Assembly (NCBI GenBank): GCA_035946625.1
Contig: DASYZE010000042.1
Coordinates: 7,065 to 71,064 of the forward strand
Direction of reading: 5' to 3'
Source: Terriglobia bacterium
GTDB taxonomy: Bacteria; Acidobacteriota; Terriglobia; UBA7540
DNA: 64,000 nucleotides
Of the stretch, positions 1-64,000 are shown one piece after another. The notes below the pieces were generated by a model that made no database searches, had not been told where the DNA came from, and saw only the letters and a program-made list of their open reading frames with translations. A program made the translations under genes and the position numbers. Positions within the stretch are counted from its first letter, which is position 1; each line of letters opens with the position of its first letter.

Positions 1-479
1 AACTGACCCTGGTGATGGTGAGCCATCGCGCGTATAAAGCTTATGATTTTGACGTGGCGCTCCCCGCCTCGCTATCCGCGAATGTGCTGGAGGGCTTGCT
101 GCGCGTGAAGCTGGATTATCGTGGAGTGGCTTTGGTGGAACCATTCGTCACTTCCGGCACGAAAGCGCGAACCATTCCCCCGCTCGCCTCGGGCGAAACG
201 CAAGAGGGGGGTTCTCTTAACCCGGAAGCAGGGGTGAAGAGTATCGCGGCCGGAGCAGACATGGTCGTGGTCCGGGGCGGTGAAAAGGCTTTCGAACGCG
301 CCGCGGAGAATTTGAGTAAAGCCCTGGAGGCTGGAACGATTGCGGAGCAGCGCGTGGGCGATGCTCTGAAGCGAATTCGGAGGGCCAGGAAAAATATCCC
401 CCCGCCAACGGGAAAATTTTCACGGAACGCTTTCGAACGACTTTGCCGGGAATTTGAACGATTCAGCCAAGAGTTTTGA
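1..479 (+). CDS. GH3-like (NagZ-like) glycosidase, C-terminal fragment; 5' end outside window
   Basis: Frame 3 is open from base 3 (LTLVMVSHRAY...). LPASLSANVLEGLLRVKLDYRGV resembles the NagZ block before the nucleophile, but the usual SDDLxM is VEPFVT here. It lies directly upstream of anmK (murein recycling context). Confidence 0.45.
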   Translation, partial: LTLVMVSHRAYKAYDFDVALPASLSANVLEGLLRVKLDYRGVALVEPFVTSGTKARTIPPLASGETQEGGSLNPEAGVKSIAAGADMVVVRGGEKAFERAAENLSKALEAGTIAEQRVGDALKRIRRARKNIPPPTGKFSRNAFERLCREFERFSQEF

Positions 480-507
480 ACCAACGGGGAAACGATTGAC
501 CAAGGGA

Positions 508-1707
508 ATGATCGTGCACTCCCGCCTGGTGGTGGGCCTGATTTCCGGGACGTCGATGGACGGAATCGACGCGGCTCTGGTGCGGATCACCGGGCCCGGT
601 GACGGGCCCCGCACTCGCTTGCTGGCGTTCACCGTACTTCCCTACCCCCCCGAAATTCGACAACGGCTGATGCACGTAGCCGCCGGTCAACCTGCGATGG
701 CGGCGGAAATCAGCGAGCTCAATTTTATTCTGGGCGAGTTGTTTGGCAATGCCGCGATTGAAGTTTGCCGCCGGGGCGGCGTGCCGCTCCAGCGAATCAC
801 CGCGATCGGCTCCCACGGCCAGACCATTTTTCATGAAGGTGGCTTCGCTCAGGTTCAACAAAAACCTAAACGCGGGAAAGCCCGCCCCGGCGCGGGCAGC
901 CGCGCCTCCACGCTCCAAATCGGTGAACCCGCCGTGATTGCGGCATTGACCGGAGCGACGGTGGTGGCCAATTTCCGCACCGCAGATATGGCCGCAGGAG
1001 GGCAAGGCGCGCCGCTGGTGCCGCTGGTGGATTATCTTTTGTTGGGCGACCACCGCCTCGGGACCGTGGCGTTGAACATCGGAGGCATCGCGAACTTCAC
1101 CGTGATTCCCGCCCGCGCCCGCCCCGAAGATGTGGTGGGATTCGATACCGGGCCGGGCAACATGGTGATGGATGCGCTCATGCGCCACGCGACGGACGGT
1201 CGAAAATCTTTTGATCGTGGTGGCGGATTTGCTGCGCAGGGAAAGGTTCTTCAGCCCGTGCTGGATAAAGTGATGCGTCTGCCCTATTTTCGGCGCACGC
1301 CGCCCAAGAGCGCCGGCCGCGAGCAATTTGGGGCGGACTTTGTGCGGCGCTATTTCCTGAAACGGCGCGGCGTCCGGCCAGCGGATTTGATTTGCACGGC
1401 CACCGAACTGACCGCGCGAACGGTTGCAACCTCGCTGCAGCGATTCGTTTGTCCTGGGACAAAAATCGATCGCCTGATTGTTTCCGGCGGCGGAGCACAC
1501 AACGGATTTCTTCTCCAGCGGCTCCAGGCGCTTTTGCCCGGAATTTCAGTTCATATTTCGGATGATTTCGGATTGCCGGTAGACGCCAAGGAAGCCATTG
1601 CGTTCGCCGTCCTCGCCGATCGCACGATTCACGGCCTCGCCGGGAATCTCCCTTCCGTCACTGGCGCCCGCAGGTCTGTAATTCTCGGTTCTTTGACCCA
1701 AGGCTGA
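508..1707 (+). CDS. anmK: anhydro-N-acetylmuramic acid kinase
   Basis: GLISGTSMDGIDAALV signature near the N-terminus and a full-length AnmK-like sequence. ATG 508 is preferred over TTG 454. Confidence 0.9.
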   Translation: MIVHSRLVVGLISGTSMDGIDAALVRITGPGDGPRTRLLAFTVLPYPPEIRQRLMHVAAGQPAMAAEISELNFILGELFGNAAIEVCRRGGVPLQRITAIGSHGQTIFHEGGFAQVQQKPKRGKARPGAGSRASTLQIGEPAVIAALTGATVVANFRTADMAAGGQGAPLVPLVDYLLLGDHRLGTVALNIGGIANFTVIPARARPEDVVGFDTGPGNMVMDALMRHATDGRKSFDRGGGFAAQGKVLQPVLDKVMRLPYFRRTPPKSAGREQFGADFVRRYFLKRRGVRPADLICTATELTARTVATSLQRFVCPGTKIDRLIVSGGGAHNGFLLQRLQALLPGISVHISDDFGLPVDAKEAIAFAVLADRTIHGLAGNLPSVTGARRSVILGSLTQG

Positions 1708-1740
1708 ACCGTTGACGGGCGGAATTTACCGCCAAGAAAC

Positions 1741-2319
1741 TCATCCCTTGTAACCCAGGTACCACAGGCTGGTGCTGAGCGCCTCGCGCCAGGAATAAAG
1801 CCTACGGTCAAAAGGCGCCGATTCGATGGGGCTCCCCGGGGCAGGAGAACCGAAGGCCGTGACGCCCACCGCCCTGAAAAACACCTTGACGCGATAAAGG
1901 TGAAATCCGTCGCTTACTGCAACGCAGGTTTTTCCATGAAGCTGCCGCAATAAGCTTGCAACCGCCTGCACACTTTCGTAGGTTGATTCACTGCGATCAT
2001 CCACCAGGATTTTTTCCTTGGCGACGCCTTTCTGAACCAAGTAGTCGCGGCTCACTCCTGCCTCTGAGTAAATCGGCTCGCCCCCTTTGCCTCCGGTGGT
2101 TATCACCACGGGGGCCAGACCCCGTTCTTCCAAATCGAACGCGTGGTCCAGGCGCGCTTTGAGGACAGGAGATGGCTCACCGTTGTATTCCGCCGCCCCA
2201 AAGACCACGATGGCATCGGCGGGGCGGGCTTCGTCCCTTGCGGCCTGTTGCCGAATGGCTCGATAGAGAGCCCATTCCATCAATGCCACACACATGAACC
2301 AGACCATGAGGAAAGGCAA
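1741..2319 (-). CDS. DUF218 (YdcF/ElyC/SanA-like) domain protein
   Basis: N-terminal TM helix followed by IVVFGAAEYNGEPSPVLKARLDHA...VVITTGGKG, the DUF218 core. Confidence 0.7.
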   Translation of the reverse strand: MPFLMVWFMCVALMEWALYRAIRQQAARDEARPADAIVVFGAAEYNGEPSPVLKARLDHAFDLEERGLAPVVITTGGKGGEPIYSEAGVSRDYLVQKGVAKEKILVDDRSESTYESVQAVASLLRQLHGKTCVAVSDGFHLYRVKVFFRAVGVTAFGSPAPGSPIESAPFDRRLYSWREALSTSLWYLGYKG

Positions 2320-2345
2320 AATGAAGTGGCGAATGCGGAGGCCGC

Positions 2346-2984
2346 TCAGTCGAGGTACTCCTTCAAGGCAGACTCCGGAACGCCGCCCGGGCGCAGGATG
2401 CGGGCGCGCTCGCCCACAAGATCCACCACGGTGGAGGCCACAGTCCCCTGCGTGGTCCCACCATCAAGGATAAGGGGCAGGTCCGGTCCTAATTGCTCCT
2501 CAACTCCCTCGGCGGTGGAACAAGGTTGATTCTTGGCCAGGTTGGCGCTGGTGCCGGTGATGGGGCGGGCAGCCGCCACAATCATGGCAACGGCCAAGGG
2601 CGCACAGGGCCAACGCAACCCCACTTTGCCAGTGTTGGCGGTGACCTTCAGGGGAATCAAACGGGATGCAGGGACCACAATGGTCAAGGGTCCGGGCCAA
2701 AATTTTTCCGCCAAGTCAAAGAATAGGCGCGGAGGATTAAGTGCCAGGTCGGCAGCTTGGTCGAGCGAAGCCACCAGGAGCGGGAGCGGCCGGTCCGAAG
2801 TCCGCCGCTTGATGCGGAAGATCTCGCTCACCGCGGCAAGATTCAACGGGTCCGCCGCCAGCCCGTAAAATGTATCCGTTGGGATGGCCACGACCTTGCC
2901 GCAAGTGATCAGACGGGTGGCATACTCCAGCACAAACTCCATCCGGGCTGTATCCGTGCTGTCGACCTTGAGGATTTCCGCCAT
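2346..2984 (-). CDS. tsaC: L-threonylcarbamoyladenylate synthase, YrdC-domain only (TsaC type)
   Basis: KVVAIPTDTFYGLAADPLN and ITGTSANL motifs. About 212 aa from ATG 2984, so there is no Sua5 C-terminal domain. Confidence 0.85.
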   Translation of the reverse strand: MAEILKVDSTDTARMEFVLEYATRLITCGKVVAIPTDTFYGLAADPLNLAAVSEIFRIKRRTSDRPLPLLVASLDQAADLALNPPRLFFDLAEKFWPGPLTIVVPASRLIPLKVTANTGKVGLRWPCAPLAVAMIVAAARPITGTSANLAKNQPCSTAEGVEEQLGPDLPLILDGGTTQGTVASTVVDLVGERARILRPGGVPESALKEYLD

Positions 2985-3140
2985 GGGACCACCGGGGTGA
3001 GAAGATTCTTTGGATGAGGAACAGACCGTAACATAAGCACCGAACGGGGTCAATGAGTGATCCCATGAGTGATCCCATTTCTCTGGATAATCCGTTCGGG
3101 AGGGCTTTTGAACCGATTTGGAGCTGTGGAAAAAATAGAC

Positions 3141-3170
3141 TTGACTTTCTTTAAAGGCCTAAGTGACAAT
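3141..3170 (+). promoter_or_regulatory. candidate sigma70-type promoter upstream of rpsU
   Basis: TTGACT at 3141-3146, an 18 nt spacer, then GACAAT at 3165-3170, in an AT-rich stretch about 65 nt upstream of rpsU. Pattern match only. Confidence 0.25.
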
Positions 3171-3233
3171 GCATATATATCTTCAGGTTAAATGGTCTTA
3201 TATTCTCACTAAGGAAACGGGGGTGTTTGCAAG

Positions 3234-3431
3234 TTGGCAGAAGTGCGACTTCAGGAAGGTGAATCTCTCGAAAATGCATTGCGCCGGTTCAAGCGCAAGG
3301 TTCAACAAGAGGACATCATCAAGGAAGTGAAACGACATTCCTTTTACTTGAAACCGGGCGAAAAGCGGCGCGTCAAAGCAGCTTTGGCCAGGAAACGGAA
3401 CCGAAAAAAAGCCAGGCACGAACCCGAATAG
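3234..3431 (+). CDS. rpsU: 30S ribosomal protein S21
   Basis: AEVRLQEGESLENALRRFKRKVQQEDIIKEVKRHSFYLKPGEKRR matches the S21 family. TTG start with AAGGAAA upstream. Confidence 0.9.
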   Translation: MAEVRLQEGESLENALRRFKRKVQQEDIIKEVKRHSFYLKPGEKRRVKAALARKRNRKKARHEPE

Positions 3432-3534
3432 CTTGAAGCAAACCTGGGAAGGAGCACAGCATGAAAGCCAAGCTGTTCTCCTTCCTCGTTTTATCGTACG
3501 GATATTCGACGCCATTTCCAACAGGGGGCCGGGT

Positions 3535-3834
3535 ATGGAATACCAGGACAGGACGCTGAAGTGCATCGACTGTGGCTCGGATTTTGTATTCACTTCCGGC
3601 GAACAGCTTTTCTACGCCGACAAGGGTTTTAAGAATGAGCCCAAGCGGTGCAAGAATTGCAAATCAAAACGCAACCAATCGATGAGTGGGCAGGGCTCCC
3701 AGCGTGTGGAGACCACCACCGTGTGCTCTCAATGCGGCAAGGAAACGACAGTGCCTTTCAACCCGACTCAAGGCAGACCGGTCTTCTGTCGCGAGTGCTT
3801 TCAGCAACGGCGTGCTGCGGGTACTTTGGCTTAA
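3535..3834 (+). CDS. double zinc-ribbon (CxxC-x17-CxxC type) small protein
   Basis: Two modules: CIDCG...CKNCK and CSQCG...CRECF. ATG 3535 (MEYQDRTLKC) is preferred over the ORF-track start at 3433. Confidence 0.7.
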   Translation: MEYQDRTLKCIDCGSDFVFTSGEQLFYADKGFKNEPKRCKNCKSKRNQSMSGQGSQRVETTTVCSQCGKETTVPFNPTQGRPVFCRECFQQRRAAGTLA

Positions 3835-4052
3835 GGCTCAACTCTCTCATTCCGCATTCCTCGCACGCTTGGGCGGAAGCATCCTCCGAAAGTTCTCAGT
3901 GCAAGTCCGCAACGCTCAAGCCCGGTTCTGGGGTGGAATGTCGGTCAGAAGCTGTGAGTGCCCGACCGCCCCCGCAAATGCAGATTCAGGGTTTCGCCTT
4001 GCAAACGGGCGGGCGGGATCAGACTGCAATCGCATACAATGAACTTCTGACC

Positions 4053-5537
4053 ATGTCCACATTTCGCCTTTTCAATTTCGGATGCAGGGCGAGTCAGGCG
4101 GATGGCGCCGCTCTCAAGAAGCAACTTATGGACGCGGGATTGCGCGAAGTTGAAGGCGTGGACCAGAGTTGCGTGGCAGTTTTGAACACCTGCACTGTGA
4201 CGGCCAACGCGGACGCTGAGGTCCGTCAGGTGGTGCGCCGCATTCATCGCGCCAATCCCCAGTGCCAGATCCTGGTAACCGGATGTTATGCCCAGCGGGC
4301 ACCGGATGAAATCGCCCAACTGCCGGGTGTGAAGTGGGTGGTGGGCAATTCGCACAAACACAATGTGGCGGAGTTTCTAAGCGCCGGTCTGGAACAAGTG
4401 CCGGCGAGCGCGGCCGCCCAACCGGCTCCGGACAACGACGATAATTCACCCGAAATTCGCGAGCTCGTCCAGATTTTCCATCCTCGAGGTTCCGGCGGAA
4501 CAGCCGCGTACCCAAACACACCTCAACTTACGCCGGGCGACGATGAATCAACAGCTCAGGTCAGGGTGGGGGAGATTTCGGAAGAATTCCACTTTGCGCC
4601 CGTCTTCCCTGACGACCGTACGCGCCCCACGCTTAAAGTTCAGGATGGCTGCGGCGCGCGCTGCTCGTTCTGCATTATTCCGACCGTGCGCGGTCCAAGC
4701 CGGAGCTTGCCTGCCGACACCGTCATCGCTCAAATCCGAGATCTCGAGCGCGCGGGATTCCTGGAAATTGTTCTTTCAGGAATTAATTTGGGGAGTTACG
4801 GCCGCGACCTTGGGCGTCACATCAGATTCCTGGGCTTGCTCGAACGCATCCTGACGGAGACCGCCATCGCGCGCATCAGAATCAGCTCGATCGAGCCCAT
4901 GGACGTCAGCGAGGATCTCCTTCGCCTTGTGGCCAGTGTCCCGCGCATAGCGCAACATTTTCACGTGCCCTTGCAAAGCGGGTGCGACAGGATTCTGCGC
5001 CAGATGAACCGGCGCTACTGGGCCAGCCAATACGCTGAGCGCCTTCATTCCATCCGCGAACGGATTCCAAACTGCGGCATCGGCGCCGACGTGATGGTGG
5101 GATTCCCCGGCGAGACGGACACCGACCACTCGGCAAGCGTTCGCTTTCTCAAATCACTTCCGCTGACTTACGTACACGTTTTCCCCTATTCCTCGCGGCC
5201 GTCAACGCCGGCAGCAGTCATGCCTGGTCAGGTGAATGGCCGGGTTGCGCACGAGCGCGGCCGGGAAATCAGAAGTCTCGTCGCGGCAAAGCGCCACGCA
5301 TTCCTTGCAAGCCAGGTGGACCACAATCTTTCTGCGCTCACGCTGGATGAATCCGAGGATGGTACGCGGGTGGCGCTGAGCAGTAATTATCTTAAGGTGG
5401 CCCTACCCGGCTCGAACATTCCCCCCAATAAGTTGCTCGACATCCACGTGGGGCGCACCGATGGCAATCTGCTTTATGGGTATGTTCCTGCGAACTCATC
5501 CGCCCACTCCATCCAAGAACTTTCCGTCCAGGCGTAA
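4053..5537 (+). CDS. mtaB: MiaB-family radical SAM methylthiotransferase, MtaB-like
   Basis: N-terminal MTTase domain (FGCRASQADG, LNTCTVT, TGCYAQR), radical-SAM CGARCSFCIIP, and a TRAM-like C-terminus. ATG 4053 (MSTFRLFNFGC) is preferred over 3648. Confidence 0.8.
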   Translation: MSTFRLFNFGCRASQADGAALKKQLMDAGLREVEGVDQSCVAVLNTCTVTANADAEVRQVVRRIHRANPQCQILVTGCYAQRAPDEIAQLPGVKWVVGNSHKHNVAEFLSAGLEQVPASAAAQPAPDNDDNSPEIRELVQIFHPRGSGGTAAYPNTPQLTPGDDESTAQVRVGEISEEFHFAPVFPDDRTRPTLKVQDGCGARCSFCIIPTVRGPSRSLPADTVIAQIRDLERAGFLEIVLSGINLGSYGRDLGRHIRFLGLLERILTETAIARIRISSIEPMDVSEDLLRLVASVPRIAQHFHVPLQSGCDRILRQMNRRYWASQYAERLHSIRERIPNCGIGADVMVGFPGETDTDHSASVRFLKSLPLTYVHVFPYSSRPSTPAAVMPGQVNGRVAHERGREIRSLVAAKRHAFLASQVDHNLSALTLDESEDGTRVALSSNYLKVALPGSNIPPNKLLDIHVGRTDGNLLYGYVPANSSAHSIQELSVQA

Positions 5538-5681
5538 TGCCCAAGAGAGAGAACGTCGAAGAACGGGCGCATCCGTAGCTCTGGACAGGCTATGCAGATT
5601 CATTCAGAATGAATGAGCGGGTGCGGAATGACTTTTGCTTCCGTCGGTCATGCCACGCGTCCCGAACTGAGGTAACTGAGC

Positions 5682-6431
5682 GTGAGCACTTTTCAAACTC
5701 CGGTCCGCGAAGGAATTCCCGTAGCTGATTACGTCAAGGGAGCATTTGTCCCCATTTCACAACTCGTCCGCGGCTGGGAACTGCACTCGGCGGTCGCGCT
5801 GACACCCGCCGAAGAGCGCGGCATTTTACGCGAGCCCGCGCAAGCCATTCCCATGGTGATTGTGGAGCGGTTGGGGAAAGTTCGGGTGCTGGTGGTCCCC
5901 TATGTTGGTTGCAAGGAAAGCGGAGACGTAATTTGTTTTTCGAAACCCAAAGGTGAAACGCATTCCGCCGTATGGGTGGAATCCAGCGAGCGCATTGACC
6001 TGGTGCTTCCCTGCCGGGAACTTGACCCCCATGATACGGGATTTGAGTTTCTCGCCAGCACCGCCGAACTGCTGCGGTCAAGACTTACAACCGAGGAGAT
6101 GGAGCGGTACGTTCAGCTACTTGAAGCTGAAGCGCGCGCCGGCGTGCAAGGCGAAATCGATGAGGAGGCCTTGGGAGCCAAGCGGCAGATTGCGGGCACC
6201 CGCTTCCGCCGCCGCCTCTCCCACGAGCAGTACGATCGTTACTGTGAAATTTCTTTCTCGGCCACCCTCGCCGAATATATGCACGGGCTCTGGCACGACG
6301 TGCAAGTCCGAGTCGGCCCCGAGCACCTTCCGGTCCCGCAACTTCGCCGCCGCATGGTTCTGATGTCCGAAATGTTCCCTCCCAACCAGGGTTACCAGGT
6401 GTTTTCCGAAGAGCTCAAAAAAGAGGAATAG
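5682..6431 (+). CDS. hypothetical protein (249 aa)
   Basis: Long ORF with plausible composition and no recognised family. Only an HGLWH (HxxxH) patch was noted. GTG start. Confidence 0.5.
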   Translation: MSTFQTPVREGIPVADYVKGAFVPISQLVRGWELHSAVALTPAEERGILREPAQAIPMVIVERLGKVRVLVVPYVGCKESGDVICFSKPKGETHSAVWVESSERIDLVLPCRELDPHDTGFEFLASTAELLRSRLTTEEMERYVQLLEAEARAGVQGEIDEEALGAKRQIAGTRFRRRLSHEQYDRYCEISFSATLAEYMHGLWHDVQVRVGPEHLPVPQLRRRMVLMSEMFPPNQGYQVFSEELKKEE

Positions 6432-6453
6432 CGGCGACCGAAGTTTCTGTTCC

Positions 6454-7791
6454 CTACTTGGGCGGGTGCATGAATATACTCAGGACCAGGCCCACAACTG
6501 ACGCCGCGGGCTGGCCTTCTCCTTTCGCCTGGTAAAGGCGATAGATTGATTCCAGGAGCAGGTAGACAGGGACCATCAGGAAAGAGTTCGGCGCGCCCAG
6601 CATCCACATTGCCCATCCTTGCAGAACGGCGCCGGCAAGGAAAAATCCGGCTGTAACGGAGGTCCAACGAGCGGCGGGGAATTGGAACCTGGCTTGAAGC
6701 CGGAACTGTTCTTGGCGAGGATAAGTCCCCCAAACCATGGCCATGATGTGTGCTTTGTCCCGGCGCCGGGTAAATTCTTCCACGACCTTCTGCCGCTCCG
6801 GAGTTCTCGGCTGCGTATACTCTCGATATTTGAGCTTTGGGTCCGCTTCAATTTTCTCGAACTCGTAAACCCACCAACGCTTGAGACCTTTTCCTTCCTC
6901 GTGCCAATGGAGTGATCGGTAGACTTTGCCTTCAAAGAGGATGGGAGCGGTTCCGTACAGCAGATCGTCATAAAGCATGGAACGAATGGTCAGATTGCCG
7001 GAATCAACCCGCCGGATTACCTGGTCATCTTGGAGGGAAAAATCCGGGCTACCGGCTCTCGCGGGCCGGCTTTCCGGGCGCGCCAGAGCCTCCCACAGAA
7101 GGTAGGGCAGGGACAGAATAAAAACGCCGTGGGGCTTGCCGGAGAATACGATGAGGAAAATTCTTGCCATGGAGTCAAAGCAGAGGTACGCGAGCACACT
7201 CTCGATACTATGGGGCGGTTTGGAGCCGTAGACCTGAGCCAGGGTCATGAAGATAAAAAAATTGGTCAGCGTGGAGGCGGCGGAGATCACCACCATGTTC
7301 AGCCCCGTTTCCATTTCCCATTTCCGCTGCAAGGGGTCCGGGGCCAATCCGGCGAGGAAGAAAAAAGTCGTAATGCGTTTGCGGAGATCCTGTCGATACA
7401 ACTCTTCGAGATGCCCTTTTGCCGCCTGCGCCTGACTTTCAGGCGAATAAGATATTGTTTGCCTCACCGCATTGCTGGAATTCCATTTCTTCAAACCATA
7501 ACGCACGACGTAACCGGGCTCAATGGTCCCCTCCGCCGTCATTATCTCGTACAATTCATTAAATATCCGGAGAGCGGTTCCAGGATGGATTGCGTGCGTT
7601 AGGTCGCCCGGTCGGCGCGCCACCCAACCGTCTTTTTCAAATGCTGAATAGACCCAAACTTCAACCGGTTCGCCCGGCTGGGCATTTCGCAGGCGGTCTG
7701 GGACAAGACTGGATGAGGATGGCATGGGCTTTTCGCTCCGCCTCCACTTTGTTTTGTTTCCGGTCGTTCCGGTGGCCCTGATGCTGCGCAC
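6454..7791 (-). CDS. hypothetical polytopic membrane protein (about 8 TM)
   Basis: Two blocks, each a soluble segment followed by about 4 hydrophobic helices. The start is uncertain (7791 or ATG 7725). Confidence 0.55.
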   Translation of the reverse strand: MRSIRATGTTGNKTKWRRSEKPMPSSSSLVPDRLRNAQPGEPVEVWVYSAFEKDGWVARRPGDLTHAIHPGTALRIFNELYEIMTAEGTIEPGYVVRYGLKKWNSSNAVRQTISYSPESQAQAAKGHLEELYRQDLRKRITTFFFLAGLAPDPLQRKWEMETGLNMVVISAASTLTNFFIFMTLAQVYGSKPPHSIESVLAYLCFDSMARIFLIVFSGKPHGVFILSLPYLLWEALARPESRPARAGSPDFSLQDDQVIRRVDSGNLTIRSMLYDDLLYGTAPILFEGKVYRSLHWHEEGKGLKRWWVYEFEKIEADPKLKYREYTQPRTPERQKVVEEFTRRRDKAHIMAMVWGTYPRQEQFRLQARFQFPAARWTSVTAGFFLAGAVLQGWAMWMLGAPNSFLMVPVYLLLESIYRLYQAKGEGQPAASVVGLVLSIFMHPPK

Positions 7792-7852
7792 TTTACCTCA
7801 AAACTCACTGGTCAAGCAAGGCCGGACGGTTAGGGGTTTGTTTGTGGGTTAG

Positions 7853-8899
7853 TCAGGCCGATTTCAGCGCCAGGGAGCTGCTTGCAAAAGCAAGGCTCTT
7901 CTTCACGTTGTCTTCTTCCAGTTCCCGGTGGGCTGAGGCTTCCATGCCCGCGGGTTCGGGAAGGGACGCGCGCGGCGGGTGGGCCCGTACCAGGGTCAAT
8001 GTGCGGGCTAGGAATTCGCCGTTTCGTTCCGGAAAAGTCATCCAATATTTATCGGTGAGACAGGGGATCTTCAGGGGGTTTCGGGTGATCATTTCCAAAG
8101 TAAATTTGGTGTGCGGACGCGCTATTGCAATCGTCTCCACGATCCGCCGCATGTCCAGCATCCCTTCTCCCAAGGGAACTTCCGCCAGTAGAAAGCCCTC
8201 CGGATATTCTTTCACCGCCATGTCCTTGACATGCGTACACACCGCGAAAGGCGCCAGGCGCGTGACCACATCCATGGGGTCGTCGAGCAGAGAAATGCTG
8301 TTGCCCGTATCGAGGCAAACGCCAAAGTATTCGCCGCCAAACTGTTTCATCAGAGCCACAAGATCTTCGGTGGTCCAGTCTTTGTGATTCTCGATCCCCA
8401 TCGGCATATGATGTTTTTCGAGGATGGGCAGGACGCGCGCAATCCTGGCTTTTGAAGTGGAGACAAACTGATTCCAGTCATCCAGACTCGAAAAAGTTTC
8501 GTACCGCCTGCCGCTCAGGCACGCGGACCGAATGCAAATCGCGCCAACATTTTTGGCGGCCGCGACAGTTTGCTCAAAAGCCGCGGTGTCATCCTGGGGG
8601 AGACGGGCTATAACTTCCAGGTACATGTGCAGCTTCTCGGCCCGCTCGCGAACTTTGTTGATGAAGGCAGAGTCGAGCGAAGTGAGCCCCGCCTGAACAC
8701 CCCCCGCCCCGAGCGCGGCGCAATAATTCAGAAACTCGAGGGTGGATTTTCCACGCTGACCAAAGCCGAAGGAATAAATATTGACGCCCATCGGGGTACG
8801 GGGCGGGATCCGGGGGGGAACAAACCCGCTGCGGCTCGCCGATGGCCGCGCGGCGCCCGCGGCGGCGACCGTCGTCAAGAATCTCCGACGGGTGATCAT
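7853..8899 (-). CDS. TAT-exported sugar phosphate isomerase/epimerase (xylose isomerase-like TIM barrel)
   Basis: Twin-arginine leader MITRRRFLTTVAAAGAA. IENH, CLDTGN and HVKD motifs of the AP_endonuc_2 TIM-barrel family. The ATG overlaps the upstream stop (ATGA). Confidence 0.8.
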   Translation of the reverse strand: MITRRRFLTTVAAAGAARPSASRSGFVPPRIPPRTPMGVNIYSFGFGQRGKSTLEFLNYCAALGAGGVQAGLTSLDSAFINKVRERAEKLHMYLEVIARLPQDDTAAFEQTVAAAKNVGAICIRSACLSGRRYETFSSLDDWNQFVSTSKARIARVLPILEKHHMPMGIENHKDWTTEDLVALMKQFGGEYFGVCLDTGNSISLLDDPMDVVTRLAPFAVCTHVKDMAVKEYPEGFLLAEVPLGEGMLDMRRIVETIAIARPHTKFTLEMITRNPLKIPCLTDKYWMTFPERNGEFLARTLTLVRAHPPRASLPEPAGMEASAHRELEEDNVKKSLAFASSSLALKSA

Positions 8900-10236
8900 G
8901 AAAAATCCTTCAAGGCCGCATCCCACGGCTTTCGATAGGGGCGAACAAGGTGGGTTGAAGCTTCCGCGTCCCCCACAATCTCTTCTTTGTCAGGGTTCCA
9001 GCGCAGCTTCCTGCCCAGGCGGATTGAAATATTGGCGAGGTGGCAGGCGGTGGCCGTTCGGTGACCATCCTCCACGTCAGCGACAGGGCGCTGCCGAGAC
9101 TTGATGCAATCCACAAAATTTCTTGCGTGCGAGACCAGCAGAGAGTTTGAAGCCTGCTCCTTGAGCGCATCCACCCAGGGCGTGGGCTTCACATCGGGGT
9201 GGCGTACCGGCCCGCCCGCAGGGTGCCCCATGAATTGCGGAATCTGGTTCTCCGGCGCGGTCTTCAAATCGGCGTAGACTTGGTAATCAGCACGCGAAAT
9301 TGTCATGCTGCCTTTGGTCCCGAAAAACTCGAGCCCTGCCCCTGCCCCGCGCCCCCGGCTTGCTTCGCGGTGGGACCATAGCATGGTGAATCCGGGATAC
9401 TCAAAAAGCGCGTCCTGCGTATCGGGAGTCTCGCCGTTGTCCTGGAGCGCAAACCGTCCGCCGCTCGATTCGACCGCCTGGGGTCCTTGAACGCCCATCC
9501 CCCACTGTACCACGTCTATTTCATGGGCGCCCAGGTTGGTGATTTGCCCCCCGGAGTAATCCCAAAACCATCGGAAGTGATAAATCGACCGGTTCTTGTT
9601 GTAGCGGCGCTTGGGAGCCGGGCCCAGCCAGAGGTCGTAGTCCATGCCGCTGGGTGGATCGGAATCGGGAGGCGATCCGAATCCTGGCATCACGTTGCGG
9701 AAAGAACCCAGGCGCACGGTGTGAATCTTTCCGATATAACCATCGTGGAGGCGCTTTAGAGCGTTGTGGTAGTGGACGCCGCTGCGCTGCTGCGAGCCCA
9801 CTTGCACGATGCGCTTAAAGCGCCGGGCAGCGTTCACCATGCGGCGGCCCTCGGCGACGAATAAGGTCATGGGTTTTTCCACGTAAACATCCTTGCCGGC
9901 CGCGCAAGCCAGAATAGTCAAGGGCGCGTGCCAGTGATCAGGCGTGGAAATCACCACCGCTTGAATGTCCTTGTCGTCCAGCAGGCGCCGAAAGTCCCTG
10001 TAAGCCTTGGCGCGCGGTCCGCAGGCGGCCACGCCCTCGACCAAGCGGGGCTTATAAACCTCACATATGGCTGCCAGGTCAACATCGTTCAGCGTCTTGA
10101 AATCGTGAACATGTTGGGAGCCGATCAGGCCGTAGCCGATAAATCCGACCTGGACCCGGTCGTTGGCGCCCAGCACTCGCGGCATGAATGCGGCCGCCGT
10201 CATGGAACTCAAGAAAGACCTTCGCGTCGTTGACAT
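8896..10236 (-). CDS. TAT-exported Gfo/Idh/MocA family oxidoreductase
   Basis: MSTTRRSFLSSMTAAAF twin-arginine leader, then a VQVGFIGYGLIGSQH Rossmann motif. ATG 10236 is preferred over 10431. Confidence 0.85.
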   Translation of the reverse strand: MSTTRRSFLSSMTAAAFMPRVLGANDRVQVGFIGYGLIGSQHVHDFKTLNDVDLAAICEVYKPRLVEGVAACGPRAKAYRDFRRLLDDKDIQAVVISTPDHWHAPLTILACAAGKDVYVEKPMTLFVAEGRRMVNAARRFKRIVQVGSQQRSGVHYHNALKRLHDGYIGKIHTVRLGSFRNVMPGFGSPPDSDPPSGMDYDLWLGPAPKRRYNKNRSIYHFRWFWDYSGGQITNLGAHEIDVVQWGMGVQGPQAVESSGGRFALQDNGETPDTQDALFEYPGFTMLWSHREASRGRGAGAGLEFFGTKGSMTISRADYQVYADLKTAPENQIPQFMGHPAGGPVRHPDVKPTPWVDALKEQASNSLLVSHARNFVDCIKSRQRPVADVEDGHRTATACHLANISIRLGRKLRWNPDKEEIVGDAEASTHLVRPYRKPWDAALKDFS

Positions 10237-10446
10237 GTGAATAAATATATCACTCATTGGTCCGAGTGGCGTGGCAAGAGTTGCACATGGATGGCTAAAA
10301 TCGAGAAAGCTTCGCTGGGAAAGTTGGGCCACAAATCCCTTGAAGCGAATCCTGGCGTCACACGCGTTGCCGGGCCAGAGGTTTCGGCTTATAATCCAAA
10401 TTGTCGCTATTGACGATTTGTAAATCAGCATTCCACGCGCCCTCTT

Positions 10447-11775
10447 ATGTTTCTGGTGTACAGCCTCCTCTTTGCTCTCGGAGTGATCCTGACGGCTCCC
10501 TACTACCTTTGGCGGATGCGGGGCAGAATCCTTTCCGGCGCCGATTGGCGGGAGCGCCTAGGTTATCTGCCGGCGCAATTCCAGGACATCCGGCACGGGC
10601 CGGGCGCCGTGTGGATCCACGCGGTCTCCATGGGCGAGACGGTGGCAGTGGCGGGACTGGTGCAGGCGCTGCAAGCGGAATGCCCGGAACGGCGCATTTT
10701 CCTGAGCTGCGTCACACGGGCGGGCCGCGAGGTTGGTGAGGCCCGCATGCCCGGCGTGGCGGGCCATTTTTATCTGCCGTTGGATTTTCGATTTTCGGTT
10801 CGGCGCGCATTGGCGCGGGTGCGGCCCGCCCTGTTGATGATTGTCGAGACCGAATTGTGGCCCAACCTCTTGCGGACCGCGCGCGAAAACGGCGCACGAG
10901 TGGTGCTGGTGAATGCCCGGCTCTCGAATCGGTCTTTTCGCGGCTACCGGCTGGCCAGGCCTTTCATGCGCCGGATTCTTAAGTGCATCGATTGGATAGG
11001 GGCTCAAACCGAGGAGGACGCCGAGCGATTCATTGCGTTGGGCGCCAGCCCTGACCGCGTGGCGGTGACAGGCAATTTGAAATTTGATGGCAAGCCCCCC
11101 CAAGCCGGAAGGCTTTCGAGCCCTCTCCGCGCGGGCCTGACCGTCGCGCAGCGCGGCCCGGTTTGGTTGGCCGCCAGCACTATGCCGGGCGAAGAGGCTA
11201 TGCTGCTCCAGGCGTGGAGCGAGATCCGCACGCTGCACTCAAAGTCATTTTTCATTCTTGTGCCGCGCCATCCGAACCGCTTTGAGGAGGTGGCACAACT
11301 CCTTAGAGAATCCGGGCGAAGTTTCGTCCGCCGGACGACCCTGGAACCCGGGGCACAGGATTTCGCGCGCCAACTCCTGGCGCCGGAAATTGTGCTGCTG
11401 GACACGGTGGGCGAACTGGCGGGGATTCTGGAAGTGGCGGACGTGGTTTTTATGGGGGGTAGCCTGGTTCCGACCGGCGGGCACAATCTGCTCGAGCCGG
11501 CCTATTGGGGCAAACCTATTCTGTTTGGCCCTCACATGGAAAACTTTCGCGACATCGCGCACCTCTTTTTGGAGGCGGGAGCGGCCAGCACCGTCCATGA
11601 TCCTGCTGACCTGGCGCAGCGCGTCCATGAACTTTTGCAGGACGAACGCAAGCGGAAAGAGATGGGCAACCGGGCCAGGCAACTTATGCAACTAGGGTCG
11701 GGCGCCACCGAGCGCACCCTCGAACGGCTAAGAATCATGCTGGGCGTATCGGTGCCGACCCATACTCGGATTTAA
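10447..11775 (+). CDS. waaA: 3-deoxy-D-manno-octulosonic acid (Kdo) transferase
   Basis: N-terminal membrane anchor, VWIHAVSMGE motif, and length and C-terminal GT-B fold typical of KdtA/WaaA. Confidence 0.9.
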   Translation: MFLVYSLLFALGVILTAPYYLWRMRGRILSGADWRERLGYLPAQFQDIRHGPGAVWIHAVSMGETVAVAGLVQALQAECPERRIFLSCVTRAGREVGEARMPGVAGHFYLPLDFRFSVRRALARVRPALLMIVETELWPNLLRTARENGARVVLVNARLSNRSFRGYRLARPFMRRILKCIDWIGAQTEEDAERFIALGASPDRVAVTGNLKFDGKPPQAGRLSSPLRAGLTVAQRGPVWLAASTMPGEEAMLLQAWSEIRTLHSKSFFILVPRHPNRFEEVAQLLRESGRSFVRRTTLEPGAQDFARQLLAPEIVLLDTVGELAGILEVADVVFMGGSLVPTGGHNLLEPAYWGKPILFGPHMENFRDIAHLFLEAGAASTVHDPADLAQRVHELLQDERKRKEMGNRARQLMQLGSGATERTLERLRIMLGVSVPTHTRI

Positions 11776-11788
11776 GAAGCGAGGTGCG

Positions 11789-12832
11789 GTGAATCGGATT
11801 CTCATGCCGCTTGCGACCGGCTTCAAACTTGGCGTGGCACTAAGGACTGCGGCCTACCGGCGCGGCTGGCTTGCGACCCGACGGCTAAACCGTCCCGTCG
11901 TCAGCGTAGGAAACTTGAGTGTGGGAGGTACGGGCAAGACTCCGTTTGTCGCATTCCTGGCGGAATTATTCATGAAGCGCGGCTGGAGGCCCGGCATTCT
12001 CACCCGTGGCTATGGCCGCCGCCAAGGGCCGAGTTTGATCGCAATCGAGCCTGGGCCCGCGCGCGCACCCGACCCGGGCGAGGTGGGCGACGAGCCAGCC
12101 TTGCTGGCACGGAAACTTCCGGAAGTTCCCATCGTGGTGGGGGCAGACCGATACCGGGCGGGGATTCTTGCTGAAGAAAAATACAACGTGGATGTACACA
12201 TCCTAGACGATGGCTTCCAGCACTTTGCCTTGGCGCGCGATGTGGACATCGTTCTCCTTGACTCCACCCAGGCGTGTTCGAATCGGGAACTCTTGCCTTC
12301 GGGCAAACTGCGCGAACCTGTGGAGGCTCTGGAACGCGCACAGCTTGTCGTGATGACTCGGACCGAACTGGCCGACCCTCAACCGACGGAAGAGTGCGTA
12401 CGTCAGGTTAACCCGAAAGCTCGAATCTACCGTTGCACGACAAAGCTCAAGGACCTCCTGAATCTTTCGAGGGGGACGCTGGAACAATTCGATCCCCCTC
12501 AAAGCGGGGCCATACATGCATTTTGTGGAATCGGGAATCCATCGGCCTTCTTCAGCGGACTTGAAAAATGGGGATTTACTGTGGAATCCCGGACTGCGTT
12601 CCTCGATCACCATGTTTATCGGGCGGAGGAAATTACGCGCCTCGTCACTCTCGCGGGCAAGTCGGGGGCGAAAGCATTGATCACCACGGAAAAGGATGCG
12701 TTGAATTTTCCGCCCTTGGGCAAGACGGACATTCCCATATTGGCGTGTGTGGTTCAATCCGAGCTGGGCGAAGTAGCTGGGTTTGAAGAGGCGCTGCTCG
12801 ATCGCCTGAAAGCAGTGAGGGTTAACGCTTGA
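11789..12832 (+). CDS. lpxK: tetraacyldisaccharide 4'-kinase
   Basis: VVSVGNLSVGGTGKTPFV P-loop typical of LpxK. GTG start. Confidence 0.9.
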   Translation: MNRILMPLATGFKLGVALRTAAYRRGWLATRRLNRPVVSVGNLSVGGTGKTPFVAFLAELFMKRGWRPGILTRGYGRRQGPSLIAIEPGPARAPDPGEVGDEPALLARKLPEVPIVVGADRYRAGILAEEKYNVDVHILDDGFQHFALARDVDIVLLDSTQACSNRELLPSGKLREPVEALERAQLVVMTRTELADPQPTEECVRQVNPKARIYRCTTKLKDLLNLSRGTLEQFDPPQSGAIHAFCGIGNPSAFFSGLEKWGFTVESRTAFLDHHVYRAEEITRLVTLAGKSGAKALITTEKDALNFPPLGKTDIPILACVVQSELGEVAGFEEALLDRLKAVRVNA

Positions 12833-13923
12833 TGTCACGCAACGGCGGCCTGCAGGACCCGCAAAAGATCATGGTTCGCGCCACGAACTGGGTGGGCGAC
12901 GGGGTGATTTCCCTTCCGGCGCTGGAGGCGCTTCGCAACCGCTTCCCGGAATCAGAAATAGTGCTGGTGGCCAAGCCCTGGGTGAGTGAGTTGTACTTGC
13001 ACCATCCCGCCGTCAGCCGGCAAATGGTTTACGACGCGGACGGTGAACATCGGGGCGTGGCGGGAATGCGGAAATTGATTGAAGCCATTCGCGCCGAACA
13101 GTTTGATGCCGCCATCCTATTTCAAAATGCTTTTCAAGCGGCATGGATGGCGTGGCGTGCGAAAATTCCCGTGCGCCTGGGTTATGCGTGTGATGCCCGT
13201 TCCATGCTTTTGACCAATCCCATTGAGGTGCCACCGCGCGCAGCTTATGGCCATCAAGCCTATTACTATTTGCACCTTTTATTTCGCGCCGGGGTGATTG
13301 AAAGGCCGGAACTACCCCGCCCCGTCACTGAGCCCCTGTTGACCCTGCTGGACACCGAGAGGACTTGGGCGGTCAAACAACTCCGGTCGCTGGGGCTGGA
13401 GGGTCCGCGCTTTCTTGTGGGCCTGAATCCCGGCGCCTTTTTCGGTTCAGCCAAACGCTGGCTGCCCGACCGGTTCGCGGAACTTGCCGACCGGCTGATT
13501 GGTGCGCTTCATGCCGATGTGCTAATCTTCGGGTCCCCCGCCGAGAGACCGCTGGCGGAGACAATCGCGCACACCATGAAGCACACGCCCACCATTGTGG
13601 CCGGCGAAACCACCCTCCGGCAATTCATGGCCCTGCTGGCCCAATGCCGGCTGGTGGTGAACAATGATTCCGGCCCCATGCACCTGGCGGCGGCTCTCGG
13701 TTTGCCCCAGGTGGCTATTTTCGGTTCGACCAACGAGCGCTCCACCGGTCCGCTAAGCTCGAGCGCGCGCATTGTAAAACACGCCGTCCCGTGCAGTCCA
13801 TGCGGACTGCGCGAATGCCCCATCGACTTTCGGTGCATGATGGGTGTGACGGTGGAAAACGTACATCGGGCCGCACTCGAGCTCGTTAAGGAGTTGGATA
13901 TCCGCTATGATCGCTACCGTTAA
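12829..13923 (+). CDS. waaF: ADP-heptose:LPS heptosyltransferase (GT9, WaaF-like)
   Basis: IMVRATNWVGDGVISLPALEAL N-terminus and a DSGPMHLAAA motif (GT9). Overlaps the lpxK stop by 4 nt. Confidence 0.8.
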   Translation: MMSRNGGLQDPQKIMVRATNWVGDGVISLPALEALRNRFPESEIVLVAKPWVSELYLHHPAVSRQMVYDADGEHRGVAGMRKLIEAIRAEQFDAAILFQNAFQAAWMAWRAKIPVRLGYACDARSMLLTNPIEVPPRAAYGHQAYYYLHLLFRAGVIERPELPRPVTEPLLTLLDTERTWAVKQLRSLGLEGPRFLVGLNPGAFFGSAKRWLPDRFAELADRLIGALHADVLIFGSPAERPLAETIAHTMKHTPTIVAGETTLRQFMALLAQCRLVVNNDSGPMHLAAALGLPQVAIFGSTNERSTGPLSSSARIVKHAVPCSPCGLRECPIDFRCMMGVTVENVHRAALELVKELDIRYDRYR

Positions 13924-14617
13924 AAAGAAGAGTGGGAGGAAGACTCCCGCGACCAAGGCCCGCCGGCCGGAGGAGAAACGAGCTCGTTCCCCGCGCCGGC
14001 TGACTGCCGTTTTCCTTGACCGGGACGGAACCCTGAACGAAGAGGTGGGCTACATCAATCACATCGATCGCTTGCGCCTTTATCCGTGGACGGCGGAAGC
14101 CATAAGAAAGTTGAACCGCGCCCGCGTCCCCGTGATCGTGGTCACCAATCAGTCGGGAGTAGGCCGGGGCTATTTCTCCGAGGAGTTGGTCCACAAGGTC
14201 CATCAGAAAATTGCCCTCGAACTCGCCGCCAGTGAAGCGCGATTGGATGCGTTCTATTACTGCCCGCACCACCCGGCCTCAGCCGTGGAAAACTATCGAA
14301 AGAAATGCCAGTGCCGCAAACCCCTGGGCGGTATGCTGGATGAGGCGTCGAAGCGTTTCAATATCGACGTCAAGTCTTCTTATGTGGTGGGCGACAGCAC
14401 GCGCGACATGGAAATGGGATTCAAAGCGGGCGCGCGGACCGTATTGGTGATGACGGGATACGGCCGGGGCAATTACGAATATCTCCGGGCCCGATGGCCT
14501 CGGCAGCCTGACCTGATTGCCGAAAATCTTCTGGAAGCCGTGGAGAAAATCCTGGGAGAGCTGGCGCGTCGCTCGATAAAGCCCAACCGGAACGACAGTG
14601 TGCAGCGAGCCAAATGA
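13907..14617 (+). CDS. gmhB: D-glycero-D-manno-heptose 1,7-bisphosphate phosphatase (HAD-IIIA)
   Basis: FLDRDGTLN, VVTNQSGVGRGY, the CPHHP...CQCRKP Zn site, and GDSTRD. About 33 aa of basic N-terminal extension. Confidence 0.85.
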   Translation: MIATVKKKSGRKTPATKARRPEEKRARSPRRLTAVFLDRDGTLNEEVGYINHIDRLRLYPWTAEAIRKLNRARVPVIVVTNQSGVGRGYFSEELVHKVHQKIALELAASEARLDAFYYCPHHPASAVENYRKKCQCRKPLGGMLDEASKRFNIDVKSSYVVGDSTRDMEMGFKAGARTVLVMTGYGRGNYEYLRARWPRQPDLIAENLLEAVEKILGELARRSIKPNRNDSVQRAK

Positions 14618-15627
14618 AGATCAACACCGCAGGTCGTTCCGCACTAATTGCCGTGATTGAAAAGTTTCCCCAACAGCACATCGTGCTTCTGGGGGACCTG
14701 GTGGCGGACGAATTTGTTTACGGTGAAATTGCCCGTGTCTCCCGCGAAGCTCCGGTGCTGATCCTGAAGGAACGCGAACGGCAAATTGTCCCGGGTGGAG
14801 GAGCCAACGCCGCCAACAACCTGGTGGAAATGGAAGCCCGAGTGACTCTGGTGGGAGGAGTGGGCGATGATGAAGCGGGCGAGGCGCTCCTCGCTTATTT
14901 CCAGCAGAAGGAAGTTTCCACCAGCCGCGTGATCAAGGCGCCGGGATATTCGACGCCCATGAAATCACGCATCCTGGGCGGGCTCAGCCACTGGCAGCGC
15001 CAGCAAATTGTTCGAGTCGATCGGGAGCCGGCTCAGGGTTTGGACCGAAAAGCCCGGCGAAAGTTGAGCGCGAGTGTCGTCCCCCTTCTCAGCAAAGCCT
15101 CTGCCCTGCTCGTCTCCGACTATGGGTTTGGCTCCACAGACGCCCAGGAAGTGGAATATCTGCGGCAGCGCGCCGGAAACCAACCGTTACCCATGACCGT
15201 GGATTCGCGTTATGACCTGCTGAAATTTGCACACCTGACGGCCGCGACGCCCAATGAACCCGAGCTGGAAGCCGCCTACGGAAGGAAAATCGGGAACAAC
15301 CTGGAACTGCTCCATCAACTGGGCCAGAAAACGCTGCGACGGCAATGGCTTCGAGCCTTGCTGGTGACACGAGGCCGCGACGGGATGGTCCTGTTTGAAT
15401 CCCGACGCAAGCCCGAGCACATTCCAATATTCGGCTCGGACCAGGTCACCGATGTGACGGGCGCGGGTGACACCGTAATGGCCGCGTTCACGCTGGCGCT
15501 GGCCGCGGGGGCAACTTTCCTCCAAGCCGCACAACTGGCAAACTGCGCCGGGGGTCTGGTGGTGATGAAACGAGGCACGGCCACCGTGGGCCGGCGCGAA
15601 CTCGAGGAGGCGATCCGCAACGCGTGA
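14614..15627 (+). CDS. hldA: D-glycero-beta-D-manno-heptose-7-phosphate kinase (RfaE domain I as a stand-alone protein)
   Basis: PfkB-type kinase: VLLGDLVADEF...PGGGANAANN...DVTGAGDTV. Overlaps gmhB and hldC by 4 nt each. Confidence 0.85.
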   Translation: MKINTAGRSALIAVIEKFPQQHIVLLGDLVADEFVYGEIARVSREAPVLILKERERQIVPGGGANAANNLVEMEARVTLVGGVGDDEAGEALLAYFQQKEVSTSRVIKAPGYSTPMKSRILGGLSHWQRQQIVRVDREPAQGLDRKARRKLSASVVPLLSKASALLVSDYGFGSTDAQEVEYLRQRAGNQPLPMTVDSRYDLLKFAHLTAATPNEPELEAAYGRKIGNNLELLHQLGQKTLRRQWLRALLVTRGRDGMVLFESRRKPEHIPIFGSDQVTDVTGAGDTVMAAFTLALAAGATFLQAAQLANCAGGLVVMKRGTATVGRRELEEAIRNA

Positions 15628-16109
15628 CGGAAAAGATTATTCCGCGAAGCCAAGTTTCGAACCTTGGTGACCGATTACGGGGCGAGGGTCGTCGCATAGT
15701 ATTTGCCAACGGCTGTTTTGACATACTGCACGTTGGCCACGTTCGTTACCTTCAGGGCGCAAAGAACCAGGGAGACGTGCTGGTGGTGGGCGTGAATAGT
15801 GACCGGACGGTGCGGGAACTCAAAGGCCCCGGCCGTCCCTTGCTGGAAGCCGGAGCGCGTGCGGAGCTCGTGGCGGCGCTCGAATCCGTGGACTTTGTTG
15901 TGATTTTCGACGATTCGACCGCGGTAGGAGTCCTGCGGGACCTGCGTCCCCAAGTGCATTGCAAGGGAACTGATTATACCGAGCAGACGGTCCCGGAGCG
16001 CGAAGTGATGGAGGGTTTGGGAGGAACTGTGCGCATTGTTGGCGATCCCAAGGACCATTCCACGCGCGAGGTTTTGTCTGGAATCATCCAGAGGTATCAA
16101 AAGCATTGA
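15624..16109 (+). CDS. hldC: D-glycero-beta-D-manno-heptose-1-phosphate adenylyltransferase (RfaE domain II as a stand-alone protein)
   Basis: Cytidylyltransferase fold motif IVFANGCFDILHVGHVRYL...VVGVNSD. Confidence 0.85.
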   Translation: MTEKIIPRSQVSNLGDRLRGEGRRIVFANGCFDILHVGHVRYLQGAKNQGDVLVVGVNSDRTVRELKGPGRPLLEAGARAELVAALESVDFVVIFDDSTAVGVLRDLRPQVHCKGTDYTEQTVPEREVMEGLGGTVRIVGDPKDHSTREVLSGIIQRYQKH

Positions 16110-16261
16110 GTGATGGGGTGATTGCATCATCGTACGATTGAGGGATAACCTTCGAAATTCGGAAATCGAGAGCTGAACATTCAAGAACAGGTTTCCAGGT
16201 TCATTTTTCCTCCGTCTTCCATTCGCCCATTCACCCAATTGCAATATTACCCCATCGCTCA
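16107..16261. repeat. inverted repeat bracketing the hldC|waaC spacer
   Basis: 16107-16126 tgagtgatggggtgattgca versus 16240-16261 tgcaatattaccccatcgctca (reverse complement with 2 small mismatches). The left arm contains the hldC stop; the right arm ends 1 nt before the waaC ATG. Confidence 0.8.
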
Positions 16262-17314
16262 ATGCCTATGCGTTTTTTAATCATCCGCCTCAGCTCCATC
16301 GGTGACATTGTCCACGCCCTGCCGGCCGCTACGGCCCTGGCCCGGACATTCCCCGACGCTGAAGTCGATTGGGTCGTCGAGGCTCGTCACGCCGCCTTGC
16401 TCGAGGGTAACCCCTGGGTGAAGCGGGTGGTGAAGCTCGACACGCTGGGCTGGCGCAACAACCTCTCTTCAGCAACAGTGATCGAAGAGGTGGCACGTGG
16501 TATGGCCCTACTTCGCCAAGAAAACTACGACGCTACGCTGGATTTCCAGGGACTGATAAAATCCGCAATTATTTCCAGGTTCAGCCGCTCGCCACGGAGG
16601 CTTGGGTTTGCGGAGCATTGGCTGCGGGAGCCTGCTGCCGGAATCTTTTATGATGAGCGCGTGTCGCCGCGCCATCGCCGTCACATTATCGAAATAAACT
16701 TTTCCCTGGTCGAGCACCTGGGCGCCCGCAATCCCGGCCCGGAGAAATGGGAATTCCCTTTACCCCGGACCCAGCCAGATGATGCCTATATTGAAGAGCA
16801 ACTTGCATGTTTCGGAGCCAAGGAGTTTATGGTGATGAATCCGGGTGGCGGATGGCAGGCCAAGCGTTGGGCGCCCCGGCAATACGCGGAACTTATTCGC
16901 AGCCTTGAACCGGAGTTCGGGGGGAAAATATTTATCACCGGATCGCCGGAAGAAGAGGGGTTGATCCATGAGATTCTGAGCCTCGCAAATTCACGGCGGG
17001 CGCATTACTTCCCTTCCACCCTCGTCCAGCTTATTGCCCTCGTCAGGCATGCGCAGCTCTTCCTAAGCGGAGACACCGGTCCGCTGCATCTGGCCGCTGC
17101 TGTCCGCACCCCCATCGTTGCCATTTTTGGAACCACGGACCCTTTGAACACGCCTGGGCGCAATGGGCCATTTATTCCGGCGGACATTACACTCTCGAAC
17201 GGGGGCCCGCTTTCATCCTGGCGTGAAACCAAAGCGCCGCATTACATCGAGGGTGTTACAACGGAGAATGTGTTAACGGCTGTCCGAGAACGCATGGCGA
17301 GGGCGCATGTCTGA
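16262..17314 (+). CDS. waaC: LPS heptosyltransferase (GT9, WaaC-like)
   Basis: MRFLIIRLSSIGDIVHALPA N-terminus and GDTGPLHLAAA motif (GT9). Confidence 0.75.
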   Translation: MPMRFLIIRLSSIGDIVHALPAATALARTFPDAEVDWVVEARHAALLEGNPWVKRVVKLDTLGWRNNLSSATVIEEVARGMALLRQENYDATLDFQGLIKSAIISRFSRSPRRLGFAEHWLREPAAGIFYDERVSPRHRRHIIEINFSLVEHLGARNPGPEKWEFPLPRTQPDDAYIEEQLACFGAKEFMVMNPGGGWQAKRWAPRQYAELIRSLEPEFGGKIFITGSPEEEGLIHEILSLANSRRAHYFPSTLVQLIALVRHAQLFLSGDTGPLHLAAAVRTPIVAIFGTTDPLNTPGRNGPFIPADITLSNGGPLSSWRETKAPHYIEGVTTENVLTAVRERMARAHV

Positions 17315-17870
17315 AGCCTATGCAGCCTGGGCCGCTCGGTGGCGGGTACCCCTCGGATTTGTCCTGGGCATTGCCTTCATATTCCTTTCCCAACCGACGG
17401 TACGGTTCCTGGTCGCCGGCGCCATCATTGCCTTTGTTGGGCTTACGCTGCGGGCTTACGCTGCGGGCTATTTGGAAAAAAGCCGGGAGTTGGCAGTCAG
17501 CGGCCCTTATCATTACACCCGCAACCCACTATACCTTGGTAGTTTCTTCATGGGCCTCGGTTTCGCGGTCGCCGCCGGGTCGTGGATGTTGGGTCTGATA
17601 TTTGTTGGGTTTTTTATATTGATTTACGTGCCCGTCATGCGCCGCGAGAGGGATTTTTTGCGCCGCCAGTTCGGCGAAGCGTACGACCGGTACGCGAATT
17701 CGGCATCGCTGTTTTTCCCCACCTTCAGAACTTCGATCAGGGTAAAAGAGAACTGCGCTTCCAGGGTTAAGTTTCGATGGGAGCGGTACCGCAGGAACCA
17801 CGAATATGAGGCAGCGATTGGGTATCTCTGCGCATTGGTTTTTCTGGTGATAAAACTTCGAATGCGGTAA
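17307..17870 (+). CDS. isoprenylcysteine carboxyl methyltransferase (ICMT/PEMT) family membrane methyltransferase
   Basis: Polytopic protein with a GPYHYTRNPLYLGSF motif. Overlaps the waaC stop. Confidence 0.7.
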   Translation: MSEAYAAWAARWRVPLGFVLGIAFIFLSQPTVRFLVAGAIIAFVGLTLRAYAAGYLEKSRELAVSGPYHYTRNPLYLGSFFMGLGFAVAAGSWMLGLIFVGFFILIYVPVMRRERDFLRRQFGEAYDRYANSASLFFPTFRTSIRVKENCASRVKFRWERYRRNHEYEAAIGYLCALVFLVIKLRMR

Positions 17871-17920
17871 ATTATTGATGAGGCTGCCTTTCTGCTTTGC
17901 ACGCCGTCTAAGCATAAGCT

Positions 17921-18721
17921 ATGAATTTTCGACTTTCTTGTATCGTTTGCCCCTGCGTAGCCTTGCTTCTCCTGGCAAATATTAACCTGGGCCGGGCGCA
18001 GGCTCCCTCCCTCCCACAGTTCCCGCCGGGAGAAACTCTAACTTACGATGTGGAGTGGTCCATCTTTACAGTCGGAAGTGTTGTGGCTACGCTGGTCGAT
18101 CGCGGCCATGGTGCCATCCCTTCGGAAATTACCACCACGGCTCGTTCGCAGGGTTTTGCATCACTTCTATACAAGCTTCAGGATACTTTCGACTCATTCT
18201 TCAACCCGCAAACCCTTTGTTCGACCCGAATCACAAAGAAGATTAGTGAGAACAGCCGGCACCGGGAGGTCGATATTGTCTTCAACGCGGAACGCGGTAT
18301 AGCCCTCCGGGATGAACGAGATTTGAACTCGCTGAAAGCCCCGCCTAAACACGTGGAAAACAATATTCCGGCTTGCACGGAGGATATCGTCACGGCATTC
18401 TATTTTCTTCGCCGCCATGCCCTTCGCGTGGACCAGGACATTCATATGTCCCTGAATGACGGAGGCGAATCCCACGATGTCACCATCGAAGTTCAGGCGC
18501 GAGAATCCATACAGACTGCGCTGGGTAACCGGATGGCTTTTCGCCTGGAACCGAAAATCTTCGGGACGCTTTACAAGAAAAAGGGGCGACTTCTCGTTTG
18601 GTTAAGCGATGACGACCAGCGGCTGCCTTTGCGGCTTAAGATGACCATATCGGTGGGCACTTTCACGGGAAATCTGAGGTCGGTGGCGGCACTTCCGGCA
18701 AGTCTGCCCGCAGCCCATTAG
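17921..18721 (+). CDS. DUF3108-like secreted protein
   Basis: Signal peptide, then GETLTYDVEW...G and beta-rich repeats resembling DUF3108. Last gene of the LPS string. Confidence 0.55.
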   Translation: MNFRLSCIVCPCVALLLLANINLGRAQAPSLPQFPPGETLTYDVEWSIFTVGSVVATLVDRGHGAIPSEITTTARSQGFASLLYKLQDTFDSFFNPQTLCSTRITKKISENSRHREVDIVFNAERGIALRDERDLNSLKAPPKHVENNIPACTEDIVTAFYFLRRHALRVDQDIHMSLNDGGESHDVTIEVQARESIQTALGNRMAFRLEPKIFGTLYKKKGRLLVWLSDDDQRLPLRLKMTISVGTFTGNLRSVAALPASLPAAH

Positions 18722-18868
18722 AACTGGAAGAGTCCTTGCGCAAGTGAAGCGCGAGGCCATGAACTTTTCCAACCACCACAACCACAATTATTATAATCTG
18801 AGGGACAGCGGGATAGGGGCGCCCCTTTCAATTCTCACGGGTTACCGCCCGACAACCGGCTAAAGACG

Positions 18869-19816
18869 ATGCAACCCTCAATCCTTTTCGGGAAAATAGG
18901 GCAGGCCACCCGCCAATGGCGACACGTCCGCAGGGTCCTGGATGAGTCGTTGGTCACTTTCCTGAAAGAGGACGCCCTGACCATATCGGCATCAATCGCC
19001 TATTTCGCTTTGCTCTCAATTTTTCCCATGTTGCTTCTTCTGGTTAGTCTCACTGGGATCTACATCCGGCGTTTTGAACTGAGCGGAGAGCTCACACAGA
19101 TTCTCGAAGGCCTTCTTCCCATGCGGCCGGACTTTATCATGAAGGAACTTGTCCAAATCTCGAAGGGTTTTGGACGGATTACTTTGATCTCAATTGCGCT
19201 TCTGCTTTGGAGTTCGTCGGGCGTGTTTATTCCCTTGGAGAAGGCGCTCGACCGGGCTTGGGAGGTGGAGAAGGGTCGCGCTTGGTGGAAAAGTTACCTG
19301 GTGGCTTTGGAAATGGCCTTTCTATTCGGTGCGTTTATTCTTGTTTATGCCGGCGTGTTGAGTTTTAGCGTCTATCTTCAGGACAAGTCCTCTCACTGGG
19401 GGATCCTTCAATCGACACCCGCCGTCGTTCAAATCCTTTACCGAATCGGTCTTGCCGCCCTCCCCTTCGGAATGACCCTGGGTGTTTTCATTGTCCTGTT
19501 CAAGCGGCTTCCCAACCGTTATTTGAGAATTGGCAAGGTTCTTCCCGGAGCCTTTCTAACCGCAGTGCTTTGGGAGGGCGCGCGCATGTTGTTCACCTTC
19601 TTCCTTCCAAGATTCAATTACAGCCACATCTACGGCTCGGTCGGTGTGGTGGTGGCCCTCATGACCTGGCTCTACGTTTCCTCGGTGGTCACTCTGTTTG
19701 GCGCGCATGTTTCATATAACCTTTACAAGACGCTGAAAGAGCCGGCGCCGGGCCGCGCCCCCACCCTGGCGCCGCCCGTCGAATCACCGGTTCAATCGGC
19801 AAGTGAGGTTCGGTAG
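18869..19816 (+). CDS. YihY/BrkB family membrane protein
   Basis: FLKEDALTISASIAYFALLSIFPMLLLL and 6 TM helices, typical of the YihY (formerly RNase BN) family. Confidence 0.8.
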   Translation: MQPSILFGKIGQATRQWRHVRRVLDESLVTFLKEDALTISASIAYFALLSIFPMLLLLVSLTGIYIRRFELSGELTQILEGLLPMRPDFIMKELVQISKGFGRITLISIALLLWSSSGVFIPLEKALDRAWEVEKGRAWWKSYLVALEMAFLFGAFILVYAGVLSFSVYLQDKSSHWGILQSTPAVVQILYRIGLAALPFGMTLGVFIVLFKRLPNRYLRIGKVLPGAFLTAVLWEGARMLFTFFLPRFNYSHIYGSVGVVVALMTWLYVSSVVTLFGAHVSYNLYKTLKEPAPGRAPTLAPPVESPVQSASEVR

Positions 19817-22467
19817 GTGTGAACGGAGATCGAGGCTCCTTGCATCTCAACCGTCACTGCGCCGCGGACGTCCGTCCCGAACACTTGGGCCCCTGAAGTC
19901 CTGAGCCTGTCGAGCACGTCCAGGCTCGCCGTTTTCAAGCGGTTCCCGGCTTCGTTGTTCACTACGGCAACCAGCGGCGATACGCGATCCACAAACCTCG
20001 ATGCAGAAGAAGTTCTGGAGTCATCGAGTGCCACGCCCAATGTGTGGCTGGTGAGCGCGGAACCCGAAAGCAACAAGGCCCGCTCCACATTGTCGCTAAT
20101 GCCTCCGGATAACAAAACACTGGCCTCTCCGCTCGAAATCCGGAGGACCAGCGCATTGTCGTGGGACGGAGTGCGAGTTGAAGACCCCATACCGGAGTTT
20201 GCAGGCGGCCAAAGTGTGGAAATCGACGTTATTCCCCGCTCGAATCGGTCTCCGGCGGCCAACTCTCGCGTCCTGATTCCGTGTTGTCGAACCTCCTCCA
20301 GTAAGTCACGATAGGAGTCCGTGAGCTGATTCTTTCCGTGCCAGAATTCTCCCACGTCGAAATTGCGGATCAGCGAGCCCAAACCACCAAGGTGTTCCTG
20401 GCGGGAGTCAGTCAAGACAAGAACGTCAATTCGGTCGATACCTCGCGACCACAAGTAGGGTGAAACAATGTCTTCTCCGGGATCCCAACGCCGCCCAGGA
20501 AAGTGGCCGGCTTGAGCACCCATGGTGCGTCTGCCTCCAGCGTCCATCAATAGCGTGGTCCGATCGGGCAGCACCACAAAAATCGCGTCGCCTCCGCCAC
20601 AGTCGAGTGAAGTCACTTCCAGGACTCCACCGGGAATTTGAGGCGCAAAGGGATGAAGAGAAATCAAAGTGGCAAATACAAGTTGTCCCGTCATGGAAGT
20701 CCAGAAGAGGCGCGGCTTGCGCCCCAAGGTCAATGCCGCGATGACGACGGATATCACGAACCCCCAAGCGACCCACGCGGGAGGTTCCGAGACCCGAAAA
20801 GATAACCAGGCCGGCAGCGAGGGCCAGTCGGTTAAAGAAAAAAGGCACTTCATAATGAGATCCACCAGTTTGGCCGGCCAGGCTGCGAGGGATGGCGCTA
20901 TGGTGCCCAGTAATACCGTGGGGATGGCCGTTGCCAGAAGTAACACCATCACCGGAATCGCCAGCGCGTTCAGCCCTATTCCAGAAATCGCGACGCGATG
21001 GAAAGTCATCGCCATCGGAAGCAACAAACCAATCTGGAGAATGGCGGAAAACAACAAAATGTTTCCGGTCCACAGTGCCAACCTGATGGGAGCCGTTACG
21101 GCCAATGATGCGACAGCCGGATGCCGCTTGGTGAGCCCGACTCGCTCCTTCAGACCTAAAATCAATGCTCTTAAATCAAGGCGAAATTGTACCTGGCCCG
21201 GCTTAAAACTGAAATCCAGGCCAGCCTCCTCGATCCTCCCAAGGGCGCGCCAGTAAGGTTCAGTGGTAAGCATGAGGATGGGAACGGCCAATCCCACAAT
21301 CAGCAGCGCCGCGGCGAATGACAATTCAAACTCTGTTTCGAAGAGCCACGCCGGGCGGTAAAGCAACAGGGCCAAAGCGGCCAGCCCGACGGCGTTCAAA
21401 GCCCCGTGTTCGCGGTAGAGGAGGCGGGCGACAAGATAAACGAAAATCATCAGCAACGCACGCAGAGTGGACGCGCGCTGTTCCACCAGCAGCGAATAAG
21501 CAAGCAGGAATGCCAGAAGAAGAGCCACTCTCCAGGTTTGCCTCAGTGGTGTGCGGCGGAGCAGGAACGCCCCGATCAAGGCCAGCAGTCCGATATGAAG
21601 ACCGGCGATCACAAGCAAATGGTAAAGCCCGGTCTTACGAAAATTGTCAATCGTATCGGAATCGAGCGACGTTCGTTCCCCCAACAGCACGGCTTTCAGA
21701 ACCGCCCCGTCACGCATTTCCCCCGACCACGGCGGATAAAGGGTATCAATCGATCGGATCAAACGCTGGCGGGCCTTCTCCAAAAGCTTGGAGAACCCTG
21801 CACGCTTGTTGCCCGCAAGTTTTTCCACCAGGTGAGGATTCTTGATCGTCCCCAGCCAGTAAACGTCTTCCACGGATTGCAAATAATGGCGAAAATCAAA
21901 GCTGCCGGGATTTCGGTAAACCCGGGGCTTCTGCAACCAGACGAGGGCGCGAATTCCGTCCCCCCTTTGAAGGTGTAGCGCGTTGATGGCGGGCCACGCC
22001 CCGGAATCTCCTGAAGCCTCCAGGCGCACCCGAATGATGCCCGTCCAGGGACGGAGTTCATTGCCCCTCCCGGCGCTTCTTACCTCAATGCTCTTCGCGC
22101 CCAAATCGAATTGAATCCCGTAACGAGTGTGAAAAGGAATCGAGGCCAAAACACCTTCCATTCGCACCGGGTCGGCCAAATCTATCCCCGATGAATCGAG
22201 ATATCGGACGTGGTTGATTGGAAATCGGGCTTCAAACAGGAAAGACGCGGCTGCGCCGGCGACCCCAAATCCGATCAGGGCGAACAAAAGCGAAGGGAAG
22301 TACTTACTTGCCCGCAAAAGCGCGAGACCGGGAATCAAACAAATTCCCGCGATAGCAAGAAGGTATGAGACCGCTTGGATTATTTCGCCGGCGGACCGAC
22401 CTTCAGGGTGGGCTGACAAAATTCCCAGAGCGAAACAACCCGCCAGAACCAGCAAAGGACTTCGCAT
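19792..22467 (-). CDS. comEC: DNA internalisation competence protein ComEC/Rec2
   Basis: 891 aa with an N-terminal TM/OB region, the polytopic Competence domain (GLYHLLVIAGLHIG), and a C-terminal metallo-beta-lactamase-like domain (LDCGGGDAIFV). Confidence 0.85.
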   Translation of the reverse strand: MRSPLLVLAGCFALGILSAHPEGRSAGEIIQAVSYLLAIAGICLIPGLALLRASKYFPSLLFALIGFGVAGAAASFLFEARFPINHVRYLDSSGIDLADPVRMEGVLASIPFHTRYGIQFDLGAKSIEVRSAGRGNELRPWTGIIRVRLEASGDSGAWPAINALHLQRGDGIRALVWLQKPRVYRNPGSFDFRHYLQSVEDVYWLGTIKNPHLVEKLAGNKRAGFSKLLEKARQRLIRSIDTLYPPWSGEMRDGAVLKAVLLGERTSLDSDTIDNFRKTGLYHLLVIAGLHIGLLALIGAFLLRRTPLRQTWRVALLLAFLLAYSLLVEQRASTLRALLMIFVYLVARLLYREHGALNAVGLAALALLLYRPAWLFETEFELSFAAALLIVGLAVPILMLTTEPYWRALGRIEEAGLDFSFKPGQVQFRLDLRALILGLKERVGLTKRHPAVASLAVTAPIRLALWTGNILLFSAILQIGLLLPMAMTFHRVAISGIGLNALAIPVMVLLLATAIPTVLLGTIAPSLAAWPAKLVDLIMKCLFSLTDWPSLPAWLSFRVSEPPAWVAWGFVISVVIAALTLGRKPRLFWTSMTGQLVFATLISLHPFAPQIPGGVLEVTSLDCGGGDAIFVVLPDRTTLLMDAGGRRTMGAQAGHFPGRRWDPGEDIVSPYLWSRGIDRIDVLVLTDSRQEHLGGLGSLIRNFDVGEFWHGKNQLTDSYRDLLEEVRQHGIRTRELAAGDRFERGITSISTLWPPANSGMGSSTRTPSHDNALVLRISSGEASVLLSGGISDNVERALLLSGSALTSHTLGVALDDSRTSSASRFVDRVSPLVAVVNNEAGNRLKTASLDVLDRLRTSGAQVFGTDVRGAVTVEMQGASISVHTYRTSLAD

Positions 22468-22646
22468 GGAAAAGGTGACTCCCTTCGTGTTCCGCCCGGT
22501 GTGGGAAGCTGAAACAACTCCCTGCTTTCATCGGTTAAGCAATGTAGCTACAATACTCAGATGATACACAACGCTGTTTGGCGTCATGTTTGTGGATGGC
22601 GCAAAAGTGCCTGGGTGGGAGCAAGCGGTGATGATCACCGGAGATG

Positions 22647-23924
22647 CTAGGTTTTCTGTGCGGAGAGCTTGGCCACGCATTCAATATGGTAAGTCTGCGG
22701 AAAGAAATCAAACAGCTCGACCGAATTCAATACGTACCCCCGGGCGATCAGAAATCCAAGGTCACGAGCCAGGGTGGGTGGATGGCAACTGGCGTAATGG
22801 ATTCGGCGGGGCTGGATTGCGGTGATGAATTTGAGGGTGTCTGATCCAACGCCCGCGCGCGGAGGGTCAATCACCACCAAGTCCGGCCCCGAGCGGGCGT
22901 ACCGGCGCAAGAAATCAAATGCCGTATCCGCCACGGCGCGGACGTTTTGAAGCGAATGCGCCTTGGCGTTCGCCGCCAGGTCCGCTGCCGCCGCTTGGCT
23001 GGCTTCCACGCCCACCACCTCGTCAAACTGCCGCGCCAGGGGGAGCGAAAACAAACCCACCCCTGCGAAAAGGTCGAGGGCAACCCCGCCCCGCTCTCCC
23101 GCCGTGGTCGAGCCCACGAATTCCGGGAGCAGAAAACGCGACGACTGAAAGAACGAGCCGGGGCTGACTCGATATTCAAAATCTCCCACCCGATATTCCA
23201 GGGCCGGCGCGCCAAAAGTCCGCAAGCCGCTGCCATCGTCGATGACCACGCTGGCTATACTCTTGCAGCCAGCCAAAACATCCGTCGCCAGGGCCTCTCC
23301 GGTTTGCGCGCTGAAACTTCCACAAAAAGTGACCATCGCGCGCTTGTCACAGTCGTCGGCGAGCATTTCGATTTCCCGGCAACCCGCCAGAAGTGCTGAG
23401 CACCTGGGCTGGCGCAGTTCGGCCAGAATCGCATTGAGACAAGGTGAAAGAATCGGGCAATTGTCGATGGGTACGTGCTGGTGAGACTCAGCTTCAAAAA
23501 ATCCCAACTGGGCGTGCCCGTCAGGCAATACGGCCACTTTGATTTGAGCCTGGTTGCGATAGTTCCATGGATTTGCGACGTGGGTTGGAATTTCGGACGC
23601 CCAGAATATCTTCCCGATGCGCCGGAGCGTTTCGCGCAGAATTTCGCGCTTCGTCGCCACCTGATTCTCCGGAGCAAAATGTTGGTACTGGCAGCCTCCG
23701 CAACTCCCAAAGTAAGGGCAAGGGGGATCAATGCGTTCGGGCGCCTCCGCGAGAATTCGTAATGGGCGGGCGTGCACCACGCCCTTGGCGGCACGAACTT
23801 CTTCAACTTCCAGGCGTTCGCCGGGCAACGCTCGCGGAACAAAGATCGCCCGCCCGTGGTGATGCCCGAGCGCGTCGCCTCCGAAGACGAGTTTTTCCGC
23901 CGAGAATTCAAAGGGCTGGCTCAT
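22647..23924 (-). CDS. rlmD: 23S rRNA (uracil-C5)-methyltransferase, RlmD/RumA family
   Basis: N-terminal TRAM-like segment, 4-Cys cluster CPYFGSCGGCQYQH, SAM motif LDLFAGVGLFS, and a C-terminal DPPRAG...SC catalytic motif. Confidence 0.75.
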   Translation of the reverse strand: MSQPFEFSAEKLVFGGDALGHHHGRAIFVPRALPGERLEVEEVRAAKGVVHARPLRILAEAPERIDPPCPYFGSCGGCQYQHFAPENQVATKREILRETLRRIGKIFWASEIPTHVANPWNYRNQAQIKVAVLPDGHAQLGFFEAESHQHVPIDNCPILSPCLNAILAELRQPRCSALLAGCREIEMLADDCDKRAMVTFCGSFSAQTGEALATDVLAGCKSIASVVIDDGSGLRTFGAPALEYRVGDFEYRVSPGSFFQSSRFLLPEFVGSTTAGERGGVALDLFAGVGLFSLPLARQFDEVVGVEASQAAAADLAANAKAHSLQNVRAVADTAFDFLRRYARSGPDLVVIDPPRAGVGSDTLKFITAIQPRRIHYASCHPPTLARDLGFLIARGYVLNSVELFDFFPQTYHIECVAKLSAQKT

Positions 23925-23951
23925 GGACCTTCCAAATCCGTTTCGGTGATT

Positions 23952-24662
23952 TCACAAATAGAAAAGACTGAGGCGCGGCACGGCATAGTGTTCGTATAAC
24001 CGCTTTTTAAGAAACTGGCGCCCCAGGGATTCAATTTGCGGCGCCGTCATTTTCTGGCGGTAGCTCACCAGGCCCCGGTCCACTTCCTTCCGCACTTCGG
24101 TAAGAAGGTCGGTGGACGCGGCCCGGGTCAGTGCAGCCGTCAGTTTTTCTTCCAGCGCCGAGAGTCGTTGCTCCAGATCTTCCAAATCGGTGGAAAACTC
24201 TCCGCGCAACGCGATTTCACAAATCGCCTTTGCGACCTCTTGAAGATCCTCTGCCAGGACCCGCGCGCGCTTCGCATGGCAGTGGGCCGACGCCTTCTCC
24301 AAAGCCTCTGCACTCTGATTGAGGTGGGCTAGAATTTCCTCCGCTGCAAAGGGAGCTTTTTCAGGCGGGCGGTGCGCGGCAGGTGCGCCGCTTTCCACCT
24401 GGGCAGTGTTCAACTCTGCGGCCGCCTGGAGCACAGCCTGGGAACAATAAGCGAGTCCGTTAATTTTTCGGAATCGCTGCGGGCGTTTGGAAAACTTCTG
24501 AAAGGCGCGCTCGATGCCAGTCAGTACGGCCTCCAGCGGGATGCCCGCTTCCTTCCAGGATTCAACTAGCGCCCAGTCCAGAGTGGAAAGTAGGGTGGGA
24601 GTTCCCCGGCACCGGCGAAAACACTCCTCGATTTCCGTAAAGTAGTTGAAGTAGTTGTCCAA
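23952..24662 (-). CDS. hypothetical protein (236 aa), helical
   Basis: TTG start. The N-terminal about 80 aa (MDNYFNYFTEIEECFRRCRG...WKEAGIPLEAV) looks like a small helical or winged-helix-like domain followed by a coiled region. No family recognised. Confidence 0.5.
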   Translation of the reverse strand: MDNYFNYFTEIEECFRRCRGTPTLLSTLDWALVESWKEAGIPLEAVLTGIERAFQKFSKRPQRFRKINGLAYCSQAVLQAAAELNTAQVESGAPAAHRPPEKAPFAAEEILAHLNQSAEALEKASAHCHAKRARVLAEDLQEVAKAICEIALRGEFSTDLEDLEQRLSALEEKLTAALTRAASTDLLTEVRKEVDRGLVSYRQKMTAPQIESLGRQFLKKRLYEHYAVPRLSLFYL

Positions 24663-24678
24663 CGCGCAATCACAAGGC

Positions 24679-24818
24679 GGAGGGAAGTAGTACTTCCGTA
24701 CTTCAGTTCATCAGTATTTCAGTTCTTCAGTGGGTCAGTCTAAATTCTGTTACGCGATTCTCACGACTCATAATTTCTTTACCGGGCAACTGAAATACTG
24801 ACCTACCTCCTTCCCTCC
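24679..24818. repeat. inverted word-repeats bracketing the coaX|hypothetical spacer
   Basis: Perfect 13-nt IR: cagtatttcagtt (24712-24724) and aactgaaatactg (24788-24800). Outer pair: ggagggaagtag (24679-24690) and ctacctccttccctcc (24803-24818). The left half stutters on the word (a/c)ttcagt. Confidence 0.85.
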
Positions 24819-25640
24819 TTACCTCTGGCTCCCGGCTCCTGGCTTCTGCCTTCTTTCTTCCGCATTCCTCTCGTAAATTATTCGCAAGCCTTCCAGCGTC
24901 AAAGACGCCTCAACCGGCGGTTTGTACCTGGACGCGCCTGCCACTAGAGGAGCTTGTCCACCGGTGGCAATCACTTTGGTCTTCTTTCCCAAATCATGGC
25001 AGAGACGATCCAGGACGCCGTCCACCAAACCCACGGCGCCGTAAAACAGACCTGACTGCATGCTGCTGACGGTGTTGGTTCCGATTACGTGACGGGGTTC
25101 GCGAATTTCCACCCGGGGCAGGCGCGCCGCCCTCTGGAAAAGCGCTTCCGCCGAGATCCCGATGCCCGGCGCAATGACACCTCCAAGGTATTCACCTTTT
25201 TCTGACACCACGTCGAAGGTGATGGCGGTGCCAAAATCGACGATGACGCAGGGACCGCCATATTTCTCAAAAGCGGCCACGCCATTGGCAATGCGATCCG
25301 CGCCCACTTCCAGAGGATTGTCATAGTGGATCGCCATCCCCGTGCGGACGCCCGGTTCGAGGAAAAAGGCCTTGAGACGAAAATATTTCTGCGCCATCTC
25401 CTCCAGGAGCGTATTGAGCGGCGGAACTACGCTCGCCACCATGATGGCGGAAATCTGATCCGCTTGAATCCCCTCGAGCGAAAACAGGTTGCGGATCAGG
25501 ATTCCATACTCATCGGCAGTTTGGGCGCGGTTGGTGGTCAATCGCCATTGGGCGAGAAGAGCCTTGTCCTTAAAAACGCCCAGCACAGTGTTGGTATTTC
25601 CGACGTCGATCACCAGAAGATTTGTGTTTGGATTGGCCAT
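24819..25640 (-). CDS. coaX: type III pantothenate kinase
   Basis: LLVIDVGNTNTVLGVF, GADRIAN and VDFGTAITFD motifs of CoaX. Confidence 0.9.
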   Translation of the reverse strand: MANPNTNLLVIDVGNTNTVLGVFKDKALLAQWRLTTNRAQTADEYGILIRNLFSLEGIQADQISAIMVASVVPPLNTLLEEMAQKYFRLKAFFLEPGVRTGMAIHYDNPLEVGADRIANGVAAFEKYGGPCVIVDFGTAITFDVVSEKGEYLGGVIAPGIGISAEALFQRAARLPRVEIREPRHVIGTNTVSSMQSGLFYGAVGLVDGVLDRLCHDLGKKTKVIATGGQAPLVAGASRYKPPVEASLTLEGLRIIYERNAEERRQKPGAGSQR

Positions 25641-25785
25641 AACTGAAATCAGCAGGTGGTAGGTTGTAGCTGGAATGTGGGGAAATCCTGATCGTTATGG
25701 CTTGGGGCTGCGGATGACTTCGGGTTGCAATAGCTATTCTGGAAACTTTTCCCCCCCTGCCCAATGCCCCCACCTACTACCTACC
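25641..25785. repeat. inverted word-repeats bracketing the birA|coaX spacer
   Basis: aactgaaatcagcaggtggtaggttgtagctggaatgtgg (25641-25680) versus cacctactacctacc (25771-25785). The right arm overlaps the birA stop. Confidence 0.75.
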
Positions 25786-26776
25786 GCCTCACCTCCGTAA
25801 TTTCTCCTGAAACCAATAGTTCTTCCCTTCCGTCCTCGCGGCGGATGCGAAGCATTCCAGTGGGATCAAGTCCCGCCGTGACGGCCTGGAAATCCTCGTC
25901 GCTCGTCCGCACTCGGACGGTCTTCCCTTCCGCGAAAGTCGAAGCTTTGGCCCAGGCGCGGACAATCGGCGCGTTGCCTTCGTCTTTCAGCAACCCGTAA
26001 TATCTCTCCAATTCTTTCAACAAGCTCAACGCAATTTGTGTCCGGGAGTAGCTTCTTTTCCCTTCCATGCGCAAAGACGTGGCAATCGCCCCCAGTTCCG
26101 AGGGCATGGTTCTGTTGTTCACGTTCACGCCAATTCCCAAAACGACGTGGTGCAAGCGGCCCAGTTCGGCGTTCATTTCGGTAAGAATACCGCAAACTTT
26201 TTTGCCATTCACCAGCAAATCGTTGGGCCAGCGAATGTCAACCTCAAGTCCGGTGGCTGTGGATACTGCACGATGGGCCGCCACGCCCGCCATCAAAGTG
26301 AGTGCCGGTGCGTCGGCGGGCGAAAGTTTCGGACGCAGGATGACCGAGGCATAGATGCCACTGGATTTTTCTGAATACCACTTTCGTCCGAAGCGGCCCC
26401 GGCCCGCCGTTTGCTCTTCCGCCAGCACCACGGTCCCGTCTGCCGCTCCGTCAGTGGCCAGCGCCAGGGCAGTGTTATTGGTCGAGTCGATTCGGAAATA
26501 ATGAATGATTTTGCGCCCGATTTCATTGTCGCCCAGCTCCGGTTGTATCAGGCTGGGCGCCAGAATGTCCGGTAGGGTGCGGAGTTGGTAGCCGCTTGAC
26601 GTATGCCCCTGAATGTCAACGCCCAGCGCGCGCAGCTTTCCAACGTACTTCCAAACCGTAGAACGCGTCACCCCAATCTGGGAGGCGATTTTGGGGCCGG
26701 GCAACACTACTGTCGCATTCTTCACCAGCACAGAAATCAACTTGTCCATGCGGCGGTCAGTGGCAGCGGCACCCAT
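25781..26776 (-). CDS. birA: bifunctional biotin--[acetyl-CoA-carboxylase] ligase / biotin operon repressor
   Basis: N-terminal HTH (SQIGVTRSTVWKYV), the GRGRFGRKW biotin-binding loop, and a C-terminal SH3-like domain. Confidence 0.9.
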   Translation of the reverse strand: MGAAATDRRMDKLISVLVKNATVVLPGPKIASQIGVTRSTVWKYVGKLRALGVDIQGHTSSGYQLRTLPDILAPSLIQPELGDNEIGRKIIHYFRIDSTNNTALALATDGAADGTVVLAEEQTAGRGRFGRKWYSEKSSGIYASVILRPKLSPADAPALTLMAGVAAHRAVSTATGLEVDIRWPNDLLVNGKKVCGILTEMNAELGRLHHVVLGIGVNVNNRTMPSELGAIATSLRMEGKRSYSRTQIALSLLKELERYYGLLKDEGNAPIVRAWAKASTFAEGKTVRVRTSDEDFQAVTAGLDPTGMLRIRREDGREELLVSGEITEVRR

Positions 26777-26882
26777 AGGGTTTCAACGGTCGATGGGATA
26801 AGTAATAAATACTAGCGACTCCGAGCCGGCGATTACATCCATTATCCTGTTTCTAATCCAAACGCACATGCAAAGGTTGCTT

Positions 26883-27004
26883 GCCCCCTCACCCTCATCC
26901 CCTCTCTCGCCGCGGCGACCGAGGGGAGATATGAAACCAAAGATCATGGCCTTCGCTCCCTTGGGGAGAGGGTGTTCCGCCGGGGCGGGACCGGTGAGGG
27001 GTGC
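26883..27004. repeat. composite imperfect palindrome (REP-like) between valS and birA
   Basis: gccccctcaccctcatcccctctc ... gaggggag ... ggggagaggg ... ggtgaggggtgc. Outer (cccctcaccc/ggtgagggg) and inner (cccctctc/ggggagagg) arms are complementary. Confidence 0.7.
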
Positions 27005-27068
27005 TTAACAAACTTCTCACAATTTAACTTTCTTGGTCACGTTTGTATTAGCTACGATTTTCCATTTG

Positions 27069-29831
27069 CTATTCGTTTCCCAGTCTTTCGAGTGATTCCG
27101 CCACCTTGCCCAGGTGTTCAGTGAGTTCGGCGTGGCGGCGCTCGACTCCGCGCACCACATCGCGCGGCGCCCGGCTCACGAAGCCTTGATTATCCAACTG
27201 CTTCTGCGACTGGCTCAGTGCTTGTTCAAGTTTTTCTTTTTCACGCTCCAGGCGCAAGCGCTCGGCGGCGGGGTCCAGCTTCTCTTCATGCAAAATCCGA
27301 AGGTCAAACGTGGCCGTGTGGTGGACGCCCGCGGCCTCTCCCGTCATCCTCCCGCGGGCAAAATTCGTTGCCTGCAATCCGGTCAGCCGGTGGATGGAAT
27401 CCTGATGGGCGCGAAACAATTCCAGCACGCGCAGGTCATCACAAGCCACCTGGGCGCTGGGCTTCTGTTTTTGCAGGTTCAATTCCGCTTTGGCGTTGCG
27501 CAGGGCAACAATCAACTCCTGCACGGTTTCAAATTGCTTTTCGGCGATGGGGTCGGCCACGCGCTCGCCTACCAGATTAAATGGCGCCAGAGAAATGGAT
27601 TCCTCGCGTGGGTGTCGCCCAAGTTCGTGCCAGAGCTCTTCGGTGATGAAGGGCATGAAGGGATGGAGCAGGTGGAGCGCCGCTTCAAACACCCGAGCCA
27701 GATTGACCCAGGTTGCCGGGGCAGCAGGTTCTTCGCCGGTCTTTGTGATCTCGGATTTCACCCACTCCAAATACCAATCGCAAAATTCGTGCCAGAAGAA
27801 ATGATAGATTTTGTCAGCCGCTTCATGGAAGCGGTACTGGCCCAGGGCCTCGTTGATCTCGCGTGTGATCGTCCACAAACGGGAAAAGATCCAGCGGTCC
27901 GCCAGCGCAAGGTGCTCCGGCGCCGCGGCAGGGTCAAACCCCGCGCCCGGCATAGGCTTCAAGGCGTCGGCAATCTGGTGCTGAACATTTTCCGGAAGTT
28001 TCCGCAGGTTCATCAGCACAAACCGGGCGGCGTTCCAGATTTTATTGGCGAAGCCGCGGTATGAATCAAACTTATCGGGGCTCACTACGATGTCCGTGCC
28101 CGGCGCGGCGCTGATGGCCAGGGCAAAGCGCACCGCATCGGTGCCGTATTTCTCCGTCACTTCAAGAGGGTCGATCACGTTGCCCTTCGTTTTGGACATC
28201 TTCTGCCGCTCTGCGTCTCGCACCAGGGCGTGGATGTAGAGCTCGCGGAACGGCACCTCGCCCATAAATTTCATCCCCATCATGATCATCCGCGCACCCC
28301 AGAAAAACAGGATGTCGAACCCCATGATCATCAGGTTCTGAGGATAAAAATTACCGATGTCGGGTGTTGGTTCCGGCCAGCCGAGCGTGGCAAACGGCCA
28401 CAACGCCGAGCTGAACCAGGTATCGAGCACGTCGGTTTCCGGGCGCAGCGATCCCGACCCGCACTTTGGGCAAACATGGGGAGTCTCTTTGGCCACCATC
28501 ACCGCGTTGCACGACAGGCAATACCATGCCGGGATTCGATGCCCCCACCAGAGTTGGCGTGAGATGCACCAGTCATGAATCCTGGCCATCCAGTCGAGAT
28601 AGATTTTCCGGTATTGGTCGGGGACAACTTGAATTCTTCCCTCTTCCACCACGCGGCGGGCCGGCTCCGCCAGGGGCTGCATTTTCATGAACCACTGGGT
28701 TGATAGCCGCGGCTCAACAATGGAATGGCAGCGCTGGCAAATGCCGACACTCAACGGGTAATCCTCGATTTTTTCCAGCAACCCTTGCGCGGTGAGATCG
28801 CGCACCACGGCCTGGCGCGCTTCAAACCGGTCAAGGCCGCGGTACGGTCCGGCCTCCTCTGTCATACGCCCTTCCTCGTCAATCACCTCAATGCGGGGTA
28901 ATTGGTGGCGCTCGGCAATTTCATAGTCGTTGGGGTCGTGGGCGGGCGTCACCTTCACTGCGCCGGTCCCGAATTTTGGATCCACAAAGTCGTCCGCCAC
29001 CACCGGAATGAATCTCTTGAGCAAGGGCAATTCGACCCTGTAGTCCACCAACTCCCGGTAGCGCGCGTCCGAAGGGTTCACAGCCACTGCCGTATCGCCT
29101 AGCATGGTTTCAGGGCGCGTGGTGGCCACAGTAATATGCCCCGGGCGTTTCTCCAATGGATAGCGGATGTACCAAAGTTTTCCCTGCCGCTCTTCGTGAA
29201 CCACTTCGAGGTCCGAGACGGCGGTGCCGCAGCGCGGGCACCAGTTGACGATGTATTTGCCGCGGTAAATCAGTCCCTCGTCGTACAGGCGGACAAACAC
29301 TTCCACCACAGCACGAGTGTAAGCGGGATCCATGGTGAAGCGGTCGCGAGTCCAATCGCACGAGGCGCCCATGCGCTTCATCTGTTCCCGAATTTTTCCT
29401 CCATTCGCTTCTTTCCATTTCCAGCAGCGCTCGATAAATTTCTCCGGGCCCATCTCCCGTCGGCGGCGCTGCCCTTCATGCTGCCAGGTCCTTTGGGTGG
29501 CGGGGCCGGGCTCGAGGTCCGGTAACGCTTCGCGGCCTAGCTCGCGTTCCACAATCATCTGGGTGGCGATGGAGGCATGGTCGGTGCCCGGAAGCCAGAG
29601 GACGTTTTCACCCTTCATGCGATGCCAGCGCATCAAAATATCAATCTCGCCGTGCTCCAGCATGTGCCCCATGTGGAGCGAGCCGGTAATGTTGGGAGGG
29701 GGAATGACCAGGGCAAAGCGTGGCCGCGAAGGATCATCGGTGGGGCGGTAGATCTTTTGTTCAACCCATTGGCGCGCCCATTGCGTCTCAATCGTTTCGG
29801 GCGAATATATTTTGGGAATCTCGGGTTCCAA
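27069..29831 (-). CDS. valS: valine--tRNA ligase
   Basis: 920 aa with PPPNITGSLHMGH (HIGH), KMSKTKGN (KMSKS), an editing domain and a C-terminal coiled coil. TTG start. Confidence 0.95.
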   Translation of the reverse strand: MEPEIPKIYSPETIETQWARQWVEQKIYRPTDDPSRPRFALVIPPPNITGSLHMGHMLEHGEIDILMRWHRMKGENVLWLPGTDHASIATQMIVERELGREALPDLEPGPATQRTWQHEGQRRRREMGPEKFIERCWKWKEANGGKIREQMKRMGASCDWTRDRFTMDPAYTRAVVEVFVRLYDEGLIYRGKYIVNWCPRCGTAVSDLEVVHEERQGKLWYIRYPLEKRPGHITVATTRPETMLGDTAVAVNPSDARYRELVDYRVELPLLKRFIPVVADDFVDPKFGTGAVKVTPAHDPNDYEIAERHQLPRIEVIDEEGRMTEEAGPYRGLDRFEARQAVVRDLTAQGLLEKIEDYPLSVGICQRCHSIVEPRLSTQWFMKMQPLAEPARRVVEEGRIQVVPDQYRKIYLDWMARIHDWCISRQLWWGHRIPAWYCLSCNAVMVAKETPHVCPKCGSGSLRPETDVLDTWFSSALWPFATLGWPEPTPDIGNFYPQNLMIMGFDILFFWGARMIMMGMKFMGEVPFRELYIHALVRDAERQKMSKTKGNVIDPLEVTEKYGTDAVRFALAISAAPGTDIVVSPDKFDSYRGFANKIWNAARFVLMNLRKLPENVQHQIADALKPMPGAGFDPAAAPEHLALADRWIFSRLWTITREINEALGQYRFHEAADKIYHFFWHEFCDWYLEWVKSEITKTGEEPAAPATWVNLARVFEAALHLLHPFMPFITEELWHELGRHPREESISLAPFNLVGERVADPIAEKQFETVQELIVALRNAKAELNLQKQKPSAQVACDDLRVLELFRAHQDSIHRLTGLQATNFARGRMTGEAAGVHHTATFDLRILHEEKLDPAAERLRLEREKEKLEQALSQSQKQLDNQGFVSRAPRDVVRGVERRHAELTEHLGKVAESLERLGNE

Positions 29832-29982
29832 CAGTTCCAGTCCTCGACGGTGAGCCCATCCCGGAGCGGCGAATATGGCGCATCCGCTCCAACAGCAGGG
29901 CCTGTATCGTTAATGAAATCAAATAACTATAGCCTTTGGCTGGGAATCAGTCAAACATCGGGCATGGCTCCGCGTCGATCGA

Positions 29983-31287
29983 TCAGTTTTTGCGGGTGGA
30001 AGGAGCATTGATCTCCGCGTTAATTTCGGTGGATAAAGGTTTGGCGATTTCCTCAATCGCTTGAGGAGGCAGCCGGGGAGACATCTTGGCCACGACCATG
30101 TAAACGATCGAATACACTTGCGCCGGATCGAGCGCCTGTGGAACAGGAGTCGAGGGCGCTTCGGCCGCAGGCAATTCGCGTTCAGCGCTAGGTGGAGCAA
30201 GCCTCACGTTTCCGGCAGCAGCATCGCTCAGCGAAAAACTCTCGAGCGTCGTCGCAGAAACGGGTGTGGGCTCCACGACGGCTTCAATCTCGCCCGTCTT
30301 AGCCATGGATGCTGCTTCCGAGGAGGCTTGGACCGGCGCCGCCTCCGGGGAGGGCTCTTCAAACGCGGGCGCTGCCACTTGCGGCAGAGCAGGTGAGATT
30401 TCATCACTCAATACCGGCTGCGCTATGTCTGCCGGCGCTCGAAACATGATCGTGCGCTCGGTCTCATGCACGTGCGGGTGCTCGTGCTCCTCATGATGCT
30501 CCGGCGTAGCTTGCTCTTCGATTAGCACGGGTTCGGCAATTGCAGGGGGCTCCGTGACCGTAATAGGTTCGGCAGCCTCGGGCGCAGGCATCTGGGCAAC
30601 GAATTCCGCAGGAGCTGCCGCCACCGGGGTGTGCTCCACCTCGATGATCGGCTCCTCAGTGGACTGAGGCGCTGCCTCCACGACGGGTGAAAGTTCGGGT
30701 TCTACGCTGGATTCAATCGTTGGCGCAGACTCGGAGGGAGTGGCGGATATCTCCTCTAATGCCTCCGCAAAAGCAACACCGCCGCCAAATTGGGAAAAGT
30801 CCGGAGCTGGTTCCTTGGCTTCAATGATCGGCTCTTCATCCACAGGTTCACTGACGAAAGCGGGCGGAGGCGACGCCTTCCTGACGGGAGGAGGGATGGG
30901 AATGGCTGCGGCAGCCTCGGCGATGGCGAGGTACTTGGTTACCGTGGAAATCAACTCATCCCGGTCAAAAGGTTTCCTGATGCGCCCATCGGCGCGGACC
31001 CGCGCACCCTTTTGCTCGTCCAGAATATCGTCGTCGCTGAAGACAAGGATGACGGGCACATTGGCGTATTCCTTTGAGCCTTTGACGAATTCGCAGACTT
31101 CGTAGCCGTCCTTGCCCGGCATGGCTATGTCAGCCAGTATGACCATGGGCAACACAGTGGGTAACTTTTTTATGGCTGCCACCCCGTTCGACACGGTGAC
31201 AACTTCCATGCCCTCGCCCGTCAATACTCCGCTGGCTTTCTTTTGAACGGTTGGACTGTCGTCCGCGATTAGGACTTTACGCGCCAC
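29983..31287 (-). CDS. response regulator receiver protein with a long acidic Pro/Ala/Glu-rich tail
   Basis: The receiver domain occupies the first ~120 aa (KVLIADDSPTVQ..., ILADIAMPGKDGYEV, IRKPF). The following about 310 aa are low complexity, including HHEEHEHPHVHE. GTG start. Confidence 0.8.
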   Translation of the reverse strand: MARKVLIADDSPTVQKKASGVLTGEGMEVVTVSNGVAAIKKLPTVLPMVILADIAMPGKDGYEVCEFVKGSKEYANVPVILVFSDDDILDEQKGARVRADGRIRKPFDRDELISTVTKYLAIAEAAAAIPIPPPVRKASPPPAFVSEPVDEEPIIEAKEPAPDFSQFGGGVAFAEALEEISATPSESAPTIESSVEPELSPVVEAAPQSTEEPIIEVEHTPVAAAPAEFVAQMPAPEAAEPITVTEPPAIAEPVLIEEQATPEHHEEHEHPHVHETERTIMFRAPADIAQPVLSDEISPALPQVAAPAFEEPSPEAAPVQASSEAASMAKTGEIEAVVEPTPVSATTLESFSLSDAAAGNVRLAPPSAERELPAAEAPSTPVPQALDPAQVYSIVYMVVAKMSPRLPPQAIEEIAKPLSTEINAEINAPSTRKN

Positions 31288-31406
31288 TCTTGGCCTCCTG
31301 GTTTGGGGTCAAAGACTTCACCGCCGTGAGAAATACCATTTCAGGACACTTAAGTCAAGGTGCATCGGTGCAATCGCGTGCAATTCATCCCGGAAGGCAT
31401 CACAAT

Positions 31407-31832
31407 CTAAGGATAAAGCCTATAAAGCAGCCAGTAAATCACCACTCCTGTAACGGAAACATAGAGCCAGGCCGGGAACGTCCAACGGGCGATGCGCCTG
31501 TGAAGGTCGAATCGCTTCTTCCAGGCGCGATAGAGCGTGGTGAGGACCAACGGAACAATCAGCGCCGCTAATATGGTGTGTGAGCCAAGCAAGGCAAAAT
31601 AGAACGGACGAATCAAGCCCAGCCCCCTGAAGTGTGTGACCCCATGTTGAACGTGGTACCAGAGATAGCAGACAAGAAAAAGGGAGGAAGTCCCAAACGC
31701 GGATAGCATGCAGATTTTATGAGCGAGGATGCGTTTGTTCCTGACGAAAAAATAACCCAAGGTCAGCAAGACCGCGCTGGCGGCATTCAGCGAGGCGTCG
31801 ATAGCGGGAAAGTCGGAAAGTTGAAGGGACAC
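31407..31832 (-). CDS. DUF420 (CtaM-like) membrane protein
   Basis: Four TM helices with AIDASLNAASAVLLTLGYFF and HRRIARWTFPAWLYVSVTGVV, typical of DUF420. Last gene of the oxidase string. Confidence 0.75.
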   Translation of the reverse strand: MSLQLSDFPAIDASLNAASAVLLTLGYFFVRNKRILAHKICMLSAFGTSSLFLVCYLWYHVQHGVTHFRGLGLIRPFYFALLGSHTILAALIVPLVLTTLYRAWKKRFDLHRRIARWTFPAWLYVSVTGVVIYWLLYRLYP

Positions 31833-31946
31833 CCTTTGAGTTTATAGTTGAAAGTCGAAAGTGAATAGTCAAAAACAACAGCAGGTAAGCTTTTGGGGCA
31901 CCCGAATCCTTCACAGTATCTGACGCGGCGAAAATCCTGGACTGCT

Positions 31947-32216
31947 TTATCTGGGGCCTTCGCCGGCAGGTTTATCTGGTGGCTCGCTGGAGGGAGGTTT
32001 CTTGTGCCTATACTCCAATATCTGCTTCAACTCGCCCGTGTAAAACGACCAAACCACCATCAACACGAAGAGGCCGCCGATGGTGGCGCAAATCAAGCTC
32101 AGCGAAAGACCGTCCAGGGTGAGAAACTGGCCCGACACCACAAGATAGCCACACACGGCCATCGAGATCAGTCCGACGACAAGACAAAATGCCAGTAGGA
32201 GGAGACTTTCAAGCAT
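31947..32216 (-). CDS. small 2-TM membrane protein (hypothetical)
   Basis: MLESLLLLAFCLVVGLISMAVCGYLV...ICATIGGLFVLMVVWSFY plus a Pro-rich tail. Start uncertain (32216, 32270 or 32327). Confidence 0.35.
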   Translation of the reverse strand: MLESLLLLAFCLVVGLISMAVCGYLVVSGQFLTLDGLSLSLICATIGGLFVLMVVWSFYTGELKQILEYRHKKPPSSEPPDKPAGEGPR

Positions 32217-32341
32217 GGAAGTTCGTTCCTTGACCAGGGTGATAGCCTGAGGATCATGACGCTCAGCCATCGGTTGTCTAAGAGGATTTTGTTGTTTCGC
32301 CCTGGGCGATATCCGCAAATCTTTCAATTGCCTGGCGGCGC

Positions 32342-33277
32342 CTATTTTAAAACCTTATCCAGAATCATGAGGCCAAACACCAAAGGCAGATAAAAAACCG
32401 AAGCCATTAACAGGCGCCGGGCCAGCAACTTGGATCTGACCACCGAGGTCAAAACTCCGCAGTACAAAATGCTTAGTCCGAGCGCGAGTGTCCCGAAAAA
32501 ATATAACCAGCCCATTTGGCCCAGCCAGGTGGGGAGCAAGCTGACCGGCAACAGGGCCAACGAGGTCACCAGGATCTGCCGCGCGGCCTTTCGCCCTTGC
32601 GGGTCATCGAGCGGGAGCATCAAAAGACCCGCCCGCTCGTAATCCTCCCGGTACATCCAGGCGATGGAAAGAAAGTGTGGGAACTGCCAGATAAAGAGGA
32701 TGGCGTAAAGGATCCACGCTTCAAGATTCAAGGAACCGCGTGCGGCTGCCCATCCGATCAATGGTGGCATGGCGCCGGGGAAGGCGCCCACCAAAGTGCA
32801 GTAAGTGGTTTTCCGTTTGAGTGGAGTGTAAAGCAGCAGGTAGCTGGCGAGCGTGAGCATCGCCAAGCCGCTGGCCAGAAAGTTGGCAGCCCACCAGAGA
32901 TATAAACCCCCGGCAACGGAAAGAACAATCCCAAACCACAGGGCTTCTGGAGCCGAAAGCCTTCCCGAGGGCAAGGGTCGATTGGCTGTTCGCCGCATGC
33001 GGGCGTCTGACACGCGTTCAAACCATTGGTTCAGCGTCGCCGTGCCACTCGCCACCAGCAGGGTGCCGGCGAGAGTGTGAAACAGGAGCAGATAATTCAT
33101 GGCGCCGCGCCAACCCAGATAGAAACCCGCCAGCGAGCTGGCCACCACCAGTGAATTGACTTCTGGCTTGGTGAGCGTCCAATAGTCAGCGACTTTGCTG
33201 CGCCACCTGGCCACGACTGCGCGCGGCCGCGGATTCACCGCGGCTGCCACCGTATTGTCCACCACAATACTGCCCAT
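32342..33277 (-). CDS. ctaB: protoheme IX farnesyltransferase (heme O synthase)
   Basis: UbiA-family motifs (NQWFERVSDARMRRTANRPL, YREDYERAG) and 8-9 TM helices. ATG 33277 avoids overlap with ctaA. Confidence 0.9.
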   Translation of the reverse strand: MGSIVVDNTVAAAVNPRPRAVVARWRSKVADYWTLTKPEVNSLVVASSLAGFYLGWRGAMNYLLLFHTLAGTLLVASGTATLNQWFERVSDARMRRTANRPLPSGRLSAPEALWFGIVLSVAGGLYLWWAANFLASGLAMLTLASYLLLYTPLKRKTTYCTLVGAFPGAMPPLIGWAAARGSLNLEAWILYAILFIWQFPHFLSIAWMYREDYERAGLLMLPLDDPQGRKAARQILVTSLALLPVSLLPTWLGQMGWLYFFGTLALGLSILYCGVLTSVVRSKLLARRLLMASVFYLPLVFGLMILDKVLK

Positions 33278-33287
33278 TAAATTTCCT

Positions 33288-34211
33288 TCAAACCGCCACA
33301 TTCTCCCGCATTGAAGAGAGCTCGGGGGCCGAGTCAGGCACCGCCACAAAGCGATAAGTCTGATAGGTTAGGGCCAAACTTGCCGCCAGAACCAACGCGC
33401 CCACGGCCACGTGCGTGGTGGTGACCAGAACCACCGGGGGCAAAGGCTGGGGTGCATTTTGATTGGTCCAGACTTCCCAGTACGAGCCAACGCCGAGGGC
33501 TACCTGCACCACCAGAAGGCCGGTGAGGAGCCAAATCGGCCGAGTCAAGCGGCGTTCGGTTCGAAATTCGGAGAGCACGCGCACCAACATCCAAAGCACC
33601 GCGATGGTCACCAAGCCCGCGCCCACCACGTGCGGGATGATTCCAAATCCATGATGCCGGAAAGCCGCACCCACCATCAACTGAAGAAATATCAATGCGG
33701 TGGTCGCGGTGGCCAGGCGCCGCAAAGAAATCGTTGAGGTTTCTTTTACCTTGGGCTCGTCCCAACGCCAGTCCGCCTGGGTAAATAATGCGAGGCTCAC
33801 CATAATGCAGAAAAATGCCTGGGCCAGGCAGGCATGAGCCACGGAAACGTCCACGGGCAAAAAGAAAAGAACGGTAATCCCGCCCAGAATGGCCTGAGCG
33901 ATGATGGTGAGAACGGAAATCGCGCCCAGGCGCCGTACCCAGCGTCGCGGCTCGCTGCGCCACAGCCAGACCGCGAGAATCAGAGTGAAGATCACGACGG
34001 TCCCCGCCACCATGCGGTGGCCGTGCTCAAATTTAACCCCCCCCACCATGCGCGGCATGCGAAAGGTCCCAAACGAAGTCGGCCAGTCCGGAACGGAAAG
34101 GCCGGCGTCGTTGGAGGTGACCAGCGCGCCGGCGATAATCAAAATGAAAGTGGCGGCGGCAACGAACGTCGCGTAGCGGTGCAGCCATCGTTGCTGTAAG
34201 GTCTGAGCCAT
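33288..34211 (-). CDS. ctaA: heme A synthase (COX15/CtaA family)
   Basis: Eight TM helices with His pairs (FEHGHRM, AFRHHGF, TTHVAVG) as in CtaA. Confidence 0.8.
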   Translation of the reverse strand: MAQTLQQRWLHRYATFVAAATFILIIAGALVTSNDAGLSVPDWPTSFGTFRMPRMVGGVKFEHGHRMVAGTVVIFTLILAVWLWRSEPRRWVRRLGAISVLTIIAQAILGGITVLFFLPVDVSVAHACLAQAFFCIMVSLALFTQADWRWDEPKVKETSTISLRRLATATTALIFLQLMVGAAFRHHGFGIIPHVVGAGLVTIAVLWMLVRVLSEFRTERRLTRPIWLLTGLLVVQVALGVGSYWEVWTNQNAPQPLPPVVLVTTTHVAVGALVLAASLALTYQTYRFVAVPDSAPELSSMRENVAV

Positions 34212-34219
34212 TTTCGAAA

Positions 34220-34507
34220 CTATGCTCTCCAAGGCGCGGCCGCCACGTTCGGCATTTCCTCATTGGCCGGATCCTGGTGAATCCCAGATCCTTCATCGGT
34301 CCTGGTGTTAAAGCTATTCCGGCGGCGGAACGCCACCCCGAATATCAAAATAAACATCAAAAGAGTGGGAAATATCATCACCAGAACACCGGTCTTCAAA
34401 GCCTGCAACATCCCCGGAGCCTGCGTGGCGGCGTTCTGATAACAAGCAGGACACATCTGCGCGAACGCCACGCTGGGGGTGGCAAGCGCGGCAAATCCCG
34501 CTGCCAT
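34220..34507 (-). CDS. small hypothetical protein with signal-like N-terminus, CxxC and one TM helix
   Basis: MAAGFAALATPSVAFAQMCPACYQN...GVLVMIFPTLLMFILIFGVAF. The ORF-track start at 34669 would translate the repeat region. Start uncertain. Confidence 0.4.
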   Translation of the reverse strand: MAAGFAALATPSVAFAQMCPACYQNAATQAPGMLQALKTGVLVMIFPTLLMFILIFGVAFRRRNSFNTRTDEGSGIHQDPANEEMPNVAAAPWRA

Positions 34508-34524
34508 TCGAGCCGGAATTTTCC

Positions 34525-34579
34525 AAATCTGAGATCGGAAATCTGAGATTTGAAATCTCATGATCGGTTTTTGAAATCC
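34525..34579. repeat. stuttering word repeat (tctgagat / ttgaaatc) with a local palindrome
   Basis: aaatctgagatcggaaatctgagatttgaaatctcatgatcggtttttgaaatcc, which contains the near-palindrome gagatttgaaatctc. Confidence 0.7.
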
Positions 34580-34691
34580 ACCCTTCACCACTTGATGTCT
34601 CTCTCGGTTCGCCTTGCCGTTTTTAATTTTCTCACGCCCCGTTCTCAACCTTCTTAATTCATCATTCATAATTCAACCTTCATACATTTCT

Positions 34692-35006
34692 TCAATGCAC
34701 CTTCATCACCAGAATGCGCAAACTGTCGGGAAATACCACAAACAACATGCCCACCACAAAGAGCAGCGCCGGCATCAAGGTCAAAATCAGGCTTCGGCGC
34801 TCGTACCGGAGGTGCATGAAGTAGGCGATGATCAATGATGCTTTGATGAGCGAGAGGCCCATCAACAGGGTCAGCATCAGCTTCAGCTCCAGTTGCGCAT
34901 AGGCCAGGAAGACCTCCACCCCGGTGAGTCCCAGCAGCGAAAACCAGACAGTGAATGTCACCTTCTTGCTGATTTCATTGTGGGCGTGTTCCATGGTTGC
35001 GTTCAT
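34692..35006 (-). CDS. ctaF: cytochrome c oxidase subunit IV (prokaryotic COX4 family)
   Basis: 104 aa with 3 TM helices and position after subunit III. TFTVWFSLLGLTGVEVFLAY resembles COX4_pro. Confidence 0.7.
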   Translation of the reverse strand: MNATMEHAHNEISKKVTFTVWFSLLGLTGVEVFLAYAQLELKLMLTLLMGLSLIKASLIIAYFMHLRYERRSLILTLMPALLFVVGMLFVVFPDSLRILVMKVH

Positions 35007-35124
35007 TCAGTCTCAAACCTCCGATTGCAGGCGCGGTCTCTGACCGCCGTCCCCGGCGCTCCGTAAGCGCCGAATTATTCGGCGGTCCCCGCCCCGTGAA
35101 GCAGGCACCGACCGCCGGGACAGA

Positions 35125-35769
35125 TCATCCTATTCTTGCCGACAGCAAATAGACCAGGGGGAAGATGAACATCCACACCAGGTCAACGAAGTGCCAATAC
35201 AGTCCGGCCACTTCCACTACTTCATCGTTGTACTTGCCCCGCGCCGTGCCGAATGCCACCACGGCCAGATAAACGACGCCGATGGTGACGTGAGTCATGT
35301 GCAGCCCAGTCAATCCGAAAAATGTGGCGCCGAATAGCGGTGTGCCCCACGGATTCCCCCAGGGTGTCACGCCCTGGTGAAACAGTCCAAACCACTCGCG
35401 CAGGTGGAGGACGTCAAACGTCACCCCCCCCATCAGGGTGGCCACCAGCCATCCGGCCGCGCGGGAGCGAATGCCCATCTTGGCGGCGCGCACGCCCAGC
35501 ACCATGGTGACGCTGCTGGTCAGCAGGACCAGGGTCATCACGGTGGCGTTGATGACGCTGGCTGATTCAAAAGGCCTCGGCCATGCTTCCGTCGACGTGC
35601 GCACATAACTATAGGCCACCAGGAGAGCTGAGAAGGTGATGGCATCGGAAACGATGAACAACCACATTCCCAGCTTATTCGAACCGATTGCGTACGGAGA
35701 CCCGCCCCCGGACCAGATCGATTCGTGGCCGCCCTCATGGGCGGCTAGATCTTGAGCATGGCTCGACAT
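35125..35769 (-). CDS. ctaE: cytochrome c oxidase subunit III
   Basis: Heme-copper oxidase subunit III-like helices (GLHMTHVTIGVVYL, YWHFVDLVWMFIFPLVYL). Confidence 0.85.
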   Translation of the reverse strand: MSSHAQDLAAHEGGHESIWSGGGSPYAIGSNKLGMWLFIVSDAITFSALLVAYSYVRTSTEAWPRPFESASVINATVMTLVLLTSSVTMVLGVRAAKMGIRSRAAGWLVATLMGGVTFDVLHLREWFGLFHQGVTPWGNPWGTPLFGATFFGLTGLHMTHVTIGVVYLAVVAFGTARGKYNDEVVEVAGLYWHFVDLVWMFIFPLVYLLSARIG

Positions 35770-35770
35770 C

Positions 35771-36442
35771 CTATAACCTCACCGTGAGCAAGAGTAGGAG
35801 ATAAATCCAAAGTCCGTCCATAAAATGCCAGTAAAGGGCAGTCACATCCACTGCCACACGCTTTTTCAGTCCGGCAGCCAATCGCGGAGCCTGCCCCACG
35901 AGGTAGCAAAGCGCGATGACGCCACCCAGCAGGTGGAGCCCGTGCGCCGCCGTCAGCAGGTAGAAGAACGAACTGCTGGGATTGGTGGAAAGATATACGC
36001 CATGCGACGCCAGCTCGCGCCACGCCACCAGTTGACCGCCAATGAACGCCACGCCGAGGATCGACGTGACCTTGAGCCAAATCTTGAATTGACTGGCTCG
36101 GCCGGCTCCCAGGGCCCGGCGCGATATTTCGAAGGCGACGCTGCTGGCCAGCAGGATTAGAGTATTGAAATAAAGAATGCGTGGTAGCGCAATCGCGGCC
36201 CAGTCGGACGACCCGCCCTTGCGGACGATCAGCGCGCTGGTGAACGACGCGAACAACATCACAATGGCAACCAGCGCCATCCACATGCCGGTGCGATAGG
36301 TTTGTGCCGGCACACTCCAATCCCGGTAATCTCTGCCGCCATACCCTCCGTACCCTCTTCGGCCGAAACCACTCCCGTTGCCACCGGTCGAATCGCTCCC
36401 GGGGGGGGTTGTGAGCCTTGGCGGAGTTAGTACGGTGGCCAT
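35771..36442 (-). CDS. second cytochrome c oxidase subunit III-family protein
   Basis: AAHGLHLLGGVIALCYL and LYWHFMDGLWIYLLLLL, with a Gly/Tyr/Arg-rich N-terminus. ATG 36442 preferred. Confidence 0.8.
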   Translation of the reverse strand: MATVLTPPRLTTPPGSDSTGGNGSGFGRRGYGGYGGRDYRDWSVPAQTYRTGMWMALVAIVMLFASFTSALIVRKGGSSDWAAIALPRILYFNTLILLASSVAFEISRRALGAGRASQFKIWLKVTSILGVAFIGGQLVAWRELASHGVYLSTNPSSSFFYLLTAAHGLHLLGGVIALCYLVGQAPRLAAGLKKRVAVDVTALYWHFMDGLWIYLLLLLTVRL

Positions 36443-36505
36443 TTCCAAACCCATCAGAAAGCGGACGAGGGAATCAGTAAACCCCTCCAAAAATTTATTT
36501 CAACC

Positions 36506-36533
36506 TTTCTGACTCCTGTCTTCTGACTCCTTC
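36506..36533. repeat. direct word repeat in the ctaD|ctaE spacer
   Basis: tttctgactcctgtcttctgactccttc. Its reverse complement contains ggagtcagaag, the same 11-mer repeated at 59446-59478. Confidence 0.75.
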
Positions 36534-36534
36534 T

Positions 36535-38316
36535 TTATTCCGCCGGCACTATTTCCGGCGAATCCTGCATGATGAAATCCTTCTCGGCGCCGGGTACGCC
36601 AAATTCATAAGCTCCGTGATAGACCACCGGATGTTTTCCGGCAAAATTGTCAAAGGGAGGCGGCGATGGAATTGTCCACTCCAGCGTCGTCGCCTCCCAC
36701 GGATTCTCGGAAGCCTTGCCACCTTTGAACATGCTCCAGAAAAGATTGACCACGAAAATCAGTTGCGCGCCCGCGGTGATGAAGGCCGCATAGGACATGA
36801 ACATGTGCAGGTCAATAATATGCGGCGTATTCAGGAAATCGACTTCCGTGAACTGGGAGTACCTTCGTATGTTGCCCGCCACGCCCAGGAAATGCATGGG
36901 CATGAAGATGCAATAGACACCCACAAAGGTAATCCAGAAATGAATTTTGCCCAGGGTTTCGTTCAGCATGCGGCCAAACATCTTGGGGAACCAGAAAAAC
37001 GTTCCGGCGAACATCCCGAAGATGGCGGCCACGCCCATCACCAGGTGGAAATGGCCGACCACGAAATAGGTGGCGTGCAAAGGAACGTCCACCGGGGGCT
37101 GGGCGAGGAACAATCCACTGAGTCCGCCGCTCACGAAAAGCGAAACGAACCCGATGGAAAACAGCATGGCGGAAGTCATTCGCAGTCTGCCACCCCATAG
37201 CGTTCCCAACCAGTTGAAAGTCTTGATCGCACTCGGCACGCCGATCGCCATGGTCATCATCGAAAAGGCAAAGCCGGAATAGGGGCTCATCCCACTCAGG
37301 AACATGTGGTGACCCCAAACCATAAAGCCGAGGAATCCGATGGCCATCATGGCGTAGACCATGGCCTTGTAACCGAAGATGGGCTTGCGCGAAAAGGTTG
37401 AGATGATGTGCGAGGTCATTCCCATCCCAGGCAGGATGGCGATGTAGACCTCCGGATGGCCGAAAAACCAGAACAAGTGTTGCCAGAGGAGTGGCGACCC
37501 GCCGCTGTGTGGAATGATTTGATCGCTGACCACAAGGCCGGCGGGGATAAAGAAACTGGTGCCGCCCAACCGGTCAAGGAGCAACAAGACGCCGGCGGCC
37601 AGAAGAACGGCGAAAGAAAGAAGCATCAGGACGGCGGTGATCAGCCACGCCCATGCGGTGAGAGGGAGACGGCTCAAGGTCAATCCGCGAGCGCGAAGAT
37701 CCAGGGTGGTGGCGATGAAATTCAGGCTGCCCAAAAGCGAGCCGAGGCAAAAAATAGCAATTGAAACAATCCAGAGGGTCTGGCCCATGCCCTCTCCGGG
37801 CCCGGCGGCGGTGCCGATGGCGCTTAAAGGCGGATACGCCGTCCACCCCGACAAAGGCGGGCCATCGGTGATAAAGAAAGTGCTGAGGAGAACCACAAAG
37901 CCTACAAAAGTCGTCCAGAACGAAAGCATGTTCAGTGTGGGGAAGGCCATATCCTCCGCGCCAAGCTGAATGGGCAATATATAGTTTCCAAACCCGCTTT
38001 GGGGCGCCGTGGTGAGCACAAAGAAAACCATCAGAGTTCCATGCATGGTCATGAGAGAAAGATAATATTCCGGGGTCATCACGCCGCCAGGGGCGCCGTT
38101 AGGAGAGAGCTTTTCGAGCAGCGGCATGTGGGCGCCAGGCCACACCATGTGCCAGCGCATCAAAACGGACAGGATGATGCCCACAAAAACTGACGCCAAC
38201 GCCAGGAAGTAATACTGTTTCCCGATCACCTTGTGATCGAGACTGAAGATGTACTTCCGGATAAAACCGGTGGGCGCCGTGTGATGGTGAACGGCCTCCG
38301 CGTGCGCATCTGCCAT
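36535..38316 (-). CDS. ctaD: cytochrome c oxidase subunit I (A-type heme-copper oxidase)
   Basis: 593 aa with 12+ TM helices. WFFGHPEVYI, the HH pair (VWGHHMF), and VVGHFHLVM His ligands. Confidence 0.95.
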   Translation of the reverse strand: MADAHAEAVHHHTAPTGFIRKYIFSLDHKVIGKQYYFLALASVFVGIILSVLMRWHMVWPGAHMPLLEKLSPNGAPGGVMTPEYYLSLMTMHGTLMVFFVLTTAPQSGFGNYILPIQLGAEDMAFPTLNMLSFWTTFVGFVVLLSTFFITDGPPLSGWTAYPPLSAIGTAAGPGEGMGQTLWIVSIAIFCLGSLLGSLNFIATTLDLRARGLTLSRLPLTAWAWLITAVLMLLSFAVLLAAGVLLLLDRLGGTSFFIPAGLVVSDQIIPHSGGSPLLWQHLFWFFGHPEVYIAILPGMGMTSHIISTFSRKPIFGYKAMVYAMMAIGFLGFMVWGHHMFLSGMSPYSGFAFSMMTMAIGVPSAIKTFNWLGTLWGGRLRMTSAMLFSIGFVSLFVSGGLSGLFLAQPPVDVPLHATYFVVGHFHLVMGVAAIFGMFAGTFFWFPKMFGRMLNETLGKIHFWITFVGVYCIFMPMHFLGVAGNIRRYSQFTEVDFLNTPHIIDLHMFMSYAAFITAGAQLIFVVNLFWSMFKGGKASENPWEATTLEWTIPSPPPFDNFAGKHPVVYHGAYEFGVPGAEKDFIMQDSPEIVPAE

Positions 38317-38331
38317 CTGTTATCTCCCTTT

Positions 38332-38448
38332 CGATATTTGCCGATTGCTCACAGAAGATTTAAGGCTCGGTACGCCAGGTCAGTCAGGTTATTTCAAATA
38401 ATTCACAGCCCGATCAGCTTGGATCTTAAAATCGCCAATCGCAAATCG
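38332..38448. repeat. inverted repeat bracketing the ctaC|ctaD spacer
   Basis: cgatatttgccgattgc (38332-38348) versus aaatcgccaatcgcaaatcg (38428-38448). The arms lie 16 nt from the ctaD start and 8 nt from the ctaC stop. Confidence 0.7.
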
Positions 38449-38455
38449 TTAATTC

Positions 38456-39292
38456 TCACTGCGACGCCGCCTGGTCTTGCAGCCACTTCTCATAATCTGC
38501 TTCGGTCATGACCTTCAAAAATGCCCGCATCTTGTAATGTCCTAGCCCGCAAAGCTGCGTGCAGACGATTTCGTAAGTTCCGTTGGGCAATTTTGGGCTG
38601 CTGCTGTGATTGAGGGCGTCCGGGGTGGTGGTGAAATGGATGGGAATCTCGAGTCCCGGAACCAGGTCCTGGTGCACCCTCAGCTCGCGAACATAGAACG
38701 AATGGCCCACGTCCTTGGAGCGCAGGATCAGCTCGATTTCCCTGTTCACGGGAATGCCCAGCGTGGCGGTCACAATGTCGTCCTTGGCAACGGCGTCGTG
38801 ATCCCGGTCGAGACCAAAGAAATTTCCCGTCGCGTCGTTGATCAGGTTGACGTGGGTGGGACCAAATTGTCCGTCGGGGCCGGGATAGCGAAAGGACCAG
38901 GCGAATTGTTGTCCCTGCGCCTGAATCCTCAGCGCGCCCGGCGCCGCGCCGGTGAAATGCATCGCCGCCCAGATGCGGTAGCCCATCAAATTCAGGCCAA
39001 TAAACAAAATCGCCGCTGCTGTGGTCCACATCGATTCGAGCTTGTTGTTCCCGTGCGAGTAGATGACCTTGCGGCCGTCGCCCCGATCGCGGTACTTGTA
39101 AACGAACCAGGCCAGGCCGAGTTGAGCGAGGACGAAAATGATGCCGCAAAGGGTGAGCGTCAATATGAACTGCTGGTCCACCGCAGCACCGTGGGTTGAA
39201 ATGGAGGGAGGAAACCACCAGATGTGCGCCGCGAATATATATACCGTTACGACCGTGATCAGCGCCACTACCAGCGCGAAGGCCAGCGCCAT
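38456..39292 (-). CDS. ctaC: cytochrome c oxidase subunit II (CuA, no fused cytochrome c domain)
   Basis: Two N-terminal TM helices and a CuA site (H...CTQLCGLGHYKM). The protein ends about 25 aa after the CuA motif and has no CxxCH. Confidence 0.9.
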   Translation of the reverse strand: MALAFALVVALITVVTVYIFAAHIWWFPPSISTHGAAVDQQFILTLTLCGIIFVLAQLGLAWFVYKYRDRGDGRKVIYSHGNNKLESMWTTAAAILFIGLNLMGYRIWAAMHFTGAAPGALRIQAQGQQFAWSFRYPGPDGQFGPTHVNLINDATGNFFGLDRDHDAVAKDDIVTATLGIPVNREIELILRSKDVGHSFYVRELRVHQDLVPGLEIPIHFTTTPDALNHSSSPKLPNGTYEIVCTQLCGLGHYKMRAFLKVMTEADYEKWLQDQAASQ

Positions 39293-39306
39293 AAGTTCTC
39301 CTCTTC

Positions 39307-39471
39307 AAAAGTAGACAGTAAACAGTAGTCTGTAGACAGGGTTACGGAATTGTTTTTATAGCTCAAGACTCAGGGCTGATTTCCAAGCACACTCCACGGC
39401 GCGAATCTCATCGATCCGGTCTTGTTTGTTGCTCTTCCCAGTCTACTGTATACGGTCTTCTGTCTACTTTT
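39307..39471. repeat. inverted word-repeats bracketing the cupredoxin|ctaC spacer
   Basis: aaaagtagacagtaaacagtagtctgtagacag (39307-39339) versus cagtctactgtatacggtcttctgtctactttt (39439-39471). The terminal 12 nt are perfectly complementary. Confidence 0.8.
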
Positions 39472-39475
39472 CTAT

Positions 39476-40258
39476 TCAGCCCTTGAAACTAAAGTCCACC
39501 GTCTTTGATTCCTTGGGTGCCACGGTTACTTTTTGTTCTTGCGTCCCAAAAGTGGCTGACCATGCCCCGAGGGTATAGTCGCCCGGAGGAAGCCCTTTAA
39601 TCGTGAACGTGCCATCGCTCCCTGAAACTGCGAAGAGAGGATTCTTGGTCACTCCGATGTAAGCCCTCATCCAGGGGTGTTGGTTGCACTTTACCGGGAT
39701 CATGATTTCCGAGCGGGCAAACGTCTTATCCAGCGCCGGTGCGCCGGGGGCCTGGGACTCATTCCACTCGCGATTGTCCTTGGGCTGCGGGTGGATATTG
39801 TGCGTGGTGGCATCACTGCTGACGATGTGCAGCGTCTGGTCCACTTGCACCCCCACCACGTGGGGTTGGTACATGCAGCCATTCTGGTCCAGGGTCACGG
39901 CCTCGGTAGGCGTGGGCCAGGCGTATTTGTCCGCCCCATCTTTCACATAAACGAAAACGTTGGGCAGCGTTCCATTTTCATTTACTTCGCCGTCTTCCAC
40001 GTGGACAGGGGACTTGTGCTTGGCCACGCACACCGGGTCCTGATCCATATGAATCACGGCCAGCTTGGGCTTGGCGCCGGTAAAAGTAATTTTACCCGTC
40101 ACCGTACCCACCGTGGCTTGATCGACAGGCGTACCTGCAGGCGCGGTGGCGGTCGCCGCCGGCTGCTCGGTGGTTTCCGGCGCCTTCTCGCTGCTACAGC
40201 CAAACATTAAAATCGTTGTGGCGATAATCGAGAACCCTATCATCAATTTCTTGTTCAT
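39476..40258 (-). CDS. lipoprotein with an amicyanin-like type-1 copper (cupredoxin) domain fused to a CarboxypepD_reg-like beta-sandwich
   Basis: Lipobox LMFGC. THNIH-(34 aa)-CNQHPWM parallels amicyanin PHNVH-(35 aa)-CTPHPFM (His/Cys/His/Met ligands). The C-terminus GTFTIKGLPPGDYTL is CarboxypepD_reg-like. Confidence 0.7.
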   Translation of the reverse strand: MNKKLMIGFSIIATTILMFGCSSEKAPETTEQPAATATAPAGTPVDQATVGTVTGKITFTGAKPKLAVIHMDQDPVCVAKHKSPVHVEDGEVNENGTLPNVFVYVKDGADKYAWPTPTEAVTLDQNGCMYQPHVVGVQVDQTLHIVSSDATTHNIHPQPKDNREWNESQAPGAPALDKTFARSEIMIPVKCNQHPWMRAYIGVTKNPLFAVSGSDGTFTIKGLPPGDYTLGAWSATFGTQEQKVTVAPKESKTVDFSFKG

Positions 40259-40309
40259 GTTTTAAAACCTTCCTATCAAATTAGATTTGTCCGAATCATT
40301 ATCGCGCCA

Positions 40310-43300
40310 TTAATGAGCTTTTACCAGCATTCCGATCAGCGTTGGCCGGGCATGGGCATTCGGTCCTTCCTGTTTCTCGGTCGTCTGCTTCATGCTGTTC
40401 GCACTGAGTCCGGTGAGTTTGCGTTGTTCTTCCGGCGTAATCTCAAACATATAACGAACCAGCAGGTCGGCCTGATCGCCCGTATATCCGTTGAAGATGG
40501 GGGGCGTGGGGCCGGCAAAAACATTGTGCCCATCCTGGGTCTTAAAGAGACCGGAGGGCATGGCGGTGCCCGGGCTGATCATGGCCGGGTCGAGAATCCA
40601 ATGCTTGGTCCAATCCGGCTTCAACCGCTCCGGCGCCAGCAGGAAATTGGGCGCGGTGGCAAATTTATCGTGGGTCGCATCGCCCGTGGCGTGGCACTTC
40701 AGGCACGGAGCCGCCCGGCTGGTGAACAGCGCTCGCGCCATTTCCAATTCCTTGGGAGTCAATGGATCGAGCCGGGGCGAAATGTATGGCATAGGTTGGC
40801 TGGACATGGCTTGGAAGAATCTCACCAGTTTGCGCACTTCGATGGGTGAGAAGTAGAAAGTCGGCATCCTGACTTTCAGGTACGGACGCACGCCGTCGCG
40901 ATCCGTGTCCGTGTCGCTCATGGCGGGATTGGAAAGGAACTTCGCCAGCCATTCCGGATTTACCCGCGCCCCTTCGGTGAGCAATTTGGGCGGAAGCTGA
41001 TCCTTCCATTCCGGCGTTTGATAGCGCGGGATATCCATCAGCACCGAATCCTGGCCCACTTTGAATTGGTGGCAGCCCTCGCAATTGTATTTCTTGACCA
41101 GCCACCATCCGTCTTGAACGTCCCGGCGCTGATCGGCGGGCAGATACCAATAGCGTTGGGGAATTTCCGAAGTCACGCTGCCCATCAGGAAAGTGGTGAG
41201 TTCGGAAATCTGCTTTTGGTCGGCGGGCGCCAGGTCGGGCATGCCTTCCGTCACTTTGGAGCTGACGGGCTCGAAGAAGTCGGGCATTTTCAGTTCTTCT
41301 GCTTCCGTCTTAATCATGCCCTTGTCATACATTTCCGGCTTGGCCAGCTTGTGTTCGAAAAAGCCCTTGTGGCTGTACCAATCTTCGTTCTTGGCTTCGC
41401 GAATGTAGAGGGCAAAGTCAATCTGCTCCAGAGGCTTGCTGCCTTCAGCGGTAAGCTCCGTCCCGATTCTCCCTTCGTCTTCCATACCCTCAATTTCGTG
41501 GCAGCCCGCGCAACCATAAAACCGGATTTTCTTTTTGCCCTCTTCCTTCAACTTCGGATTGTTCATGAAGGGCGCCGCGGCGTAGGTCGCATCCGGGCGC
41601 TTGAGAGTCTCGAGGTAACTGGCGATGTCCCGCGCTTCATCCCAGGAGAGTCGCAGGTTGGGCATCACCGTCATCTGCTCCACCACCATCTCGTGGCCGT
41701 CGTTCGGACACTTGGTGTGGTTTAAGTCAAACGTGTAAGGCGGCAGGCCGTGCTTCTTGTAATCTTCATCCGTAATATCTCTTTTCTCAAAGGGGCAATA
41801 AGGGCGGGTGCGCTCGCGCGGGTTATGAATCCAGCGCACCAGGAAATCGTAATTGTCCTTTTCACCCACCCGGGTCAAGTTGGCGGCGAACCAGCCGCCC
41901 ACCTGGTTGGCGCCTTCGCCCACCGAGTGGCAGCCCATGCAGCCGCGCGTCTCAAAGCTTTCCTTGCCCTTCACCGGATCGCCCGGCGCCTGGTGAGACA
42001 GGGTGGTCTGAATCGCCGTCTGCCAAAGGTAAGCGGAAATATCCTCAATGTCGTCATCGTCCAAGCGGAATCGGGGCATCTTGGTGGTGGGCCGCCAGGC
42101 GTGAGGATTCTTCAGCCACACCGGAATCCATTCCGGCCGAATCTTTACCCGGACTTCCTTCAAGTCCGGGCCGACTTTCTTGCGGCCCATCATCAGGTAC
42201 TTGGCTTTCACTTCGAGCTGGTCCAACTGCATGGAAACCTTGCTGGAGGCGACCCGCAGCGCGTCCGCATCGGTGTAATCCTGGCGCGCGGTCGCGTTGT
42301 CGGCAGCGTGGTCGCCCGCGTCGATATCCCGCTGCGCGTTGCGCAGATCATCGGCGCGTTCCGTTTCCATCTGCAAAATTTGCTGCTGATTGGCGACGAG
42401 ATCTTCGGGCTCCGAATCGTATCCCTGGAAGCGATGGCAGCCGATGCAGCCTTTCCACTGGAGAAGCCGCTTGCCCTCGGTCAACTCCGGCGCGTGGTCC
42501 ACGACCATGTCGGACGCGTGGCACTGCTGGCAGCCGGCCTGCATGTTGGCTTTGTGGTAGAGCGGCCAAAGCCAGTGCTCGTATTCTCCGTGGCCCATCG
42601 CCACGCTATCCACTTGCATCCCGTTGCCGTTATGGCACGGCGTGCAGCCATATTTATCCGGATCGTGAATTTGAAGCAACTCCATGTCCGGATGGCTGGT
42701 GAACGCCGCGGACATGGGATCCTTATCGCCGCCCATATTCTGGCGGGTCAGCAGCACCGGCTCGCGAATCCCCAGGTGGCACGATTCGCAACGGTCCACA
42801 ACTCCGGCGTCCGGGATGTTGATCTGCTTAATCTCGATGGCCATCGTCTCGGCCTTATTCAGCAATCCCCGCAACTGCTCGGCGCTGAGGCCATTCAAAT
42901 GGTCGTGGAGATAGGCCCTAAGTTTTTTCGCCGCCTCGCCCTGAGGCTTCAGGATGTCACCTTCCTGCTGCTGCAGTTTCCCTTTTTCGGTCTGTAGGTT
43001 GGCGAACTCGTTTTCCAGCTCCTCGAAGGTGAACGTTTTCCCGGCGAAGGAAGGCCCGTTGAGCGTGAATGGGCCCTTCTTGTACATATCCAGATTGTGT
43101 TCCAGCGACGTTCTGCCCGGCCCGTCGGGGGTATGCTCGGCCACATAGATCATGGACCCGACCCGGGCCCGCTCGTTGGTCAATGTCCCGAGAACCGCGG
43201 CAATTTTGCCGTCAATGGCGGCGGTCTGCTCGTGGATTTGCGTCAGTTGTGGCGCAGCCGCGTCATGCGCGTCCTTCACTTGTTTTTCCAGCGCCTGGTA

Positions 43301-43534
43301 GTCGGGAGAATTCTCGATGGCCTTTTCAGCTTTTTCCTGCCGGGGAATCTCTTTTTTCAGGAGGGACGCGTAAAGCGTGGCAAATCGACGCTCGTAACCC
43401 TTCCACGGCCTCAGGCCGAAGAACTCGTCGTAGAGCGACCAGCTCAAACTGAAGATCAGGAGGAACGCCGCGATCACAAAATAGCCGGCCAGCGAACGGC
43501 CAACAATAGGGTCTTTCTCGGGGGCGTCAGGCAA
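40310..43534 (-). CDS. membrane-anchored octaheme c-type cytochrome (1074 aa)
   Basis: N-terminal TM helix plus a coiled region. Eight CxxCH: CESCH, CTPCH, CQQCH, CIGCH, CMGCH, CAGCH, CEGCH, CLKCH. Several class-I-like modules end in MPxF/L...YL. Confidence 0.85.
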   Translation of the reverse strand: MPDAPEKDPIVGRSLAGYFVIAAFLLIFSLSWSLYDEFFGLRPWKGYERRFATLYASLLKKEIPRQEKAEKAIENSPDYQALEKQVKDAHDAAAPQLTQIHEQTAAIDGKIAAVLGTLTNERARVGSMIYVAEHTPDGPGRTSLEHNLDMYKKGPFTLNGPSFAGKTFTFEELENEFANLQTEKGKLQQQEGDILKPQGEAAKKLRAYLHDHLNGLSAEQLRGLLNKAETMAIEIKQINIPDAGVVDRCESCHLGIREPVLLTRQNMGGDKDPMSAAFTSHPDMELLQIHDPDKYGCTPCHNGNGMQVDSVAMGHGEYEHWLWPLYHKANMQAGCQQCHASDMVVDHAPELTEGKRLLQWKGCIGCHRFQGYDSEPEDLVANQQQILQMETERADDLRNAQRDIDAGDHAADNATARQDYTDADALRVASSKVSMQLDQLEVKAKYLMMGRKKVGPDLKEVRVKIRPEWIPVWLKNPHAWRPTTKMPRFRLDDDDIEDISAYLWQTAIQTTLSHQAPGDPVKGKESFETRGCMGCHSVGEGANQVGGWFAANLTRVGEKDNYDFLVRWIHNPRERTRPYCPFEKRDITDEDYKKHGLPPYTFDLNHTKCPNDGHEMVVEQMTVMPNLRLSWDEARDIASYLETLKRPDATYAAAPFMNNPKLKEEGKKKIRFYGCAGCHEIEGMEDEGRIGTELTAEGSKPLEQIDFALYIREAKNEDWYSHKGFFEHKLAKPEMYDKGMIKTEAEELKMPDFFEPVSSKVTEGMPDLAPADQKQISELTTFLMGSVTSEIPQRYWYLPADQRRDVQDGWWLVKKYNCEGCHQFKVGQDSVLMDIPRYQTPEWKDQLPPKLLTEGARVNPEWLAKFLSNPAMSDTDTDRDGVRPYLKVRMPTFYFSPIEVRKLVRFFQAMSSQPMPYISPRLDPLTPKELEMARALFTSRAAPCLKCHATGDATHDKFATAPNFLLAPERLKPDWTKHWILDPAMISPGTAMPSGLFKTQDGHNVFAGPTPPIFNGYTGDQADLLVRYMFEITPEEQRKLTGLSANSMKQTTEKQEGPNAHARPTLIGMLVKAH

Positions 43535-43567
43535 AGCACTGCTCCTCAGGCGGATAAATTTCGGATG

Positions 43568-44509
43568 CTAAACGTTAAACCACCACGTGACCCAGACGTA
43601 CTTGATGCGAAACACCAGCCGCAAAATCATCTTGACGGGCAACAACAGCATGGTGATCAAGAAAAACTGCAAGGTGAGGTACTGGATCAAGCTCATCCTC
43701 TGGTAAATCTTTCGGCTGAATTCCGTCAGGGTAATGACCCGGTGAAATAAGTAGCCGGCGGCGCCAAAATACAGGCCCATCACGATGGCGCCAAACACCG
43801 CCTTGCCCGCCATGGTGGTGATGCCAAAGATGTCGGGCAAATCGCGATTGACTTCATACACCACCCGGCTCGGATCCCAAGTCTGTCCCGGCCAGAACCA
43901 CATCCACCCCGGGCCTCGAATAAACGTCCCCACCAGAACCATCAGGACCCAGAGAAAAAGGAAGCCAAAACAGAAGGTGGCGATGGAAAACCGGCGCTGC
44001 TTCCAAGTGTAGTACCCCGAGCCCAATGGATTGGTATCCACATACGGGATAATCATCAGCCCGAGAACGATCAAGGTGGGCATCACCACGCCCGCGATCC
44101 AGGGATCGAAATAAACCAGCATCTCCTGAAGTCCCAGGAAATACCACGGCGCCTTGGCGGGGTTCATGGTCAGGTTGGGATTCGCCAGTTCTTCCAGGGG
44201 AGCGTTGAGCGTAATCGACCAGACAAACAAAATAATGGTGACTATTATGGCCGCCAGAAATTCCACCCGCATCAGGTACGGCCAGGTCTGGAGTTCCTTG
44301 GCCCAGCCCGACTTCCACGGATAATTTTTCCGGTGGGCGGTTTTGGCCAGTTGGGGATCGCTCTCGAGCTGCGCAATCAGGCGGTCATTGGCAAAAGCCT
44401 GGCGGAAAGCCATCCAGCAGAAAAATGGGATTAGGAAAATGAGCGCGACAATCGGAATATTATCCGGCGCCGAGCTGATTTCCCAAAGTTGGTGCCAGTC
44501 AAAACCCAT
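43568..44509 (-). CDS. cytochrome b C-terminal half (b6f subunit IV-like), extended
   Basis: PAKAPWYFLGLQEML corresponds to the PEWY/Qo motif of the cytochrome b C-terminal domain or subunit IV. Extra TM helices at both ends. Confidence 0.8.
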   Translation of the reverse strand: MGFDWHQLWEISSAPDNIPIVALIFLIPFFCWMAFRQAFANDRLIAQLESDPQLAKTAHRKNYPWKSGWAKELQTWPYLMRVEFLAAIIVTIILFVWSITLNAPLEELANPNLTMNPAKAPWYFLGLQEMLVYFDPWIAGVVMPTLIVLGLMIIPYVDTNPLGSGYYTWKQRRFSIATFCFGFLFLWVLMVLVGTFIRGPGWMWFWPGQTWDPSRVVYEVNRDLPDIFGITTMAGKAVFGAIVMGLYFGAAGYLFHRVITLTEFSRKIYQRMSLIQYLTLQFFLITMLLLPVKMILRLVFRIKYVWVTWWFNV

Positions 44510-44530
44510 ACCATGACCTCAAGTCTCGAA

Positions 44531-44643
44531 AGTAGGTGGTAGGTGGAATGTGGTATGTAGGGATTCCAAACCCATGTGGTCCACAGAACCCAAGTACAAC
44601 CTTCCGCGGCCTTCCCTGCCTACCACCTGCCACCTACCCCTAC
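44531..44643. repeat. inverted word-repeats bracketing the cyt b|subunit IV spacer
   Basis: agtaggtggtaggtggaatgtggtatgtaggg (44531-44562) versus ccctgcctaccacctgccacctacccctac (44614-44643). Shares aggtggtaggt and ggaatgtgg with 25654-25680. Confidence 0.8.
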
Positions 44644-45547
44644 AATTTCCTCTCCGGCTTGATCTCCGACTCCAGCATCACGGGCGCCGGGCCGGAAATT
44701 CCACCGTCTTTTCGCACCCGCCAGAAATGCACGCCCATAAAAGTTCCGGCAATCAGCGGGATGGCAATGCAGTGCCAAATGTAAGCGCGCAGCAGCGCAT
44801 TGGCATCCACAATCGACCCGCCCAGGAGGGCAAAGCGGACGTCATTATAAGGAGTCATCCCCAACTGCCGCCCCAGCGGTCCCTGGTAGCCCAAGCCGGG
44901 CGTATTCTGCGCCATGGTGGTTCCCACCGTCACCGCCCAGAATCCCAGTTGGTCGTCGGGCAGAAGATAGCCGGTGAAGGAGAGCAGCAGGGTCAGCACC
45001 AACAGGACCACGCCCACGCACCAATTGAATTCGCGCGGCTTCTTGTAAGAGCCGGTGAGGAAGACGCGGAACATGTGCAGCCACACGGCGATGACCATCA
45101 GGTGGGCAGCCCAGCGGTGCATGTTGCGCAAAAGCTTTCCGAACGGGACGTCGGCCATCAGGTAAATGATGTCGTTGTAAGCCTGCCCCTTGGTGGGGTG
45201 GTAGTAGAACATCAGCAGGACGCCAGTGATGGTGAGAACGATGAAAAGATAAAATGTGATGCCGCCCATGCCCCAAGTGTAGTTGTAACGGACTGCGTCC
45301 CGATTCACCTTGGCGGGGTGGAGATGCAGGAAGACGTTGGAGAGGACTCCTAGGGCCCGGCTGCGCTCGCTCTCGTCGTGCTTGACGCGAAAAATTGATT
45401 TATAAAGTTGGGTCTTTTCGGGCTTCTTGAGCGCTTCTGCTTCTTCGATGACCCTCTCCTTCAAGGCCTTCGTGTCACTGAGAAGCTTCTCCACAAAACC
45501 GGGCGACTCTTTCTTTTCGGGAACCTCGGGGCTTGGACGATCAGCCA
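44640..45547 (-). CDS. cytochrome b N-terminal half (b6-like, four-helix di-heme core)
   Basis: His pairs in RNMHRWAAHLMVIAVWLHMF and AYIWHCIAIPL...GVHFWRV. The heme ci Cys position reads WGMGG (no Cys). ATG 45547 preferred. Confidence 0.9.
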
Positions 45548-45563
45548 TGAATCTCCTCAAGAC

Positions 45564-45736
45564 TAATGACGAGAGATGAGTGACGAGCATGGACCGGAAG
45601 CTTTTGGTGTTCGCCGATCAATGCGTTACCTTCACACGTTTGCTTCTCGAAATTACTGACTTAAAAAGCCTGGCTCTGTTGGGTAAAGGTGTTTTCTTAT
45701 TTCCTGCCCGTCACTTGTCACTCTTCACTGGTCACT
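45564..45736. repeat. inverted word-repeats bracketing the Rieske|cyt b spacer
   Basis: aatgacgagagatgagtgacgag (45564-45586) versus cgtcacttgtcactcttcactggtcactg (45708-45736). Confidence 0.75.
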
Positions 45737-45743
45737 GCTTTTC

Positions 45744-46442
45744 CTACACCGGGATGAACGCACCCGGATCGTTGAATTCGTCCCGGCCGCCTTTGCTGCG
45801 ATCCCACATAAAAAGTATGCTTTTGTCCGCGATGATCTGGCCCTGGGCGTTCAACTCAACGTGCGCGCGGTCCATGGGCCGAGGGGCCGGCCCTTCAAAA
45901 TTGATTCCTTCCGGGGTATAGCCGCTGCCGTGGCAGGGGCACTTGAATTTGTTTTCAGCCGGCTTCCAGTCCGGCGTGCAGCCGAGGTGCGTGCACTTGG
46001 CGAAAATGGCAAAAATCTGAGTGGGTTCCCTCACCACGTAAATGCGGCACTCTTGCTTGAACCGGTCGCTGACTCCGAGCACGTAATCGGACGGGTAGCC
46101 AAGATTGCAAATGTTGCTGGGCTCAAAGAGGGCGCGCGGGAAAAAGAACCGGAGGAACATCAGGAAATTCGCGGCCAGGAATGCCGCCATGCACGCCCAG
46201 GTCAGGCGACGGCGCAATTGATTGGGGTCAGGCTCTGTGGTTTCCTTCGCCGGGGCGGCTGCGGGCGCCGCAGGTTTGGGTGCCGGGGGAGTGGTGGCTT
46301 TCGCTGCCGCTGCTGGAGGAGCCGCCGGCTTGGCGGTTGCAGGTGCGGCGGATTTTTCCACCGGCTTCGCCGCCCCAGTCCCCGCTGCTGCAGCGGGGAG
46401 TTTTGAAGGAACTGGGGCGCTCGGATCTTCAGGATTCGACAT
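45744..46442 (-). CDS. Rieske [2Fe-2S] protein of the bc-type complex
   Basis: CTHLGCTPDW...CPCHGSGY cluster boxes. RRR-containing leader plus TM helix, preceded by an Ala/Pro/Lys-rich extension of about 75 aa. Confidence 0.9.
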   Translation of the reverse strand: MSNPEDPSAPVPSKLPAAAAGTGAAKPVEKSAAPATAKPAAPPAAAAKATTPPAPKPAAPAAAPAKETTEPDPNQLRRRLTWACMAAFLAANFLMFLRFFFPRALFEPSNICNLGYPSDYVLGVSDRFKQECRIYVVREPTQIFAIFAKCTHLGCTPDWKPAENKFKCPCHGSGYTPEGINFEGPAPRPMDRAHVELNAQGQIIADKSILFMWDRSKGGRDEFNDPGAFIPV

Positions 46443-46513
46443 TACTCTTTACCCTTCGTTTTTATTATATGCCCGCAGAGAAAATCTTCGACGCAAAACT
46501 TAAGAAATGGAAA

Positions 46514-46541
46514 TCTATATGATGGCCGCTGAGTCTGTCAA
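46514..46541 (-). promoter_or_regulatory. candidate sigma70-type promoter for the respiratory string
   Basis: On the minus strand: TTGACA (46541-46536), a 16 nt spacer, TATAGA (46519-46514). A perfect TATAAT also lies at 46469-46464. Pattern match only. Confidence 0.25.
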
Positions 46542-46817
46542 GACGATTTGATGACCACCATGCGATATTCTTTGCGGTCGAGCGAAAAAAGGTTGCAGTT
46601 GGACAAAAATTTCTTTGCTTGTCGTAGGGCCGGGGCTTGCCCCGGCCCATGTCCGGTGTGAGTGAATGAAGCTAGGGAAATCCTTGGCCCTACACACGCC
46701 AACACACCCAGTCCCCTCTGCGAAATTAAGGCTTCGCAAGACCAGTTGGTTTTGATATCCCTCCGCCCTGGCCGGCGAATACCTTGGTGAGTGTGGCTGC
46801 CAAACCCTCGACGGCGC

Positions 46818-47174
46818 CTATTTTGCCGACCGATGCAGAATGACGCGCACTTTTTCCAGAGTAATCATGCCCCCTCCCAGCATTTCGTCGAGCTTGGGAA
46901 GAATTTTCTCAATGCGCTCGGAATATTCGACCACCTCGACCACGATGGGCAAATCCTGAGAGAGGCGCAAAATGGCCGTGGTGTGGAACGGGTGCTGGCC
47001 CAGGCTGGAAGAACCGTACCCACCCACCCCGCGCAGGACGGTCACCCCATAAAAACTCTCGGCGCGGAAAAGATCCACCAAAGCCTTGTACAGGGGTTTG
47101 CCTTCCCAATTGTCGGCTTCGCCAAAATGAATCCGCATCAAGGTGCGTTCGCCTTCGAATCTTTGGTGCTCCAT
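46818..47174 (-). CDS. DUF190 (PII-like) protein, CrcB-associated
   Basis: LMRIHFGEADNWEGKPLYKALVDLFR...GVTVLRGVGGYG is the DUF190 core. Immediately downstream of crcB. Confidence 0.75.
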   Translation of the reverse strand: MEHQRFEGERTLMRIHFGEADNWEGKPLYKALVDLFRAESFYGVTVLRGVGGYGSSSLGQHPFHTTAILRLSQDLPIVVEVVEYSERIEKILPKLDEMLGGGMITLEKVRVILHRSAK

Positions 47175-47183
47175 CGTCTCCTC

Positions 47184-47555
47184 CTACATCCGGTCCGCCA
47201 AAACCATTCCGATGCGAAGCAACAGAAGTCCGCCGACCATGCTCGTGCAAACGTAGATGCCGGCCTTCATCCACTCGCCGTCTTGTAACAGATGCACGGT
47301 CTCCCAGCCAAAGCTTGAGAAAGTTGTAAAAGCGCCAAAAAAACCGATGGTGAGCCCAATGCGCCACTCGGGGGGAAAAGAAATATGATTGAGCGCGTAT
47401 TGTCCCACGCCCCCCAGAAGGAAACATCCCAAAAGGTTCACCACCAAAGTGCCGCTGGGAAATCCAGGGCCGGTGCGAGACTGCACCAAACCCTGAAGTC
47501 CGTAGCGGGCCAGTGTTCCGGCAATTCCAAAAACAATCAACAGAGTAATTTGCAA
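47184..47555 (-). CDS. crcB: fluoride ion channel CrcB/FluC
   Basis: 123 aa with 4 TM helices. GIAGTLARY and GAFTTFSSF motifs. TTG start with a GGAAGG SD. Confidence 0.9.
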   Translation of the reverse strand: MQITLLIVFGIAGTLARYGLQGLVQSRTGPGFPSGTLVVNLLGCFLLGGVGQYALNHISFPPEWRIGLTIGFFGAFTTFSSFGWETVHLLQDGEWMKAGIYVCTSMVGGLLLLRIGMVLADRM

Positions 47556-47590
47556 GTTGTCCCTTCCTTCTGCCTGTGCTCACACCCAAC

Positions 47591-47625
47591 AAAAAAACTC
47601 CTGGGCGCTCACCAGTGGCCAGGAG
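47591..47625 (-). terminator. intrinsic terminator forming the expression platform of the fluoride riboswitch
   Basis: Minus strand CUCCUGGCCACUGGUGAGCGCCCAGGAG followed by U7. The 5' arm reuses the aptamer 3' pseudoknot strand. Confidence 0.75.
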
Positions 47626-47672
47626 TTATCAGTCCCGCCAGGCGGGACGGTTTTGGCGAACTCCATCGCCTT
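47617..47672 (-). promoter_or_regulatory. fluoride riboswitch aptamer (crcB motif)
   Basis: Minus strand reads AGGCGAUGGAGUUCGCCAAAACCGUCCCGCCUGGCGGGACUGAUAACUCCUGGCC. It matches the GGCGAUGGxGUUCGCC ... CUxAUxAxxCCU consensus, including the GGAG/CUCC pseudoknot. Confidence 0.85.
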
Positions 47673-47782
47673 CAAATTTTAATCTTACCACAGACACTGC
47701 CCAAGCATCGGGCCGCACCACGGCCCATGTCTTGCGCAATTGAATTCCCACCGCATGCTGCACTAAGATGGGTGAGCACAAC

Positions 47783-49372
47783 ATGGAATCGCGGTTCAAG
47801 TCTCGAAATGCAAGTTTGGCCGCCGCCTTGGCCGCGATGGTGATGGCGGCTTGGCCCGCCTGGAGCGCGCATCCGTGCGCCGAGTGTCACCCCAAAGAGG
47901 TTGCCGGCTATGCTGCCACGCAGATGGCACACTCACTCGGGCATCCCGGAAGCGAGCCATCGGGAAAGTATTTCCACGCGCCCTCCAAGACGCAATTCAC
48001 AATCCAAGTTAGCCACGGCCGGATGATCCAGCGGATGGAGCGCGGCGGAGTCACATCCGAATACCCGGTCGCCTACGAGATCGGCTCCGGCACGCACGCC
48101 TTTGCCTATGTGATTCAACTTGGCGATCACCTTTTCCAGTCGCCCCTCGGTTATTTTTCGGGGCGCGGCTGGGCGATGTCGCCCGGTTACGAAAACGCGA
48201 AGGCGCCCGACTTTCTTAGGCCCATCACACCGGACTGCCTGGTGTGCCACGCTGGCAAAGCGCGGCCCATTCCAAAGACCTTCAGCAGTTATCAATCGCC
48301 GCCGTTTGAAGCGGAGTCCATAACCTGCGAGCGCTGTCACGGCCCCGTGGAGGCCCACTTGCGCAACCCCGTGCCGGGCTCAATTGTGAACCCCGCCACG
48401 CTTCCGCCCCGGGCGCGCGACAGCGTTTGCGAGCAGTGCCACCTGGCCGGCGAGGAACGCGTACCCAATCCCGGAAAGCAGGTCAGCGATTTCCGCCCCG
48501 GAGAGAAATTGGAGGATGTTTACTCGGTTTACGTTTCCGCGGATTCGCGCGATCCCGCGCGCCCTGCCGCCCTGAGGGTCATCAGCCAGGTGCAGCAACT
48601 CGCGTTGAGCATGTGCGCGCGTAAAAGCGGAGGCAAGCTGTGGTGCGGCACCTGCCACGATCCTCACTTCCAACCGTCCAATCCAAGAACCTATTTTCGC
48701 GAAAAGTGCCTTTCGTGCCACGGCGCGGTGCTCCTGAAAACGCACGCCAAGCCCAATCTGGATTGCATTGGCTGCCACATGCCGCGCCGCCCCGTGACCG
48801 ACGGCGCGCACACCGTGTTCACTGACCACCGCATTGCGCGCCGCCCTCCGCCTGCGCGCGCCACGGTGCCTGCCCATGAATCGTTGTCGCTCGTGGCCTG
48901 GCACGAGCCCCAGGGCGCGCTGGCCCAGCGCAACCGTGGCATTGCAGATATCAAAGTGGGTGAACGTCAGGAGTCTTTCCCACTTGTCAACCAGGGTTTT
49001 GATTTATTACGTGATTGCTGGGGAAAATTTCCCAAGGACCCGCCCACGTTGACGGGTCTCGGCGATGCGCTTCTCACGGCCGGTCAGGGCGCGGAGGCGG
49101 CCGCCGCGTTCGAGCAGGCGATTCAGATCGAACCCCATGACGCCGTCCTTTACCTCCACGCCGGGCTGGCCTGGAAGCAGGCGGGAGAATTGCAAAAGGC
49201 GACGGAGGACTTCGAGAAGGTTCTCCAACTCGATTCGCTGATGGAGCAGCCCTACCGCGAACTCATCAGTATTTATTCCCAGACGCATAATTCTGAGAAG
49301 GCCGATGAAGTCCATGCCCGGTTTATGAAAGCCTTCCAAAAAACCGACCGAACCAACGGTCCACCCCATTGA
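47783..49372 (+). CDS. secreted heptaheme c-type cytochrome with C-terminal TPR repeats
   Basis: Signal peptide (AAMVMAAWPAWSA). Seven CxxCH: CAECH, CLVCH, CERCH, CEQCH, CGTCH, CLSCH, CIGCH. The C-terminal about 130 aa is TPR-like (AAAAFEQAIQIEPHDAVLYLHAGLAW). Confidence 0.8.
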   Translation: MESRFKSRNASLAAALAAMVMAAWPAWSAHPCAECHPKEVAGYAATQMAHSLGHPGSEPSGKYFHAPSKTQFTIQVSHGRMIQRMERGGVTSEYPVAYEIGSGTHAFAYVIQLGDHLFQSPLGYFSGRGWAMSPGYENAKAPDFLRPITPDCLVCHAGKARPIPKTFSSYQSPPFEAESITCERCHGPVEAHLRNPVPGSIVNPATLPPRARDSVCEQCHLAGEERVPNPGKQVSDFRPGEKLEDVYSVYVSADSRDPARPAALRVISQVQQLALSMCARKSGGKLWCGTCHDPHFQPSNPRTYFREKCLSCHGAVLLKTHAKPNLDCIGCHMPRRPVTDGAHTVFTDHRIARRPPPARATVPAHESLSLVAWHEPQGALAQRNRGIADIKVGERQESFPLVNQGFDLLRDCWGKFPKDPPTLTGLGDALLTAGQGAEAAAAFEQAIQIEPHDAVLYLHAGLAWKQAGELQKATEDFEKVLQLDSLMEQPYRELISIYSQTHNSEKADEVHARFMKAFQKTDRTNGPPH

Positions 49373-49453
49373 TTGCAAACCAGCGATAACAATATTCACT
49401 TGTCAGTGGCGAACTTGAACGGCGTAAGAGTTGAAGATACCTCGGAGACCGCA

Positions 49454-50320
49454 TCAGCGCTGCGAAGCGTCTTGCAGCCCCTGAGGCTCGTAACGGACGC
49501 CATAGATTTTGCGCGACGTTCCGGCGAGTCCCTGGGCGCGGACGATGCGCGCCGGTATCTCGAGGTTTTCTCCAGTAGCATTGTAAGGGCAGGCCGCGAG
49601 GATGCCTTGCCCCGCATAATAAGTTTTTTCGCTGAGAAAGCAGAATCCTTCCTTGGAAAGATTTTCGCTGCGCAGAACTTCGTTGGCGCCGTAGTAGTCG
49701 CGGATCAGGACAGGAAGCTGAAGGGCAACCCGACGATGCTGGCGCTCGTCGCTGTCCGGGCCACCTTTTTCGGCCCGCGCTCTTGCCTCCGCAAAAAGCC
49801 GCGCTTCGCCGGGTGGGCAGTTCAAATCCATTTTCTTTTCTGCAAATCCCCAGGGGCTGTCGGACCCGCATGTCTCGCAAGGCAAGGAAAGGATGCCCGC
49901 CGTTTCCAGGACCTCCAATCCTACCGTGGAAAGCGGCAGAAAGGCAGTGTTGTGGCACTTTCGACATTCCAGCAAGCCCTTCGCGTAAGCGGACTCGCCC
50001 TCGACCAAGGGGGGGAATTTAATTCCCCAGATGTTGAGGTGGGGGTTGGTACACTCCACCCCCCAGTCGCAACCACTCTCGGCAGGAGGCGCCAGCGGCC
50101 CCACCACACGGAACTCCGCGTCACTGTCACCTGCCAGATTAATCAGGCGCACCGCCTGTCCCGCCCGTAGGGGCACCCGAGTCCGGATGCGTGCGCCGTG
50201 CCGGTTCACAGTGATGGCGCGCGCGTCTTCTTTAAAGTGCCTGCCAGCCGGGTCAGTCCCCAGAATTCGCAGGCGCACCGTGAGCATGATGCGATCGGAA
50301 CGCCGTTTTACAATGGACAT
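49454..50320 (-). CDS. PilZ-like / 4-Cys zinc ribbon / PilZ protein (paralogue 1)
   Basis: N-terminal RRSDRI...VNRHGARI. Central NIWGIKFPP...LECRKC...CETC. C-terminal canonical PilZ motifs RQHRR and NLSKEG. Confidence 0.7.
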   Translation of the reverse strand: MSIVKRRSDRIMLTVRLRILGTDPAGRHFKEDARAITVNRHGARIRTRVPLRAGQAVRLINLAGDSDAEFRVVGPLAPPAESGCDWGVECTNPHLNIWGIKFPPLVEGESAYAKGLLECRKCHNTAFLPLSTVGLEVLETAGILSLPCETCGSDSPWGFAEKKMDLNCPPGEARLFAEARARAEKGGPDSDERQHRRVALQLPVLIRDYYGANEVLRSENLSKEGFCFLSEKTYYAGQGILAACPYNATGENLEIPARIVRAQGLAGTSRKIYGVRYEPQGLQDASQR

Positions 50321-50601
50321 CGGGATGGCCGCCTTCCCTTAATTATCCTTATTCTCATTCCCCTCTGCAAGCTATTCGGCGGGAGTGATGGCCGGGATGA
50401 ATATTGCTCATGCAGCTTATCCCATTTGTTGCAAGAGTAGCCGGGTGGCGCGGCCAGCATTGGGCCGGCGGGCAAAAACTCCAGGGTATATCAATAGCAA
50501 AAATCCGATGCTTGAAAGCCCCGGTTGCGATATCATGGGCCGGACGTTTTGAATCATCATGGAAGGTCGCCGAATTCGTCCATTAAACGTGAGGCTCAGT
50601 C

Positions 50602-51405
50602 ATGAAGAGCGATCGCATATCCGTAGAGGTGGCCATTGTTGTGGCAGGGACAGACTTGATGGGCACGGCGTTTATGGTTGACGGCAAAACGATTCTTGTA
50701 GGCCGCCAGGGGGCGAACATCACTCTGTCGCGAAAACTTGCGCCTCAGCAGGAGATCAACATCCGCTGTGTGGAGACATCCAAAGAGGCGGAAGCGCGAG
50801 TGGTGGGACAAGTCGGACAAGCAGATAAGGACTACTCCTATAGCGTCGAATTTCTTACCCCGGATGCCAACCTGTGGGGCATTGAGTTTCCTCCCATGGC
50901 TGAAGGCGAAGAGGCGGTGGGCCGCGTGGTTTTGGAGTGTGCCGCCTGCCATACGCGCGAATTGACTTACCTCAATGAGTCCCAACTTGAGGTTTTGGAA
51001 AACAATAACAGCCTGGCCCGCCACTGCAAGCGCTGTGCGGATTACACCGTGTGGAAGAAATCGACGGCCGAAATGGGCGAGACGGAAGCGGCCGCTCCCG
51101 CAGCCGTGCCACCGCCTGTCTATAAGCGAACTGAGAACCTGCGCCGCGAACACCGGCGCGAGGTTCGCGTGACCACATGCATCCGCAGCAACGAATATAA
51201 CGACGACATCGTGAGGAGCCGCAACGCCTCGCGCGGCGGAGTTTGCTTTGAGAGCACCCGGGTGTATGCCAAGGGCTGGAAAATCGAAGTCGCGATCCCT
51301 TACACGCGCGGCGGCGCCAATATATTTCTTTCCGCCCAAATTGTCCGGGTTCAAGCTGCGCCAAGCGGAGAGTTGAGTGTCTACGGCGTGGCCTACATCC
51401 AGTAA
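50602..51405 (+). CDS. PilZ-like / 4-Cys zinc ribbon / PilZ protein (paralogue 2)
   Basis: KSDRI...VGRQGANI. NLWGIEFPP...LECAAC...CKRC. C-terminal REHRR and NASRGG. The longer antisense ORF 50596-51690 is rejected. Confidence 0.7.
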   Translation: MKSDRISVEVAIVVAGTDLMGTAFMVDGKTILVGRQGANITLSRKLAPQQEINIRCVETSKEAEARVVGQVGQADKDYSYSVEFLTPDANLWGIEFPPMAEGEEAVGRVVLECAACHTRELTYLNESQLEVLENNNSLARHCKRCADYTVWKKSTAEMGETEAAAPAAVPPPVYKRTENLRREHRREVRVTTCIRSNEYNDDIVRSRNASRGGVCFESTRVYAKGWKIEVAIPYTRGGANIFLSAQIVRVQAAPSGELSVYGVAYIQ

Positions 51406-51987
51406 ATAGAACTGAGGCCGCCGCAAAAGCCATGGGCGAATTTGGAGGCTCGGCTTTCCGGGAAGCTCCGGCCGCGGAGTGAGGACGTTTATCGAAAACA
51501 ACCAGCCTGCCCCGCAGACCTTGATCCTACCCGACTCGCAGTTGGGAGCGGGTCTCAATTGAAATACCGCGGCGCTTCCGTCAGTCAAAACAAACCTTCT
51601 GATCGGACGGAATCGCGACAAATATAGATTCTCAGGTGTCCTCTTTGGGGGGCGGCGTCGAACTCCCGAACTGTCGAATGCGGGCGGCATCGAAGCTCAA
51701 GATTAAATCCATGTGTTCCTCTGACTTTGTTGTTTGTGCCGGAGATGTGAATTCCTGGCCCTCATCACCCGCCACCCGATAGAATTTTGACTCGATCTCA
51801 GCAATACCCCCCCCTTTTGCCGACAAGATTTACACGGGGCTTGGGGTTAACTCATGTCCTCAGGACAATCCCCATCCGCCAACCCACGCACACCAGCCCG
51901 CGGTGCGAAGGAGTGCTTTGTTCTTGGGGTCACGGGCGCCTTGGCGGTTGCAGGTTGAAGTGAAAAGATACTGGGTCTTCTTTAGTT

Positions 51988-52064
51988 GGTACGCCCGGAG
52001 AGATTCGAACTCCCGACCCCTTGCTTCGTAGGCAAGTGCTCTATCCAGCTGAGCTACGGGCGCA
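51988..52064 (-). tRNA. tRNA-Arg (anticodon ACG), CCA encoded
   Basis: The reverse complement gcgcccgtagctcagctggatagagcacttgcctacgaagcaaggggtcgggagttcgaatctctccgggcgtacca folds as a 77-nt cloverleaf. Anticodon loop is CUACGAA. Confidence 0.95.
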
Positions 52065-52180
52065 CAGGTGAGGACCGCGCGTTGGGACAGTGGATTGCCC
52101 GCAGGGGACCAGGCCCATCGAACATCCAGATTCATATCCCAGGAAGTTAAGTTTTGCACGGTGGGGCGAGTCTGTCAATC

Positions 52181-52200
52181 CGTCAGTAGACGTCAGTAGA
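52181..52200. repeat. tandem 10-mer cgtcagtaga x2
   Basis: cgtcagtagacgtcagtaga followed by the degenerate cggacgttca. Lies between tRNA-Arg and the citrate synthase gene. Confidence 0.8.
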
Positions 52201-52219
52201 CGGACGTTCAGCCGGTCGG

Positions 52220-52314
52220 GGAGCGCGGGCGTCCCGCCCGCTTTTCCAAAGTTCGGAGTTGAAGGCTATGATTTACGGCGAAGAAAGTAAGAGCGGGCGG
52301 GATGCCCGCGCTCC
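52220..52314. repeat. inverted pair of GC-rich hairpin units upstream of citrate synthase
   Basis: ggagcgcgggcgtcccgcccgctt (52220-52243) versus gagcgggcgggatgcccgcgctcc (52291-52314). Near-perfect reverse complements 47 nt apart; each unit is also self-complementary. Confidence 0.8.
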
Positions 52315-52418
52315 CAGGGAAACGCGAAGGCTTCTTGTTTTGCGATGTGGGCATCGTGTATGATGTGCCTTCAAAAAATTCCGGCTGAGCTCACATGGGG
52401 GAGCGGGGGAGCGCGCGG

Positions 52419-53540
52419 ATGGCGGAGCTAAAAGCAGGCCTGCAGGATGTGGTGGTGGCGACATCCTCGATCTGCTCGATTGACGGGCAGCGGGGCCGGT
52501 TGATTTACCGCGGGTACGATATCCACGATCTGGCGGCGCACTCGACATTTGAAGAAGTGGTATATCTGCTTTGGAACGGCCGCCTTCCCAAGCGCACTGA
52601 GCTGGACGATCTTCAACAACAACTGGCTCTGAACCGGACGATTTCACCTGAAATGATCGACCTGCTGAAGCGCCTGCCGCCTCCCCAGCATCCGATGGAG
52701 ACGCTGCGCACGGCCATTTCCGCCCTGTCGCTTTACGATCCTGAAGCTGAGGACATGTCCGAAGAAGCGAATCGCCGCAAGGCCCTGCGCCTGACCGGAC
52801 AGATGGGAACGCTGGTGGCGGCTTTCGGGCGCCTGCGCGAAGGAAAGGATCCCATCGCCCCGGTACCGAAACTGGATCATGCGGCCAATTTTCTTTACAT
52901 GCTTCAGGGCAAAGTGCCGCATGCGGACGACGCCCGCTGGTTTGATGTGGCGCTGATCCTGCACGCCGACCACAGTTACAACGCGTCCACCTTTGCCGCG
53001 CGCGTGACCGCGTCCACCCTTTCGGACATGCATTCGGCCGTCACTTCCGCTCTCGGCGCCCTGAAAGGTCCGCTGCACGGCGGCGCCAACGAGCAAGTGA
53101 TGAAGATGCTGCTGGAAATTCAGACCCATGACCAAGCCGAGGCTTACATTCATGATCGCCTGGCGCAAAAAAGGAAGATCATGGGCTTTGGCCATCGCGT
53201 TTATCACACCGAGGATCCGCGCGCCAACGTGCTGCGGCGAATGTCGGAAGAGCTGGGGCGGCGCGGCCATCAAGCAAAATGGTTTGAGATTTCCAAAAAG
53301 ATCGAAGACTTGATGATCCGGGAAAAGAAAATCAACGCCAACGTTGATTTTTATTCCGCCTCGGCCTATTACGTTTTGGGAATTCCCGTCGACCTCTATC
53401 CGCTCATTTTTGCCGTCAGCCGCATTTCCGGGTGGACGGCGCACATCCTGGAACAATACGCCAACAATAAATTGATCCGTCCCCTCGCCGAATATACCGG
53501 GCCCACCGACTTGAAGTATGCGCTCATTGACCAGCGGTAG
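52419..53540 (+). CDS. gltA: citrate synthase (short, about 370 aa type)
   Basis: GLQDVVVATSSICSIDG..LIYRGY, GPLHGGANE and GFGHRVYHTEDPRA motifs. ATG 52419 (MAELKAGL) preferred. Confidence 0.9.
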   Translation: MAELKAGLQDVVVATSSICSIDGQRGRLIYRGYDIHDLAAHSTFEEVVYLLWNGRLPKRTELDDLQQQLALNRTISPEMIDLLKRLPPPQHPMETLRTAISALSLYDPEAEDMSEEANRRKALRLTGQMGTLVAAFGRLREGKDPIAPVPKLDHAANFLYMLQGKVPHADDARWFDVALILHADHSYNASTFAARVTASTLSDMHSAVTSALGALKGPLHGGANEQVMKMLLEIQTHDQAEAYIHDRLAQKRKIMGFGHRVYHTEDPRANVLRRMSEELGRRGHQAKWFEISKKIEDLMIREKKINANVDFYSASAYYVLGIPVDLYPLIFAVSRISGWTAHILEQYANNKLIRPLAEYTGPTDLKYALIDQR

Positions 53541-53572
53541 GATGCCTTGTCTCCTCCTTTTACGGCGGCGCA

Positions 53573-54148
53573 TCATGCTCCCGCGCGAAGTTGCGCCAGG
53601 TCGCGCGTGATCCGGTCCAGCCGTTCCAGCAGCTCGCTGTGGCGGGTATCTTCCGGACTCGGCTTCTTACCCAGAAAAGAGATGATCCCGCCGGGCTCGA
53701 GGACGGCGCGATCCACCTCGCGGAGTGAAGCAAATCCCTGGCGGTGGGCGGCGGCGGCGAGTTCCGCCATGGTCACGGCCTCTTTATTCAGCCGCCCCGT
53801 GTTGATCTTCCCTGTGTCAATCAGCACGTCTTGATCGCCTTCAATCAGGTGGTCCAAGGCCGGGTGCTTGAAAAGAAACCGGACCACGACATAATTGATT
53901 ACGAGCAGAGTCGATGCGCCGATAATCCCGCCGGTTATAGACACATCATCGCCAATGATGGCGTTCTGGACGGTGTTTGAGAGCGTCAAGAGCACGACCA
54001 GATCGAACGGATTGAGCTGTGCCAACTCGCGCTTGCCGCCCAATCGCAGACCTACGACCAGGAAAACGTAAATGATCGCCGGGCGCAAGACCTTCTCCAA
54101 CCAGGGCAGTCCCAGAACAAACATGTCAGTCCAAATCTTGCTATGCAT
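53573..54148 (-). CDS. DUF421 (YetF-like) membrane protein
   Basis: GKRELAQLNPFDLVVLLTLSNTVQNAIIG plus a C-terminal soluble domain. ATG 54148 (MHSKIW) is preferred over 54457. Confidence 0.75.
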   Translation of the reverse strand: MHSKIWTDMFVLGLPWLEKVLRPAIIYVFLVVGLRLGGKRELAQLNPFDLVVLLTLSNTVQNAIIGDDVSITGGIIGASTLLVINYVVVRFLFKHPALDHLIEGDQDVLIDTGKINTGRLNKEAVTMAELAAAAHRQGFASLREVDRAVLEPGGIISFLGKKPSPEDTRHSELLERLDRITRDLAQLRAGA

Positions 54149-54259
54149 AATCTCTCCTTGGTGCTCAGAGTCCTTCGCCGGTCCACTGTCTCCCGTAAAA
54201 ATATCGGCTGTCAACCAATTATGATATATTCGCCAGGCGATATTCGGAGTCAGACATCG

Positions 54260-54709
54260 ATGGCCCTCGTAGCCCAAATTGATGAAGACCTGGTCGCCGC
54301 CATGAAGGCGAAGGAAGAGCTGCGGCTCTCCGTGCTGCGCATGATGAAAACGGCGCTGAAGCTCAAGCAGACCGAAACGGGGAAGGCGCTCGACGATGCG
54401 CAAGCGTTCGCCGTTTGCCGCATCCTCGTGAATCAGCGGCGCGATTCCGCGGAGCAATTTCGCAAGGGTGGGCGCGAGGAAATGGCCGCCAAAGAGGAAG
54501 CGGAAATCAAAATAGTGGAAGGCTATTTGCCCGCCGGGGCCAGTGATGAGGATATCGACGACGCCGTGGCCGCCGCGCTCGCCGAAACCGGCATTACCGC
54601 CGTTAAAGAAATGGGCAAGGTGATGAAAGCCGCCATGGCAAAACTGGCGGGCAAAAACGCGGACGGCAAACGCGTGAGCGAGCGCGTTCGGATGAAACTG
54701 GGCGAGTAA
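54260..54709 (+). CDS. yqeY: GatB/YqeY domain protein
   Basis: LVAQIDEDLVAAMKAKEELRLSVLRMMKTALK...EIKIVEGYLP is typical of YqeY. ATG 54260. Confidence 0.8.
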   Translation: MALVAQIDEDLVAAMKAKEELRLSVLRMMKTALKLKQTETGKALDDAQAFAVCRILVNQRRDSAEQFRKGGREEMAAKEEAEIKIVEGYLPAGASDEDIDDAVAAALAETGITAVKEMGKVMKAAMAKLAGKNADGKRVSERVRMKLGE

Positions 54710-54712
54710 AGC

Positions 54713-54810
54713 AGGATGATGAAGGCTGAATGCTGAATTAAGGCGAAATTATGACCTTGACTTGTCTGGATTCGGATTCATGGTTCATCGTTCCGCCTTC
54801 ATCATTTCCT
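54713..54810. repeat. inverted word-repeats bracketing the yqeY|OPT spacer
   Basis: aggatgatgaaggctgaatgctgaat (54713-54738) versus attcggattcatggttcatcgttccgccttcatcatttcct (54770-54810). The word is (g/a)atgatgaa. Confidence 0.8.
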
Positions 54811-54826
54811 GGAAGAGGCTGAGATC

Positions 54827-56950
54827 ATGGCAACCAGATCAAAAATCCCAGTGCCGGCCTTCACCCCCTTCGTTTCGTCGGACACGATTATTCCCGAGTT
54901 CACTTTCCGCGCCGTCATCGTGGGCGCGTTGCTGGGCATTGTTTTCGGAGCCGTCTCGGTTTATCTCGCCCTGCGCGCGGGGCTGACGGTGAGTGCGTCC
55001 ATTCCCATCTCCGTCCTCTCCATCAGCATTTTCAAGTGGCTGGGCAAATCCACCATTCTGGAAAACAACATTGTGCAGACCACAGGGTCGGCGGGGGAAT
55101 CGGTGGCCGCGGGCGTGGTGTTCACTTTGCCCGCCCTGATTTTTCTCGGCTTCCAACTGGATTACTCCCGAATATTCTTCTCGGCGCTGGCGGGCGGAAT
55201 TCTCGGCATCCTTTTTGTGATTCCCATCCGTATGGCGCTGGTGGTGAAGGAACACGGTATGCTTCCCTATCCGGAAGGCCAGGCTTGCGCCGACGTTTTG
55301 ATTGCGGGAGAAAAGGGCGGCATCCAGGCGGGCAAGGTTTTCGCGGGCGCGGGCATCGGCATGCTTTACAAATTTATGATGGGCCAGCGCGGCGGAATGT
55401 TTTTCTGGAAGGATACCCCGGAATGGCACCCCAGTTGGTATCCGGGCGCGACCCTGGCGGGCGAAATTACGCCGGAATATCTAGGAGTAGGCTACATCAT
55501 CGGGACGCGCGTGGCCGGGCTGATGTTTGCCGGCGGAGTGGTTTCCTGGCTGGTTCTGATTCCCCTGTTCAAGTTTTTTGGCGCCCACTTGCACGAAGTG
55601 ATTTTCCCCGCCACGCTCCAGATTGCGGATATGTCGCCGGGAGAGATTTGGGGAAGCTATATTCGCTACATTGGCGCGGGCGCGGTGACCATGGCGGGGC
55701 TGATTACGCTCGCGCGCACCATTCCCACCATCATCAGCGCCTTCAAAGGGGCCTTCGCGCAGATCAAGGAAACGGGCCTGGGCGGCGGCAAAGCCATCGA
55801 ACGGACGGCGCGCGACCTCCCGCTGTCCGTCGTGATGGGCGGTACGCTCTTCATGGTGATTGCCATCTGGGCGCTGCTTGCTTTCCGCGTGAATCCGGGG
55901 GCGGGTGGAAATTTATTCTCCGCGATCATGATCATTATCTTCGGATTCTTTTTTGCCACCGTATCCGCGCGCATCGTGGGCCTGCTGGGCAATTCTTCCA
56001 ATCCTATTTCGGGCATGACCATTGCCACCTTGGTGGCCACCTGTCTGATTTTTGTGCTGGTAGGCTGGACGGGCAACATCTATTCGGCCGTCGCCCTGAG
56101 CATCGGCGCCATCGTTTGCATCAGCGCGGCCAGCGGCGGCGCTACCACGCAGGACTTGAAGACCGGATTCCTGGTGGGCGCCACGCCGAGTTTGCAGGAG
56201 CTGGGCTTGGCCGTGGGCGTCCTCACTTCCGTCTTCGCCATCGGGATGACGCTGAATTTCATCAACAAAACCTATACCCAGGTAAACCCGATTCAGATTG
56301 CAAACGTCGTAATGACCGCTGAAATGAAACAGCAAGGCGCGGTGAGTTACCAAGACCACGAATACGAACTGCTCACCGTTCTCGGTTCGCGGACCATTCC
56401 CGATGGGCGTTATTATTATGACGCGGCGGCGAAACAGATCGACTTCCAGGAAGTTCCGGGCATCGGCTCCAAGGATTTTGCCGCGCCCCAGGCCACGCTG
56501 ATGAGCGTGGTGATCAGTGGAATCCTGAACCAGCGTCTGCCGTGGACACTACTTCTTTTCGGCGCCTTCATCGTGATCTCTCTCGAGCTGTGCGGTGTGC
56601 GGTCGCTGGCCTTCGCCGTGGGATCTTACCTTCCCATTTCCACCACCGCCACCATTTTTGCCGGCGGCGTGGTGAAGTGGCTGGTGCAGCGGGGCGATAA
56701 ATCGGGGGCGGAAGAATCGGAAGCGGGCAGTGGCGCGCTGTTCAGTTCCGGTTTGATCGCGGGGGGGTCGCTGGGAGGTTTGGCGCTGGCGGTGGTGGTG
56801 GGATTTAAATTTGAAGATGCGGTGAACCTCGGCACGCGGTGGTTCCCCGGTTTCGCCCGGAGCGACCTGGCGGCGCTCATTATTTTCATCGGACTCGCGG
56901 CGCTGCTTTACTTCGTGGCCAAATCGAAAAGCCCGGCGGCGAGCGACTAG
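54827..56950 (+). CDS. OPT family oligopeptide transporter
   Basis: 707 aa with about 16 TM helices. PEFTFRAVIVGALLGIVFGAVSVYLALRAGLTVSASIP and NPISGMTIAT motifs of bacterial OPT proteins. Confidence 0.85.
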   Translation: MATRSKIPVPAFTPFVSSDTIIPEFTFRAVIVGALLGIVFGAVSVYLALRAGLTVSASIPISVLSISIFKWLGKSTILENNIVQTTGSAGESVAAGVVFTLPALIFLGFQLDYSRIFFSALAGGILGILFVIPIRMALVVKEHGMLPYPEGQACADVLIAGEKGGIQAGKVFAGAGIGMLYKFMMGQRGGMFFWKDTPEWHPSWYPGATLAGEITPEYLGVGYIIGTRVAGLMFAGGVVSWLVLIPLFKFFGAHLHEVIFPATLQIADMSPGEIWGSYIRYIGAGAVTMAGLITLARTIPTIISAFKGAFAQIKETGLGGGKAIERTARDLPLSVVMGGTLFMVIAIWALLAFRVNPGAGGNLFSAIMIIIFGFFFATVSARIVGLLGNSSNPISGMTIATLVATCLIFVLVGWTGNIYSAVALSIGAIVCISAASGGATTQDLKTGFLVGATPSLQELGLAVGVLTSVFAIGMTLNFINKTYTQVNPIQIANVVMTAEMKQQGAVSYQDHEYELLTVLGSRTIPDGRYYYDAAAKQIDFQEVPGIGSKDFAAPQATLMSVVISGILNQRLPWTLLLFGAFIVISLELCGVRSLAFAVGSYLPISTTATIFAGGVVKWLVQRGDKSGAEESEAGSGALFSSGLIAGGSLGGLALAVVVGFKFEDAVNLGTRWFPGFARSDLAALIIFIGLAALLYFVAKSKSPAASD

Positions 56951-57052
56951 AAAAAAATGATGAACGCAGAATGATGAATTAAAAAGGCGGGAGCAACTTT
57001 AGGGGGTAAGGTTTGTTGCTTAACATTCAACATTTATTCATTTTTTTCCGCC
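56951..57052. repeat. A-tract / imperfect inverted word-repeat / T-tract between convergent genes
   Basis: aaaaaaatgatgaacgcagaatgatgaattaaaaagg (56951-) versus ttaacattcaacatttattcatttttttcc (-57050). Possible bidirectional terminator. Shares aatgatgaatt with the reverse complement of 34661-34679. Confidence 0.6.
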
Positions 57053-57070
57053 TGCCAATTCTCTCCGGCC

Positions 57071-57910
57071 TTAAATACCTGCGGGCGTCGCCGAGGCGTA
57101 GCGCAAACCGTATAGGACTCTGTCTTTGGCGCTGAAGGTGTCTTTGCGCAGGACTTTGGCGCTCCGCTCGAGGTTTCGACCGGTGGCGGTAAGGGGACAA
57201 ACCACCGTCACATAATCGCCCACAGCCAGCTTGAGCCCCAGAGCCACGGCAAGATCAGCCTGGGACATATTCTCCGTCCGGGTCGCCTCTGTTTCGCCTT
57301 TCTGATTGCGGACGAGAACGGGCAGCCTCAGCAGGAGGCGTCTTTTCGCACGTCTTTCTTCCTCCGGTTGAGTCAAGGAGTCGAGACGGCTGGCAAGCGA
57401 AAGTTGTGTCGGACGGTGGGCGGGGTCAGCGTAAATCCAGGAAGTGGATTGGCCGCAATGGTTGCAAAAATTTTGAATCACACCTGTTGACTCGATCACT
57501 TCAATTTCCACCAAGGTCAGGGGCCAGAAGAATTTCTTCATGCACGCCTGGCACTCGAGCAGGGCCGAAGCGTGCGCTTTGCCTTCCTCGGCCGCGGGCG
57601 GGAAATCAATGCCCCAGATGTTCATGCCGTCTTTCAAATACTCCACGCCCCATTCCACGCCTTCCGGGGTGGCTTCACTGGTGGGGCCGACCACGCGAAA
57701 ATCCGCTGCCGCGTCGCTGATCAAATTAAAAATTCGAAGTTGGTCTTCAGGATGGAGTTCGTGCTTTAGGAGGATCAAGGCGCCGCCCCGATTCACCACC
57801 AAGGTGCGCGTTTCTTCCGCGAACTCACCCGCCGCAGTGTCCGGCCCCGCCACTAAGATGGGGATGGACATCCTGATCCTGTCCGAACGTCTTTGTCCGG
57901 GGCTTGCCAT
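57071..57910 (-). CDS. PilZ-like / 4-Cys zinc ribbon / PilZ-like protein (paralogue 3)
   Basis: QRRSDRI...VNRGGALI. NIWGIDFPP...LECQAC...CNHC. C-terminal RAKRR, but the second motif is degenerate (NMSQAD). Confidence 0.65.
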   Translation of the reverse strand: MASPGQRRSDRIRMSIPILVAGPDTAAGEFAEETRTLVVNRGGALILLKHELHPEDQLRIFNLISDAAADFRVVGPTSEATPEGVEWGVEYLKDGMNIWGIDFPPAAEEGKAHASALLECQACMKKFFWPLTLVEIEVIESTGVIQNFCNHCGQSTSWIYADPAHRPTQLSLASRLDSLTQPEEERRAKRRLLLRLPVLVRNQKGETEATRTENMSQADLAVALGLKLAVGDYVTVVCPLTATGRNLERSAKVLRKDTFSAKDRVLYGLRYASATPAGI

Positions 57911-58032
57911 TTCCTCAATATGCAAAATCCAGGGAGTACTTACCGACTGCTAAGCCCATCTTGCACAAATGAAGGGCCTGATGCAACTATATTCACGCAA
58001 GACCTTCCTCAATTCCAATTGCATTGTGGGTG

Positions 58033-58052
58033 GATTCCCGCTTTCGCGGGAA
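58033..58052. repeat. short GC hairpin attcccgc-tttc-gcgggaat
   Basis: Perfect 8-bp stem with a 4-nt loop in the PilZ3|rhomboid divergent spacer. Looks like widely dispersed REP-type hairpins. Confidence 0.6.
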
Positions 58053-58148
58053 TGACAGCACTTGGGAACGCGCCCATCTTGCGAATGACACGTCTACCGG
58101 GACGGCCAAGTCCGTTGGCCGTGCTCGCAGGGCTGTGATAGGCTGTGA

Positions 58149-58910
58149 ATGATGTCGTATCGTCAACAAGGTTCCATTTCGTTCGGCCCGCCGCTTACTG
58201 GAGTGGTGAAGTATCTCATTATTTCTACTTCCGCCGTCTTTTTGCTGACCTTTCTTCCCGCCCAATTGTTCCACTGGGACTATCCCAATTTGTACTTCAG
58301 CCTCATCCCCTATGCCGTCACCCACTTTGTTCCGCTGGCGGGTGGCTTGCGGCTGCCCTACATCTGGCAGCCCGTCACCTACCTTTTTCTTCACGGCGGG
58401 TGGTTTCACATCATCTTCAACCTCTTTGCCCTTTGGATGTTTGGCGCAGACCTTGAACGCCTGTGGGGTCCACGCCAATTTTTGTTTTATTTTTTCCTTA
58501 CAGGAATCGGCGCGGGACTTTTTGACGTGCTGCTTCAACCGAACGCCACCATCCCCACCATCGGAAACTCGGGTGCGATTTACGGGATTCTTCTCGCCTA
58601 CGGCGTCCTCTTTCCTGACCGTCCGATATTTCTCTGGATGATCATCCCCATCAAGGCGAAATGGTTTGTGGTGATCATGGGCGCGATTGAATTCGTTAGT
58701 TCGTTGAGCGGGCCGGGCACCGGGGTTGCTCACGTGGCCCACCTGGGCGGCATGTTGTTTGGCTACCTCTATCTGCGCGGGGGAGGGATGCCTTACCGGT
58801 GGCAGCTCAAATATCATGAGTGGCGGCGCGCACGGCTGCGCAGGAAATTTGAAGTCTATATGACCAAGCAAGACAAGAAGAAGGATCAACACGGGCCGTG
58901 GATCAATTAG
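58149..58910 (+). CDS. rhomboid family intramembrane serine protease
   Basis: GNSGAIYGIL (catalytic Ser) and HVAHLGGMLFG (catalytic His) motifs, WQPVTYLFLHGGWFH, and 6 TM helices. Confidence 0.85.
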   Translation: MMSYRQQGSISFGPPLTGVVKYLIISTSAVFLLTFLPAQLFHWDYPNLYFSLIPYAVTHFVPLAGGLRLPYIWQPVTYLFLHGGWFHIIFNLFALWMFGADLERLWGPRQFLFYFFLTGIGAGLFDVLLQPNATIPTIGNSGAIYGILLAYGVLFPDRPIFLWMIIPIKAKWFVVIMGAIEFVSSLSGPGTGVAHVAHLGGMLFGYLYLRGGGMPYRWQLKYHEWRRARLRRKFEVYMTKQDKKKDQHGPWIN

Positions 58911-58911
58911 G

Positions 58912-58951
58912 AATTGGTGATTGGTGATTTGTGATTGGTGATTTGCGATTG
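58912..58951. repeat. stuttering direct word repeat ggtgatt(t)g x5
   Basis: aattggtgattggtgatttgtgattggtgatttgcgattg. Its reverse complement shares caatcgcaaatc with 38436-38447. Confidence 0.8.
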
Positions 58952-59069
58952 AAGAGCAGGGCGCAAGTTCGAGATTGGTTTTTGCAAAAGGGTGCCTTGA
59001 CACTCGCTCCGCTGGATGCTAGTTTGTTTTCGTTCAATCGTTCTTTGAAATTTCATGTTCCTGCGGTGA

Positions 59070-59252
59070 TCCCGATTTCGCTTCGCGAGGTCGGGAATAA
59101 AAGGAAAGGCCGTGAAAATCGGCCGCGGTCCCGCCACTGTGATCGGCGAGCCGAATCCTCGAATGCAGAAATGCAGGCCACTGTCCGTCGACTGACGGAT
59201 GGGAAGGCTGAGGATGAGGCGATAACCCGAAAGCCAGGAAGCCTGCCCGGGA
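59070..59252 (+). promoter_or_regulatory. cobalamin (B12) riboswitch
   Basis: GGGAAUAAAAGGAAAGGCCGUGAAAAUCGGCCGCGGUCCCGCCACUGUGA core, GGCCACUG...GGGAAGGC extension, and B12 box AGCCAGGAAGCCUGCC (59232-59247). Boundaries approximate. Confidence 0.8.
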
Positions 59253-59416
59253 ACTCTCACTCAACCTAACTCTTCGGCGGAAAGAGTCCTGGGGAAGCGA
59301 CCACGCCTCCCGATTCCGATTCGATGGATTGGGGGGCGTTTTGTTTTCCTGCCCCGATTCTTCCGGAACTCCTTCTGCCGTCAACCACCCGTCGAGTGAA
59401 CGGGAAGGAGATCCAA

Positions 59417-61753
59417 ATGAAGCCAGAAGTCAGAAGATCGAAACCAGAAGTCAGGAGTCAGAAGTCAGGAGTCAGAAGCCGAAGGCCGGAAATCTCCCGA
59501 CCTCCTTGTTACTTCCAAAAAGGTATCAATGTATTCCTCACTGCCTTGTTTCTGCTCTGTGGAGCGGGCGCGTGGGCTGCGACGATCCAGGGAACCGTTC
59601 TTGATCCGGGAGGACGCCCGGTCGCGCGGGCGAAAGTCAGTTTGCTCGCGTCACGCATTGCCATTGAGCAACGCGAGACCGATTCAAAAGGTGAATATCG
59701 GTTTGAAGGATTGAAAGCGGGAGCGTACACCCTGGTCTCCAACGCGCCGGGCCTTTCCGCCACGGCAAGCGACTTGCGAATCCAGGCCGACGAGAGTCGG
59801 AAGGCAGATTTGCATCTCGAGATCAGCGCCGTGCAGCAACACGTGGTGGTTTCGGCCTCGCTGGGAGGAGCGCTCGCTCCGGAAATCGGGTCATCGGTGA
59901 GCGTGGTTACCCGCCAGGAAATGGATGACCGCGACGCGCAGTCCGTTCTCGACGTCCTGAGTGGCGTGCCCGGCGTGGCAGTGAACCAGACAGGACGGCG
60001 CGGCGGCGTGACCGGAGTCTTCATCCGAGGCGGCAATTCCAATTACAATCTGGTGATGATCGACGGGATCCCGTTGAACGAGTTTGGCGGAGATTTCGAT
60101 TTTGCGCCGCTGCCCGCCGATGGCGTGGACCACGTGGAGATCACTCGAGGGCCCGAGAGCGCCCTCTATGGCTCCAATGCCGTGACCGGCGTCATCAACA
60201 TTGTCACCCGGCAGGGCGAGGGGCCGCCGCACTTTACCGTCCTGGCGGAAGGCGGCAGCTTTGACACGGGGCGCGCGGCGGCCAGCGGCAGCGGCCTCAC
60301 CCACGGTGTGGGTTGGGCAGTGGACCTTTCAAGGCTCGATTCGGGCGGGGTGGTGACCAATGACCGGTACCGAAACCAGTCCGCGTTCCTCAGCCTTGGA
60401 TATGCGCGCAATCCGCGCCGCCAGATCAATTTCCATTTCTTCGGCAACGCGAATGATGCCGGCGCGCCCGGCCCCTACGGGTCCGACCCCGATCAACTTT
60501 TTACGGGTATTGATACTGTCTCGCGCGACAAACAAAACATGTTCGGGTATGAGGGCAGTTACGCCGAACAATTCTCCCCGCGCTTCCGCCAGGTGGTGAG
60601 CCTGAGTGCGGCCACTAACGATTACTATTTCAAGTCGCCCTTTGGCGATTCCTATTCCAACAATCTGCGCGGCGTGTTGAACACACAAAGCGAGTTGACT
60701 CTCTCGAGCAAGGATTTTTTAGTGGCAGGTTTTGAATACAACCGCGAGCAGACGAAGAACACTTACATCGCTGATGCTAACAACACGCCGTTTCTCCTGC
60801 CGCGAACCAGCCTGGCTTATTTCGTCGAGAACCGGTGGAGCCCCACTCGGCGCCTGTTTGTGACCACCGGAGTGCGCGCGGACGATCTTCGCACTCACTC
60901 GCTTCCGGCGGACGCCTTCGGCTCGCGGCCATTCCTCCCCGCAACTTCAATTGTAAAAATTAATCCGCGAACCTCGGTGGCCTACCTGGTGCGGGAAGGG
61001 ACGGCTGGAAATAGGTTGGGCGCCACGCGCCTGCATTCGAGCTTTGGCACCGGCATCCGCGCCGCCAACGGATTCGAGTTGGCGTTCACCAACAATCCGC
61101 GCTTGAAGCCCGAGAAAAGCATCAGTTTCGACGCGGGAGTCGAGCAGAGATTCTTTTCCAACCGCGCCGTGCTGGACGCGACTTACTTTTACAATCGCTT
61201 CGAGGATCAAATTGTTGTCCTAGGCGGCTCGTTGACCAATCTCAGCACGTTCACCTCCGCGAACCTGGGCAACGCTCGCGCGCAGGGCGCGGAGCTATCC
61301 TTCCGACTCCAACCCACACGTTCATTACAAATCGAAACTGTATACACGCTGCTCGACAGCTCCATCCTGGCGCTTGAGAATGCCAGCGTCGCTTTGTCCC
61401 CTTTCCATGTGGGCCAAGCTCTGGTGAGGCGACCCAGGAACTCTGCTTTCTATAACGTCACCTGGCAGCGCGGCCGGCTGATGCTCAATACCGACGCCTA
61501 TATTCGCGGGCAGGAGCTTGACCTCGAACCCAATGACGGCACCTTCGCGTGCACCCTCGGACTCCCTTGTTTTTTCAATAACAAAGGTTACACGCGGGCC
61601 GACGCTGGATTCGCCTACCGGTTGCCGGGCGGGGTTGAAATTTATGGGCGAGTGAACAATTTCTTGAATCACAAATATGAGGAATCTTTTGGATTCCCTT
61701 CCCTTCGTCTGAATTTTATTGCCGGACTGAAATTTACCTTCCCCTGGGAATAG
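59417..61753 (+). CDS. TonB-dependent receptor with N-terminal CarboxypepD_reg domain (probable corrinoid receptor)
   Basis: SD GAAGGAG lies 6 nt before ATG 59417. TIQGTVLDPGGRPV (CarboxypepD_reg), plug domain (VSVVTRQEMDDR, GVAVNQTG, IRGG), C-terminal beta-barrel ending in F-x-W. Sits behind the B12 riboswitch. Confidence 0.85.
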   Translation: MKPEVRRSKPEVRSQKSGVRSRRPEISRPPCYFQKGINVFLTALFLLCGAGAWAATIQGTVLDPGGRPVARAKVSLLASRIAIEQRETDSKGEYRFEGLKAGAYTLVSNAPGLSATASDLRIQADESRKADLHLEISAVQQHVVVSASLGGALAPEIGSSVSVVTRQEMDDRDAQSVLDVLSGVPGVAVNQTGRRGGVTGVFIRGGNSNYNLVMIDGIPLNEFGGDFDFAPLPADGVDHVEITRGPESALYGSNAVTGVINIVTRQGEGPPHFTVLAEGGSFDTGRAAASGSGLTHGVGWAVDLSRLDSGGVVTNDRYRNQSAFLSLGYARNPRRQINFHFFGNANDAGAPGPYGSDPDQLFTGIDTVSRDKQNMFGYEGSYAEQFSPRFRQVVSLSAATNDYYFKSPFGDSYSNNLRGVLNTQSELTLSSKDFLVAGFEYNREQTKNTYIADANNTPFLLPRTSLAYFVENRWSPTRRLFVTTGVRADDLRTHSLPADAFGSRPFLPATSIVKINPRTSVAYLVREGTAGNRLGATRLHSSFGTGIRAANGFELAFTNNPRLKPEKSISFDAGVEQRFFSNRAVLDATYFYNRFEDQIVVLGGSLTNLSTFTSANLGNARAQGAELSFRLQPTRSLQIETVYTLLDSSILALENASVALSPFHVGQALVRRPRNSAFYNVTWQRGRLMLNTDAYIRGQELDLEPNDGTFACTLGLPCFFNNKGYTRADAGFAYRLPGGVEIYGRVNNFLNHKYEESFGFPSLRLNFIAGLKFTFPWE
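59421..59485. repeat. stuttering word repeat (c)agaagtcag(g) inside the 5' end of the receptor CDS
   Basis: agccagaagtcagaagatcgaaaccagaagtcaggagtcagaagtcaggagtcagaagccgaagg. Translated as PEVRRSKPEVRSQKSGVRSRRPE. Confidence 0.8.
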
Positions 61754-61814
61754 ATTCAGGCGGCAGGCGTGCGGAGCGGGCGTGGAGGTCCGCGGACACT
61801 GTGCCAACAGTAAT

Positions 61815-63278
61815 CTACTTTTCGATTCGGTGCAATTTAAGCAGGTTGGTGGTTCCCCGGCGGGAAATGGGAGTGCCGGCAATGACCGCAATAATGTCGC
61901 CGGGCTTGACCTCCCCTGATTTCCGAAGCCAGGCGGCCGCTTCCTCCACCATGCTGTCCGTTGATTGAACGGGCGGAAGATGAACGGGATGCACGCCCCA
62001 ATAAAGCGCAGTGCGGCGGGTAATTTCGAGCAAGGGCGAGAAGGCAAAGACGGGGACGCGCGGCCGGTATTTTGAGATCAGGCGGGCGCTCGATCCGGAC
62101 TGAGTGAAGACCGCAATGGCGCTGATGTTCAGCGCCTCCGTCATGTGGGCCACGCTCTCGCAAATGGATTCCGGAACCGTCATCGTGCCGCTCGTCGCGC
62201 GGCGGTTGCGACCGTGCCAGCCGTAACGCGGGCTGATTTCCGCCGCCGAAATAATTCGCGCCATCATGCGCACCGACTCAACCGGATATCGCCCGGAAGC
62301 GGTCTCGGCGGAAAGCATTACCGCGTCCGTGCCATCAAAAATGGCGTTGGCAACGTCCGAGGCTTCCGCGCGCGTAGGCCGGGGATTCACAGTCATCGAT
62401 TCGAGCATTTGCGTGGCGGTAATCACCGGCACCTTCATGGCGTTGGCGCGCTCGATCACGTGTTTCTGAATCACCGGAACTTTTTCGGGGGCCAATTCCA
62501 CGCCCAGATCGCCGCGCGCCACCATCACCGCATCAGCGACCTTCAGGATATCTTCCAGCCGGTCGATGGCTTCGGGTTTTTCAAGTTTGGCCACGACGTC
62601 GGGCCGCCGCTTGGCGCGCTTCAACAGCTTCTTCAGCTCCAAAACATCTTCCGGCCGCCGAACGAACGAAAGGGCAACGTAATCCACTCCATGTTCGAGC
62701 CCAAATTTCAGGTCCTCGCGGTCCTTATCCGTCAGAGCGGATATTTTGAGCGCAATGCCTGGAAGGTTGATTCCTTGGTGTTCGAGCAGAGTGCCGCCGC
62801 TCACCACCCGGCACTCAATGTCATTGCCCCTGAGCCGCTCCACGCAAAGCTCCATCAAGCCGTCTGCCAGCAAAATGCGGTTGCCAGCCTTAACTTCGCC
62901 GGGAAGTTCCTGGTAGTTGGTGGAAATCTCACGCGCGTCGCCCAGCCGGTGGCGGGTGGTGAGGGTCACTATGGAATGAGGGCGTAGTTCCACGGGCTGC
63001 CCGCCCTGGAGCGCGCCGGTGCGAATCTTGGGACCCTGAAGGTCCTGAAGCACGGCCAGGGTCTTGCCGCGTGCTTTGGCCAGGCGACGCAGCAGGGTGA
63101 GACGTGCGGCGTGTTCAGCGTGTGTCCCGTGCGAGAAATTCAGCCTGGCGATGTCCATTCCGGCATCGATGAGGGCTGCGAGACTTTGCGAGGTGTTCGT
63201 GGCCGGGCCCAAGGTGCAAACAATTTTCGCCCTCCGCTGTTCTACCGAATTGCCGGATGGAAAGAGTGCATTCTTCAT
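61815..63278 (-). CDS. pyk: pyruvate kinase
   Basis: RRAKIVCTLGPA, ARLNFSHG, MVARGDLGVE and the TQMLESM motif, with a C-terminal regulatory domain. Confidence 0.95.
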   Translation of the reverse strand: MKNALFPSGNSVEQRRAKIVCTLGPATNTSQSLAALIDAGMDIARLNFSHGTHAEHAARLTLLRRLAKARGKTLAVLQDLQGPKIRTGALQGGQPVELRPHSIVTLTTRHRLGDAREISTNYQELPGEVKAGNRILLADGLMELCVERLRGNDIECRVVSGGTLLEHQGINLPGIALKISALTDKDREDLKFGLEHGVDYVALSFVRRPEDVLELKKLLKRAKRRPDVVAKLEKPEAIDRLEDILKVADAVMVARGDLGVELAPEKVPVIQKHVIERANAMKVPVITATQMLESMTVNPRPTRAEASDVANAIFDGTDAVMLSAETASGRYPVESVRMMARIISAAEISPRYGWHGRNRRATSGTMTVPESICESVAHMTEALNISAIAVFTQSGSSARLISKYRPRVPVFAFSPLLEITRRTALYWGVHPVHLPPVQSTDSMVEEAAAWLRKSGEVKPGDIIAVIAGTPISRRGTTNLLKLHRIEK

Positions 63279-63345
63279 GTGTATTACGATGGATGGGCGG
63301 GAAACGCAAGAGAGGGACTGAAGTTGGGTCAGGCCGCCGATCGGA

Positions 63346-63822
63346 TTATAGATTCAAGAGATAGTCCGAAGGCGCCAGATTCCCGAACCGGACCGTGTTG
63401 ACTCGCTGCCCCACGACATTGGCGAAGTACTGCAAAATCGCCGTTAGGTTGACCAGGGCGCTCTTTTCTTTCAGCCGGATGGCGTGCCGCGTCACCAGGA
63501 CAAGGTAAACGGCTTGGAAGTACAACATAAGGATTTGCTCTTCCCAGGTGAAGCGTTGGTTGACATTGGCTGCGTTCTTCAACAAATAGGTGAGCGCCAG
63601 GTAATCGCATTTGAGCGTCATCCGGAAACGGGCATAGTCCACCGGCCCGTCATATTCCTCCAAAGCCTTTCGGACTGAAGGAAACTCGAGACGGTTGGCA
63701 TGCACGATGGACTGAAAATAATCCTGTTGGAATTTTCTCCGCAGGATCTTTTGACAGGTGGTCTGGAGGTAGAACAGGAACAACGCGCTCGAGACGATGA
63801 GAATCAAGGATGCAAGAATCAT
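63346..63822 (-). CDS. hypothetical N-terminally anchored protein (158 aa)
   Basis: MILASLILIVSSALFLFYL TM anchor, then a helical domain. No family recognised. ATG 63822 is preferred over 63954. Confidence 0.45.
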   Translation of the reverse strand: MILASLILIVSSALFLFYLQTTCQKILRRKFQQDYFQSIVHANRLEFPSVRKALEEYDGPVDYARFRMTLKCDYLALTYLLKNAANVNQRFTWEEQILMLYFQAVYLVLVTRHAIRLKEKSALVNLTAILQYFANVVGQRVNTVRFGNLAPSDYLLNL

Positions 63823-64000
63823 TTTACCCTCAATACAAACACTCTTTACCCTGGCACCCTGGCAGGAACCATCTCGCCGGATGCGGGCACACGGGCAGTT
63901 GCAGGCTTTCGAGTAACAGCATAAGACCAGATTAATAGCATTCCCAAAGTGCAAAGGGGACCAATGAAATCCATCAACATCTCGGTAAAACCGCTTGTGG

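Follow-up and report, generated by a model that had tools for sequence, protein, structure and literature searches.

A gene for a lipoprotein stands between the genes of a Rieske/cytochrome b complex and those of an aa3 oxidase in an operon of a Terriglobia bacterium, and the question that it raises is what such a protein does at this point of the respiratory chain. In published schemes of the aerobic chains of acidobacteria, the step from complex III to the oxidase is drawn as "cytochrome c" (PMC8407424). The window analysed here is the whole stretch of 64,000 nucleotides in which the operon lies, and all the positions given below are counted within it. Within this window, no gene for a small cytochrome c was found in the operon or adjoining it.

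The genes of the operon are all read from the minus strand. The first one encodes the Rieske iron-sulfur subunit (45744..46442), with a promoter-like site 5' of it (46541..46512), and it is followed by the genes of a cytochrome b6-like N-terminal part (44640..45590; Pfam Cytochrome_B, E = 7.9e-40), of a subunit IV-like C-terminal part of cytochrome b (43568..44509; Pfam Cytochrom_B_C) and of an octaheme cytochrome c subunit (40310..43534). The latter has 1074 aa, an N-terminal membrane helix, eight CxxCH motifs and four class-I-like c domains. The next gene (39476..40258, stop codon included) is the one under study, and we read its 260-aa product in the ORF list as the precursor of a cupredoxin lipoprotein. 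Beyond a spacer of 183 nt lies coxB (38456..39292; TIGR02866, PF00116), the gene of oxidase subunit II, which has a CuA site (CTQLCGLGHYKM) and no haem c domain: a preliminary description of the locus had stated that this subunit stops shortly past its CuA site, and the protein indeed ends 23 residues after the motif and has no CxxCH. Subunit I, CoxA, is of the A1 type (GHPEVY; 36535..38316), and it is followed by two COX3-like genes and a COX4_pro gene (34692..36490) and by a group for haem A synthesis and oxidase biogenesis with ctaA, ctaB, a gene for a 126-aa unknown and one for a DUF420 protein (31407..34232). The gene of a heptahaem TPR protein sits divergently 5' of the operon.

The open reading frame of the lipoprotein begins with ATG, and the ribosome-binding site AGGAAGG is located 9 nt 5' of this start. 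A homology search with the 260-aa protein gave over 1100 clusters (50% identity) at E ≤ 1e-30. Conservation was followed in two samples, one of 125 divergent representatives with less than 50% mutual identity and a second one of 80 genome loci aligned together with the query (81 sequences). Residues 1–21 (40196..40258) have the layout of a signal peptide, with a KK n-region, then a hydrophobic core and then ILMFG-C21. The latter fits the lipobox pattern, as already noticed for LMFGC in the preliminary description, and Cys21 is kept in 78 of the 81 aligned sequences and in 100 of the 125 representatives. The product is therefore a predicted lipoprotein. Position +2 of the lipobox is Ser, Gly or Asn, and Asp is found there in none of the 81 aligned sequences. 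The signal peptide is followed by a linker rich in Pro, Ala, Thr and Glu (residues 22–46; 40121..40195), which is predicted to be disordered, with a pLDDT of 31–42 across residues 21–40 of the AlphaFold model. Both the sequence and the length of this linker differ between homologues, and it can be read as a flexible tether.

The AlphaFold model of the 260-aa protein (pLDDT 80, pTM 0.76) includes a cupredoxin domain at residues 111–204 (39647..39928), which is recognized by Foldseek, by profile comparison and by hhalign. The top matches of Foldseek in the PDB are amicyanin, plastocyanin and pseudoazurin, with a probability of 1.00 and a target TM of 0.57–0.71; the TM is 0.57–0.60 for amicyanin 1id2 and 4p5r, with an rmsd of 3.0 Å over 90 columns, and 0.71 for plastocyanin 1bxu. 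At the sequence level, single-sequence phmmer against the PDB returned nothing meaningful and a family profile was needed for a match. This profile finds 5fc9 (E = 9.5e-6), 9cck (E = 4.9e-5) and amicyanin (about 1e-3) with the ligands in register, and hhalign aligns it with amicyanin at 92% probability. Structure prediction and a cupredoxin HMM search had both been proposed earlier as checks of the assignment. The former yields a cupredoxin fold, whereas the latter gives no match with the Pfam models Copper-bind and Cupredoxin_1 or with NCBIfam, even when the domain is searched on its own at E ≤ 10. The missing match reflects the coverage of the curated models; the family profile does match solved type-1 copper proteins.

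What Pfam does detect is CarboxypepD_reg (PF13620), with 38.7 bits over residues 209–257 and a gathering score of 32.3 as cut-off, and "carboxypeptidase regulatory-like" is also the name of the NCBI family. The preliminary description had placed this beta-sandwich as a fusion at the C-terminus of the cupredoxin. The sandwich is present, but the architecture is not a simple fusion: residues 205–260 (39476..39646) hold only its remaining strands. A first strand comes from residues 47–63 (40070..40120; GTVTGKITFTG), with a predicted strand 51–60 of pLDDT 92–97, and a second one from residues 96–110 (39929..39973; NVFVYVKDG), with a predicted strand 102–107 of pLDDT ~95. The C-terminal piece alone scores 42.1 bits against positions 32–80 of PF13620, whereas a chimera of residues 47–63, 96–110 and 205–260, from which both insertions are removed, covers positions 1–80 of 82 with 52.4 bits. 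Strands 51–60 and 102–107 supply the first 30 profile positions, so that the cupredoxin interrupts the sandwich and does not form a domain of its own N-terminal to it. The other insertion is a loop of residues 64–95 (39974..40069) with conserved M71 and D74 and a near-invariant C77. This cysteine is found in 122 of the 125 representatives and C128 in all 125, both being present in 81/81 aligned sequences, and the two may form a disulfide.

The copper site proposed in the preliminary description consisted of THNIH and CNQHPWM separated by 34 residues, in parallel with amicyanin. Both motifs are in place at residues 152–156 and 191–197, with exactly this spacing. When the window is translated in six frames, the composite pattern HNxH-(30–40)-CxxHxxM is found a single time, against ~0.0004 occurrences expected from composition. 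His153 (codon at 39800..39802), followed by the conserved Asn154, is the predicted N-terminal type-1 copper ligand from its alignment with His53 of amicyanin, and the ligand loop C191-N-Q-H194-P-W-M197 (39668..39688) aligns with C92/H95/M98. A profile alignment thus pairs all four residues H153, C191, H194 and M197 with amicyanin His53, Cys92, His95 and Met98, besides N154 with N54; the amicyanin sequence quoted for the original comparison is identical to PDB 1aac. Among the divergent representatives, H153 is found in 123/125, N154 in 119/125, C191 in 118/125, H194 in 122/125, W196 in 122/125 and M197 in 118/125, and H153 and N154 are both kept in 81/81 aligned sequences. The His/Cys/His/Met set with Asn after the first His is therefore present in 94–98% of the 125 representatives and in 80/80 genome loci, and the four ligand positions rank among the most conserved residues over more than 100 divergent clusters. 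An amicyanin-type set of type-1 copper ligands, conserved in the cupredoxin, is supported by these alignments. A second metal site formed by His81, His133 and His156 was also considered and rejected because these positions are variable; for instance, 44 of the 81 aligned sequences have Asn instead of His81.

The neighbourhood of the gene in other genomes indicates with which complex it travels. In 63 of 69 genome loci it is directly preceded by the octaheme gene, with a median gap of ~80 nt, and all four bc genes are upstream in 56 of 61. When the loci were fetched in the reverse way, via the octaheme protein, the cupredoxin gene was the next one in 19/19. Downstream, the next gene in 75 related loci is ctaA (43), coxB (17) or ctaB (2), and in 8 further loci coxBA lies divergently upstream of the Rieske gene. 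The tightest linkage of the cupredoxin gene is thus to the bc operon, rather than to coxB. Nevertheless, where it has parted from the bc genes (L044, L082, L027, L038, L081), oxidase or haem A genes remain beside it. The linkage of homologues to oxidase genes that was expected in the preliminary description is therefore found for oxidase and haem A genes taken together (62/75 loci for the three downstream genes), as is the co-occurrence with a subunit II devoid of a cytochrome c domain: the linked CoxB has no CxxCH in 26 of 27 loci. A paralogue without lipobox precedes a pentaheme/Mo-like/FeS/NrfD module of the quinol-oxidoreductase type in one locus (L021). The spacer between the cupredoxin gene and coxB varies between 21 and 534 nt and often contains strong hairpins. 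In the window this spacer holds a long-range stem (z = −2.0) and has no match in Rfam. Among relatives neither its length nor its sequence is conserved, and the idea of a conserved RNA element was abandoned.

The best explanation, drawn only from synteny and homology and rather probable in our view, is that the protein connects the bc-octaheme complex with CuA, either as a tethered copper carrier or as a subunit. The protein would be exported, lipid-modified at Cys21 and kept at the inner membrane on a flexible tether of ~25 residues, and it would bind type-1 (blue) copper through H153, C191, H194 and M197. Its role would be that of electron-output partner of a menaquinol-oxidising Rieske/split-cytochrome-b complex with a membrane-anchored octaheme c. 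Electrons would go from quinol to the Rieske centre, the octaheme c and the copper of the cupredoxin, and then to CuA of an A1-type aa3 oxidase without haem c domain, from which they would reach O2 via haem a and haem a3-CuB. In doing so, the cupredoxin could either shuttle on its tether or be bound within a III-IV supercomplex as one of its subunits. The same type of operon is oxygen-induced in an acidobacterial MAG, and the bc operon is listed there with four genes only (PMC10564751, supplementary data 3).

The preliminary description had gone one step further by stating that this oxidase needs a separate donor. That does not follow: CuA could receive electrons straight from the class-I haem domains at the C-terminus of the octaheme subunit, in the way in which dihaem QcrC reduces it in the III-IV supercomplexes of actinobacteria. 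With this precedent, the cupredoxin might be a genuine type-1 copper protein on a side branch of the bc complex, giving electrons to other periplasmic partners or receiving them from these, e.g., another reductase or a reverse-flow input, while the octaheme subunit reduces CuA within the supercomplex. The constancy of the bc-octaheme linkage compared to that of coxB, the variable spacer before coxB with its frequent hairpins, and the paralogue adjoining a different quinol-oxidoreductase-type module all point in this direction. However, we think that it is unlikely: the gene stays with coxBA or ctaAB when apart from the bc genes, no other acceptor enzyme is conserved beside it, and the linked CoxB consistently has no haem c domain. 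Since the frequent neighbours ctaA, ctaB, DUF420 and SCO1 serve biogenesis, a role in assembly is conceivable. A periplasmic chaperone that supplies CuA or CuB with copper in the manner of PCuAC or Sco, instead of carrying electrons, would agree with ctaA and ctaB being next in most loci, with DUF420 or SCO1 further downstream, and with PCuAC having a cupredoxin-like fold as well. The site itself makes such a chaperone improbable, as its His, Cys, His and Met, together with the C-x2-H-x2-M loop and the Asn that follows the first His, are those classically used for electron transfer. It resembles neither the site of PCuAC, which is rich in Met and His (H(M)x10Mx21HxM), nor that of Sco (CxxxC...H on a thioredoxin fold); neither of these two motifs is in the sequence, nor is there a Pfam match to SCO1-SenC or PCuAC. 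Moreover, the top matches in structure and in sequence are without exception cupredoxins that transfer electrons, and the gene is fixed behind that of the octaheme cytochrome.

The location of the lipoprotein has also to be weighed. In diderm bacteria, lipoproteins with Ser, Gly or Asn at position +2 may go to the outer membrane, and the present family shows these residues and no retention signal of the Asp type; the azurin Laz of Neisseria is a lipid-anchored protein of that membrane. An outer-membrane site would not fit the bridging of two inner-membrane complexes, and the protein would then act outside the III-IV link, in the redox chemistry of a metal or of another periplasmic or extracellular substrate, similarly to rusticyanin or Laz. 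Although the heptahaem TPR protein gene divergently upstream of the operon would be in line with this, we regard it as very unlikely, as all its partners in the operon belong to respiratory complexes of the inner membrane and no gene for an outer-membrane cytochrome or porin is conserved with that of the cupredoxin. Besides, the Lol sorting rules are species-specific and Acidobacteriota may differ. Finally, a structural beta-sandwich without metal, in which the ligand-like residues are coincidental or vestigial, would explain that Pfam sees only CarboxypepD_reg and that the NCBI name follows. This is hardly credible in view of the conservation of the four ligand positions over divergent clusters, of the low chance expectation for the composite motif and of the match of the fold to cupredoxins.

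Within the preferred reading of a link between the bc-octaheme complex and CuA, a stricter version can be formulated. The nested lipoprotein might be a fixed structural subunit that joins the Rieske/cytochrome b-octaheme complex physically and electronically to aa3, forming an obligate, copper-wired III-IV supercomplex in Acidobacteriota that does without a diffusible cytochrome c. Docking would then be the task of the CarboxypepD_reg sandwich, with the conserved pair Cys77-Cys128 as a staple. We put this forward tentatively and with some doubt. To our knowledge, such an architecture, copper-wired through a nested subunit, has been described for no respiratory supercomplex.

Several known systems help in placing the protein. 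Amicyanin (MauC) of Paracoccus denitrificans and P. versutus is the best Foldseek match, and it has in common with the acidobacterial protein the fold, the order of ligands, the short C-x2-H-x2-M loop and the HN(V/I)H motif, the spacing being 35 residues in amicyanin and 34 here. However, amicyanin is a soluble protein of 105 aa encoded in the mau cluster that takes electrons from methylamine dehydrogenase, whereas the present protein has only ~20% identity with it, a lipid anchor, a position nested in a beta-sandwich and a bc/aa3 operon as context. It was ruled out as an amicyanin orthologue on account of its lipobox, its low identity and its gene context, a bc/aa3 operon in almost every related locus as well as in the window. 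By profile, the nearest relatives with a solved structure are cupredoxins of Nitrosopumilus maritimus, namely 5fc9 ("Blue (Type 1) copper domain protein") and the C-terminal cupredoxin of 9cck, which share the ...SD..HN...C.xHPWM/R loop. These archaeal cupredoxins are soluble proteins or, in the other case, one domain of a multicopper enzyme, without the host beta-sandwich or a bc operon, and 5fc9 has Arg at the axial Met position in the alignment.

Regarding the role in the chain, sulfocyanin (SoxE), halocyanin and auracyanin are blue copper proteins, tethered to the membrane, which take the place of cytochrome c on the way from a quinol-oxidising complex to the terminal acceptor, the complexes being the SoxM Rieske/b, the bc complex of halophiles and alternative complex III, respectively. 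Halocyanin and auracyanin A are lipid-modified. Unlike the protein reported here, they belong to archaea or Chloroflexota, have other ligand-loop lengths and a single domain, and are not encoded behind an octaheme c gene. Another comparison is AcoP of A. ferrooxidans, a membrane-anchored cupredoxin from the rus operon, which includes cytochrome oxidase genes, that interacts with cytochrome c4 and the oxidase (PMC5982212). AcoP has the same proposed place in the chain and a cytochrome c partner of the multihaem class, but it is a single-domain protein without CarboxypepD_reg, with a peptide anchor instead of a lipobox and a green copper site, and it serves Fe(II) oxidation in an acidophile; no sequence match to it appeared in the PDB searches by phmmer and family profile. 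With respect to the operon, its core of Rieske, split cytochrome b and atypical octaheme c is the same as in Nitrospina, Kuenenia and Methylomirabilis, in whose description no cupredoxin gene is mentioned (PMC3578206). What Trojan et al. described as a bc1-caa3 "superoperon" is another cluster, of the petCAB type.

Judging from the sequences, soil Acidobacteria possess an overlooked, predicted membrane-tethered blue copper protein, encoded by a fixed fifth gene of the bc operon, that most likely passes electrons to an oxidase without a cytochrome c domain of its own. Our literature search found no description of this gene in Acidobacteria and no publication in which "cupredoxin" and "carboxypeptidase regulatory" occur together. 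With its thousands of members, the family stays hidden behind the label "carboxypeptidase regulatory-like", since it escapes all the curated cupredoxin models; therefore, genome-based inventories of blue copper proteins miss it. Acidobacteriota are among the most abundant soil bacteria. If the protein is a carrier, a major branch of soil respiration needs copper at an extra step, which bears on copper limitation, redox tuning and low-oxygen respiration of this phylum. The nesting of a cupredoxin in a transthyretin-like sandwich is in itself an unusual architecture, of possible interest for those who engineer copper sites in proteins. As to the distribution, a homology search started from an Acidobacteriaceae copy matched MAG and metagenome entries only. 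A search with the cupredoxin domain only returned mostly N-terminally truncated gene calls, and its named matches outside Terriglobia came from a Pyrinomonadaceae MAG and a "Candidatus Omnitrophi..." MAG only.

The gene studied here (39476..40258, minus strand) encodes 260 residues from an ATG start, with an AGGAAGG ribosome-binding site 9 nt upstream. A preliminary description, made from the sequence alone, had assigned a lipobox to the product, and the N-terminus bears this out: MNKK and a hydrophobic core lead to a signal peptide closing with ILMFG-C21, after which comes a stretch of ~25 residues rich in Pro, Ala, Thr and Glu. Since position +2 behind the lipidated Cys holds Ser, Gly or Asn, with no case of Asp, among the 80 genome loci aligned with the query, retention in the inner membrane should not be assumed for this diderm lipoprotein. 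The proposed type-1 copper motif, THNIH-(34 aa)-CNQHPWM, lies at residues 152-156 and 191-197 with the claimed 34-residue spacing; across all six translated frames of the window there is one instance of the pattern HNxH-(30-40)-CxxHxxM, against ~0.0004 expected from composition.

The cupredoxin HMM search suggested as a check gave no cupredoxin match with curated models: Pfam finds only CarboxypepD_reg (residues 209-257) and NCBIfam nothing relevant on the whole protein, and the isolated middle domain has no Pfam match even at E<=10. A single-sequence PDB search with the protein also failed to find relatives. Structure prediction, suggested likewise, did recover the fold. The best PDB matches found by Foldseek for an AlphaFold model from 30 homologues (mean pLDDT 80, pTM 0.76) are the amicyanins 1id2 and 4p5r, plastocyanin 1bxu and pseudoazurin, all with probability 1.00; the superposition on 4p5r has an rmsd of 3.0 Å over 90 columns, and the target TM for 1bxu is 0.71. 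Solved type-1 copper proteins are also what a family profile of 43 relatives (35-53% identity) matches in the PDB, namely N. maritimus 5fc9 (E=9.5e-6), the C-terminal cupredoxin of 9cck (4.9e-5) and amicyanin (~1e-3). The parallel drawn earlier with the amicyanin ligand set holds in hhalign (92% probability), which pairs H153/C191/H194/M197 with His53/Cys92/His95/Met98 of an amicyanin sequence identical to 1aac. Predicted structure, sequence profile and ligand register are three lines that agree on a cupredoxin, and we think that the prediction of a lipoprotein type-1 cupredoxin is well supported and very probably correct.

Conservation of the ligand residues supports function. Among 125 cluster representatives with <50% mutual identity, H153 occurs in 123, N154 in 119, C191 in 118, H194 in 122, W196 in 122 and M197 in 118, and all six are invariant when the 80 genome loci are aligned with the query. 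Electron-transfer cupredoxins characteristically carry an Asn immediately behind their first His ligand. H156, H81 and H133 were rejected as ligands, as these positions are not conserved in either set.

The CarboxypepD_reg sandwich described earlier is present, but it is more than a C-terminal extension. In its native form, the protein covers only positions 31-80 of the 82-position profile, whereas residues 47-63, 96-110 and 205-260, once joined, match positions 1-80 with 52.4 bits, compared with 42.1 bits for the C-terminal piece alone. The AlphaFold model has confident strands at 51-60 and 102-107 (pLDDT 92-97), and Foldseek alignments to small sandwich proteins of 145-155 residues extend over 226-253 columns, as expected of a split sandwich. 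The sandwich therefore hosts two insertions, a loop of ~35 residues with a near-invariant Cys77 and the whole cupredoxin, with an invariant Cys128; we infer a Cys77-Cys128 disulfide. Four family representatives, P0121 (559 aa), P0132 (452 aa), P0171 (852 aa) and P0213 (613 aa), are tandem cupredoxin-in-sandwich duplications or fusions to other regions, and JGI gives one of the four the name serine/threonine protein kinase.

In the window, all genes of the operon lie on the minus strand. A promoter-like site precedes the Rieske gene (46442..45744), which is followed by genes for a cytochrome b6-like protein (45590..44640), a subunit IV-like cytochrome b C-terminal part (44509..43568) and the octaheme cytochrome c (43534..40310; 1074 aa, eight CxxCH, one N-terminal hydrophobic helix). 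After the cupredoxin gene come coxB (39292..38456), coxA (38316..36535), two COX3-like genes (36490..35771 and 35769..35125), coxD (35006..34692), an unassigned 149-aa ORF (34669..34220), ctaA (34232..33288), ctaB (33349..32342), an unassigned 126-aa ORF (32327..31947) and a DUF420 gene (31832..31407). CoxA carries GHPEVY and is thus A1-type. The neighbours are as first described: the upstream protein has eight CxxCH, and CoxB, which stops 23 residues after its CTQLCGLGHYKM stretch, lacks CxxCH. The operon in the window neither contains nor adjoins a gene for a small cytochrome c.

The expected linkage of homologues to oxidase-related genes was found, the next gene downstream being coxB in 17, ctaA in 43 and ctaB in 2 of 75 loci; coxBA lies divergently upstream of the Rieske gene in eight of the remaining loci. 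The expected co-occurrence with CoxB lacking a cytochrome c domain was also seen, CxxCH being absent from 26 of 27 complete cluster-linked ORFs; the one ORF that has it is a distant gene of caa3 type, encoded on the opposite strand. Of the 69 genome loci with room, 63 have the octaheme gene directly upstream in the same orientation, and all four bc genes are upstream in 56/61. Conversely, in metagenome loci fetched through the octaheme protein (40-89% identity), the cupredoxin gene comes next in all 19 with enough downstream sequence. This linkage and the octaheme-to-cupredoxin gap (median ~80 nt), set against a variable coxB spacer, indicate that the cupredoxin gene behaves as a fifth cistron of the bc operon. 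The spacer (39293-39475, minus strand, in the window, and loci L001-L019) measures 21-534 nt in relatives, is unrelated in sequence and is often strongly structured, reaching -50 kcal/mol in 124 nt in L001; in the window a long-range stem, AAAAGUAGACAG...CUGUCUACUUUU, closes it (MFE z = -2.0). The bc and cox genes may be separated here by a transcript boundary or an attenuator.

Copies that lie apart from bc genes occur with ctaA-ctaB-DUF420 (loci L027, L038, L081) or coxBA (L044, L082). A paralogue in L021 (9911-16100), with a signal peptide and the four ligands kept and without the lipobox Cys, directly precedes the genes of an alternative-complex-III/Qrc-like module: a pentaheme cytochrome c, a molybdopterin-like protein exported by Tat, a 4Fe-4S protein and an NrfD-type membrane protein. 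This suggests that more than one quinol-oxidising complex uses a member of the family.

In the most economical reading, quinol would be oxidised by the Rieske/b6/subunit IV core, and electrons would travel via the octaheme subunit to type-1 copper in a cupredoxin held at the membrane by its lipid anchor and flexible tether, and from there to CuA of an aa3 oxidase without a haem c domain. Reciprocal synteny and the CoxB type make a carrier or subunit between the two complexes the somewhat likelier role, as had been proposed. Alternatively, the octaheme subunit could reduce CuA directly, and the cupredoxin would then be a side branch. A role in oxidase assembly is also allowed, with ctaA, ctaB, DUF420 and SCO1 as frequent neighbours, but the residues conserved at the site are those of classical electron transfer and not of a chaperone.

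Membrane-tethered blue copper links between complexes III and IV are already known, and sulfocyanin, halocyanin, auracyanin and plastocyanin are functional precedents for the carrier role. Another is AcoP of A. ferrooxidans, a cupredoxin anchored in the membrane and encoded in the rus operon, whose interaction partners are cytochrome c4 and the oxidase (PMC5982212). Trojan et al. drew cytochrome c as the carrier and studied a different cluster, of petCAB type (PMC8407424). An operon of the present Rieske/b6/subunit IV/multihaem-c type is induced under oxic conditions in the acidobacterial MAG CO124, where complex III is given as genes 1753-1756, ending at the cytochrome c gene, and the following gene, at the expected cupredoxin position, is unmentioned (PMC10564751, supplementary data 3).

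The initial observation is confirmed; what is new is the nesting in the CarboxypepD_reg sandwich, the fixed position behind the octaheme cytochrome c, and a family of cupredoxins, widespread among Acidobacteriota, that current domain models and annotations do not reveal. A first search gave 6746 matches, and a representative search 1139 clusters (50% identity) that match over the full architecture with E<=1e-30, named 'carboxypeptidase regulatory-like domain-containing protein' (NCBI) or 'plastocyanin' (JGI). All 80 genome loci belong to Acidobacteriota, Terriglobia, including Bryobacteraceae, Acidobacteriaceae, Sulfotelmatobacter and Solibacteraceae; further members come from one Omnitrophica-labelled and one Pyrinomonadaceae MAG, and the homology search found no cultured host.

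Among the other genes, the 149-aa ORF has no Pfam match, one hydrophobic helix and a CPAC motif (..AQMCPACYQ..), keeps its position in closer relatives (L001-L019, 32-68% identity) and may encode a thiol/copper-handling oxidase assembly factor. For both COX3-like proteins (239 and 214 aa), the match to the COX3 profile is confined to its C-terminal two thirds, and both genes are conserved in related loci. Divergent from and upstream of the bc operon, 47768-49372 (plus strand) encodes a protein of 534 aa that has seven CxxCH (c7/c3-type) and ends in TPR repeats. The DUF420 gene ends the ctaA-ctaB cluster in the window and in the distant relatives L081, L027 and L038, and a pair of ABC-2 type transporter genes separates ctaB from DUF420 in L081 and L038.
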